DNA from: a virus | Lineage: Duplodnaviria > Heunggongvirae > Uroviricota > Caudoviricetes | Virus record (IMG/VR): IMGVR_UViG_2541047852_000003 | Reading direction: 5' to 3' (one strand) | Length of the DNA stretch: 16,149 bases | In this document: piece by piece, positions 1-16,149 of the stretch | How the letters are laid out: every line of letters begins with the position of its first letter | Numbering within the stretch: position 1 is the first letter of the stretch | Program-made: the position numbers and the translations under genes | Notes under the pieces: model-generated | What the model was told of the DNA's origin: nothing | The model's input: only the letters and a program-made list of their open reading frames with translations | Database searches by the model: none

Positions 1-201
1 TTACCCATTGGCGCGGCTTAAGAGCTTATTTTTGAATTCACAATGGTCACGATATAACCATCTTGCTCGCCCGTGGATAACTTTGGCTTTTGGCAGGTCG
101 CCGGACTTAATCCGGTCATAGATGAAGGTTTTACCGAAGCCAGTATCGGCCATGATGAATTTCAAATCAACCAGTGAATCAGGTTGTAGTTCGTGTTGCA
201 T
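1..201 (-). CDS. xis: Excisionase-like small HTH DNA-binding protein (AlpA/Xis-type); int expected just left of window
   Basis: 66-aa ORF, ATG at 199-201 preceded by GGAG; HTH-like segment LKFIMADTGFGKTFIYDRIKSGDLP; last gene of the leftward early operon. Family call is from memory, not a search. Confidence 0.55.
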   Translation of the reverse strand: MQHELQPDSLVDLKFIMADTGFGKTFIYDRIKSGDLPKAKVIHGRARWLYRDHCEFKNKLLSRANG

Positions 202-246
202 GAGTGCTATCTCCGAATAGGGAATCGAACCTGCAAATCAGGCAAT

Positions 247-268
247 AAAAAACCGCCATCAGGCGGCT
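247..268 (-). terminator. Intrinsic terminator-like hairpin (CCGCC-ATCA-GGCGG) followed by U-run on minus strand
   Basis: Stem 253-257/262-266 with A6 on plus strand at 247-252 (U-run on minus transcript); overlaps stop of the 55-aa ORF. Confidence 0.45.
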
Positions 269-426
269 TGGTGTTCTTTCAGTTCTTCAATTCGAATATT
301 AGTTACGTCTGCATGTGCTATCTGCGCCCACAGCATCCAGTGGTCATAGCAGTCGTTGATGTTCTCTGCTTCGATAACTCTGTTGAATGGCTCTCCATTC
401 CATTCACCTGTGACTCGGAAGTGCAT
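259..426 (-). CDS. Hypothetical small protein (55 aa), MHFRVTGEWNGEPFNRVIEAENINDCYDHWMLWAQIAHADVTNIRIEELKEHQAA
   Basis: Own translation of reverse strand; ATG 424-426 with GGAG upstream; stop TGA inside the terminator hairpin loop. Not in the ORF track (below 60 aa). Confidence 0.4.
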   Translation of the reverse strand: MHFRVTGEWNGEPFNRVIEAENINDCYDHWMLWAQIAHADVTNIRIEELKEHQAA

Positions 427-498
427 TTATCATCTCCATAAAACAAAACCCGCCGTAGCGAGTTCAGATAAAAGAAATCCCCGCGAGTGCGAGGATTA

Positions 499-783
499 TC
501 ATTCATTGTCGATATTCACCTTTATAGCGAACACCTTTACCGGTTTATCGCCGAAGTGCGGATGTGTGATTGTCTTGATTTCATATCCGTCATACGGGAC
601 GTCAATTCTGCGGCTGGAATCGTCGCGCTTCGGATATCCCTTTGTGATAATCAGGCGGTCATACTCGCGGAACATAATTCGCTTATTCCAGTAGTCATTA
701 CACAGGCGATACTCTTCCGTTTTCTCTCCGCGAATCATGGCATCGAAGTATTCACCTTTAACGGCAAGTTGCAGGTTAGCCAC
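499..783 (-). CDS. Hypothetical phage protein, possibly ASCH/DUF3850-like
   Basis: 94-aa ORF with AGGAGG upstream of ATG; N-terminal pattern LQLAVKGEYFDAMIRGEKTEEYRLCNDYW resembles ASCH-like fold proteins (by eye). Confidence 0.45.
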   Translation of the reverse strand: MANLQLAVKGEYFDAMIRGEKTEEYRLCNDYWNKRIMFREYDRLIITKGYPKRDDSSRRIDVPYDGYEIKTITHPHFGDKPVKVFAIKVNIDNE

Positions 784-1063
784 GACCTTCCTCCTTTGGC
801 TTGTGAATTTGTATCGTCATGCCGCTTTGAGTGGTGACTACAACGACAAAACCAGGCTGAAGACTGTTAAGATTGAATGCTTCGTAAAACGAAGCCAAGG
901 CCAGCGCTTTTTTATTCTTTCGGTTCCACCAACGCCATCCATTGCTACAGGCTACACTGACAATCCACTGTCCACTCCTGTAAGCCATATAAAACCAGAT
1001 GAGCAAAACCTGAATGAATGCTATCCAGTCAATAATCGTATATTTCGCGAAGGAGACCATCAA
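776..1063 (-). CDS. Hypothetical protein with one predicted N-terminal TM helix
   Basis: 95-aa ORF; start overlaps stop of upstream gene (ATGA coupling); hydrophobic stretch IIDWIAFIQVLLIWFYMAY. Confidence 0.4.
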   Translation of the reverse strand: MMVSFAKYTIIDWIAFIQVLLIWFYMAYRSGQWIVSVACSNGWRWWNRKNKKALALASFYEAFNLNSLQPGFVVVVTTQSGMTIQIHKPKEEGRG

Positions 1064-1632
1064 TTAACCTCCTGCGGCGGTTCCGGTAGAGGCATCCAGT
1101 ACAAGGCGTTCCCTAACCACGATAAAGTGCCGTCGCTCAACTCCACGTATTCCCCTTGTACCTGTCCTGCCATATACTCGCCGTGCTTTGAATAAATTAA
1201 AATCCAATCATCTTGAGCGGGCATTCGCTCACTACAGCTTATCCAACCATCCGGAGTTACCGGATAGTTGCCCGACAGCTCGTTCAACTTGTAAGTTTGG
1301 CTTACAGGTTCGGCTTCCAGTTCTGCAATGCGCTTCTCTGCAGCTTCCAGCTCAACGCGCAGCTTCCCTACCGTTAGCGCAATTTCCTCGTTCTCCTGGT
1401 CGCGGCGTTTGATGTATTGCTGGTTTCTTTCCCGTTCATCCAGCAGCGCCAGCACGGTTTCTGGTCCGGTCAGAAATTTGAAGGCGTTGAGCGCATCAAT
1501 ATCCACACCGTAATCCTTAAGTTCCTGTTCACTTAACAAATCATCATCAACTGGCAACATTAACAGGCGTTCCATTGCCGGAATTGCACGTTCTGCCGCC
1601 TCACGCAGTGCCTGATAGTTAATTTTGGTCAT
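1060..1632 (-). CDS. Ead/Ea22-like early protein with DUF551-like C-terminus (WMPLPEPP)
   Basis: 190-aa ORF, coiled-coil-like middle (LRVELEAAEKRIAELEAE), C-terminal PDGW...WMPLPEPP motif typical of lambdoid early-region proteins. Confidence 0.5.
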   Translation of the reverse strand: MTKINYQALREAAERAIPAMERLLMLPVDDDLLSEQELKDYGVDIDALNAFKFLTGPETVLALLDERERNQQYIKRRDQENEEIALTVGKLRVELEAAEKRIAELEAEPVSQTYKLNELSGNYPVTPDGWISCSERMPAQDDWILIYSKHGEYMAGQVQGEYVELSDGTLSWLGNALYWMPLPEPPQEVN

Positions 1633-1633
1633 A

Positions 1634-1933
1634 TCACATCCCCCTGAAGCCGTTGCATTTACGTAAAAAATCGCAGATATAGCCCTTCATTTTTTCGTGC
1701 CAATCTCGATCATTCCCATTGCACCAACCATCAGGTGGAGTCCAGTTTTCTATCAGAGCAGCCATTTTCTTTGCTTTCGCCGGAGTAGCTGTTGCGGTAT
1801 CGCAGTAATGACGAGTGTCAACCAACGTATCCATACCATCGATATCAAGTACGCAAAACCATGTGTGATTCGGCATTTCAACAGATGGTATTTGTTGCCC
1901 ACGTCGACGTTTATCAATAAGACATACAGTCAC
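1634..1933 (-). CDS. Hypothetical early protein (99 aa)
   Basis: GTG start overlapping upstream stop (GTGA) with AAGGAGG 6 nt upstream; tightly packed with neighbours. Confidence 0.4.
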   Translation of the reverse strand: MTVCLIDKRRRGQQIPSVEMPNHTWFCVLDIDGMDTLVDTRHYCDTATATPAKAKKMAALIENWTPPDGWCNGNDRDWHEKMKGYICDFLRKCNGFRGM

Positions 1934-2466
1934 TGGTTGCCTCCTTTGCGAAGCTGGGCAGCAAAGTCAACTAACCACTCAGTCATTTCAACCTTCCCTA
2001 CCAGGTCTGAACCAGGGTGCATACAGCAATCACTCTGCGCCGCTTTGAAATCCTTATACTCATATTCTTGGGCCACCAGATTTTTTGCAGCTTCTATAGC
2101 AGCATCCACCCCCTGCGCCCGCACTTCAGCCAGAAAAGCATCGGTGGCTGGGGTTTCAGTAACATCATCTTCCCATTCGCTAAACTCCTCACGACAAAAG
2201 TCATTAAATTCCTTCTCAGATTGCTTAAGTGAGGTATTTTCAGCAGCCATCTTCGCGCATTTAGCCTCAAGGTTATCAATCGTGATTCCAGCAGAACTAC
2301 ACTCCCGCAACGCCGTTTCCAGTTTTGATTCAAGTTCACCGAACTTACGGACAAGGTATTCAGCGTTTGTTTCGTTAACCTTTAAATCACTTGGGATGCA
2401 TTTACCTTTCAGAAAACCATCCATCTCAATTAGTGACATTTGTTTCATTTCTTCCCACTCCGCCAC
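1930..2466 (-). CDS. Hypothetical acidic coiled-coil early protein (Ea22-like?); alternative ATG start at 2446-2448 with GGAG upstream
   Basis: 178-aa ORF in track; internal ATG (MKQMSLIEM...) has the better SD, so the true start may be 2448. Confidence 0.45.
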   Translation of the reverse strand: MAEWEEMKQMSLIEMDGFLKGKCIPSDLKVNETNAEYLVRKFGELESKLETALRECSSAGITIDNLEAKCAKMAAENTSLKQSEKEFNDFCREEFSEWEDDVTETPATDAFLAEVRAQGVDAAIEAAKNLVAQEYEYKDFKAAQSDCCMHPGSDLVGKVEMTEWLVDFAAQLRKGGNQ

Positions 2467-2542
2467 ATCGCATTCAGATATTTGTTGTCATTAACAGAAC
2501 CGAAACTCTTTCTCTTAAGCAAGTCCTCTCATGGTAAATTCC

Positions 2543-2839
2543 TCAGTCATTACTGATAGCGCCATAGCGTGAGCGGTAATTACGCAGGCGCGGGTCGATA
2601 TATTCAGGGAAGTGGGTATATGTGGCTTTGCGGAATGGTCGGATTGATGTCTGGTAAATTCGCTCGCGTTCTTCTTTCTCTGCAAGCCATATACAGTGGC
2701 GAAATTCCTTTTCCTCTTTCGTTTCCTGCGGTAGAGACATTATTCGATCGTAGTTTTTTCTGAATTTATCCAGCACCTCCGATACGGAATTGCCGGAACA
2801 GCGGCGCGGGTCATCCGCACCATACAAAGGCGCTGGCAT
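2543..2839 (-). CDS. Hypothetical protein (98 aa)
   Basis: ORF with AAGGA upstream of ATG; no recognisable motif. Confidence 0.45.
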   Translation of the reverse strand: MPAPLYGADDPRRCSGNSVSEVLDKFRKNYDRIMSLPQETKEEKEFRHCIWLAEKEERERIYQTSIRPFRKATYTHFPEYIDPRLRNYRSRYGAISND

Positions 2840-2862
2840 AATTAAATCCTTATTTTTCTAAA

Positions 2863-3246
2863 TCAGAATGGGATGGAATCGTCGTATTCAGGATTATTTT
2901 GATGATTGCTACTTTGCTGCTGTTGGCTGTTTCCTGAAGTTGCAAATCCAATCTTTGCATTCAGTAATTCAAGAGTGATTGATTGACCATTTTGCCCCTG
3001 ATAAACATCAACCCTGATGTTTTCTCCGGTAATTTCTACAATGCCTCCTTCAACCAGAACGCTACGATAGTAATCCGCTTGCGCTCCCGGCTTGGCAAAT
3101 ACAACGGCGCTGTAGTTTGTCCATTCTTTCTTTTTTGTCTGGCGATCGTAATACTGAACGCCAGCACGGATGTTGAATCCGATATTTTCCCCGCCCTGAA
3201 ACTCTCTTGCGGGTTTGTTTAGTCTTACTGTAATCGAATGTGCCAT
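2863..3246 (-). CDS. ssb: Single-stranded DNA-binding protein (SSB)
   Basis: Start at internal ATG 3244-3246 (TAATG overlap with erf stop, AAGGGG SD); OB-fold-like N-terminus and acidic C-terminal tail ending DDSIPF, characteristic of SSB. Confidence 0.8.
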   Translation of the reverse strand: MAHSITVRLNKPAREFQGGENIGFNIRAGVQYYDRQTKKKEWTNYSAVVFAKPGAQADYYRSVLVEGGIVEITGENIRVDVYQGQNGQSITLELLNAKIGFATSGNSQQQQSSNHQNNPEYDDSIPF

Positions 3247-3851
3247 TAAGCAGTTGCCCCTTCTAATTCGTCTCGTCTGATGTTGTAAACGTCCTGCGCT
3301 TTGTGCTGCTCCGGCGTCCCTTCGAGCATCTTCCACGCTTTGGCGAACGCCTGTTTAAGCTCTTCTACGGTGTTTTTCTGCATTGCTGCGTCAGTGAATG
3401 CTTTTAGAACCTGTTCAGGTGTAAGTGATGGTTTTGATTGCTTTGCTGCTGCGTTCTGCTGATGTTTATGCTCGTCTGTATCTGCATCTTTCGCATCATC
3501 AATGCCGAACAAACCATTGAGGCAATACTTGCGTGCATAAGAGCTTGTAGCTCCCGTAACTTGTGCAGAATCCATTCCTTTCTTGCTTTCTTCCTCTCGT
3601 GCAAGAGCGGTTGCCGTATGACTGTTTTCGCCATCGGTAATAGTTGCCGTGGCTTTCACGTAATACCGATCACCAATCAACACAACTTCATCGCTGATTG
3701 ATAAAAACAGACCGTTCAGTAACGGCTTAACGCCTTCAAGAATATCTTCGCAGCTTCTGTATTTATATTTGCCGAATGAGTTGTACTGATTCTTTGGCGC
3801 GTTCAGATTCTCCTGAATAGCTGCCAGTCTTGCGTAAAATTCTTTGCTCAT
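3246..3851 (-). CDS. erf: ERF-family single-strand annealing recombinase
   Basis: 201 aa from ATG 3849-3851; N-terminus MSKEFYARLAAIQENLNAPKNQYNSFGKYKYRSCEDILEGVKPLL matches the ERF pattern; followed by SSB as in many lambdoid recombination modules. Confidence 0.65.
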   Translation of the reverse strand: MSKEFYARLAAIQENLNAPKNQYNSFGKYKYRSCEDILEGVKPLLNGLFLSISDEVVLIGDRYYVKATATITDGENSHTATALAREEESKKGMDSAQVTGATSSYARKYCLNGLFGIDDAKDADTDEHKHQQNAAAKQSKPSLTPEQVLKAFTDAAMQKNTVEELKQAFAKAWKMLEGTPEQHKAQDVYNIRRDELEGATA

Positions 3852-3952
3852 ATGATTGCTCTCAGAATGGACACGGCCCAAGGAAATAACGCTGATTTAA
3901 TACTTCGACTCGGGACAAATTAAGGCATACCCGCATTCCTTCGCGGTCACCA

Positions 3953-4111
3953 TTATGGCGATACCAGAGAGCTTTCTGCGTGTACATGCGTCTCTGTAAC
4001 TTGCTCTCCTTCACTGTGGTTGCAAGTGACATGAATATCTCCTTCGTTACCGATTAATTCTTTTATCTGACGAATGAATTCTTCGTCTGACCAGTTATCC
4101 GTAAAACTCAT
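3953..4111 (-). CDS. Small protein in kil position (52 aa), start overlapping cIII stop (ATGA)
   Basis: Positional analogy to lambda kil immediately downstream of cIII; no sequence-level recognition. Confidence 0.3.
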   Translation of the reverse strand: MSFTDNWSDEEFIRQIKELIGNEGDIHVTCNHSEGEQVTETHVHAESSLVSP

Positions 4112-4278
4112 GGACGGCCTTGTTGTTTCAAAATATCCCAAAGCTTTTCGAGCAAGCTTTTCATTCTTGGTTGTTTAAAGTCTGCTCCGGTTAAAATGTT
4201 TTTTCGTGAATGCTGTACCGATAAAATCGGGTTGAAAGGGCGAACCGATGCCGCCCCTGCAATAGCGAACTGTTGCAT
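4108..4278 (-). CDS. cIII: cIII-like protein (FtsH/HflB inhibitor)
   Basis: Start at internal ATG 4276-4278 with AAGGAG SD; MQQFAIAG N-terminus and KSLLEKLWDILKQQGRP resemble lambda CIII (MQYAIAG...ESLLERI...LIDILNQPGVP). Confidence 0.6.
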   Translation of the reverse strand: MQQFAIAGAASVRPFNPILSVQHSRKNILTGADFKQPRMKSLLEKLWDILKQQGRP

Positions 4279-4344
4279 AGGATGCTCCTTCTGTTTGATT
4301 GCATAACGAAAACGCCTCGAGTGAAGCGTTATTGGTATGCATAT

Positions 4345-4368
4345 AAAAAAGCCCTCACACTGGAGGGC
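4345..4368 (-). terminator. Intrinsic terminator (tL1-like): GCCCTC-loop-GAGGGC followed by U6 on minus transcript
   Basis: Hairpin 4351-4368 with A6 on plus strand 4345-4350; lies between the 156-aa gene and cIII. Confidence 0.55.
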
Positions 4369-4472
4369 AAAGAAGATTTCCAATAATCAGAACAAGTCGG
4401 CTCCTGTTTAGTTACGAGCGACATTGCTCCGTGTATTCACTCGTTGGAATGAATACACAGTGCTTATTCGTA

Positions 4473-4943
4473 CTAATAAAACACCCAGTTTTCTGTTTCT
4501 TGGTTGTGTCCAAAGTTATATTCAATACCTGGTGTTGATGTATCAATATTCTTCATCCCATCAACAAGAGTTGATACAACAGCCAAATCTTGTTTGATTC
4601 TCATCAAATGGTATTTCTTCCGGCGCAATAAACTTTCAATGGCAAGTTTCTTCGTCGGGAATGCAAAAGATCTTTCTGCATTTTTTGCTACTTTCTTAAT
4701 TGCATATCTATTTCTCCTTTGTTTCCATTCCTGTAACCACTGATTTGGTGCTGGTTTAAAATTAACAATCCAATGCGCAGGAACCAACCATGCATAATGC
4801 TCTGTCTGATGAAAAGCTATATATTGAAGTGCGAATATTTTGATTCCATCTTCTTCAACTGTCGCTTGGAATCTCCAGAAAACAGGCATTCCATCATGTT
4901 CAGTTTCTGATTCAGGAAAAGGTACGCTCCATGATTTTGTCAT
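4473..4943 (-). CDS. Hypothetical accessory protein (156 aa) directly downstream of N
   Basis: ORF with GAGGTG SD; occupies the ral/sieB position of lambda; no recognisable family. Confidence 0.5.
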   Translation of the reverse strand: MTKSWSVPFPESETEHDGMPVFWRFQATVEEDGIKIFALQYIAFHQTEHYAWLVPAHWIVNFKPAPNQWLQEWKQRRNRYAIKKVAKNAERSFAFPTKKLAIESLLRRKKYHLMRIKQDLAVVSTLVDGMKNIDTSTPGIEYNFGHNQETENWVFY

Positions 4944-4951
4944 ATATCACC

Positions 4952-5251
4952 TCAAATAAGTGGTTTGCTGCCTAATTTCATTTTCTGGCGACCAACACAA
5001 GTCACACCCATTTCACTGCGTGGCTTGCGGTAGTAAATACGATTCTGTTTACTCTCGACTTCATCTGCCTTCTTGCAGCGAAGGATTCCGAGTGATGCTG
5101 CTTTATCCGCTCTGACGCAACCAGAGAGCTTTAGCGCAATTTTTCGCGCCAGTCGCTGTTCTTGCATCGCCTGTTCACGTTGAGCCTGTCTGCGTGCTCT
5201 GCGGCGATTTCTGGCGTTATCGTCAGCCAGATATGTAATGACTACTGTCAT
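4952..5251 (-). CDS. N: N-like transcription antitermination protein
   Basis: Start at internal ATG 5249-5251 (GGAGG SD); arginine-rich motif DNARNRRRARRQAQREQ; C-terminus RIYYRKPRSEMGVTCVGRQKMKLGSKPLI matches lambda N C-terminus (RTWYSKPGERGITCSGRQKIKGKSIPLI). Confidence 0.8.
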   Translation of the reverse strand: MTVVITYLADDNARNRRRARRQAQREQAMQEQRLARKIALKLSGCVRADKAASLGILRCKKADEVESKQNRIYYRKPRSEMGVTCVGRQKMKLGSKPLI

Positions 5252-5563
5252 GTTGACCTCCGATGAAACAACTTTGGAATTGATAGTGATTGCAAAGTGG
5301 TTTCTGGCCCCTCGAACTGAGGGGCAGAAAGAGCATCTCGCCACCTAATAGGTCGATGCTCGGATCGAGAGATTTAATTAACCTCGGTTTTGAAGTTATG
5401 CATTCACATAAATCCTCCTACCTCTTGTGCAGCTTTCTTGAATATGGTGGCGGCTGCATAACGCCTATGGAATTGACTTTGGCGGTGACGCGCCGGGTGC
5501 TTATCTTCCGGTTGCCGTCGTGCAGCTGCACTTCACGTCACCCCAAAGCCAACTACTCTTTGG

Positions 5564-5605
5564 TTCCCGCATTTCGGCGGGACAATCCCATCAATGTTAA
5601 AGAGC
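5564..5605 (-). promoter_or_regulatory. nutL site: boxA (GCTCTTTAACA) and boxB hairpin (TCCCGC-CGAAAT-GCGGGA) on minus strand
   Basis: Reverse complement of 5595-5605 gives GCTCTTTAACA; 5564-5582 gives a boxB-like stem-loop identical in loop to the nutR copy at 6721-6740. Confidence 0.65.
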
Positions 5606-5651
5606 CTGCCAATCTGTTCCGTTTGGCTTCCAGCGTCCTGCTGATGGCTTA

Positions 5652-5730
5652 AATTTAAGATCTCTTTAATTAATGGTCAAGAGCATTTTTGAAGAAAACT
5701 TAAATTTTCTTTCGTAACTTAAGTTTGGCT
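5652..5730 (-). promoter_or_regulatory. pL promoter (-35 TTGACC at 5675-5680, -10 TAAATT at 5652-5657, minus strand) with overlapping TTAAG-type OL operator repeats
   Basis: 17-bp spacing; ATTTAAG-N4-CTTTAA-like operator overlapping -10; further TTAAG repeats at 5697-5729. Confidence 0.5.
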
Positions 5731-5743
5731 TTGATTTTTAAAG

Positions 5744-5772
5744 GAAATAAAAAAAAAGGGGCGAATGCCCCC
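5744..5772 (-). terminator. Intrinsic terminator immediately after c2 stop (GGGGC-GAAT-GCCCC followed by long U-run on minus transcript)
   Basis: Hairpin 5758-5771; A-run 5744-5757 on plus strand. Confidence 0.6.
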
Positions 5773-6423
5773 TTATGGAAGGTTTGCTAGTTTTGCATCG
5801 ACAACTACGCCGATGATTTTGCAGTTTCCGTTGATCTCGATCATCGGATATTGTGGGTTAAGTGGTTTTAGAAACTTCCTGCCTGCATCAATAACTAACT
5901 TCTTGAAAGTTGCCTCGTTTTCTCCTTCGAGCTTTGCAACTACCAGTTTCCCGTTACGCGGCTCTACTTCAGGATCGACGAGTATTATCATTCCTTCAGG
6001 GATACTGAGACCGGCCGGAGCCGTCATTGAGTCTCCCTTCACGTCCAACCAAAACGAATCTTCTGAACAGTCTACGGTTGTATCGTACCAGTTATCTATT
6101 GCACGCTTATGATATGGTTCTACAGCTTCCATCCAGCATCCTGCGCTCACCCAGCTAATCAGAGGGTATGACCCTCTTGGATCATGCCTACTGTGATAGG
6201 CAATGTTTGAAAGACTTTCCTCTCCTTTCATCAGATAGTCAGGGGAACACTTCAACGCATTAGCCAGGGCGAGAAGATTCTCTCCATTTGGCTCTGTCTC
6301 AGAGCGTTCCCACTGAGATATGGCAACATTAGACACGCCGACCATCTTTCCAAGTGCGGCCTGCCTGATCTTGAGTTCTTTTCTCCGAGCGCGAATGCGC
6401 TCTCCCATCAATTGAGTTTTCAT
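5773..6423 (-). CDS. c2: Prophage repressor, P22 c2-type (N-terminal HTH, C-terminal LexA/S24-like autocleavage domain)
   Basis: 216 aa; QAALGKMVGVSNVAISQWE HTH; C-terminal S24-like domain; near-identical to my recollection of P22 C2 (MNTQLMGERIRARRKKLKIRQAALGKMVG...). Confidence 0.85.
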   Translation of the reverse strand: MKTQLMGERIRARRKELKIRQAALGKMVGVSNVAISQWERSETEPNGENLLALANALKCSPDYLMKGEESLSNIAYHSRHDPRGSYPLISWVSAGCWMEAVEPYHKRAIDNWYDTTVDCSEDSFWLDVKGDSMTAPAGLSIPEGMIILVDPEVEPRNGKLVVAKLEGENEATFKKLVIDAGRKFLKPLNPQYPMIEINGNCKIIGVVVDAKLANLP

Positions 6424-6503
6424 AGTTAAGACATCTTAAATAAACTTGACTTAAGATTCCTTTAGTGGATAATTTAAGTGTTCTTTAATTTCGGAGCGAG
6501 TCT
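6424..6503. promoter_or_regulatory. OR region: three TTAAG-N4-CTT(T)AA operator-like imperfect palindromes (6426-6439, 6451-6465, 6473-6488), pR (-35 TTGACT 6446-6451, -10 GATAAT 6468-6473), divergent pRM presumed
   Basis: Operators and promoter hexamers read directly; arrangement matches P22/lambda-type OR. Confidence 0.65.
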
Positions 6504-6689
6504 ATGTACAAGAAAGATGTTATCGACCACTTCGGAACCCAGCGTGCTGTAGCTAAAGCGTTAGGCATTAGCGACGCAGCAGTCTCTCAGTGGAAGGAAG
6601 TCATCCCAGAGAAAGACGCCTATCGACTGGAAGTCGTTACAGCTGGCGCCCTGATGTATCAAGAAAGCGCTTACCGCAAAGCGGCATAA
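6504..6689 (+). CDS. cro: Cro repressor, P22-type
   Basis: 61 aa, HTH QRAVAKALGISDAAVSQW; GGAG SD; first gene of pR operon divergent from c2. Confidence 0.8.
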   Translation: MYKKDVIDHFGTQRAVAKALGISDAAVSQWKEVIPEKDAYRLEVVTAGALMYQESAYRKAA

Positions 6690-6695
6690 GCAAAT

Positions 6696-6740
6696 TGCTC
6701 TTTAACAGTCATGGTCCTCATTCCCGCCGAAATGCGGGAA
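6696..6740 (+). promoter_or_regulatory. nutR site: boxA (TGCTCTTTAACA 6696-6707) and boxB hairpin (TTCCCGC-CGAAAT-GCGGGAA 6721-6740)
   Basis: Read directly; same boxB as nutL; followed by hairpin GCGCAT-AAGTTG-ATGCGC at 6747-6764 (possible tR1-region structure). Confidence 0.65.
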
Positions 6741-6782
6741 TACAACGCGCATAAGTTGATGCGCATAACTTCTTATTTGTTA

Positions 6783-6820
6783 AGGAAATACTTACATATG
6801 GTTCGTGCAAACAAACGCAA
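6783..6820 (-). promoter_or_regulatory. pRE (cII-activated promoter) with TTGC-N6-TTGC CII-binding repeats (minus strand, 6807-6820)
   Basis: Reverse complement of 6807-6820 is TTGCGTTTGTTTGC; flanking sequence CATATGTAAGTATTTCC matches the lambda pRE region as I recall it. Confidence 0.6.
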
Positions 6821-7091
6821 CGAGGCTCTAAGAATCGAGAGTGCGTTGCTTAACAAAATCGCAATGCTTGGAACTGAGAAGACAGCGGAAGCTGTGGGCG
6901 TTGATAAGTCGCAGATCAGCAGGTGGAAGAGGGACTGGATTCCAAAGTTCTCAATGCTGCTTGCTGTTCTTGAATGGGGTGTTGTCGACGACGACATGGC
7001 TCGATTGGCACGACAAGTTGCTTCGATTCTCACCAATAAAAAACGCCCGGCGGCAACCGAGCGTTCTGATCAAATACAAATGGAATTTTAA
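6798..7091 (+). CDS. cII: Transcriptional activator CII (lambda-type)
   Basis: 97 aa starting MVRANKRNEALRIESALLNKIAMLGTEKTAEAVGVDKSQISRWKRDW..., essentially lambda CII; true ATG at 6798, not the upstream in-frame ATG of the track ORF. Confidence 0.9.
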   Translation: MVRANKRNEALRIESALLNKIAMLGTEKTAEAVGVDKSQISRWKRDWIPKFSMLLAVLEWGVVDDDMARLARQVASILTNKKRPAATERSDQIQMEF

Positions 7092-7102
7092 CAACATCCA
7101 AC
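7038..7102 (-). ncRNA. oop: OOP-like antisense RNA to cII 3' end (terminator 7038-7063; putative pO -10 TATAAT at 7109-7114)
   Basis: Minus-strand hairpin CGCUCGG-UUGCCG-CCGGGCG plus U6, same as lambda oop terminator; a perfect TATAAT on minus strand upstream; -35 is weak (TGGATT). Confidence 0.4.
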
Positions 7103-7113
7103 GAGGTAATTAT

Positions 7114-7386
7114 ATGCGAAACAAAGGCTTTAATCCACCTGATACACACAAAGAAGCTAAGCGTTTGCGCTTCCTTCGTTCCATTGATGAAAGAACTCAA
7201 ATCTCTTTTGTGAAAGTTGCCAGAACTGAGCTTCTGAAGGCTGAGGCGAGGGCGTTGCTCCCGTCTCTACCAAAAGAGGAGGGATATACGTTCATTCCAA
7301 ACGCATTTCTGGAAAAGCTTCTCAAAGAAGACATATCCGTAAGTCAGTTTAACGATGTTCTTAAGGTCTTTCGTCAAGGCAGGTAG
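7114..7386 (+). CDS. Hypothetical protein (90 aa) between cII and the replication initiator
   Basis: ATG 7114 with ACGAGGT SD; basic, helical-looking; no recognisable family. The track ORF extends upstream into cII and is rejected. Confidence 0.5.
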   Translation: MRNKGFNPPDTHKEAKRLRFLRSIDERTQISFVKVARTELLKAEARALLPSLPKEEGYTFIPNAFLEKLLKEDISVSQFNDVLKVFRQGR

Positions 7387-7388
7387 TT

Positions 7389-8336
7389 ATGAGCAATACA
7401 GCAAAAATCTACGATTTCAGCGCCGCACACGAGCGCAGGAGCAACAGGATGGAGAACCAGAAAACTGGTTACATTCCGTTGTACCGGAGCATTCTGAAAC
7501 AGTCATGGGCGAAAGATGTTTATCTTCGCACCCTGTGGGAAAACCTTCTCCTGAATGCCGCCAGAAAGCCATACAAAGCGAATTTCAAAGGTCATGAATG
7601 GCATCTGCAACCCGGTCAACTGGTTGTGACAGCAGCTGATTTAGGTCTTCAGTTATGCGACAGACATGGCAAGCCAGCAAGCCGTGATCAGGTTGAGCGG
7701 ATGCTTCAGGTTTTTGTGAAAGAGGGGATGATCTCCATTGATGGAGAGAAGCAAAAAGGCCGTGTGATAACCATCACAAATTACCATGAATATGCTCAAA
7801 AAATGGACAATTTACCCGCACATGAAGCCGCACAAACAACCGCACATGATGCCGCACATGATGAAGCCAGCAATAGCGCGGCTTTCAGCGTACATGCCGC
7901 ACATGAAAGCGCACATGAAGCCGCACAAACAACCGCACATCATGAACAAGAAGGTATTAACAAGAATATAAATAATACCCCCCTACCCCCCAATGGGGGA
8001 GGCGATGGGCAGGTTAAACCTGAACGTCGCAAGGCAGAACGAATCGACTACGAATCCTTCCTGAACGCCTACAACACCGAAGTCGGTGACAGACTGCCAC
8101 ACGCTGTTGCGGTCAACGAGAAACGAAAACGCCGCCTGAAGAAAATCATCCCGCAACTGAAAACGCCAAACGTGGACGGTTTCAGAGCGTATGTCAGGGC
8201 GTTTGTGCATCAGGCCAAGCCGTTTTACTTCGGAGACAACGACACGGGCTGGACGGCTGATTTTGATTACCTGCTGAGAGAAGACTCGTTAACGGGAGTT
8301 CGGGAAGGGAAGTTTGCAGACAGGGGGATTGCATGA
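7389..8336 (+). CDS. Replication initiator, lambda O / P22 gp18-like, with internal origin
   Basis: 315 aa; N-terminus [10 protein letters not shown] resembles lambda O (MTNTAKILNF); iterons and AT-rich tract lie inside the gene; followed by helicase gene with ATGA overlap. Confidence 0.7.
7815..7979. repeat. Origin of replication: about six direct iterons of the form CCGCACATGA(A/T)G plus two CCGCACAAACAACCG copies, followed by a 30-bp AT-rich tract (7950-7979)
   Basis: Repeats read directly at 7817-7945; AT-rich AAGGTATTAACAAGAATATAAATAATA follows; classic lambdoid ori architecture within the initiator gene. Confidence 0.7.
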
Positions 8337-9709
8337 GACAGGATATCGAAGCGAGCGTTATCGGTGGCCTGCTGATTGGTGGATTAACTCCAACCGCCAG
8401 TGACGTTCTTGCAACGCTGGAGCCGGAAGCGTTTTCAATTCCGCTCTACCGGAAAGCCTTCGAGGTTATCCGGAAGCAGGCGAGAAACAGAAACCTAATC
8501 GACGCGCTGATGGTTGCCGAGGCGTGCGGAGAGGAGCATTTCACGTCAATCCTGATGACCAGCAAAAACTGCCCGAGCGCCGCAAACCTGAAGGGATATG
8601 CCGGAATGGTCGCGGATAACTATCACCGCCGTCTGGTGCTGGAAATCATGGATGAAATGCGTGAACCAATCCAAAGCGGAACCATCGACGCATCGAGTCA
8701 GGCGATGGATGAACTTGTAAAACGTCTCTCAGCCATCAGAAAGCCCCGTGACGAGGTTAAACCTGTACGGTTAGGGGAAATCATCACCGACTACACTGAC
8801 ACGCTTGACAGGCGTCTGAGGAACGGAGAAGAGTCCGATACCCTGAAGACCGGAATCGAAGAACTTGATGCCATCACCGGAGGGATGAACGCGGAAGACC
8901 TGGTGATAATCGCTGCTCGTCCTGGTATGGGGAAAACCGAACTGGCGCTGAAGATTGCCGAAGGCGTTGCAAGCCGCGTTATTCCTGGTTCTGACGTCCG
9001 GCGCGGGGTATTGATTTTCTCAATGGAAATGAGCGCATTGCAGATTGCAGAGCGAAGCATTGCCAACGCCGGGAGGATGTCGGTTAGCGTACTGCGAAAT
9101 CCTGCATCGATGGATGACGAGGGCTGGGCACGTGTTGCTAACGGCATGAGTCAGCTTGCAGATTTGGATGTATGGGTAGTCGATGCCTCGCGATTATCGG
9201 TCGAAGAAATACGCTCAATCGCAGAACGGCACAAACAGGAAAATCCAAACCTCTCACTCATCATGGCGGATTATCTTGGCCTGATTGAGAAGCCGAAAGC
9301 AGACCGCAACGACCTCGCAATTGCTCACATCTCCGGAAGCCTGAAGGCGATGGCGAAAGACCTGAAAACACCGGTTATTTCCCTGAGTCAGCTTTCACGC
9401 GATGTTGAGAAGCGACCAAACAAACGCCCGACAAACGCAGATTTGCGTGATTCAGGAAGCATTGAACAGGACGCAGACTCAATCATCATGCTCTATCGGG
9501 AAGCGGTATATGACGAGAACAGTAGCGCCGCGCCATTTGCTGAAATCATCGTGACGAAAAACCGTTTTGGCTCACTTGGTACGGTTTACCAGCGGTTCTG
9601 CAACGGACACTTTGTTGCATGTGACCAGGATGAAGCCAGACAGATTTGCACAGCATCAAATGCACCTGCTGCGCGTGGCAGACGATATGCACAAGGGGCT
9701 GACGTATGA
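8333..9709 (+). CDS. Replicative DNA helicase, DnaB family (P22 gp12-like)
   Basis: 458 aa; Walker [16 protein letters not shown], Walker B-like [21 protein letters not shown] arginine-finger region. Confidence 0.85.
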
Positions 9710-9789
9710 CCATCTACATCACTGAGCTTGTAACAGGCCTGCTGGTAATCGCAGGCCTTTTTATTTGGGGGAGGGTAAATCGTGGTTGA
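9706..9789 (+). CDS. Possible 27-aa hydrophobic peptide ([27 protein letters not shown])
   Basis: ATG overlaps helicase stop (ATGA); single hydrophobic helix; too short to call firmly. Confidence 0.2.
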
Positions 9790-9988
9790 GTTGATTTTTT
9801 CTGCATTGAGGATTCTCGGTGCTATGTGGATGGTGGCGACGTTCATTGTGGTTGCCAGCAGTTTTGTCCGGTTGGTAGGCGAAGGTAAAGACCTGGTTGG
9901 TGTGCTTTTCGGTAGCATTTTTCTGTGGGTGATTATCGGTGTTATGCCTGTTGTCGTAGCAAAAGTGGCGTGGCGTTTTGTGAGTTAA
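9782..9988 (+). CDS. Small membrane protein (68 aa, two predicted TM helices)
   Basis: GTG start preceded by GGGGAGGG SD; strongly hydrophobic sequence. Confidence 0.45.
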   Translation: MVELIFSALRILGAMWMVATFIVVASSFVRLVGEGKDLVGVLFGSIFLWVIIGVMPVVVAKVAWRFVS

Positions 9989-10000
9989 TCGGAGGTTAAT

Positions 10001-10183
10001 GTGAGCAAGTGCCAAAAGTGCAATAACACAGGAATGTGTGATAGCGGAGGTTCTACTCCTTGGGGAGAGCCGATTTTTATTGAATGTGACTGCCTTATGA
10101 AAGATGACGAAAGCAGATGCCAGTTTGAAGAGAGTTGGTTACGACGTGGGGGGCGAATCTTCAGACCTTATCCGTTACCCTGA
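10001..10183 (+). CDS. Cysteine-rich small protein (CxxC...CxC, zinc-ribbon-like); probably 5' part of a frameshifted gene
   Basis: GTG start with GGAGG SD; MSKCQKCNNTGMCDSGG...ECDC motif; frame changes at the G6 tract 10148-10153. Confidence 0.4.
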   Translation: MSKCQKCNNTGMCDSGGSTPWGEPIFIECDCLMKDDESRCQFEESWLRRGGRIFRPYPLP

Positions 10184-10418
10184 AAATCACCATGAAATTG
10201 GCAGTGGTGATATTGGTGGTCAATACGTGATGGACGATGTTCAAGGCCACTGGCAAACGTGGCAGGCATCGAGAGCAGCTATTGAAATTGAGCTGCAAAA
10301 GCCAAAGAAAGGCCCACTTCCCGGTGATTATCACATTGGCTATGACTCAGGTGCAGAATCGCAATACGAAAGCGATGTAGAGGCTATCCGCGCCGCTGGA
10401 ATCAAAGTGAAGGAGTGA
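10104..10418 (+). CDS. Hypothetical protein; probably 3' part of the same gene as 10001-10183 (frames meet at G6 tract)
   Basis: Overlaps previous ORF by 80 nt in another frame; no convincing independent start before internal ATG 10230. Confidence 0.3.
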   Translation: MTKADASLKRVGYDVGGESSDLIRYPENHHEIGSGDIGGQYVMDDVQGHWQTWQASRAAIEIELQKPKKGPLPGDYHIGYDSGAESQYESDVEAIRAAGIKVKE

Positions 10419-10606
10419 GCATGAGTCGACGAAGTAGCTTTTTGGGGTTTGTAATATTCCTGTCCTGCACTGGTTACATCGTAATCTGGTCAATTTCGAA
10501 CATTGACCGTGGCGGGAAATATCTCATTGTAATGTTCTTTCCTTTGTTTCTTGGGTGGTACGCCGCAAGGTTGCTGGAAGAATGGGGTTACAGGCATAAA
10601 AAATAA
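10415..10606 (+). CDS. Small membrane protein (63 aa)
   Basis: ATG overlaps upstream stop (ATGA); two hydrophobic segments; ends 7 bp before IS629. Confidence 0.45.
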   Translation: MSMSRRSSFLGFVIFLSCTGYIVIWSISNIDRGGKYLIVMFFPLFLGWYAARLLEEWGYRHKK

Positions 10607-10667
10607 AGGAGTATGAACCGCCCCGGGAATCCTGGAGACTAAACTCCCTGAGAAAGAGGTAAACAGG

Positions 10668-10994
10668 ATGACTAAAAATACTCGTTTTTCCCCCGAAGTC
10701 CGTCAGAGGGCGATTCGTATGGTTCTGGAAAGTCAGGGCGAATATGACTCACAGTGGGCGGCAATTTGTTCCATTGCCCCAAAGATTGGCTGTACACCGG
10801 AGACTCTGCGTGTCTGGGTACGCCAGCATGAGCGGGATACCGGAGGCGGTGATGGCGGGCTCACCACCGCTGAACGTCAGCGTCTGAAAGAGCTGGAACG
10901 TGAAAATCGTGAACTGCGCCGCAGTAACGATATCCTTCGCCAGGCTTCCGCTTATTTTGCGAAGGCGGAGTTCGACCGCCTCTGGAAAAAATGA
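10668..10994 (+). CDS. IS629 transposase OrfA (HTH/leucine-zipper part)
   Basis: 108 aa [21 protein letters not shown]...; A6 run at 10986-10991 is the likely -1 slippery site for OrfAB fusion. Confidence 0.85.
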
Positions 10995-11881
10995 TGCCAC
11001 TGCTGGATAAGCTGCGTGAGCAGTACGGGGTCGGACCGCTATGCAGCGAACTGCATATTGCCCCGTCAACGTATTACCACTGTCAGCAACAGCGACATCA
11101 TCCGGATAAACGCAGTGCCCGTGCGCAGCGCGATGACTGGCTGAAGAAAGAGATACAGCGCGTATACGATGAAAATCACAAGGTATACGGTGTGCGTAAA
11201 GTCTGGCGTCAGTTGTTACGGGAAGGTATCAGAGTGGCCAGATGCACTGTGGCACGTCTCATGGCGGTTATGGGACTTGCCGGTGTTCTCCGTGGTAAAA
11301 AGGTCCGTACGACCATCAGCCGGAAAGCCGTTGTCGCAGGCGACCGCGTAAACCGTCAGTTCGTGGCAGAACGTCCTGACCAGTTGTGGGTGGCTGATTC
11401 TACTTACGTCAGCACATGGCAGGGGGTCGTCTATGTGGCGTTCATCATTGATGTGTTTGCCGGATACATCGTGGGGTGGCGGGTCTCATCGTCTATGGAA
11501 ACGACATTTGTGCTGGATGCTCTGGAGCAGGCGTTATGGGCCCGTCGACCGTCCGGCACAGTCCATCACAGTGATAAAGGTTCTCAGTATGTATCGCTGG
11601 CCTACACACAGCGGCTTAAGGAAGCCGGATTACTGGCATCAACAGGAAGTACAGGCGACTCGTATGACAACGCGATGGCGGAGAGCATCAATGGCCTTTA
11701 CAAAGCGGAGGTAATACACCGTAAGAGCTGGAAAAACCGTGCAGAAGTGGAACTGGCCACACTCACGTGGGTGGACTGGTATAACAATCGACGATTGCTG
11801 GAAAGGCTGGGCCATACTCCTCCGGCAGAAGCAGAAAAAGCTTATTATGCTTCCATCGGAAACGATGATCTGGCAGCCTGA
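10991..11881 (+). CDS. IS629 transposase OrfB (DDE catalytic domain)
   Basis: 296 aa with rve-type DDE region (WVADSTYV...HHSDKGSQY...[15 protein letters not shown]). Confidence 0.85.
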
Positions 11882-12050
11882 GTTCACAGATAAAACACTC
11901 TCCAGGAAACCCGGGGCGGTTCAGACCTGCACTCTTCCTTTGCCCTGCTACCGATAGCATCCTTTAACGACTGCGGCATCCTTACCAAAATCTTACTTAT
12001 TTCTTTCTCCATGTTACCCTCCACGCAAACAACTCTTTTCGAATACAAAA

Positions 12051-12104
12051 GATAGCAAAGTGAGTATATCTAGTCAAAATTTTTTTGCATACACTTTGCT
12101 ATCA
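12051..12104. promoter_or_regulatory. 12-bp inverted repeat GATAGCAAAGTG / CACTTTGCTATC flanking a 30-bp AT-rich spacer upstream of the RHH gene; candidate operator/promoter
   Basis: Arms at 12051-12062 and 12093-12104 are exact reverse complements; spacer holds TATATC and TTGCAT hexamers. Confidence 0.4.
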
Positions 12105-12126
12105 AATTGAATACCAAAGGTGTTAT

Positions 12127-12375
12127 ATGGCAAAGGGTGTGTCAATTTCTCCAACTACGGTAAGAATCCCTGAATCTTTACGCGAGGCTCTTGCTGTCAG
12201 AGCATCAAAAAATGGTCGCTCTGTTAACTCCGAGATCGTCATGATTTTGCAAGCCGCGATTGATGAAGATAGGTCGCCAAAGTCAGTTGAGTCATTTGCT
12301 CAGCAAGAAGCTGATAAATTCAAAGAGGCGCTACTTGAGACGCTAAAGACCATGTATGCTAAGGATGAAAAATAA
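12127..12375 (+). CDS. Arc/MetJ-type ribbon-helix-helix DNA-binding protein
   Basis: 82 aa from ATG 12127 (AAGGTG SD); RIPESLREALAVRASKNGRSVNSEIVMILQAAI matches the Arc-family RHH pattern. Confidence 0.6.
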   Translation: MAKGVSISPTTVRIPESLREALAVRASKNGRSVNSEIVMILQAAIDEDRSPKSVESFAQQEADKFKEALLETLKTMYAKDEK

Positions 12376-12911
12376 TGCTGCACACAATTCATTTCTTATG
12401 CCCTGTTAACACTGCCACTGTTGGGCAACTTCAGAACCACTGTCTCACCGCATTATCTCAAGGCGCAACTGAATTAAATATCCATATATCAAGTCAGGGA
12501 GGGGAAACTGCTGCTGGCTTTACTGCGTATAACTTTCTTAAGTCACTCCCTGTTACCGTTAGAACTCACAACATAAGCAATGTTGAATCCATAGCTAATA
12601 TCGTTTTCCTGGCTGGCTCAGAACGTTTCGCAAACCCATTATCAAGATTCCTGTTACATCCTCTATTATGGTGCTTTGCCTCCCCAGCCGCCGACCATGC
12701 CAGATTGAGAGAGTACGGGAAATGCCTCGATAACGATCTTGATCGCTTCGTTGAGACGTTCAATATCGACATCGGAACCCATATTAGGTGGGCATCCCTG
12801 ATAGCAGACTCGACCATTTTGGATGCTAACAAGGCTCTTGAGCATGGCATAATTAATTCCATAAAAACTGCAAGGCTGGCATCCAATCAGGCAAACTGGT
12901 GGGTTGTTTGA
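12375..12911 (+). CDS. Minimal ClpP-fold (S14-like) serine peptidase
   Basis: 178 aa; by-eye alignment to E. coli ClpP core: NIHISSQGGETAAGF vs YLYINSPGGVITAGM; Ser in ESIANIVFLAG aligns with catalytic Ser of GQAASMGAFLLTAG; His in RFLLHPL aligns with RVMIHQPL; start overlaps RHH stop (TAATG). Confidence 0.6.
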   Translation: MLHTIHFLCPVNTATVGQLQNHCLTALSQGATELNIHISSQGGETAAGFTAYNFLKSLPVTVRTHNISNVESIANIVFLAGSERFANPLSRFLLHPLLWCFASPAADHARLREYGKCLDNDLDRFVETFNIDIGTHIRWASLIADSTILDANKALEHGIINSIKTARLASNQANWWVV

Positions 12912-12936
12912 TGGGTAAATCATGATTACTCCTTAT

Positions 12937-12961
12937 AAAAAACCCACCTGACGGTGGGTTT
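12937..12961. terminator. Bidirectional intrinsic terminator between convergent operons (CCCACC-TGAC-GGTGGG with A6 upstream and T-rich downstream)
   Basis: Hairpin 12943-12958; U6 on minus transcript, UUU on plus transcript. Confidence 0.55.
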
Positions 12962-13409
12962 AGTCAAACATAGTGTTTCTAAAGTCTCTCGCATACCCTG
13001 CTAACACTCTCATTCTATTATGATTGTTAGCAGACATGTGAGCTACAGGATGAAAAAGAGCAATCAATGAATACCTGTTCTCATCAAAAAGATTTTGTGC
13101 ATAAACGAGAGCGGTATTGGATGTTTTATGCCACTGCAACTTTTGCGGTGTGCTGATATCTGTGCCATTTTTTATTGGCTCAAATTTATTTTCACCAATT
13201 GCTAAATGAAGGTGCATAAGGCCTGCATCTTCAATATCAGGAGGTCGATGATAAGAGGTGTCTCTGCCAAAATAGCTGGGCAACGTTCCCGTAGACTTGT
13301 AGATGATAAAATCATCTACAAGTGTTTGTTTTAAATCAGGAAACTCAACAAAAACCGGGGAGAAAAAATAGTCAAAACTATCCTGATTATATTCCACGGT
13401 TACTTGCAT
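12960..13409 (-). CDS. Putative YafO-like toxin (ribosome-dependent mRNA interferase family), tentative
   Basis: 149 aa; motifs FIIYKSTGTLPSYFGRDTSY, MHLHL, TALVYAQNLFDE, LIALFHP recalled as YafO-family features; assignment from memory only. Confidence 0.4.
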   Translation of the reverse strand: MQVTVEYNQDSFDYFFSPVFVEFPDLKQTLVDDFIIYKSTGTLPSYFGRDTSYHRPPDIEDAGLMHLHLAIGENKFEPIKNGTDISTPQKLQWHKTSNTALVYAQNLFDENRYSLIALFHPVAHMSANNHNRMRVLAGYARDFRNTMFD

Positions 13410-13417
13410 GTTTTACC

Positions 13418-13984
13418 TCAGTGGAAGTTACCAGAGTGAAACACACGAGTCCCGTGCTCAGCAAGCGCACGCAAACCAGCCATATCTACGGAACTATCAA
13501 AAACAACCGGAACACATGAGCGTTGTTTAATAAGACTATTCAGGTTGGTTACGGCAGATCTGGCATCAGCAACAACGATATAGATATCTCTTGCGATCTC
13601 TTTAAAATCAGCAGAAGCTTCTTTGAATACCGATTTCATTGCCCCTTCAAGTCCTCTCAATTGATGCTCTATCAATCGAGACTTTTCTGGTTCAATGATA
13701 GACAACACATTGTCTACATTCTCATCGGTAGCGTTTGCAAGAACACGATAAGCGTATTTCAGCATTCGAGACAATTCTTTAATCGAAGACACCGCCTCAT
13801 GAAGCTCATCATTAGCCCGTTCACTGCTGAATGAGGATTGATGGTAAGCGTGCTGAACGTTATCAGTAACAACCACCTCACAACTGAACGCAGAAGCTTG
13901 CTGTAATAGCAAACCTATTGCGACTCCAGCTTTGGCAGCGTTCAAGCTAAACATTTCATCAATCCCATTAGTCTCATTGCTCAT
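13418..13984 (-). CDS. Hypothetical protein (188 aa) upstream of and co-transcribed with the YafO-like gene; possible atypical antitoxin/partner
   Basis: Start at ATG 13982-13984 with AAGGAGG SD (internal to the track ORF); stop 8 nt before the downstream start; no recognisable domain. Confidence 0.5.
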   Translation of the reverse strand: MSNETNGIDEMFSLNAAKAGVAIGLLLQQASAFSCEVVVTDNVQHAYHQSSFSSERANDELHEAVSSIKELSRMLKYAYRVLANATDENVDNVLSIIEPEKSRLIEHQLRGLEGAMKSVFKEASADFKEIARDIYIVVADARSAVTNLNSLIKQRSCVPVVFDSSVDMAGLRALAEHGTRVFHSGNFH

Positions 13985-14159
13985 ACAAACCTCCTTCTTA
14001 TCGGAGATTATCAATAGCTATGCATCCATTGAATACACGCTATGCGCAATAAGTTTACGTCACGTGATATCATTATGCAACCACCGTTCTATCACCGACT
14101 AACTTTACTCCCACTCCTATACATCATCTGGTATCCTGCGCAAAACTAAGGAGGTTGGT

Positions 14160-14510
14160 GTGAATGCTCAGTCTGTCATCATGGTTTTCCTTGGGCTGAT
14201 TGTCGCAAAACTATATCCAGACTGGTGGAAAGGGGCATTAGCTACTGTCGCCATCTATTTGCTTTTATCCATCGTTAAGCGATCACTCGCTGAGACCGTA
14301 AATCAAGCAAAACGTTTCTCATTTAAGAGTTTAATAAACTATGTTACTGGGCTTATTTTTTGCCTTTCAATTCTGATCGCTTCGGCTTTTTTGCCCGTAT
14401 CAATAGCTAATTTTTTTGGCGCACCATATGAGGTAGGTTATCTATTCTCTGTTTCCTGTCTTGCCATTGCTCTTCTTTACCTGTGGACGAGATCAAAGAA
14501 TAAAAATTAG
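14160..14510 (+). CDS. Integral membrane protein (116 aa, 3-4 predicted TM helices)
   Basis: GTG start 5 nt after AAGGAGG; hydrophobic segments VIMVFLGLIVAKL, ATVAIYLLLSIV, GLIFCLSILIASAFLPV, YLFSVSCLAIALLYLW. Confidence 0.5.
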   Translation: MNAQSVIMVFLGLIVAKLYPDWWKGALATVAIYLLLSIVKRSLAETVNQAKRFSFKSLINYVTGLIFCLSILIASAFLPVSIANFFGAPYEVGYLFSVSCLAIALLYLWTRSKNKN

Positions 14511-14527
14511 CCATCCGTGGCTGCCAG

Positions 14528-15990
14528 TTATTGAGCTTCTTTTTGTGATGCCTGTGCGACTCTGGTGAGCGATTGTGTGACCGTACTGATCGCTCTGTCA
14601 TATGCTGTGCTACCTTTTGGCGTATTTGCCAGACGTAACAAGGCATTTCGTATAACAGGGCTTTCGTATGCCTTCGCAGCTCCTCCTACGACACCAGCAG
14701 CAGGAACAACAAACGCAGCCGTTTTTAGCATCCCCGCTAATACTGCTGCGTTTATGATGCCACCACCAACTAACAATCCATAAAGCTGCTGACCATTTAA
14801 GTTTTGAACGTTCGCTTTTGCCGCGTGTCTTGTATCGTTGAGGTATTTAATAACGCCGTCCAGTTCCTTTCCATGTACGCCTTTAAAGAAAGTTGCTGAT
14901 TGCTTCCTGTTCCGGTGTAACGCATTAATAAACTTTTCAACACTAATATTTCCAGACGGATCAGTCGCCTTATCTACAGCATTCTGAACTATGGCTGCTC
15001 GTGCGTTTTGCCTACCATTGTCATCCAGAAGCCTGTAAAGCTGAGAACGTTCTGATGGGTTTTGGCTAAAAACGAGTTTTGTTACATCCTCAGGTGTAGC
15101 CTTGCCGCTGGCTATTGCCTTTTGAACGCGCGTTCTTCCCATCATGTCATTGAATCTAGCCCATGAGCGATCAACCCTAGACATATTGGCAGCTTCTTCT
15201 GAGCCTAGTTTTTGGGATACTGCTTTTTTCATATCCGCTGTATATGCCTTGTAGACAATATCGCTGGCTTTCTGGAGCGTGTCTTTATCAACAGTCTCGT
15301 TTGAATTCATGAACCGCTTTCGAAGGTCAGTTCTGTTTTCTCTCGCCAGACGCAGGTCATTGGGTCCGCTGGTGATATCGTCTTTAAATTGCTGCAAGAC
15401 TTTTACCGCGGCTCTATCCTGAGATTTGCCCGGGCGGCTTAACACGGCAATCTGATTGTCGATAGCTTTTACCGTGTTTGAGAGATCGACAGGGGTATCC
15501 CCCATAGCGTCAATTATGCGGTTATATCGCTTTCCTGCTGCCTCAATGAATTTTTGTTGCCCTTTAGTCGCAGATTCATAAAGCTGTTTATCAGAAATGC
15601 CACCCAGACCATCGCTAAATGTTCTGACTAAATTTTCTCGTGCTTGTTGTTGATTCAGCCGATTCTTACCGGTTCCAAAAAAAGGAACTCTTTCGCCTAA
15701 TGTCTGAGCCTGACTCTGCATAAAGGTTTTATCTTTCAGCGTGTCACTGGTCATTAACGGCAGGTTTCTTTCCGACGCAAAATCGACAGCAGCCTTTGCT
15801 TCCGGTGACATCTCACCGCGAACAGCCCTGGAAACCGCACTAACTGTATTTTCCAGCCCCTTGCCAACACCACCAATGCCAGCAGAAATTACCGTTTGTG
15901 CAGGATCAATATCTTCTCCGCCAGCAAGGCTGGTGCCACCCTGTAGTGCTAAATCTGTAGCAGCTGATTTCCCTATGGCACCAAGCACCG
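14528..15990 (-). pseudogene. 5'-truncated gene remnant (at least 486 codons) interrupted by IS629; helical protein with C-terminal Gly/Ala-rich hydrophobic segment
   Basis: Reading frame stays open from 15988 through the IS629 terminal repeat to a stop at 16046-16048; no credible start or SD at the junction. Confidence 0.5.
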
Positions 15991-16149
15991 TGAACCGCCC
16001 CGGGTTTCCTGGAGAGTGTTTTATCTGTGAACTCAGGCTGCCAGATCATCGTTTCCGATGGAAGCATAATAAGCTTTTTCTGCTTCTGCCGGAGGAGTAT
16101 GGCCCAGCCTTTCCAGCAATCGTCGATTGTTATACCAGTCCACCCACGT
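15991..16149 (-). mobile_element. Second IS629 copy, inverted, partial (continues beyond window)
   Basis: 15991-16149 is the exact reverse complement of 11765-11923 of the first copy (right IR and orfB 3' end). Confidence 0.85.
16033..16149 (-). CDS. IS629 OrfB C-terminal fragment (partial at window edge)
   Basis: Reverse complement encodes ...[38 protein letters not shown] with stop at 16033-16035. Confidence 0.8.
   Translation of the reverse strand, partial: TWVDWYNNRRLLERLGHTPPAEAEKAYYASIGNDDLAA

Follow-up and report, generated by a model that had tools for sequence, protein, structure and literature searches.

The window, that is, the whole stretch of 16,149 nucleotides that was analysed, comes from a lambdoid phage or prophage and represents its immunity and early region. 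The minus strand carries the leftward early operon. A cI-type repressor gene lies at 5773-6423 (HTH_3 and Peptidase_S24 domains), and just downstream of it a consensus scan placed a pL-like sigma-70 promoter at 5652-5680 (TTGACC, a 17-nt spacer, and TAAATT). Between pL and N, a nutL-like element was found by eye at 5307-5335, in which a boxA-like sequence, TGCTCTTTC (5327-5335), abuts a boxB-like sequence, GCCCCTC-AGTTC-GAGGGGC (5307-5325). By analogy with the lambda nut architecture, we regard this element as a candidate nutL; its boxB-like hairpin has 7 bp, and the spacer between boxA and boxB is unusually short. The N-like gene (4952-5251) encodes an antiterminator of 99 aa (PHROG 271, E = 2.9e-36) and matches the gene annotated as N in phage 611R6 almost perfectly from end to end. 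The Pfam N_peptide match to its product is weak and below the cutoff. The next gene on the same strand, at 4473-4943, encodes a protein of 156 aa and is the subject of this study. Its Shine-Dalgarno element, GAGGTGA (4947-4953), overlaps the stop codon TGA of N (4952-4954) and is conserved in HK97, 933W, and 611R6. The slot in which the gene lies ends downstream at cIII (4108-4278; PHROG 550, E = 1e-22). Two small genes follow, at 3953-4111 (PHROG 2123) and 3862-4032 (PHROG 1723), both labelled 'recombinase', and then Erf (3246-3851). In the window, the 156-aa gene belongs to the pL operon and runs in the same direction as N, xis, int, and the recombination genes. The location in the early leftward operon was also found in HK97, 933W, phi367, PA28, 611R6, and a metagenomic lambdoid phage whose copy is 73% identical.

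The cro and cII genes lie on the plus strand of the window, as do an O-like gene and a DnaB-like replication gene. An IS3-family insertion sequence (10668-11881, plus strand; orfA with HTH_Tnp_1 and orfB with rve), situated to the right of the replication genes, contains an ALIL programmed-frameshift pseudoknot at 10949-11065 (Rfam, 120 bits). Further genes were noted in this part of the window. A 178-aa Clp-protease-like ORF (12375-12911, plus strand) and a 486-aa ORF with no Pfam match (14528-15988, minus strand) are not the cargo that one would usually expect in the early-right region of a lambdoid phage. Immediately upstream of a YafO-family toxin gene (12960-13409, minus strand; Pfam E = 3e-22) is a 198-aa ORF without a Pfam match (13418-14014, minus strand); the two possibly form a toxin-antitoxin pair or a cargo pair within the nin region. 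The YafO-family gene contains a perfect 13-bp inverted repeat at 13295-13323.

A first-pass annotation of the window, made from the sequence alone, had placed an unrecognised 156-aa gene between N and a terminator. The reading frame is present as described, on the minus strand, with an ATG start and 156 codons. The word "unrecognised" holds for function but not for identity, since the ORF has already been annotated as gp45 of HK97 and L0079 of 933W. In a PHROG profile scan, residues 1-156 of the 156 matched PHROG 1636 (E = 1.1e-111). By tblastn, the product is 98.7% identical to HK97 gp45 and 99.4% identical to 933W L0079; an unannotated ORF downstream of N in H-19B is also 98-99% identical. 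The gene was found in 83 phage records and in 598 of 5426 complete Escherichia coli genomes (about 11%), at up to four copies per genome, many Stx phages included. The copies in strains ATCC 11775 and S88 match the window copy at 100% at the nucleotide level. About 20 full-length homologues with 55-99% identity and 40 invariant columns were collected from Escherichia, Pectobacterium, Brenneria, Cronobacter, Rosenbergiella, and metagenomes. The dN/dS ratio (Nei-Gojobori) was 0.03-0.05 against close copies and 0.18 at 84% protein identity; against the Rosenbergiella copy (63% identity) it was 0.14, with dS near saturation. The ORF at 4473-4943 is a real gene that is selectively maintained, far beyond chance. 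In the literature, no functional study was found on HK97 gp45, L0079, or the slot between N and cIII.

Just past the stop codon lies a hairpin that the first-pass annotation had described as having a 9-bp stem and had labelled a tL1-like terminator. The stem is there: the arms GTGTATTCA and TGAATACAC form nine perfect base pairs as DNA. As RNA, the structure (4429-4460, minus strand) starts 13 nt after the stop codon and has 14 pairs, two of them G.U, around the 4-nt loop CAAC, with an energy of -18.8 kcal/mol and a z score of -6.4 against shuffled sequences. The terminator label had to be withdrawn. The stem is AU-rich and runs into GGAGCAAUG with no U run, and the terminator scan did not call the hairpin; because it has no U tract, it is a stable stem-loop and not a terminator. 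The hairpin is 100% identical in lambda, Sf6, and HK97, and the sole variant seen was in the loop (CAAU for CAAC, in HK629).

The DNA that begins at the stop codon is widely conserved. Positions 4351-4463 of the window are identical at 113 of 113 nt to lambda 33,933-34,045, which sits between ral and ea10. Lambda has an sRNA gene between ea10 and ral, LPR1, renamed PreS, whose 3' end is the terminator tL2a (bioRxiv 10.1101/2024.10.31.621285). Lambda PreS is an Hfq-dependent product of the lytic cycle, about 88 nt long and processed to about 68 nt; it pairs with the dnaN leader, raises host DnaN, and supports phage DNA replication (bioRxiv 10.1101/2024.10.31.621285). Judged from this identity, the block in the window is a copy of the lambda PreS/LPR1 gene ending at tL2a. 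The sRNA was placed at 4344-4431 on the minus strand (about 88 nt), with its ends taken from the published lengths. Counted back from the U tract, 88 nt leads to about 4431, the 3' foot of the hairpin, and 68 nt leads to an AU-rich single-stranded stretch near 4411. The predicted fold of 4343-4431 consists of an imperfect 5' stem, the AU-rich single-stranded stretch, a GC-rich terminator hairpin, and a U tail, and so has the architecture of an Hfq-dependent sRNA (stem-loop, AU-rich seed region, terminator, and U tail). The hairpin at 4429-4460 coincides with the inferred 5' end of PreS or directly precedes it. It forms the structured 5' edge of the lambda-identical block and most likely acts in processing or stability, thereby fixing this end. 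Rfam has no PreS family; its sole hit in the window was the frameshift element of the IS3 sequence. A 107-nt query running from the stop codon of the 156-aa gene matched 327 phage records, most of them at 99% identity or higher. In Sf6, the identical block is annotated as 'bsq4; boundary sequence', overlapping 'terminator; homology to phage lambda; tL2A', and the HK97 record has a putative terminator annotated at the tL2a site.

The terminator itself lies at 4345-4368 on the minus strand (GCCCTC-CAGTGT-GAGGGC followed by T6) and was identified by the scan, by folding, and by lambda homology. It has a 6-bp stem with five G-C pairs followed by TTTTTT (-11.1 kcal/mol, z = -3.0) and begins about 105 nt after the stop codon of the gene. 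The terminator is identical to lambda DNA between ral and ea10 and is therefore tL2a, not tL1. The earlier placement of the gene between N and an intrinsic terminator survives in part: tL2a is positionally the first such terminator after N, but PreS intervenes between it and the gene. The terminator loop varies in HK629 and 933W (A for G). The variants seen in the hairpin and the terminator were all in loops, which is consistent with maintained structure; the variation is too small to amount to covariation. Another hairpin that resembles a terminator, AACGCTTCACTCGAGGCGTT with TTCGTTAT after it, was noted a short way upstream of cIII (4311-4330, minus strand); it is conserved in HK97 and 611R6 and may be part of the cIII leader structure. 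In 611R6 (1570-1803), the tL2a stem is replaced by a different terminator-like hairpin, and the PreS block ends at about nt 98 of the 133-nt query (window 4340-4472).

These features bear on how the gene is expressed. In the consensus scan, pL at 5652-5680 was the single promoter-like site upstream of the ORF on the minus strand. The terminator scan found no intrinsic terminator between pL and the ORF on this strand, nor any terminator-like site between N and the ORF. Expression from pL, as proposed in the first-pass annotation, is supported by both results. With no other promoter-like site and no intervening intrinsic terminator, the gene should be co-transcribed with N. On this sequence evidence, release from repression should at once yield its product along with N, and in the lysogen the gene should not be expressed. 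The scan also returned tL2a as the first intrinsic terminator after pL and N on the minus strand, so the predicted immediate-early transcript comprises N, the gp45-like gene, and PreS. This prediction takes account of intrinsic terminators only. In the window phage, PreS would form the 3' UTR of the 156-aa gene. The corrected immediate-early leftward map reads pL, nutL, N, gp45-like gene, PreS, and tL2a.

The predicted expression pattern weighs on one explanation of the gene, namely that it serves the prophage as a SieB-like defence or superinfection exclusion function, with the protein blocking other phages in the lysogen. Lambda sieB occupies this slot, and in PA28 an exclusion gene of the gp17 type adjoins the gp45-like gene. 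However, the only promoter-like site is pL, which the repressor shuts, and the gene is coupled to N. The 72 aligned family members gave no meaningful PADLOC match, no membrane segment was apparent by eye in the sequence or the predicted fold, and relatives occur in virulent phages and inside replication modules. Given the pL-only expression, the repression in the lysogen, and the relatives in virulent phages, a role in prophage exclusion is disfavoured, and we give it hardly any credence.

The assignment of the gene to an N-proximal accessory slot was borne out. The slot between N and cIII in the pL operon is variable, and its other occupants in related phages are ral (phi367 and Sf6), a P22 gp17-type superinfection-exclusion gene (PA28), and ea10/ssb (933W). 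The gene order is N, two small genes, ral, and the gp45-like gene in phi367, and N, a small gene, the gp45-like gene, and the gp17-type exclusion gene in PA28. The gp45-like gene is followed by ea10/ssb in 933W and, in 611R6, by an extra 77-aa gene that lies before the cIII leader and has its own terminator. In the metagenomic lambdoid phage with the 73% identical copy, the order cI, N, gene, cIII, and RecT is kept. The gene occurs with at least two N sequence types (that of HK97 and 933W, and that of the window and 611R6) and with different recombination partners, which are Erf and Abc2 in HK97, Bet/Exo/Gam in 933W, and RecT in 611R6 and PA28. Travelling with several N types and recombination modules, the gene is not tied to one partner module. 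Sf6 gp34 is found at the corresponding place ahead of bsq4 but is unrelated (hhalign probability 0.1).

The segment shared with HK97, 933W, and 611R6 begins at about 5005, within the last 54 nt or so of N, takes in the ORF, and ends near 4375. The N of the window stops 8 nt short of the ORF; in HK97 and 933W another N is present, which ends 58 nt upstream of the gene. The window-type N has left its 3' end (4952-5005, minus strand) in HK97 and 933W as a non-coding remnant, which marks an old recombination junction inside N.

Because the gene and the PreS block are adjacent, the protein might be thought to partner PreS by binding the hairpin or the precursor and thereby processing, stabilising, or loading the sRNA. 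In E. coli phages, the PreS block starts at the stop codon of the gene, and in HK97, 933W, and 611R6 the gene and the block form one moving cassette; the protein is also basic and Trp-rich. However, about three-quarters of the PreS-carrying records are without the gene, including lambda, Sf6, and HK629, and the gene is found without PreS in Pectobacterium, Brenneria, Rosenbergiella, Pseudomonas, and Vibrio phage loci. The occurrence of each without the other indicates that the adjacency is a property of a mosaic junction and not an obligate pairing. Moreover, the block is a known mosaic boundary sequence, bsq4, so recombination explains why the two lie side by side. We therefore consider a dedicated PreS partner very improbable.

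The protein itself has a calculated mass of 18.6 kDa and a pI of 9.27, and it contains seven Trp residues. Residues 74-117 include 16 Lys/Arg and 2 Asp/Glu, and the flanks are acidic. An AlphaFold model built with a deep alignment reached a pLDDT of 95.4 and a pTM of 0.83. It has strands at 19-30, 33-46, 50-55, and 83-86, short helices at 58-61 and 66-74, a long helix at 98-130, and an ordered C-terminal tail; in summary, a three-stranded beta-meander is followed by a long and strongly basic helix. An exhaustive profile search collected 87 proteins at E ≤ 1e-3, mostly of 130-155 aa, which map to the unknown-function PHROGs 1636, 13631, and 25384 alone. The core of this family consists of an N-terminal beta region with the consensus Y-R...E-G...H-E-T and a second part with the motif K..K...RFAFxTKxxAxxxLxxRK..QLxHL, and the basic positions K87, R91, R107/K109, and R115 are kept across the wider family. 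Two apparent domain fusions (P0059, 940 aa, and P0080, 444 aa) proved to be low-complexity repeat artefacts. A single distant family protein used as a query gave no match in viral contigs.

No Pfam, NCBIfam, or PADLOC model matched the 156-aa protein, and the 72 aligned family members likewise gave no meaningful match in these three libraries. The sole PADLOC hit of the window protein was Cas1_II (E = 0.018), and the hits of the 72 members were scattered single ones with E > 1e-3. PDB sequence searches with two family profiles (A1 and A3) returned noise only (E > 0.3), and a PDB fold search detected no relative of solved structure. The top families in the PHROG scan were all of unknown function, and none of them was ral or a superinfection-exclusion family. 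The first-pass annotation had named clear homology to a replication or recombination protein as evidence that would count against its view of the gene as a defence or anti-defence candidate; no such homology was found in Pfam, NCBIfam, or PDB sequence searches. A helix-turn-helix or other known DNA-binding domain was not detected. The motif RFAFxTKEEA had suggested an AP2 or integrase-type DNA-binding domain, in which a three-stranded sheet packs on a helix; the structure did not support this idea.

The neighbourhoods of the relatives outside E. coli phages are varied. In Pectobacterium and Brenneria prophages, the gene is the last before xis-int, and in Rosenbergiella it precedes RecT, YqaJ, and SSB. 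Among more distant relatives, one lies downstream of RecT, a YqaJ-like exonuclease, and CsrA, and another has DNA polymerase A and dCTP deaminase on one flank and, on the opposite flank, an SNF2 helicase, a PD-(D/E)XK nuclease, and a 3'-5' exonuclease. A Vibrio phage relative adjoins RecE. The relative in Pseudomonas phage Medea1 follows two DNA methyltransferases, and a Pectobacterium prophage relative also adjoins a DNA methyltransferase. In Salmonella phage NX263 (3001-5401), a 64% identical homologue heads an operon whose other products include a ParB-like protein and one of 178 aa. The latter is annotated as 'DNA polymerase III beta subunit' and was considered as a link to PreS and dnaN, but its best PHROG match is 'RusA-like' (E = 2e-60), with the processivity factor only at E = 2e-8. 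The clamp theme in NX263 echoes the dnaN target of PreS and may be a coincidence.

The reading we prefer, held with low confidence, is that the 156-aa protein is a nucleic-acid-binding early accessory factor. This guess draws on the long basic helix, on a surface whose basic and aromatic residues are conserved, and on the replication and recombination genes that repeatedly lie nearby. The protein would be an early, non-essential accessory factor that acts on phage or host DNA or RNA in the lytic programme, with a role in the support of replication or recombination or in host takeover. Its conserved Lys/Arg and Trp residues would contact nucleic acid, and its transcript would run from pL through N and the gene into PreS and end at tL2a. 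For the identity of the gene, the anatomy of the transcript, and this role to be right all together, we see somewhat less than an even chance.

A more specific form of DNA binding would be that of an early regulator, which recognises particular phage or host sites and tunes transcription, the lysis-lysogeny decision, or the initiation of replication. The basic charge, the long helix, and the co-expression with N agree with this, and in both NX263 and locus L027 the homologue is first in an operon that also encodes ParB-like and MarR-like DNA-binding proteins. Against it stand the lack of any detected helix-turn-helix or other known DNA-binding domain and the position of the gene in the operon, which varies widely (after N, before xis-int, or inside replication modules). 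The varying position disfavours a site-specific regulator, and we regard this role as quite improbable.

The first-pass annotation had proposed a defence or anti-defence function. As an anti-defence protein or host-takeover inhibitor, the product would bind and block a host protein early on, for instance a restriction or abortive-infection component or a host nuclease, in the manner of Ral, Gam, or Abc2. The setting lends this some weight. The operon holds counter-defence genes in related phages (ral in phi367 and Sf6, gam in 933W, and abc2 in HK97), the gene is accessory and mosaic (83 phage records against 327 with the PreS block), and immediate expression with N is expected. Structural relatives occur in virulent phages, which also need counter-defence, and the relatives in Medea1 and the Pectobacterium prophage lie beside the DNA methyltransferases. 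The protein, however, has no likeness to a known anti-defence protein in PDB sequence and fold searches, and its strongly basic character sets it apart from the anti-restriction proteins that mimic DNA, which are acidic. Because ral, gam, and abc2 are found together with the gene, it is no replacement for them, and some family members are embedded in replication modules. On balance, an anti-defence function is possible but rather unlikely. A bolder version, in which the family is a structurally new early-phage superfamily with an undescribed mode of host manipulation (counter-defence or control of host replication), strikes us as unlikely. If it were true, in E. coli lambdoid phages the protein and the DnaN-boosting PreS might form a joint immediate-early takeover cassette.

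The gp45-like family is an orphan that is common, has a high-confidence model and no known structural relative, and has never been studied. Being common, well modelled, and unstudied, it is a cheap and well-defined target for deletion, pull-down, and structural work. For this window alone the findings carry little weight, as the gene, the terminator, and the sRNA are near-identical to catalogued elements. The catalogued sequences that the locus copies almost exactly are HK97 gp45, PreS/LPR1, tL2a, and bsq4.

Compared with known systems, the window gene shows no material difference from the family of HK97 gp45 and 933W L0079; HK97 gp45, L0079, and the H-19B ORF have the same length, 98-99% identity, and the same position after N in the pL operon. 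The motif of the second core part recurs in clear sequence relatives of the 156-aa protein. Beyond them, Foldseek found relatives of similar size in Erwinia phage phiEa2809, Achromobacter phage phiAxp-3, Delftia phage RG-2014, and Cellulophaga phage phi17:2, as well as in PHROGs 13631 and 25384 (E = 1e-7 to 1e-3, TM = 0.5-0.77). These relatives differ in having 12-27% identity, another C-terminal tail, and no known function; they are uncharacterised and come from virulent and temperate phages with hosts across Proteobacteria and Bacteroidota. Lambda Ral and SieB share with the gp45-like gene the variable slot between N and cIII and the operon, but phi367 has ral, and PA28 the gp17-type gene, as a separate neighbour of the gp45-like gene. 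Since it co-occurs with them there, the gp45-like gene is no substitute for either. Lambda tL1 is a terminator just downstream of N and a stop signal for unmodified polymerase. Its likeness to the tL2a of the window is one of position only; in the window, a whole gene and an sRNA lie between N and the terminator. With the lambda PreS/tL2a/bsq4 block, the window shares the hairpin, AU-rich stretch, terminator stem, and orientation in the pL operon. In lambda, this block lies after ral and before ea10, whereas in the window it lies after the gp45-like gene and before cIII.

Follow-up and report, generated by a model that had tools for sequence, protein, structure and literature searches.

The described elements closest to the locus studied here are CUS-3 (CP000711) of Escherichia coli K1 RS218 and the prophages of strains S88, APEC O1 and UTI89. 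The likeness lies in an argW/intS/torI module, a neuO gene with AAGACTC repeats, an endosialidase tailspike, an ant gene and a P22-like gene order, traits that are also supported by earlier work (PMC2951348). In P22, the immI region (mnt-arc-ant) is located between gene 16 and tailspike gene 9, adjacent to the sieA slot. In CUS-3 itself, the slot from ant to gene 16 holds two mnt genes, two hypothetical genes and hkcB.

The insertion sequences at this locus resemble the IS629/IS1203/IS3411 isoform group, whose members are 1,310 bp long, have TG...CA ends and 25-bp inverted repeats, carry orfA and orfB with an ALIL pseudoknot, and are flanked by 3-bp duplications when intact. Many copies in this group lack a matching duplication owing to later rearrangement. 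In O157:H7, IS629 produces target duplications of 3-4 bp, and these match at only 21 of 47 sites (PMC3271280). Recombination between IS copies is also a feature of "grounded" prophage decay, which resembles the present case in its inverted copies, flipped segment, split duplication and lost late region.

The window analyzed here, a stretch of 16,149 nt, is a contig within scaffold KE701237.1 of E. coli KOEGE 32 (66a). We conclude, with a probability of roughly 80%, that it represents the remaining right-hand portion of a P22-like prophage of the CUS-3 type, located at argW and broken by IS629-type elements, that the block between the IS copies is the prophage's own immI-type region, that 18.7 kb were lost, and that the segment between the copies was inverted. 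Compared with CUS-3, this prophage is a defective remnant from which all late genes are missing. It differs from the IS629 cases of the O157:H7 literature in that the host belongs to a K1 extraintestinal lineage and in that two IS alleles about 2% apart occur within one prophage.

Two IS629-type elements with unmatched flanks

The features of the window are collected in Table 1. The source is a single short-read draft scaffold in which three IS copies are represented as N gaps. Prefixed coordinates refer to S88 (L001), AH19K002 (L004) and the KOEGE 32 scaffold (L005).

Table 1. Features of the KOEGE 32 prophage window
Feature	Position	Strand	Basis or comment
Early region of CUS-3-type, P22-like prophage	1-10613	+	Ends 4 bp upstream of expected ninB start
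torI	1-201	-	Annotation
erf-type recombination genes, cI/cro/cII	Inside 1-10613		Annotation
Replication genes	7389-9709		Annotation
phiTE_015-family ORFs	10104-10606		Annotation
GTA, target triplet of nin-site IS	10611-10613		Left copy only kept; S88 empty site has single GTA; AH19K002 has GTA/IS/GTA
Complete IS629-type element (IS3 family), allele a (copy 1)	10614-11923	+	1,310 bp, TG...CA ends
IRL of copy 1	10614-10638		TGAACCGCCCCGGGAATCCTGGAGA
orfA of copy 1	10668-10994	+	ORF listing
ALIL frameshift pseudoknot in copy 1	10949-11065		Rfam RF01497, 120 bits
orfB of copy 1	10991-11881	+	ORF listing
IRR of copy 1	11899-11923		TGAACCGCCCCGGGTTTCCTGGAGA
GAC, one copy of arc-insertion duplication	11924-11926		S88 L001 6001-6003 = GAC
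arc repressor gene, 5' fragment, 89 nt, IS-cut	11924-12012	-	S88 Arc CDS L001 5937-6089; block starts at L001 6001
Mnt-like Arc-family ribbon-helix-helix repressor gene	12127-12375	+	Pfam Arc PF03869, E = 9.5e-11; S88 annotation
ClpP-like serine protease gene, 178 aa	12375-12911	+	Pfam CLP_protease, E = 2.2e-11; PHROG 94
YafO-family toxin gene, 149 aa	12960-13409	-	Pfam YafO_toxin, E = 3.4e-22
188-aa gene upstream of yafO-like gene	13418-13984	-	PHROG 8416, E = 2e-96, family without functional annotation
109-aa small hydrophobic protein gene, in P22 sieA slot	14181-14510	+	S88 annotation
gp16-family DNA-ejection protein gene, 3' 1,463 nt	14528-15990	-	S88 gp16 CDS; PF26808 Phage_P22_gp16
IS copy 2, IRR-proximal 159 bp	15991-16149	-	100% reverse complement of 11765-11923

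A preliminary description of the window had reported a complete IS629 element and an inverted, partial second copy. The pair was confirmed as a repeat of 159 nt with 100% complementarity. The word "partial" is accurate for the window and does not describe the element, because the window stops at L005 9840, the edge of a run of N (8320-9839) inside copy 2. This assembly gap of 1,520 N is IS-sized.

The terminal inverted repeats of copy 1 are 25 bp long and identical at 23 of 25 positions. Its 404-aa orfA/orfB product has HTH_Tnp_1, HTH_21 and rve domains, as expected of a DDE transposase. RefSeq labels this protein only "IS3 family transposase," and the assignment to IS629 at the sequence level rests on the published primers IS629-insideF and IS629-insideR, which match copy 1 at 22/22 and 19/20 positions, respectively. 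Copy 1 differs from the nin-site IS of AH19K002 at 1 of 1,310 positions and from the other IS copies compared at 26-28 positions. At each of the 27 diagnostic sites, which extend to IS position 1082, it has allele a. The visible right end of copy 2 includes no allele-diagnostic site; the scaffold sequence beyond the gap shows allele b at positions 33, 93 and 94, and the interior consists of Ns.

Copy 1 is found in the context ...GGAGTA/IS/GACCTG..., and copy 2 follows ...CACCG. The preliminary description correctly stated that the GTA and GAC flanks of copy 1 do not match and that the left flank of copy 2 is the partner of neither; among the triplets GTA, GAC and CCG, there is no matching 3-bp duplication within the window. 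Intact insertions do carry such duplications (AAC/AAC and GGC/GGC in FY26), as does the nin-site IS of AH19K002, a simple insertion between two GTA triplets in a collinear prophage. When an IS629-type copy has no target duplication, this is usually a sign of later recombination.

The block is resident prophage DNA

The block between the IS copies (11924-15990; 4,067 bp) is 100% identical to the arc/mnt-like/ClpP-like/YafO/gp16 region of S88, APEC O1 and other genomes in which this region is free of IS elements. In the P22-like prophage of S88, it has ant/arc on one side and gene 16 on the other, and both of its ends lie within genes, one in arc and the other in gp16. At least 80% of the block is carried by 45 of 5,426 complete E. 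coli genomes, every time on the chromosome, and it was found on none of 72,556 plasmids. The adjoining early region is 99.98% identical to AH19K002 (L004 40803-30191) and 99.94% identical to S88.

The annotations of S88, AH19K002 and the KOEGE 32 scaffold together show the argW-intS...torI module, the neuO repeats, the endosialidase tailspike and the P22-like late genes of the CUS-3 type, with the late genes present in the relatives and deleted in KOEGE 32. AAGACTC heptanucleotide repeats are found with neuO. Across the segment comprising neuO, the endosialidase gene (siaK1) and ant, CUS-3 and the S88 prophage are 98.8% identical. CUS-3 gives no megablast match to the block.

These comparisons bear on the preliminary description in several ways. 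It had called the block non-lambdoid, whereas the genes are typical of P22-like lambdoid phages and correspond to an immI-type region. It had also proposed that a toxin/protease cargo was captured or delivered; this idea fails, because IS-free prophages of this type contain the identical sequence as resident DNA. It had further held that a closely related prophage with the same gene order and no IS elements would make the block ancestral, and comparison with IS-free relatives comes near to that outcome.

Deletion and apparent inversion

Comparison with S88 reveals that 18,688 bp are absent, extending from ninB to approximately codon 183 of gp16 and including all Q, lysis and virion genes. The earlier claim that the nin/Q region is gone therefore holds. 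The remaining gp16 gene lacks approximately 183 N-terminal codons, and its truncated product is 486 aa long. A match to this protein led to the source scaffold; Arc-IS fusion peptides of 42 and 54 aa had no database record.

The preliminary description had suggested extending the sequence to the right of position 16149, and this was done on the source scaffold. Past copy 2, the flank corresponds to S88 L001 5469-6003 (ant', a 57-aa gene and the 3' part of arc) and ends in GAC. It overlaps the start of the block (L001 6001-6003) by exactly 3 bp. Thus, the 5' part of arc at the inner end of the block and the 3' part outside copy 2 are halves of one gene that have a 3-bp duplication in common. 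One GAC abuts the IRR of copy 1, and the other (L005 8223-8225, outside the window) abuts the IRL of copy 2. The target duplication in arc is thus divided between the two IS copies as reverse complements, a hallmark of inversion by recombination of oppositely oriented IS copies.

As assembled, the block runs opposite to both of its flanks when S88 and AH19K002 serve as references. Positions 1-11924 map to the minus strand of the AH19K002 locus and positions 11924-15991 to its plus strand, and the far flank returns to the outer orientation. The IS-mediated rearrangement that had been suspected is thus visible as a block inverted with respect to both neighbors. Accordingly, the block is apparently flipped, as read from one short-read scaffold. 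Compared with typical IS-IS inversions, no chimeric IS is visible here, and the inversion is backed by one draft assembly only. A search for mosaicism in copy 1, intended to place the crossover, revealed none at the 27 diagnostic sites. Because copy 1 is pure allele a up to position 1082, any crossover must lie within IS positions 1083-1310, a 228-bp stretch that is too long for short reads to span.

The following history would produce this arrangement. An allele-a IS may have entered 4 bp upstream of ninB, duplicating GTA, and an allele-b IS may have entered arc, duplicating GAC. The 18.7 kb from ninB through the first ~183 codons of gp16 would then have been lost, either because a third IS, located in gp16, took part in recombination or because of an IS-adjacent deletion. 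The two IS copies that remained, in inverted orientation, would have recombined and flipped the 4.07-kb segment that they enclose. Either of the last two steps may have come first, and the product would read nin side / IS / arc' ... gp16' / IS (inverted) / arc''.

Alternative explanations

Inversion between inverted IS copies leaves every IS-flank junction unchanged, and the junctions fit the non-inverted isomer equally well. Since the junctions read the same whichever way the block lies, a single short-read scaffold is the support for the inversion itself; more generally, the orientation of DNA between inverted IS copies is unverifiable from junction sequences in short-read assemblies. It is therefore conceivable, although rather unlikely, that the same decayed prophage with its 18.7-kb deletion carries the block in the original orientation, and that the assembler was misrouted through the 228-bp stretch common to the IS copies. 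The true order would then be arc'' / IS (GAC/GAC) / arc' ... gp16' / IS allele a / nin side. This reading needs one step fewer and is in keeping with the sameness of all four IS-flank junctions in both isomers, with the N gaps in other IS copies of the scaffold, and with the alleles, since two unrecombined copies would show pure a in copy 1 and b at positions 33, 93 and 94 of copy 2. B20123 also has an analogous, non-inverted gp16'/IS/helicase' deletion junction. However, the path from the nin side through the IS to arc' was assembled without a gap, presumably by using mate pairs, and a crossover in the longest stretch of perfect identity, at the 3' end, is not unlikely (17-29% by a rough estimate from segment lengths).

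The remaining alternatives are much less likely. A single inversion of ~22.7 kb from ninB to arc that kept the late genes, together with a third IS insertion in gp16, requires the fewest steps (three insertions and one inversion) and fits everything visible in the window. We consider it highly improbable because copy 2 is followed by arc''-ant'-tailspike'-neuO-intS-yfdC rather than by the N-terminal part of gp16, and because the gap of 1,520 N is far below 18.7 kb. Replicative intramolecular transposition of one IS would yield inverted copies, flipped DNA and a reverse-complement target duplication, such as the observed GAC and GTC. Its likelihood is nevertheless minimal: the copies are different alleles (a at 27/27 sites in copy 1, b at the three sites in copy 2), and the far end of the block should be the donor's flank, ninB, yet is gp16'. 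IS3-family elements, moreover, move by copy-out-paste-in via a circular intermediate and do not form cointegrates. A composite-transposon-like unit that captured foreign toxin and protease genes, carried them into the prophage and displaced nin/Q is just as improbable. Such a unit would be consistent with an inverted IS pair around ~4 kb of DNA whose GC content is below that of the early region (40-46% versus 47-55%), with genes for a YafO-family toxin and a ClpP-like protease. However, the block matches IS-free genomes perfectly, both arc and gp16 are broken internally at its ends, and the remainder of arc lies just beyond copy 2. The outer flanks of the unit, GTA to the left of copy 1 and GTC to the right of copy 2 (L005), form no duplication, and the unit was seen on no plasmid and in no other genome. 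Neither the hybrid pair of copy-1 junctions nor the gp16/IS junction was found among the 5,426 complete E. coli genomes; a lone 91.5% match in two pieces represents a different event.

Annotation of the accessory genes

The rearrangement is a known, ordinary kind of prophage decay and not gene delivery. The toxin and protease genes flanked by the IS copies might be taken for cargo; they are correctly annotated as part of the immI-type accessory region of a CUS-3-type prophage left by IS-driven decay, and this annotation keeps the block from being mistaken for a composite transposon or for a horizontally delivered toxin module. The region resembles P22 immI in position, in its divergent Arc-family repressors next to ant, in its prophage-expressed accessory genes and in the presence of gene 16. 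It differs in that the predicted accessory genes are, in place of sieA, those for the ClpP-like protein, the YafO-like protein with its 188-aa putative partner, and the 109-aa hydrophobic protein.

The 188-aa protein has no Pfam family match and is a possible partner or antitoxin of the YafO-like toxin. No family match to the 109-aa protein was obtained in Pfam and PHROG searches, and PADLOC gave no credible defense-system match among the block proteins. We regard it as very unlikely that the 4-kb block between the inverted IS copies could be a reversible, recombination-driven invertible segment, with the accessory genes and the nearby neuO selected as domesticated defense or surface-modification functions and the lytic genes purged. 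In that case, read-through starting in the IS or at early promoters might make expression of these genes depend on block orientation.

An inverted repeat of 75% complementarity (I3; 893-920 and 14495-14522) was set aside as a chance match. Within the block, the Mnt-like stop codon and the start of the ClpP-like gene share 1 nt.

A native segment of a P22-like prophage

A preliminary description read the block between the two inverted IS copies as a toxin/protease cargo delivered to the prophage. However, the same genes occur in the same order, free of IS elements, in Escherichia coli S88, APEC O1, and others. In a megablast search of 5,426 complete E. coli genomes, window 11924-15991 matched S88, APEC O1, and many others at 100% identity and uninterrupted by an IS. 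At least 80% of the block was present in 45 of these genomes, and every copy was chromosomal; a plasmid search found none. The S88 counterpart (locus L001) lies inside a P22-like prophage at tRNA-Arg/intS. From the tailspike gene onward, the order there is ant, a 57-aa gene, arc, a divergent Mnt-like gene of the Arc family, a ClpP-like gene, the gene of a YafO-family toxin with a 188-aa gene before it, a 109-aa gene, and gp16, which encodes a DNA-ejection protein. For the block, these assignments agree with Pfam and PHROGs, and PADLOC gave no credible match for its proteins. Aligned to S88, the block begins 89 nt into arc and stops 1,463 nt from the gp16 3' terminus; both ends lie mid-gene and not at gene boundaries. 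The supposed cargo is native prophage DNA, whichever way the block is oriented.

The neuO-endosialidase-ant segment of S88 is 98.8% identical to that of the E. coli K1 phage CUS-3, and the S88 prophage has the intS/torI module described for KplE1, CUS-3, HK620, and Sf6 (PMC2951348). In the slot between ant/mnt and gene 16, however, CUS-3 holds other small genes than S88 and the window prophage do, and no match to the block was found in CUS-3. This slot is therefore a place where P22-like phages carry varying accessory genes. Within the block, the start of the 178-aa ClpP-like gene and the Mnt-like repressor gene's stop codon overlap by 1 nt. The 188-aa gene (PHROG 8416, no Pfam family) precedes the toxin gene, where there is no YafN-type antitoxin.

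Features of the window
Feature	Coordinates	Strand	Remark
Replication-protein gene	7389-8336
12-bp-periodic repeat	7817-7944		five copies, CGCACATGAAG/CCGCACAAACAA motifs
phiTE_015-family gene	10104-10606		two ORFs, 104 aa + 63 aa
IS copy 1	10614-11923		1,310 bp, TG...CA ends
Overlapping ORFs of IS copy 1	10668-10994 and 10991-11881
Terminal inverted repeats of IS copy 1	10614-10638 and 11899-11923		25 bp
Inverted repeat of IS copies 1 and 2	11765-11923 and 15991-16149		159 nt, 100% complementary
Block	11924-15990
Mnt-like and ClpP-like genes	12127-12911	+
188-aa and YafO-family toxin genes	12960-13984	-

Two IS629-type copies and their junctions

A repeat finder run on the window detected both the terminal repeats of copy 1 and its pairing with copy 2. 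Because of its size, its TG...CA ends, its two ORFs, an internal ALIL frameshift pseudoknot (Rfam RF01497, 120 bits), and its matches to two published IS629-specific primers (22/22 and 19/20; PMC3271280), copy 1 is probably an IS629-isoform element of the IS3 family. Copy 1 lies between GGAGTA and GACCTG, and CACCG precedes copy 2, which bears out the earlier report of an IS629 pair lacking matching flanks (GTA, GAC). Simple insertions in relatives give 3-bp duplications (AAC/AAC and GGC/GGC in FY26). Matching duplications were reported for only 21 of 47 IS629 sites in O157:H7 (PMC3271280).

Window 1-11924 is 99.98% identical to the AH19K002 prophage (locus L004), a collinear prophage in which the same IS occupies the same site, between the phiTE_015-family gene and ninB. 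That insertion is framed by a perfect GTA/GTA duplication, and its sequence departs from copy 1 at one of 1,310 positions; in S88 the nin site is empty and GTA occurs there once, 4 bp before ninB starts. The other IS copies examined in these prophages (L002-L004) share a set of 26-28 differences from copy 1, none of them beyond IS position 1082. These two forms, alleles a and b, are ~2% apart, with 27 differences clustered at IS positions 33-243 and 680-1082. Among the copies compared, allele a occurs only at the nin site (copy 1 and AH19K002). In AH19K002, the tip of the IS right end recurs as 26 bp immediately after a complete IS, next to the truncated ant gene (L004 10851-10876).

The far flank of copy 2, which the preliminary description had named as a check, is present on the E. 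coli KOEGE 32 (66a) scaffold KE701237.1 (locus L005), which matches window 4528-16149 at 100% identity. Its sequence breaks off into a 1,520-N gap exactly at the window end, so the truncation of copy 2 stems from the assembly and is not a trait of the genome. Beyond the gap are 94 bp of an IS left end, with allele b at positions 33, 93, and 94. Outside it follows S88 sequence L001 5469-6003, comprising an N-terminal ant fragment, the 57-aa gene, and the 3' part of arc (arc''), ending in GAC. Because arc'' ends and the block starts in the same GAC (L001 6001-6003), one IS insertion in arc produced the GAC duplication. The two triplets now lie apart, one beside the right end of copy 1 and one beside the left end of copy 2, and are reverse complements of each other in the window orientation. 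In the assembly, the block runs opposite to the DNA on either side of it when compared with S88 and AH19K002. This is the classical footprint left when inverted IS copies recombine and invert the DNA between them.

Late-region deletion and block orientation

Relative to S88, 18,688 bp are absent, from ninB through the nin, Q, lysis, terminase, portal, coat, and ejection genes to gp16 codon ~183; the suspected loss of the nin/Q region is thereby confirmed. A truncated gp16 product of 486 aa is on record for KOEGE 32 (66a). The scaffold gap is IS-sized, and past arc'' the scaffold runs to tailspike fragments, neuO, intS, and yfdC; therefore, the late genes are not there. The deletion stands regardless of block orientation. 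Of the IS-mediated rearrangement proposed earlier, the deletion was thus found and the inversion is seen in the assembly only, but delivery of cargo does not hold, because the block is native at 100% identity in IS-free genomes.

In the most probable history, an allele-a IS would have inserted upstream of ninB with duplication of GTA, a step shared with AH19K002, and an allele-b IS would have entered arc and duplicated GAC. The DNA from ninB as far as the N-terminal part of gp16 was lost, either through recombination involving a third IS, located in gp16, or through IS-adjacent deletion. Before or after this loss, the 4.07 kb enclosed by the two inverted copies that remained would have flipped. 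Scrambling and grounding of a prophage by IS629-type elements is a known kind of event, here in a known prophage type.

Capture or delivery by a composite transposon is ruled out by the native context, the split arc, the unlike outer flanks (GTA versus GTC), and the occurrence of the unit nowhere else: no IS-flanked unit was found among complete E. coli genomes and plasmids. What lies beyond copy 2 excludes a single 22.7-kb inversion that kept the late genes. A replicative inversion driven by one IS is excluded too, since the copies are different alleles and the other block end is a gp16 fragment, not ninB.

Inversion between inverted IS copies leaves the IS-flank junctions unchanged and alters connectivity through the IS bodies alone. 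A non-inverted isomer, made by simple arc insertion plus deletion, therefore fits every junction equally well, and it resembles the junction in B20123 where an IS joins gp16 and helicase fragments. Because copy 1 has allele a at 27/27 diagnostic sites and copy 2 has allele b at 3/3 visible sites, a crossover, if any, fell within IS 1083-1310, 228 bp of identity that is too long for short reads to bridge; the sequence comes from a single draft scaffold, with gaps in place of the other IS copies. The 17-29% estimated for a crossover in this interval comes from segment lengths only and is no measurement. We consider the non-inverted isomer rather unlikely, and retain inversion of the block as the preferred reading.

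Other features of the prophage

Two more IS629-type copies with N-gap interiors lie outside the window in the tailspike/ant region (L005 3397-5284 and 6040-7692). They sit at deletions of ~1.4 kb and ~1.0 kb relative to S88 (L001 2273-3686 and about 4442-5470 missing). Because none of the four IS copies in the KOEGE 32 prophage keeps a matching target duplication, the whole prophage is under IS-driven decay. The defect of the phiTE_015-family gene is older than the IS events, because the S88 and AH19K002 annotations also give this gene a frameshift.

The neuO heptanucleotide repeat AAGACTC has eight copies in KOEGE 32 (L005 2666-2721) and in AH19K002 (L004 8810-8865), and 34 in S88 (L001 1360-1597); by the divisible-by-three rule for repeat number (quoted in PMC13001214), neither 8 nor 34 is in phase. 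The 12-bp-periodic repeats inside the replication-protein gene look like iterons of a lambdoid origin embedded in an O-like gene. The window opens exactly on the final base of torI's stop codon, at the right end of the prophage.

Follow-up and report, generated by a model that had tools for sequence, protein, structure and literature searches.

The locus analyzed here raises the question of whether a gene for an Arc-type RHH regulator and an overlapping gene for an unusually short ClpP-like peptidase make up a two-gene system of a new kind or are parts of something already known. An earlier note on this DNA had identified the products as an Arc-type RHH protein and a minimal ClpP-fold serine peptidase, and had likened them to a repressor with its cognate protease, or else to a protease-based toxin or abortive-infection effector. 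We found its observation to be real in part: the sequence features that it described are genuine, and its interpretation needs revision. Pfam and structure matches bear out both identifications, and the two open reading frames, of 82 and 178 aa, are as it described them, the stop codon of the first and the start codon of the second sharing one base (TAA/ATG, giving TAATG). Throughout, the window is the whole stretch of DNA that was analyzed, 16,149 nucleotides long. Its genes and insertion elements are as follows.

1-10614: prophage early region
10615-11923, plus strand: IS629-like element of the IS3 family, 1309 bp, with ORFs of 108 aa and 296 aa
11924-12012, minus strand: arc', an Arc-type repressor gene of 50 codons that IS629 interrupts behind codon 30, the second helix being lost
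12127-12375, plus strand: RHH gene (mnt), 82 aa from ATG
12375-12911, plus strand: clpP-like gene, 178 aa, its ATG overlapping the mnt stop codon
14528-15988: gene-16-type ejection gene, truncated, cut by the second IS629; the intact product has 670 aa in S88
15991-16149, minus strand: second IS629, an inverted partial copy, found by blastn of the insertion sequence against the window

The P22-type immI region and its repressor

Uninterrupted copies of the locus, 100% identical, are present in E. coli S88, APEC O1 and other genomes, and intact copies were counted in about 94 of 5426 complete genomes. The intact order in these copies is int, an acyltransferase gene, the tailspike gene, ant, a small open reading frame and arc, and then, divergently, mnt and the clpP-like gene; beyond the latter lie a yafO-like gene, open reading frames of 188 aa and 109 aa and the gene-16-type ejection gene, after which the head genes begin. 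The intact P22-like prophage adjoins a tRNA-Arg gene. Maps of S88, Pectobacterium and Providencia all place mnt, divergent from arc-ant, in the interval between gene 16 and the tailspike gene. The locus is the immI, or "ant moron," region of a P22-like prophage. The latter name was introduced by Villafane et al. in 2008, and the APEC O1 version has been drawn with six genes (PMC2629481; PMC8022706).

The IS629 copies in the window are secondary insertions into prophage genes. The earlier note had placed the gene pair in IS629-bounded cargo; the boundaries are real, with a full copy on one side and an inverted partial copy on the other, but the cargo is a piece of the prophage and the insertion sequences came later. 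Its remark that the pair has no portal, scaffold or capsid neighbors is likewise true of the rearranged window, whereas the intact copies lie inside a P22-like prophage, where the pair is separated from the capsid gene by about 9 kb and from the gene-16-type ejection gene by 1.6 kb. Strain AH20K059 carries a comparable IS-flanked remnant, from which all late genes have been lost. Among the complete E. coli genomes compared, none matched the window colinearly over its whole length. In relatives, the RefSeq label for the IS629-like element is "IS3 family transposase."

The product of the first gene of the pair, named "Arc family DNA-binding protein" in RefSeq, matches Pfam Arc (9.5e-11), and its closest solved structure is P22 Mnt (1mnt; 2.3e-6, residues 12-73 aligned). 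It is 36% identical to P22 Mnt across 74 aa, and the alignment extends through residue 79, into the C-terminal helical tetramerization part. Pfam Repressor_Mnt (PF11423) is matched by the orthologues in Pectobacterium and Providencia; in the 82-aa protein itself, this model gave no match at E ≤ 1. The architecture is nevertheless that of Mnt, since both an RHH N-terminal domain and a Mnt-type C-terminal domain are found. On these sequence comparisons, we identify the 82-aa RHH protein as Mnt, the maintenance repressor known from the classical immI region of P22; its gene faces arc-ant divergently. When Mnt was searched against PADLOC-DB v2, the only match was to BrxA, at chance level (E = 0.026).

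In a P22 lysogen, mnt is expressed from a promoter of its own; by binding to the divergent control region, Mnt shuts off arc-ant, the operon that encodes the antirepressor. By homology with P22, the Mnt protein studied here would silence arc-ant from the divergent region between arc and mnt, in which the following features were noted.

12013-12126: divergent arc/mnt control region, with repeat arms and promoter-like sites
-35 at 12077-12072 and -10 at 12054-12049, minus strand: leftward promoter-like site, a promoter scan match
12097-12105, plus strand: putative rightward extended -10-like element, TGcTATCAA, picked out by eye from the sequence

The perfect 12-bp inverted repeat that the earlier note had seen upstream of the RHH gene is indeed there. 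Its arms (GATAGCAAAGTG / CACTTTGCTATC) occupy 12051-12062 and 12092-12103, with 29 nt between them, and by our estimate only about 4e-4 such repeat pairs would be expected by chance in the 114-bp spacer. In phage phiv205-1 and in strain 19SZHZ803Rt, the right arm is conserved at 11 of its 12 positions. The left arm overlaps the predicted leftward -10, and the right arm overlaps the putative rightward TGnTATCAA element; for a plus-strand mnt promoter, the promoter scan returned no strong consensus match. It is plausible, judging from the sequence, that the 12-bp arms are candidate operator sites for Mnt or Arc. A comparison of relatives showed that the spacer repeats vary with the type of repressor: the P22-type spacer in strain GN05476 carries the palindromes ATAGGTCCACCGTGGACCTAT and ATAGTAGAGTGCTTCTATCAT, which we take to be the P22 Omnt and Oarc operators.

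The locus thus resembles P22 immI in its position between gene 16 and the tailspike gene, in the divergence of mnt from arc-ant, in its two-domain Mnt and in the presence of repeats in the spacer. It differs in that the two 12-bp arms stand 41 bp apart, center to center, unlike Omnt and Oarc of P22, which are presumably compact palindromes. A further difference is the extra gene downstream of mnt; in addition, arc is cut and ant is gone in the window.

A short ClpP-type subunit

The 178-aa protein encoded by this extra gene matches Pfam CLP_protease (PF00574) with 44.4 bits, against a cutoff of 20.2 (E = 2.2e-11). Among solved structures, one stands out: 9UXT (E = 1.6e-35, with the runners-up at about 1e-7), which is the 183-aa "ClpP1" of Pseudomonas plecoglossicida (PpClpP1) and is 40% identical to the 178-aa protein over the full length. 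An AlphaFold2 single-chain model, with a pLDDT of 90.7, has the ClpP fold; in Foldseek comparisons, it matched 9uxt_A with a TM score of 0.91 and an rmsd of 1.9 Å, compared with TM scores of 0.72 to 0.79 for canonical ClpPs.

The NCBIfam ClpP equivalogs (TIGR00493 and the PRK models) gave 19 to 40 bits, under cutoffs of 228 to 361. With scores so far beneath the equivalog cutoffs, the RefSeq name "ATP-dependent Clp protease proteolytic subunit" overstates what is known of this protein. An exhaustive search with the 178-aa sequence found 524 clusters at E ≤ 1e-10, most of them 180 to 200 aa in length and aligned from about residue 3. By its sequence and its predicted fold, the protein belongs with N-terminally truncated ClpP-type subunits of the PpClpP1 kind.

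Individual residues were mapped by aligning E. coli ClpP with 25 members of the family. Ser72 and His95, which align with Ser97 and His122 of E. coli ClpP, are invariant in all 25 members, and in this respect the ClpP catalytic core recognized by the earlier note is confirmed. The candidate Asp that it had proposed near the motif ADSTILD fared less well: the column of ClpP Asp171 holds Ser146 in the 178-aa protein, and Ser, Ala, Thr or Gly across the short-ClpP family, and the neighboring Asp145 is present in only 2 of the 25. Met1 aligns with residue 24 of mature ClpP, so the axial loops are missing; inspection of the clpP-like open reading frame revealed no in-frame start 5' of 12375, and the short N terminus is therefore genuine. 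In the docking pocket for ClpX and ClpA, six of the eight residues are polar (Y60N, Y62H, F82S, I90H, L114N and L189K). With E. coli ClpP (S14), the protein has in common its fold, both catalytic residues, Ser and His, and the region of the oxyanion/GG motif; however, it is only about 23 to 25% identical and is without the first 23 mature residues, the Asp and the hydrophobic IGF-loop pocket.

PpClpP1 is the only studied member of the short-ClpP family; it was published in 2026, in a paper from which phages are absent (PMC12900304). It forms a homo-tetradecamer with a pore of 42.7 Å, and its peptidase activity, for which the Ser and His are essential and the third residue is dispensable, is approximately 13-fold below that of the canonical paralogue (PMC12900304). 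PpClpP1 does not bind ClpX; with canonical ClpP, it forms a hetero-tetradecamer of higher activity that works with ClpX via the canonical ring (PMC12900304).

The E. coli prophage protein is like PpClpP1 in its length of about 180 aa, in the missing axial N terminus, in having Ser and His together with a nonacidic third residue and in a conserved Trp near the C terminus. The third residue itself differs, being Pro in PpClpP1 and Ser146 in the prophage protein. The genetic context differs as well: the E. coli copy is prophage borne and cotranslated with Mnt, whereas the relatives that the genome scan retrieved from Pseudomonas stand alone on the chromosome. The tetradecamers, both the homo-oligomer and the hetero-oligomer with canonical ClpP, are features of PpClpP1; the E. 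coli protein is known here from its sequence and a single-chain model. A further likeness is to the two-ring ClpP1/ClpP2 systems of Mycobacterium, Listeria and P. aeruginosa, in which a weak paralogue gains function in a mixed tetradecamer, and Listeria ClpP1/2 is among the best structural matches outside the short-ClpP family (TM score of 0.79). Unlike the 178-aa protein, the paralogues in these systems have kept their N-terminal loops and are chromosomally encoded. To our knowledge, no phage-borne partner subunit for ClpP has been described.

Linkage of the clpP-like gene to mnt

The gene neighborhoods of homologues, which the earlier note had suggested comparing, do not support its idea of a repressor and a cognate protease that form one module: the peptidase gene is often found without an RHH gene, and mnt is also found without the peptidase gene. 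In strain 19SZHZ803Rt, arc, the yafO-like gene and the 188-aa gene are the same and mnt is 97% identical, but the clpP-like gene is absent; there, mnt runs straight into a hairpin that is common to both loci. The boundaries of a mobile cassette were read by eye from the comparison with this strain.

12354-12940, plus strand: mobile cassette of about 590 bp, comprising the last ~7 mnt codons with AAGGA, the clpP-like gene and a 30-nt tail
12943-12958: hairpin CCCACC-TGAC-GGTGGG, identified by eye, between the convergent clpP-like and yafO-like genes

The AAGGA ribosome-binding site of the clpP-like gene, at 12360-12364, lies within the last mnt codons, and Mnt C termini read ...KDEK, KDDK or KDNK only where a clpP-like gene follows. 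The hairpin, which is conserved in 19SZHZ803Rt, is bordered by A6 and, at its opposite end, by T3; with such flanks, it would appear to terminate minus-strand transcripts strongly and plus-strand transcripts less well. A consensus terminator scan made no call at this hairpin and none elsewhere.

An identical ClpP-like protein is encoded in strain GN05476 behind a different, P22-type Mnt, and the Arc protein and the downstream genes of that strain differ too. The mnt-clpP-like order is also present in P22-like prophages of Pectobacterium (80% identity, 1-nt overlap) and of Providencia (66% identity, 30-nt gap). Since this arrangement recurs in Escherichia, Pectobacterium and Providencia, the clpP-like gene may have some functional link to immI.

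Elsewhere, the clpP-like gene has no RHH gene beside it: in prophages, relatives just as close occupy no fewer than five further positions, and others are located on bacterial chromosomes. A solo copy in Serratia (72% identical) lies on the opposite strand between the lysis genes and terminase, as do solo copies in Klebsiella and E. coli prophages; other solo opposite-strand copies are located beside the N gene in a Proteus prophage and between the lysis and tail-fiber genes in a Chromobacterium prophage. A decayed E. coli prophage has a solo copy as well, and in that remnant iss is next to the lysis gene. Stand-alone chromosomal genes at 40 to 47% identity are present in about 50 species of Massilia, with conserved housekeeping neighbors, and in Pseudomonas, where no RHH gene was found nearby.

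For the chromosomal neighbors in these high-GC genomes, open reading frames were called with a GC3 filter and the neighbor sequences were inspected directly. In tblastn searches with Mnt on 100 loci, Mnt was matched in the E. coli P22-like loci alone; RHH proteins are too divergent for this approach, and Pfam tables of called genes were therefore used to detect neighboring RHH genes. The gene of 420 to 430 aa downstream in Massilia was considered as a candidate ClpX and rejected: it reads by eye as a CNNM/CorC-type membrane protein and is followed by pilB and pilC.

As judged by these comparisons of sequence, mnt and the clpP-like gene are a facultative pairing and not an obligate two-gene module.

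A proposed role for the short ClpP in the lysogen

The reading that we favor, and that we rate at somewhat better than even, is that the pair consists of the prophage Mnt of immI and a separate short-ClpP cassette of about 590 bp, cotranslated in the lysogen. The clpP-like gene is probably a prophage passenger, expressed in the lysogen from the mnt promoter and modifying host Clp proteolysis. The cassette sits between the end of mnt and the terminator, with a ribosome-binding site of its own and no promoter. Since it lacks a promoter and its gene begins at the stop codon of mnt, production of the short ClpP would accompany that of Mnt and hence take place in the lysogen, and its translation from the mnt transcript would be continuous there.

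By analogy with PpClpP1, at 40% identity, the 178-aa subunit would assemble into heptameric rings and into tetradecamers, in which the pore would be wide and open and the peptidase activity weak, and it would not itself bind unfoldases. A ring of these subunits may stack on a ring of host ClpP to give a hybrid protease of altered activity. Possible benefits would be a remodeling of Clp-dependent turnover or the degradation of unfolded proteins of incoming phages. We therefore put forward, tentatively and as one possibility, that a phage ClpP subunit coexpressed with Mnt stacks on host ClpP as a hybrid that is open on one side, thereby reprogramming degradation in the lysogen. If this is true, the cassette would encode a viral modifier of a host compartmental protease, and it can be envisioned that the proteins of superinfecting phages are destroyed or that host stress and virulence regulators are tuned.

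It is rather unlikely, in our view, that the protein is a superinfection-exclusion or abortive-infection effector, an open-pore protease that degrades incoming phage proteins or becomes toxic upon infection. Several features of its location would suit such a role. The variable region between gene 16 and the tailspike gene is the place of sieA in P22, and the other slots lie between lysis genes and terminase and beside the N gene; prophage slots of this kind are sites of accessory genes expressed in the lysogen, such as lambda bor. Moreover, the solo copies are opposite in strand to the flanking phage operons, and a YafO-family toxin is encoded among the neighbors. However, the PADLOC check that the earlier note had proposed for the locus gave no support, the peptidase matching none of the families in PADLOC-DB v2 and thus no defense model, and the chromosomal orthologues in Massilia, vertically conserved among housekeeping neighbors, suggest instead that short ClpP has a general proteostasis function.

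A decoy or dominant-negative subunit, which would coassemble with host ClpP, lower ClpXP and ClpAP activity and so stabilize substrates in the lysogen, is improbable. The polar docking pocket and the absence of axial loops are what such a subunit might be expected to show, and PpClpP1 does not bind ClpX; however, the sole hybrid that has been studied is more active and still works with ClpX via its canonical ring (PMC12900304).

The dedicated repressor-protease switch envisaged in the earlier note, in which the peptidase would cleave Mnt, Arc or Ant and flip immI in the manner of ImmA/ImmR, we regard as very doubtful. It has in its favor the TAATG translational coupling, a gene order shared by P22-like prophages from three genera and the location of the clpP-like gene within an immunity circuit. 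There is also a general likeness to ImmR/ImmA and CapH/CapP, in that a small DNA-binding repressor is encoded beside a protease in a mobile element. The proteases of those systems, however, belong to the metallopeptidases; they cut the partner protein and never travel without it, whereas here the protease is a chamber-forming serine peptidase and the pairing is facultative. It is this facultative linkage that makes a dedicated switch unlikely: the clpP-like gene stands alone in many prophage slots and on chromosomes, the nearly identical mnt of 19SZHZ803Rt does without it beside the same arc, and in GN05476 the Mnt and Arc that accompany an identical protease are quite unlike those here. In addition, ClpP-fold chambers are processive and nonspecific, and not site specific.

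That the gene encodes a displaced or decaying prohead (head-maturation) protease, as subthreshold PHROGs and NCBIfam matches to ClpP-related head-maturation proteases and the GenBank annotation in phage phiv205-1 might suggest, is scarcely credible, and we rejected this reading on the NF045542 score (49.3 bits against a cutoff of 120) and on a position outside the head modules: no close relative among those examined is flanked by portal and capsid genes, the portal-capsid interval of S88 contains one unannotated 297-aa gene and no annotated protease, P22-type heads mature without proteolysis, and the Ser and His are conserved, and the open reading frame intact, across genera.

With the reading of a prophage Mnt and a cotranslated short-ClpP cassette, the immI part of the locus is already textbook knowledge, and the peptidase is a new phage-borne member of the PpClpP1-type family. 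The view of the earlier note that the pair is not a described system cannot be maintained in that form, since the RHH protein is the known P22-type Mnt and the peptidase family has a solved and assayed member in PpClpP1. In the literature, we found no paper that discusses the clpP-like gene in phages, whether in P22-like phages or in phiv205-1 and E212. The short ClpP-like family is large and barely studied, with one characterized member for the 524 clusters noted above. Temperate phages of Enterobacterales have acquired short ClpP repeatedly, in slots typical of lysogen-expressed accessory genes, and extraintestinal pathogenic E. coli strains of the S88 and APEC O1 type have it coupled to the Mnt transcript. 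Two annotations in current use, "head maturation protease" and "ATP-dependent Clp protease proteolytic subunit," are corrected by the analysis as well. There are natural isogenic pairs of which one partner has the cassette and the other lacks it, and the clpP-like gene is carried by the cultivable phages E212 and phiv205-1; whether a ClpP ring supplied by a phage affects host proteolysis, phage exclusion or fitness is therefore readily testable.

Candidate operators between arc and mnt

A C/A polymorphism lies at position 12099 of the window, in the right arm of the 12-bp inverted repeat, when the spacer is compared with its equivalents in two related loci (L002 and L097, the latter from strain 19SZHZ803Rt). 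The change reduces the long-range repeat to 11/12 matching positions and yields a perfect local palindrome, TTTGATATCAAA; the real operator could have either geometry, the long-range inverted repeat or the local palindrome. The arc-mnt spacer of Escherichia coli GN05476 (L098, 3197-3286) contains two palindromes, which we take to be the P22 Mnt and Arc operators; they are adjoined by a near-P22 Mnt, with the identical ClpP-like gene downstream. Additional antirepressor-like genes and a repressor of the LexA family are found in this variable region as well.

The short ClpP family

In alignments A1 and A2, N-W-W-V is the conserved C-terminal end of the enterobacterial and Chromobacterium members (residues 173-178 of the window protein), where it is predicted to form a terminal beta-strand. 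Canonical ClpP lacks this motif, and PpClpP1 of Pseudomonas plecoglossicida retains one Trp at the site. The short ClpP paralogue is also found in approximately 50 species of Massilia and related Oxalobacteraceae (L016-L070), and its surroundings are syntenic: a gene judged by eye to be hydroxyisourate-hydrolase-like lies upstream, and a CNNM/CorC-like membrane protein gene followed by pilB/pilC is conserved downstream. This distribution and conserved synteny suggest that the family has a vertically inherited cellular function.

The rearranged prophage and its variable region

The following features were located in the window.

10615-11923, IS629-like copy (left)
12960-13409, (-), YafO-family toxin gene (Pfam, 3.4e-22)
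13418-14014, (-), gene for a 188-198-aa protein (phrog_8416)
14160-14510, (+), predicted membrane protein of 109-116 aa, with the yafO-like operon on one side and the ejection gene on the other
15991-16149, IS629-like copy (right), inverted relative to the left copy

In P22, the same variable region is the site of sieA and other small accessory genes. Here, the phrog_8416 protein is encoded 8 nt upstream of the toxin gene, in place of a YafN-type antitoxin, and the two may constitute an atypical toxin-antitoxin or defence pair. The predicted membrane protein had no family matches.

A 4.07-kb prophage piece, from arc' to gene 16', lies between the two IS629-like copies; its junction with the early region of the prophage (1-10614) is formed by the left one. 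No colinear counterpart of this arrangement was found among the complete E. coli genomes of the collection. Strain AH20K059 has a comparable remnant between IS copies, with all late genes gone.

Follow-up and report, generated by a model that had tools for sequence, protein, structure and literature searches.

A phage-borne cassette pairs a YafO-family toxin gene with a putative antitoxin gene of a new helical family

In Escherichia coli K-12, YafO is a ribosome-associated mRNA interferase and YafN is its antitoxin. YafO is one of the least understood toxins of the RelE superfamily, and its ribosome dependence is still debated (PMC11980606). Toxins of the RelE/ParE superfamily take part in combinatorial toxin–antitoxin networks, in which antitoxin families are swapped (PMC11980606, PMC10790755). 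In a survey of E. coli, 13 partner clusters were obtained for 6 YafO_toxin clusters, only 8% being known (PMC10790755).

The locus described here lies in a 16,149-nucleotide stretch of viral DNA (the window). It shares with K-12 yafNO a homologous toxin (38% identity, shared invariant residues, PF13957 match) and the common gene order, antitoxin then toxin with a short gap (PF_YafO listing, PMC11980606). It differs from yafNO in its first gene, as YafN has 97 aa whereas the partner found here has 188 aa, is predicted to be all-helical and is unrelated. It also differs in its setting: the K-12 genes are part of the dinB-yafN-yafO-yafP operon, whereas the cassette is a phage moron, apparently with its own promoter, found in the gene 16-mnt interval. 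Systems with swapped antitoxins combine a BECR-fold toxin with a non-homologous antitoxin, and the cassette likewise joins a toxin of a known family, presumed to be of BECR fold, to a non-homologous putative antitoxin; such systems may be promiscuous, whereas the partner family described here appears to keep to one kind of toxin and carries a signal-like N-terminus. No description of the pair formed by this toxin and this partner family was found in the literature searched.

The YafO-family protein and its upstream partner

The cassette is a compact two-gene operon on the minus strand, spanning positions 12936-14080 (Table 1). A sequence-only reading of the window had proposed a YafO-like toxin of 149 aa encoded downstream of an unusually long partner, with a strong Shine-Dalgarno (SD) sequence, an 8-nt gap and a shared terminator. 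Both open reading frames were recovered on the minus strand at 12960-13409 and 13418-13984, and the three expression features are all present.

Table 1. Coordinates of the cassette features in the window, and segments of the partner protein (residue numbers)
Feature	Position	Strand	Remarks
Intrinsic terminator	12936..12961	-	9-bp GC-rich hairpin and U-run; predicted folding energy -14.9 kcal/mol (z -3.0 relative to shuffled sequences)
YafO-family toxin gene, 149 aa	12960..13409	-	presumed mRNA endoribonuclease, RelE/BECR superfamily
Intergenic spacer, 8 nt	13410..13417	-	read from the sequence
Partner gene, 188 aa, putative antitoxin	13418..13984	-	upstream of the toxin gene
SD AAGGAGG (13996-13990) and anti-SD AATCTCC (14009-14003)	13990..14009	-	7-bp RBS-sequestering hairpin
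Candidate sigma-70 promoter	14052..14080	-	-35 TTGCAT (14080-14075), 17-nt spacer, -10 TAAACT (14057-14052)
Partner, hydrophobic signal-like segment	residues ~11-33
Partner, variable linker	residues 36-53
Partner, helical bundle	residues 54-156
Partner, C-terminal helix and tail	residues 161-188		highly conserved

The longest open reading frame of the partner starts at a TTG at 14014 and encodes 198 aa; from the ATG it encodes 188 aa. This ATG is preceded by AAGGAGG at a spacing of 5 nt, and the RefSeq annotation of E. coli S88 gives identical 188-aa and 149-aa products. The SD of the toxin gene (GAGG) overlaps the TGA stop codon of the partner gene, an overlap that would allow translational coupling. 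The GC content of the cassette (40-42%) is a point in favour of a foreign origin. Neither Rfam matches nor tandem repeats were detected in the cassette, which makes an RNA antitoxin of type I or type III unlikely. A 13-bp palindrome within the toxin open reading frame was rejected as a conserved element, as it is present only in the near-identical E. coli allele.

The 149-aa protein matched the Pfam profile PF13957 (YafO_toxin) with 78.9 bits (cut-off 25 bits; E 3.4e-22) over profile positions 3-101 of 101, in agreement with the identity first suggested from its motifs. Compared directly with K-12 YafO, its 38% identity extends over 120 aa (E 7e-20). The motifs themselves, F47-G-R-D-T-x-Y53, H66-L-H68-L and L101-V-Y103...D109-E110, proved to be real: they occupy invariant or nearly invariant columns in an alignment of 17 homologues with K-12 YafO. 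Twenty invariant columns are common to K-12 YafO, including K38, D50, Y53, H66, Y103, E110 and H124. The score against the NCBIfam equivalog model for YafO (NF007377) was 79 bits, below the cut-off of 153, and the protein was assigned to the phage family phrog_1651; by these assignments it is a member of the YafO family and not an ortholog of K-12 YafO, and belongs to a distinct phage-borne subfamily. It differs from K-12 YafO in its N-terminal ~28 residues and by an insertion at residues 77-90. A search of the PDB by sequence found no YafO-family structure. RelE-superfamily toxins were the top matches in a fold search with a model of low confidence (pLDDT 52).

Searches of Pfam, NCBIfam, PADLOC and the PDB with the partner yielded nothing significant. 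No Phd/YefM, RHH, HTH or AbrB domain was found in Pfam/NCBIfam at E values up to 1, as expected from the sequence-only reading, which had seen no Phd/YefM, RHH or HTH signature in it; the partner is also long, as that reading had remarked, with 188 aa against 97 aa in YafN. No DNA-binding domain was detected with profile searches and the fold model, to which detection was limited. A relationship with YafN was ruled out: the BLASTP E value was 36, hhalign with the partner family gave a probability of 0.3%, and there was no Phd/YefM match in Pfam. The partner belongs to phrog_8416, a family of unknown function. The family is very small: clustering at 90% identity gave 6 clusters out of 5.8 billion (5.8e9) proteins, and at 50% identity there were 23 representatives out of 1.84 billion (1.84e9); its members are about 165-190 residues long, bar a few short entries that are probably partial.

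The AF2 model of the partner is all-alpha (pLDDT 73). It has one helix at residues 16-38 and another, C-terminal one at 168-183; between them, the bundle at 54-156 is well predicted, whereas the linker at 36-53 is modelled with low confidence. Fold searches with this model returned generic helical bundles only. The remote homology and structure check suggested for the 188-aa protein thus led to a small uncharacterised family and to no known enzyme. Conservation peaks in the C-terminal third, where the conserved residues are A141-R142-S143...Q154...F162-D-S-S-x-D-M...L171...L174-A-x-H-G...H188. Most likely, the partner and its relatives form a new family of antitoxins directed at a known toxin.

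By PADLOC, neither protein matches a known defence system. With the defence models of PADLOC-DB 2.0 the toxin had no match, and the partner only weakly resembled the coiled-coil tail of ZorA (14 bits, E 0.004), a match that we take to be spurious.

Linkage of the two genes and mobility of the cassette

The two families were found to be linked in both directions. When searched from the toxin side, all 82 related loci with upstream DNA had a partner-family open reading frame directly upstream (49 distinct pairs). When searched from the partner side, 68 of 69 partner genes were directly followed by an intact YafO-like open reading frame, and the exception lies at a contig end. K-12 yafO was the only YafO gene in the set that lacks a partner-family neighbour, and the partner family, for its part, seems to occur with a single YafO subfamily only. 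Over the 49 distinct pairs the intergenic distance ranges from -4 to 18 nt and is most often exactly 8 nt, some pairs overlapping as ATGA. Adjacency holds down to toxin identities of 34% and partner identities of 19%. These are the features by which type II pairs are recognised: two small co-directional genes, the antitoxin gene first, separated by a short gap or overlapping, and conserved as a pair. The non-canonical toxin–partner pair proposed from the window alone is therefore strongly supported, the two families being adjacent in every informative related locus and diverging together. With its toxin, the locus adds a member to a known family, and the pairing is still a familiar toxin–antitoxin type of architecture.

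The pairwise identities of partners and toxins are correlated (Pearson 0.90), a value that partly reflects shared ancestry and is not an independent sign of physical interaction. Mean identity is 34% for the partner and 52% for the toxin; the partner thus evolves faster, as is expected of antitoxins.

A 1.25-kb region containing the cassette is matched at 100% identity within a P22-like prophage of E. coli S88, APEC O1, ATCC 11775 and others, where the prophage is integrated next to tRNA-Arg/intS. Among 5426 complete E. coli genomes, 55 gave a query coverage of at least 80%. In S88 the order is tailspike, ant, arc, a divergent Mnt-like RHH gene in operon with a ClpP-like gene, and then the cassette, beyond which lie a divergent gene for a small membrane protein and the ejection-protein gene 16. 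The YafO-like gene and its partner are convergent with the Mnt-like/ClpP-like operon. In the window, an IS3-family element separates the cassette region from the prophage early region; the prophage is thus rearranged in this copy. The cassette is found at the equivalent gene 16-mnt site in Salmonella P22-like prophages, with mnt alone and no ClpP-like gene. The ClpP-like gene was considered as a third component and rejected, since the Mnt-like/ClpP-like operon is missing from every other cassette context.

Outside P22-like prophages, the cassette occupies several other sites. In the cultured phage HK639 it corresponds to gp17/gp18, between the tape-measure and minor-tail genes, a place equivalent to that of gp15 in HK97. 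Other copies lie between Q and the holin gene, between head and tail genes, in the tail modules of Proteus myoviruses, or beside ogr/old-like genes. The cassette thus moves as a unit between accessory (moron) sites of temperate phages. A SecB-like chaperone gene was looked for and was found flanking the cassette in none of the contexts examined.

In P22-like prophages the position of the cassette matches that of P22 sieA, a gene situated between genes 16 and 9 in a region that a published diagram marks as expressed from the prophage (PMC10883804). Only a third of P22-like phages carry sieA (PMC10883804). The similarity is one of position: neither sieA nor superinfection exclusion genes of the HK97 gp15 type have any sequence relationship to the cassette, and none of the three proteins encoded in the gene 16-mnt interval contains the SieA motif FxRYPxEAxxFNK. 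A function in phage exclusion, suggested earlier from the window, would fit the accessory sites in prophages and the sieA position. The gene 16-gene 9 interval may in this case carry a candidate prophage defence or exclusion function where P22 carries sieA.

Expression signals of the cassette

The call of the promoter rests on its conservation in related loci, and that of the terminator on folding and conservation. A scan for consensus promoters and terminators flagged neither of the two, the terminator being missed as its stem apparently absorbs part of the T-run. The terminator hairpin starts within the stop codon of the toxin gene, its first two bases being the last two of the stop. As it lies between two convergent genes, the toxin gene and its neighbour, it probably works in both directions. 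In other genomic contexts, too, most related loci have an equivalent hairpin with a U-run behind the toxin gene.

Upstream of the partner gene, five P22-like prophages that have diverged from one another retain TTGC...17 nt...TAnACT, and cassettes of a sister clade carry the equivalent promoter TTGCTC...TGGTATTAA. This conservation suggests that the candidate sigma-70 promoter is the cassette's own. The anti-SD/SD hairpin appears in the MFE fold as well as in the centroid fold; CTCC and GGAG show no variation across the 5 P22-like prophages, and the helix is likewise found in 13 sister-clade loci. In the sister clade, whose partners have 190 aa, a leader of three hairpins supported by covariation lies downstream of the conserved promoter: the share of paired cells is 93.6%, compared with 41-48% when the pairing partners are slid, and the covariation was matched by 0 of 500 shuffles.

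Typical type II systems are autoregulated by a repressor-antitoxin. Since the searches revealed no DNA-binding domain in the partner, expression of the cassette seems to rest instead on the promoter, the anti-SD/SD hairpin and the terminator. A constitutive promoter and RNA structure would thus set the expression level in place of a repressor-antitoxin, and in the sister clade the covarying leader may add a further level of control. Control of a toxin–antitoxin operon would here seem to have shifted from a repressor-antitoxin to leader RNA structure.

Proposed module and alternative readings

The reading that we favour, with confidence a little better than even, is that the cassette is a self-contained, phage-borne, type II-like toxin–antitoxin module composed of a YafO-type RNase and an antitoxin of a new helical family. 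From its homology with K-12 YafO, the downstream gene is predicted to encode a YafO-family endoribonuclease that would arrest translation by cutting mRNA. The upstream helical protein would replace the Phd/YefM-type YafN and most likely neutralise the toxin by direct binding, and we suspect that its conserved C-terminal third makes the contact. Mobility between accessory sites, together with the gene 16-mnt position where P22 has sieA, makes a role expressed in the lysogen the most likely one. This could be abortive infection or exclusion, or else prophage addiction or retention.

The N-terminus of the partner bears on this reading, as it resembles a signal peptide. All of 14 diverse partner N-termini show the n-h-c pattern of a Sec signal peptide according to a simple and crude rule (a short n-region, 9-16 uncharged hydrophobic residues and a small-x-small site). 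When applied to the 44 proteins of the S88 locus, the same rule picked out 5 true envelope proteins, the partner itself and 2 probable false positives. In distant clades of the family the resemblance is textbook, as in MNPFNAITFAALCGPLAQPAAMA|QEF and MARTKIPFSKVAMLSLALSVSTSCAQLAAA|TP. Often a proline is found 5-7 residues before the small-x-small site, and a variable linker, modelled with low confidence, follows. Between clades the sequences are very different and the physico-chemical pattern is kept, which is typical of signal peptides. The hydrophobic segment has a low hydrophobic moment and is shorter than a transmembrane helix. This N-terminus, like the promoter, the ribosome-binding-site hairpin and the prophage context, was absent from the sequence-only reading.

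These signal-like N-termini are the basis of an alternative that we consider doubtful but serious, namely that the partner is truly targeted to Sec and is exported or inserted into the membrane. If exported, the partner could not hold a cytoplasmic RNase in a stable complex, and the pair would not be a classical sequestration system. In one version, only the cytoplasmic precursor would neutralise the toxin, and export rather than proteolysis would remove it ('export-labile' antitoxin); the signal-like segment could in addition require host SecB or another chaperone, so that a disturbance of export or a shut-off of synthesis would free the RNase. In another version, the partner would have an envelope function of its own and would merely be co-expressed with the toxin. 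In addition to the crudeness of the rule, several features of the 188-aa clade argue against Sec targeting. The SD-supported start of the window's partner adds an acidic extension of 10 residues, which is found in the E. coli/Salmonella clade with a net charge of -1 to -4 in 5 of 6 sequences and which should disfavour Sec targeting. The h-region is only 9 residues long; it is conserved (GLLxQQ, here GLLLQQ), is followed by QQ and is part of an AF2 helix at pLDDT 73-81. The 8-nt gap, the ATGA overlaps and the C-terminal conservation peak point to stoichiometric binding of a cytoplasmic toxin, and no precedent for an exported antitoxin was found in the literature searched.

A parallel for an antitoxin of this kind is provided by the toxin–antitoxin–chaperone (TAC) systems (HigBA-SecB, CmdTAC), in which, as here, a toxin of the RelE superfamily is combined with an antitoxin that bears a short hydrophobic extension. 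In TAC this extension makes the antitoxin dependent on a SecB-like chaperone. TAC modules are mentioned in PMC11980606. The two differ in that the chaperone-addiction region of TAC is C-terminal and the signal-like segment of the partner is N-terminal, with no chaperone gene in the cassette. It is improbable, in our view, that the partner is a client of Sec or of a chaperone whose cytoplasmic lifetime is set by host secretion or chaperones and not by Lon/Clp proteolysis; if so, the RNase would be released when an infecting phage stops host synthesis or perturbs export. Dependence of the partner on host SecB itself is pure conjecture. If the client reading were true, the cassette would amount to a TAC-like system of two genes that relies on a host chaperone, and its antitoxin would be the first of the 'export-labile' kind.

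Two further explanations dispense with a module expressed in the lysogen. There is a slim chance that the pair serves the lytic programme of the phage, as a regulated RNase acting on host or phage mRNA with the partner as a timing or regulatory subunit: the cassettes of HK639 and of several prophages are located within late operons and oriented like late genes, and the terminator-like hairpin of the sister-clade leader could tie expression to antitermination. The distribution of the cassette speaks against this, since it is missing from most related phages, its allele is present in few E. coli genomes (the 55 of 5426), and a protein search of a phage collection with the partner matched only three cultured-phage records, two of which are HK639 and the third weak and partial. 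So does its organisation, with lower GC, a terminator and what appears to be its own promoter, and with transcription opposite to the adjacent gene 16 in P22-like prophages, in the interval where P22 has its prophage-expressed sieA; these features mark an accessory moron, not a core lytic function. That the two genes have no functional link, the toxin gene being a decayed or inactive YafO relic beside an unrelated hypothetical gene, is very improbable. One broken toxin allele does exist, and it is set against strict two-way linkage over the 49 distinct pairs, open reading frames that are both intact in nearly all loci, and conservation of the spacing and of the YafO-invariant residues. In the genome concerned, the toxin gene is frameshifted and changed at two invariant residues, with a partner that is 100% intact; decay in this direction is what one would expect of a toxic gene, in a single case whose frameshift falls in a homopolymer run.

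The toxin–antitoxin reading could be pursued in the cultured phage HK639 and in well-studied K1 strains such as S88, APEC O1 and ATCC 11775, where the pair is tractable for studies of YafO neutralisation. In annotation, the pair could give a name to about two dozen clusters of 'hypothetical proteins'.

The insertion sequence and the convergent gene pair

Mapping of coordinates to the P22-like prophage of E. coli S88 places the right end of the IS3-family element within the arc gene position. The element, which includes the Rfam ALIL frameshift pseudoknot (10949-11065), links the immunity I region straight to the prophage early region; therefore, the prophage copy in the window is rearranged.

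The Arc/Mnt-like RHH gene is an ORF of 96 aa, annotated as 82 aa in RefSeq, and an ATGA overlap joins it to the ClpP-like gene. The 178-aa product of the latter matches Pfam CLP_protease (E 2e-11) and carries the phrog label 'head maturation protease'. Salmonella P22-like prophages bearing the same cassette have mnt without the ClpP-like gene, so the latter appears to be an accessory gene of its own, carried along on the mnt transcript. This gene pair and the YafO cassette converge on one common terminator.

Features in and around the cassette
Feature	Position	Strand	Description
Prophage early region	1-10614		DnaB-like helicase, replication genes
IS3-family insertion sequence	about 10615-11923		HTH_Tnp_1 and rve ORFs; Rfam ALIL
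Arc/Mnt-like RHH gene and ClpP-like serine-protease gene	12085-12911	+	Pfam, phrog and RefSeq comparison
Perfect 13-bp inverted repeat, 3-nt loop	13295-13323		Within toxin ORF; RNA hairpin -17.7 kcal/mol, z -4.6
Small hydrophobic protein gene	14160-14510	+	Probable membrane protein; divergent from cassette
Sister-clade promoter, TTGCTC...TGGTATTAA	about 135 nt upstream of partner ATG (promoter and leader)		Conserved in clade with 190-aa partners
Sister-clade leader hairpins			ACAAC/GTTGT; terminator-like hairpin with U-run; anti-SD/SD helix

The divergent small gene

The gene for the small hydrophobic protein adjoins ejection gene 16, which is the position of sieA-type genes; a family match was sought for its product and none was found. 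The RefSeq start is ATG 14181. GTG 14160 is preceded by a strong SD, AAGGAGG, and looks like the better start. In other P22-like prophages the same slot is occupied by different small genes, one of which has a Pfam match to Rap1a (T6SS immunity).

Inverted repeat, leader and edges of the cassette

The inverted repeat encodes the conserved LVDDFIIYKS stretch of the toxin, and it is confined to the near-identical E. coli allele. In one IMG/VR contig (L026) its loop is flipped from TTT to AAA, giving F34K in the toxin; the toxin gene of this contig also has a +1 frameshift and Y113H, and its partner gene is intact.

The sister-clade leader (L002, L004, L011, L012, L028, L029, L031, which is phage HK639, L035-L039 and L041) spans about 85 nt, and its three hairpins are backed by compensatory changes. 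It is possibly an attenuator or a translational switch of the toxin-antitoxin operon. No DNA-binding domain was detected in the antitoxin of this sister-clade operon.

Among many IMG/VR loci (e.g. L048-L083) of a distant clade, in which the partner begins with MNPFNAITF, dozens of contigs predicted as prophage start or stop precisely at one of the two cassette genes, partner or toxin; the cassette is therefore often located at an edge of the predicted prophage. The viral contig L047 has, at 4145-4555, a second match to the YafO profile, a very weak one (33 bits, 136 aa), some 700 nt downstream from the cassette.

Follow-up and report, generated by a model that had tools for sequence, protein, structure and literature searches.

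The window analysed here, a stretch of viral DNA of 16,149 nt, closes with an open reading frame that raises a simple question: is it a gene, or what is left of one? The program-made ORF list places it on the minus strand at 14528..15988, with a GTG start at 15988 and a product of 486 aa, and upstream of that start the frame runs on into an insertion sequence (IS). The original prediction had described a 486-codon frame that stays open across the IS boundary at 15990/15991 and stops only at 16046-16048; we find the open frame, the boundary and the stop at exactly these positions. We consider it very likely that the ORF is a recently made pseudogene, namely the IS-cut 3′ part of a gp16-family gene belonging to a CUS-3-like prophage at dsdC/argW in E. 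coli of the K1 type.

Similarity of the ORF to P22 gene 16

A protein search of the ORF, one of the checks originally suggested, led to the PHROG 770/P22 gp16 family. The remnant covers positions 166-667 of PHROG 770 ('DNA transfer protein', 668 positions) with an E value of 3.8e-144, the intact allele described below covers positions 2-667, and a precomputed match to PF26808 (Phage_P22_gp16) is recorded for this exact 486-aa product. Searches with tblastn gave matches to gene 16 of P22, ST64T, ST104 and others, and BLASTP aligned residues 179-652 of the intact S88 allele to residues 151-592 of P22 gp16 (609 aa) with 30% identity (E 5e-53). The only family matches of the ORF are to P22 gp16-type 'DNA transfer protein' groups. 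Neither the remnant nor the intact allele gave a match in Pfam-A or NCBIfam, the Pfam copy used probably predating PF26808, and a sequence search of the PDB gave no chain at E ≤ 1. Judged by similarity, the product belongs to the P22 gene-16 ejection proteins (PF26808/PHROG 770). The earlier description of the product as 'tape-measure or ejection-like' is thus borne out in its second half; a tape-measure protein was rejected, there being no profile similarity and the context being a short-tailed P22-like prophage with a tailspike. A part in 'the cargo system', which had also been proposed, found no support.

S88, AH19K002 and many further E. coli genomes share the DNA from 11924 to 15991 (4,068 bp) at 100% identity, and this identity ends at the IS boundary. 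In the S88 sequence (L001) the match lies at 3625-7692 (S88 plus strand 2500039-2504106) and the intact gene at 6229-8241 on the minus strand. Many K1-type E. coli genomes (S88, APEC O1) carry the identical DNA with the gene continuing upstream, and in contigs L007 and L008 native gene 16 likewise continues upstream of the equivalent of 15991, the alignments ending where the window enters the IS. The S88 gene extends 549 nt further upstream to an ATG, giving 2,013 nt and 670 aa (WP_000868966.1), and is annotated as a 'P22-gp16 family phage DNA ejection protein'. Intact alleles encode 670 aa, with an ATG that overlaps the stop codon of gene 20. Before gene 16, the S88 genes run in the order P22-type coat, gp4, gp10, DUF2824, 'P22-gp17 family phage DNA ejection protein', which holds the gene-7 position, and a gene-20-type 'phage DNA ejection protein'. 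The gene 16′ remnant (14528..15990, minus strand), assigned from its identity to S88 and from PHROG 770 and PF26808, comprises codons 184-670 plus the stop codon, or the 3′ 73% of the gene. A full-length gene (about 609-670 aa) with its own start and coupled to gene 20 is absent from the window, and the copy found here is a gene fragment, presumably not a functional member of the family.

Could the 486-aa product nevertheless be an intact gene starting at GTG 15988? Gene callers do give exactly this product in four assemblies. In all four, however, there is a disruption upstream, each time a different one, and the mechanically chosen GTG is the native internal Val185, residue 2 of the remnant being residue 186 of the full-length protein. 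Since the same 486-aa call is made in three other, differently disrupted assemblies, the GTG appears to be the callers' fallback and not a real start. An intact gene had been expected to show itself by homologues of about 486 aa with a start of their own, but the homologues have 609-670 aa (609 in P22 gp16, 670 in the intact alleles) and the PHROG profile has 668 positions. We regard this reading as next to impossible. The gene has also been disrupted independently in other strains: AH20K059 carries an IS at a different codon of gene 16, E10 has a frameshift and an IS in gene 20, and in a Logan contig gene 16 is split into two ORFs.

Comparison with known ejection proteins

P22 virions carry gp7, gp16 and gp20, and these leave the particle once it has adsorbed, ahead of the DNA (PMC10883804). 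The three proteins assemble a conduit through the envelope and are all needed for K+ release and DNA entry; gp16 is membrane-associated, is assigned to the inner membrane and has to match gp20 (PMC10883804). In an intact phage, the protein discussed here would be encoded in the late operon directly behind genes 7 and 20, become part of the virion and exit it before the DNA; jointly with gp7 and gp20 it would then form the genome conduit across the envelope, with gp16 acting at the inner membrane. A fragment that lacks the N-terminal 183 residues, the operon and every other virion gene cannot perform this role in ejection.

The intact E. coli allele resembles P22 gp16 both in sequence, being homologous over P22 residues 151-592, and in position, as it likewise lies after genes 7 and 20 and before immI (mnt/arc/ant) and the tailspike. 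The order gene 7-20-16, followed by the sieA/moron slot and immI, is present in S88 and in P22. The two proteins differ in length (670 versus 609 aa), and the N-terminal ~180 residues of the E. coli allele are unaligned, which fits the known mosaicism of gene 16 (PMC10883804, PMC8954989); mosaicism and a wide range of sizes are features of ejection-protein genes of this class (PMC8954989). The window copy departs further from P22 gene 16 in having lost the first 183 codons and the operon context: it keeps the 3′ neighbours of gene 16′ only, the 5′ neighbours being replaced by the IS. T7 gp16, part of the T7 ejectosome, is like P22 gp16 the largest internal virion protein, is ejected before the DNA and is inner-membrane-associated (PMC8954989). 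To this functional analogue the E. coli protein shows no sequence match, and the Pfam scan revealed no lytic transglycosylase domain in it.

The two protein features originally described, a GIGGVGKG stretch and a Gly/Ala-rich hydrophobic stretch near the C-terminus, are both present. GIGGVGKG corresponds to residues 221-228 of the full-length protein and is not conserved in the alignment with P22 gp16. A P-loop NTPase was considered for this stretch and rejected, as the K is followed by G instead of S/T and no Walker A motif (GxxxxGK[ST]) occurs in the 670 aa. The Gly/Ala-rich segment at about residues 586-620 is the sole stretch with a Kyte-Doolittle 19-residue mean > 1.6, and is much more hydrophobic than the corresponding segment of P22 gp16. 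It begins just after G583, the conserved equivalent of P22 G532, and spans the position homologous to P22 P546. In P22, the gp16 substitutions G532W and P546S allow escape from SieA exclusion, and G532 is reported to be conserved in P22, L, Sf6, HK620 and CUS-3 (PMC10883804).

The junction and the insertion sequences

Read on the minus strand, the junction is ...CCCGGGGCGGTTCA|CGGTGCTTGG, with 15991 as the last IS base and 15990 as the first base outside the IS. In the longer reading, ...GATGATCTGGCAGCCTGAGTTCACAGATAAAACACTCTCCAGGAAACCCGGGGCGGTTCA|CGGTGCTTGGTGCC..., the letters before the bar comprise the 3′ end of orfB from an IS3-family element (...GNDDLAA*) and, behind it, the right terminal repeat. 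Codon 184 is broken behind its first base, and by coincidence the IS ends in an A that supplies this base again. Upstream of the remnant lies an IS-derived in-frame leader (15991..16048, minus strand) of 19 sense codons, which has no start codon and is closed by a TGA at 16048-16046, the first in-frame stop upstream of the ORF; the stop codon of orfB, at 16035-16033, is in another frame. The read-through into the IS is real, yet no signal in itself: it is unremarkable because a random 19-codon stretch is free of stop codons with a computed chance of ~0.40. The prediction that the gene had been disrupted by an IS is confirmed, in that an IS629-type right end cuts a gene whose intact allele encodes 670 aa. 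Other than the truncation, the remnant carries 0 inactivating mutations, which would equally be expected for a very recent event.

Two copies of the IS lie in the window. The first, IS#1 (10614..11923, plus strand), is a complete element of the IS629/IS1203 type, 1,310 bp long, with orfA (108 aa), orfB (296 aa) and an ALIL frameshift pseudoknot (RF01497, at 10949-11065, 120 bits); the IS termini are TGAACCGCCCCGGG. The second, IS#2, also of the IS3 family, is represented by its right end (15991..16149, minus strand), comprising the right terminal inverted repeat (right terminal sequence TGAACCGCCCCGGGTTTCC...) and the last codons of orfB before the window cuts it off. In its visible 159 nt it matches the right ends of IS#1 and of other copies at every position. 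The window contains 0 N, and its end is the exact start of an N gap within IS#2 in the source scaffold (L005), the N run beginning at the base directly after the window end. The features of IS629/IS1203 elements of the IS3 family were all observed, namely a length of ~1.3 kb, terminal inverted repeats, orfA and orfB with a -1 frameshift signal, and a 3-bp duplication. The names IS629 and IS1203, which we presume to be right, follow the RefSeq labels of near-identical copies.

One copy of the 3-bp target duplication (GAC) of an IS insertion in arc is found at 11924..11926 (plus strand), directly next to IS#1, and the other at the left end of IS#2 (L005 8223-8225). In AH19K002 an IS occupies the same site as IS#1 and is flanked there by a 3-bp GTA duplication. 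IS#1 is ~2% diverged, with 26-28 differences from the common type, the last at position 1082 of the element, and the final 228 bp are identical in all copies. Compared with what is known of IS629/IS1203 and of IS-mediated rearrangements in prophages, the locus shows the same deletions and inversions at IS copies and nothing unusual, IS#1 being a 2%-diverged variant.

Arrangement of the prophage and loss of DNA

The window from 4528 to 16149 is 100% identical to scaffold KE701237.1 (GCA_000459635.1; L005 21461-9840). The locus is a P22-like prophage between dsdC/torI and intS/tRNA-Arg/yfdC, with a tailspike that has endosialidase domains and with a hexapeptide acyltransferase. Prophages of the CUS-3-like type occupy the site between dsdC and argW and tend to decay (PMC9659370). 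The K1-specific members of this group (RS218, S88, APEC O1) share with our locus the site, the endosialidase tailspike, an acyltransferase in the neuO position and P22-like late genes, a likeness in site and gene content. The copy studied here differs from them in being heavily reduced and in holding four IS copies, which mark several deletions.

On the attL side, torI lies at 1-201 of the window and opens an early region (1-10613, torI to a 104-aa ORF), collinear with S88 on its minus strand. A block of 4,067 bp (11924..15990) separates the two IS copies, which are inversely oriented; it contains arc′ (the 5′ part), an mnt-like gene of the Arc family, genes for a ClpP-like protease and a YafO-family toxin, a 188-aa ORF, a 116-aa ORF and gene 16′. 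This block matches the S88 plus strand and, as assembled, is inverted with respect to the early region. When it was compared by megablast with a phage collection, the mnt/ClpP part was matched and gene 16 was not. Past the left end of IS#2 the scaffold reads ...GAGTTAAACGAC|TGAACC, which is the remainder of arc and not gene 16, followed by a 57-aa ORF, an ant fragment, the third IS, a 755-bp tailspike fragment and the fourth IS, and after the latter by the 3′ end of the tailspike gene, the neuO-like acyltransferase gene, intS and yfdC. The idea of looking for an in-frame 5′ continuation of the ORF beyond the second IS629 copy thus leads to the rest of arc in the source scaffold.

The S88 segment 2504107-2522792 (18,686 bp), which extends from ninB through gene 20 and includes codons 1-183 of gene 16, has no counterpart in the prophage remnant. 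The missing genes are the nin region, gene 23/Q, lysis, terminase, portal, coat, 4, 10, 26, 14, 7 and 20. A search with L001 7693-13692 (S88) found no match anywhere in the scaffold L005, the interval from attL to intS/argW included. About 18.7 kb are thus gone from the locus, and it is possible in principle that they reside elsewhere in the source genome. These results bear directly on the idea that IS#2 simply interrupts gene 16, with the 5′ 549 nt of the gene and genes 20, 7 and so on directly behind it. Such an insertion would agree with there being one end of the IS in the window and with an IS#2 interior that is an N gap, the link across which comes from scaffolding; moreover, strain E10 has a simple IS insertion in gene 20, next to gene 16, and retains the two halves on either side of it. 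In the scaffold, however, IS#2 adjoins arc with its left end and not gene 16, the S88 segment just mentioned is not found between attL and intS/argW, and the N gaps are about the size of an IS (1.5-1.7 kb). A simple insertion is in our judgement very improbable.

In the reading that we favour, the right end of an IS629/IS1203-type element is joined to codon 184 and 18.7 kb of upstream prophage are lost, and one inversion between inverted IS copies would have produced the order as assembled. The separation of the two GAC copies between IS#1 and IS#2 is the expected mark of recombination between inverted IS copies. Both the join to IS#2 and the orientation of the block rest on an N-gapped short-read scaffold and on the path that the assembler took through the last 228 bp of IS#1, and with this in mind we consider the assembled inversion to be probably, though by no means certainly, correct. 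The competing order has no inversion: the early region and IS#1 would be followed directly by gene 16′ and the rest of the block up to arc′, then by an IS with an intact GAC duplication and by the remainder of arc, the assembler having left IS#1 by the wrong path. This would amount to one IS-adjacent deletion of 18.7 kb and one ordinary insertion, one event fewer than the assembled order, and would leave the truncation of gene 16 unchanged. All junction sequences are compatible with it, the variant SNPs of IS#1 end at position 1082 with the last 228 bp the same in every copy, and the source is a short-read scaffold. In addition, AH20K059 has precisely a direct arrangement of early region, IS and gene 16′ (with a truncated dnaB joined, and at a different codon). 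Against it, the window connects IS#1 with the arc end inside a single contig free of gaps, mate pairs, the only information that chose between the two orders, normally fix a unique block of 4 kb, and inversions between inverted IS copies are common. We hold the order without inversion to be the less likely one, though still a serious rival. Under both topologies an IS right end truncates gene 16 at codon 184, and the locus lacks the 5′ part of the gene.

Among 5,426 complete E. coli genomes, none contained the gene 16|IS junction or the IS|arc junction, and a search for the exact junction among the species-representative genomes of GTDB gave 0 matches. The absence of both junctions from these collections suggests that the rearrangement is private to this lineage, and the 0 substitutions in 4 kb relative to intact alleles indicate that the event is recent.

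Expression and possible function of the remnant

The original prediction had noted that the junction offers no Shine-Dalgarno sequence and no native start, and had raised the possibility that the remnant is expressed as a fusion. The first point holds, for the 19-codon IS leader contains no ATG, GTG or TTG, and among the four in-frame starts within the first 160 codons the best Shine-Dalgarno candidate at a usable spacing matches AGGAGG at 4 of 6 positions, which leaves no usable site. The second finds no support: orfB is in another frame, and on the minus strand between 14300 and 16149 we found no sigma-70-like site upstream of the ORF, the minus-strand matches lying only inside it or beyond its 3′ end. 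With no promoter, no Shine-Dalgarno sequence and no in-frame start in the leader, a fusion product is unlikely. A frameshift fusion of OrfB to gp16′ was also considered. Gene 16 is in the -1 frame relative to orfB, with an overlap of four codons (GAT CTG GCA GCC TGA) in which no slippery heptamer was seen by eye, and this candidate was rejected. The remnant is presumably neither expressed nor functional, with the reservation that transcription reading through from the IS transposase might conceivably reach it. It may persist by linkage to the retained YafO-family toxin, ClpP-like protease and mnt genes and by virtue of the recency of the event.

A functional remnant can nevertheless be imagined. 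If it were expressed by read-through or from an outward promoter of the IS, the C-terminal gp16 fragment might act, for example, as a dominant-negative decoy against superinfecting P22-like phages. The fragment retains the whole region conserved with P22 gp16 (P22 151-592), including the hydrophobic segment and the positions homologous to the SieA-escape sites G532 and P546; gp16 must interact with gp20 (PMC10883804); and gene 16′ remnants stand beside accessory genes in two independently decayed prophages. On this basis a low level of a fragment of residues 185-670 could perhaps poison the gp20/gp16 conduit of incoming CUS-3-like phages, an effect to which we give very little credence. What weighs against a decoy is the same lack of a promoter-like site, a Shine-Dalgarno sequence and a start codon in the leader; furthermore, recency (0 substitutions) and the linkage to the YafO/ClpP/mnt block account for the survival of the remnant, and the points of truncation differ between strains. 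We consider such a function highly improbable. If true, it would be a case of superinfection exclusion born of prophage decay, and could explain why gene 16′ stays with the accessory block in prophages that decayed independently. Applied to the remnant and its neighbours, PADLOC reported no defence system and a single, chance-level match to ZorA.

Annotation and decay of the locus

The feature is ordinary IS-driven decay of a well-known type of prophage and as such already known biology. For annotation, the ORF should be labelled a pseudogene, that is, a 5′-truncated ejection protein gene of the P22-gp16 family, and should be taken neither for a new helical or membrane protein nor for a component of a cargo system; beyond annotation, the remnant matters little. 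A practical caution is also in order, since the end of the window is a gap in the scaffold and the local topology hinges on the path that a short-read assembler took through a repeated IS. As a whole, the locus cleanly illustrates the dismantling of CUS-3-like prophages by IS629-type elements in K1 E. coli: the decay has removed all lytic and structural genes and kept the lysogeny region together with accessory genes (YafO, ClpP-like, mnt and the neuO side). Directly after the stop codon of gene 16, a terminator-like hairpin with a T run (14509..14522, minus strand) has been retained as well, which is probably the native end of the late operon.

IS copies and IS-bounded fragments in the prophage remnant

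The complete IS629/IS1203-type element of the window (IS#1, 10614-11923) is a variant, with 26–28 differences along its 1,310 bp when set against the remaining copies of this type of the same prophage remnants, and E. coli strain AH19K002 carries this variant at the identical site, with a GTA duplication. Of the four IS copies, IS#1 alone was closed in the source assembly. N gaps are found in the remaining three (8320-9839, 6134-7633 and 3492-5191 of the source scaffold KE701237.1), and the order and orientation around these copies are therefore inferred at scaffold level. The last base of the window (16149) falls exactly at the edge of a gap that the scaffold has within the second IS copy, IS#2.

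Elsewhere on the scaffold, IS copies form the borders of a 755-bp internal fragment of an endosialidase-type tailspike gene (5285-6039) and of a 535-bp piece (7691-8225) comprising the ant 5' end, a 57-aa ORF and the 3' part of arc. Matching target duplications were absent at the IS borders of both fragments, which points to more IS-associated deletions in the same prophage.

The accessory cluster between gene 16 and mnt

The slot between mnt and gene 16, the P22-type DNA-ejection protein gene, is occupied in P22 by sieA and here by an accessory cluster, which together with mnt spans 12127-14510. In this block, mnt (12127-12375, +) is followed by a ClpP-like protease gene (12375-12911, +) whose start overlaps the mnt stop. 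The minus strand carries the gene of a YafO-family toxin (12960-13409; PF13957, E 3e-22) and, ahead of it, an uncharacterised 188-aa ORF (13418-14014) as a possible partner of the toxin; a 116-aa ORF (14160-14510, +) lies on the opposite strand to these two. PADLOC matched none of the cluster. The block has been kept in two independently decayed prophages, namely those of the source strain and of strain AH20K059.

Gene 16 is likewise broken in the Logan contigs L007 (3600-4020) and L008, approximately 70 nt upstream of the GTG that is the native internal Val185 codon. These contigs represent a different P22-like prophage, with a P63C gene and a different tailspike, and at their break gene 16 abuts a gene 7/gene 20 segment in inverted orientation, with no IS present. 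Either the cluster of ejection genes has undergone a different kind of rearrangement here, or the join is an assembly artefact.

ORFs upstream of IS#1 and the prophage end

Just upstream of IS#1, two adjoining ORFs of 104 and 63 aa (10104-10606, overlapping at 10415-10418) may constitute another pseudogene: the AH19K002 counterpart of the pair is annotated as 'hypothetical protein, frameshifted'. The 104-aa ORF, the first of the two, has a PF26207 (Phage_phiTE_015) match on record. Lastly, the very first feature of the window is torI (1-201, -; 66 aa), a marker of the prophage's end on the dsdC side.
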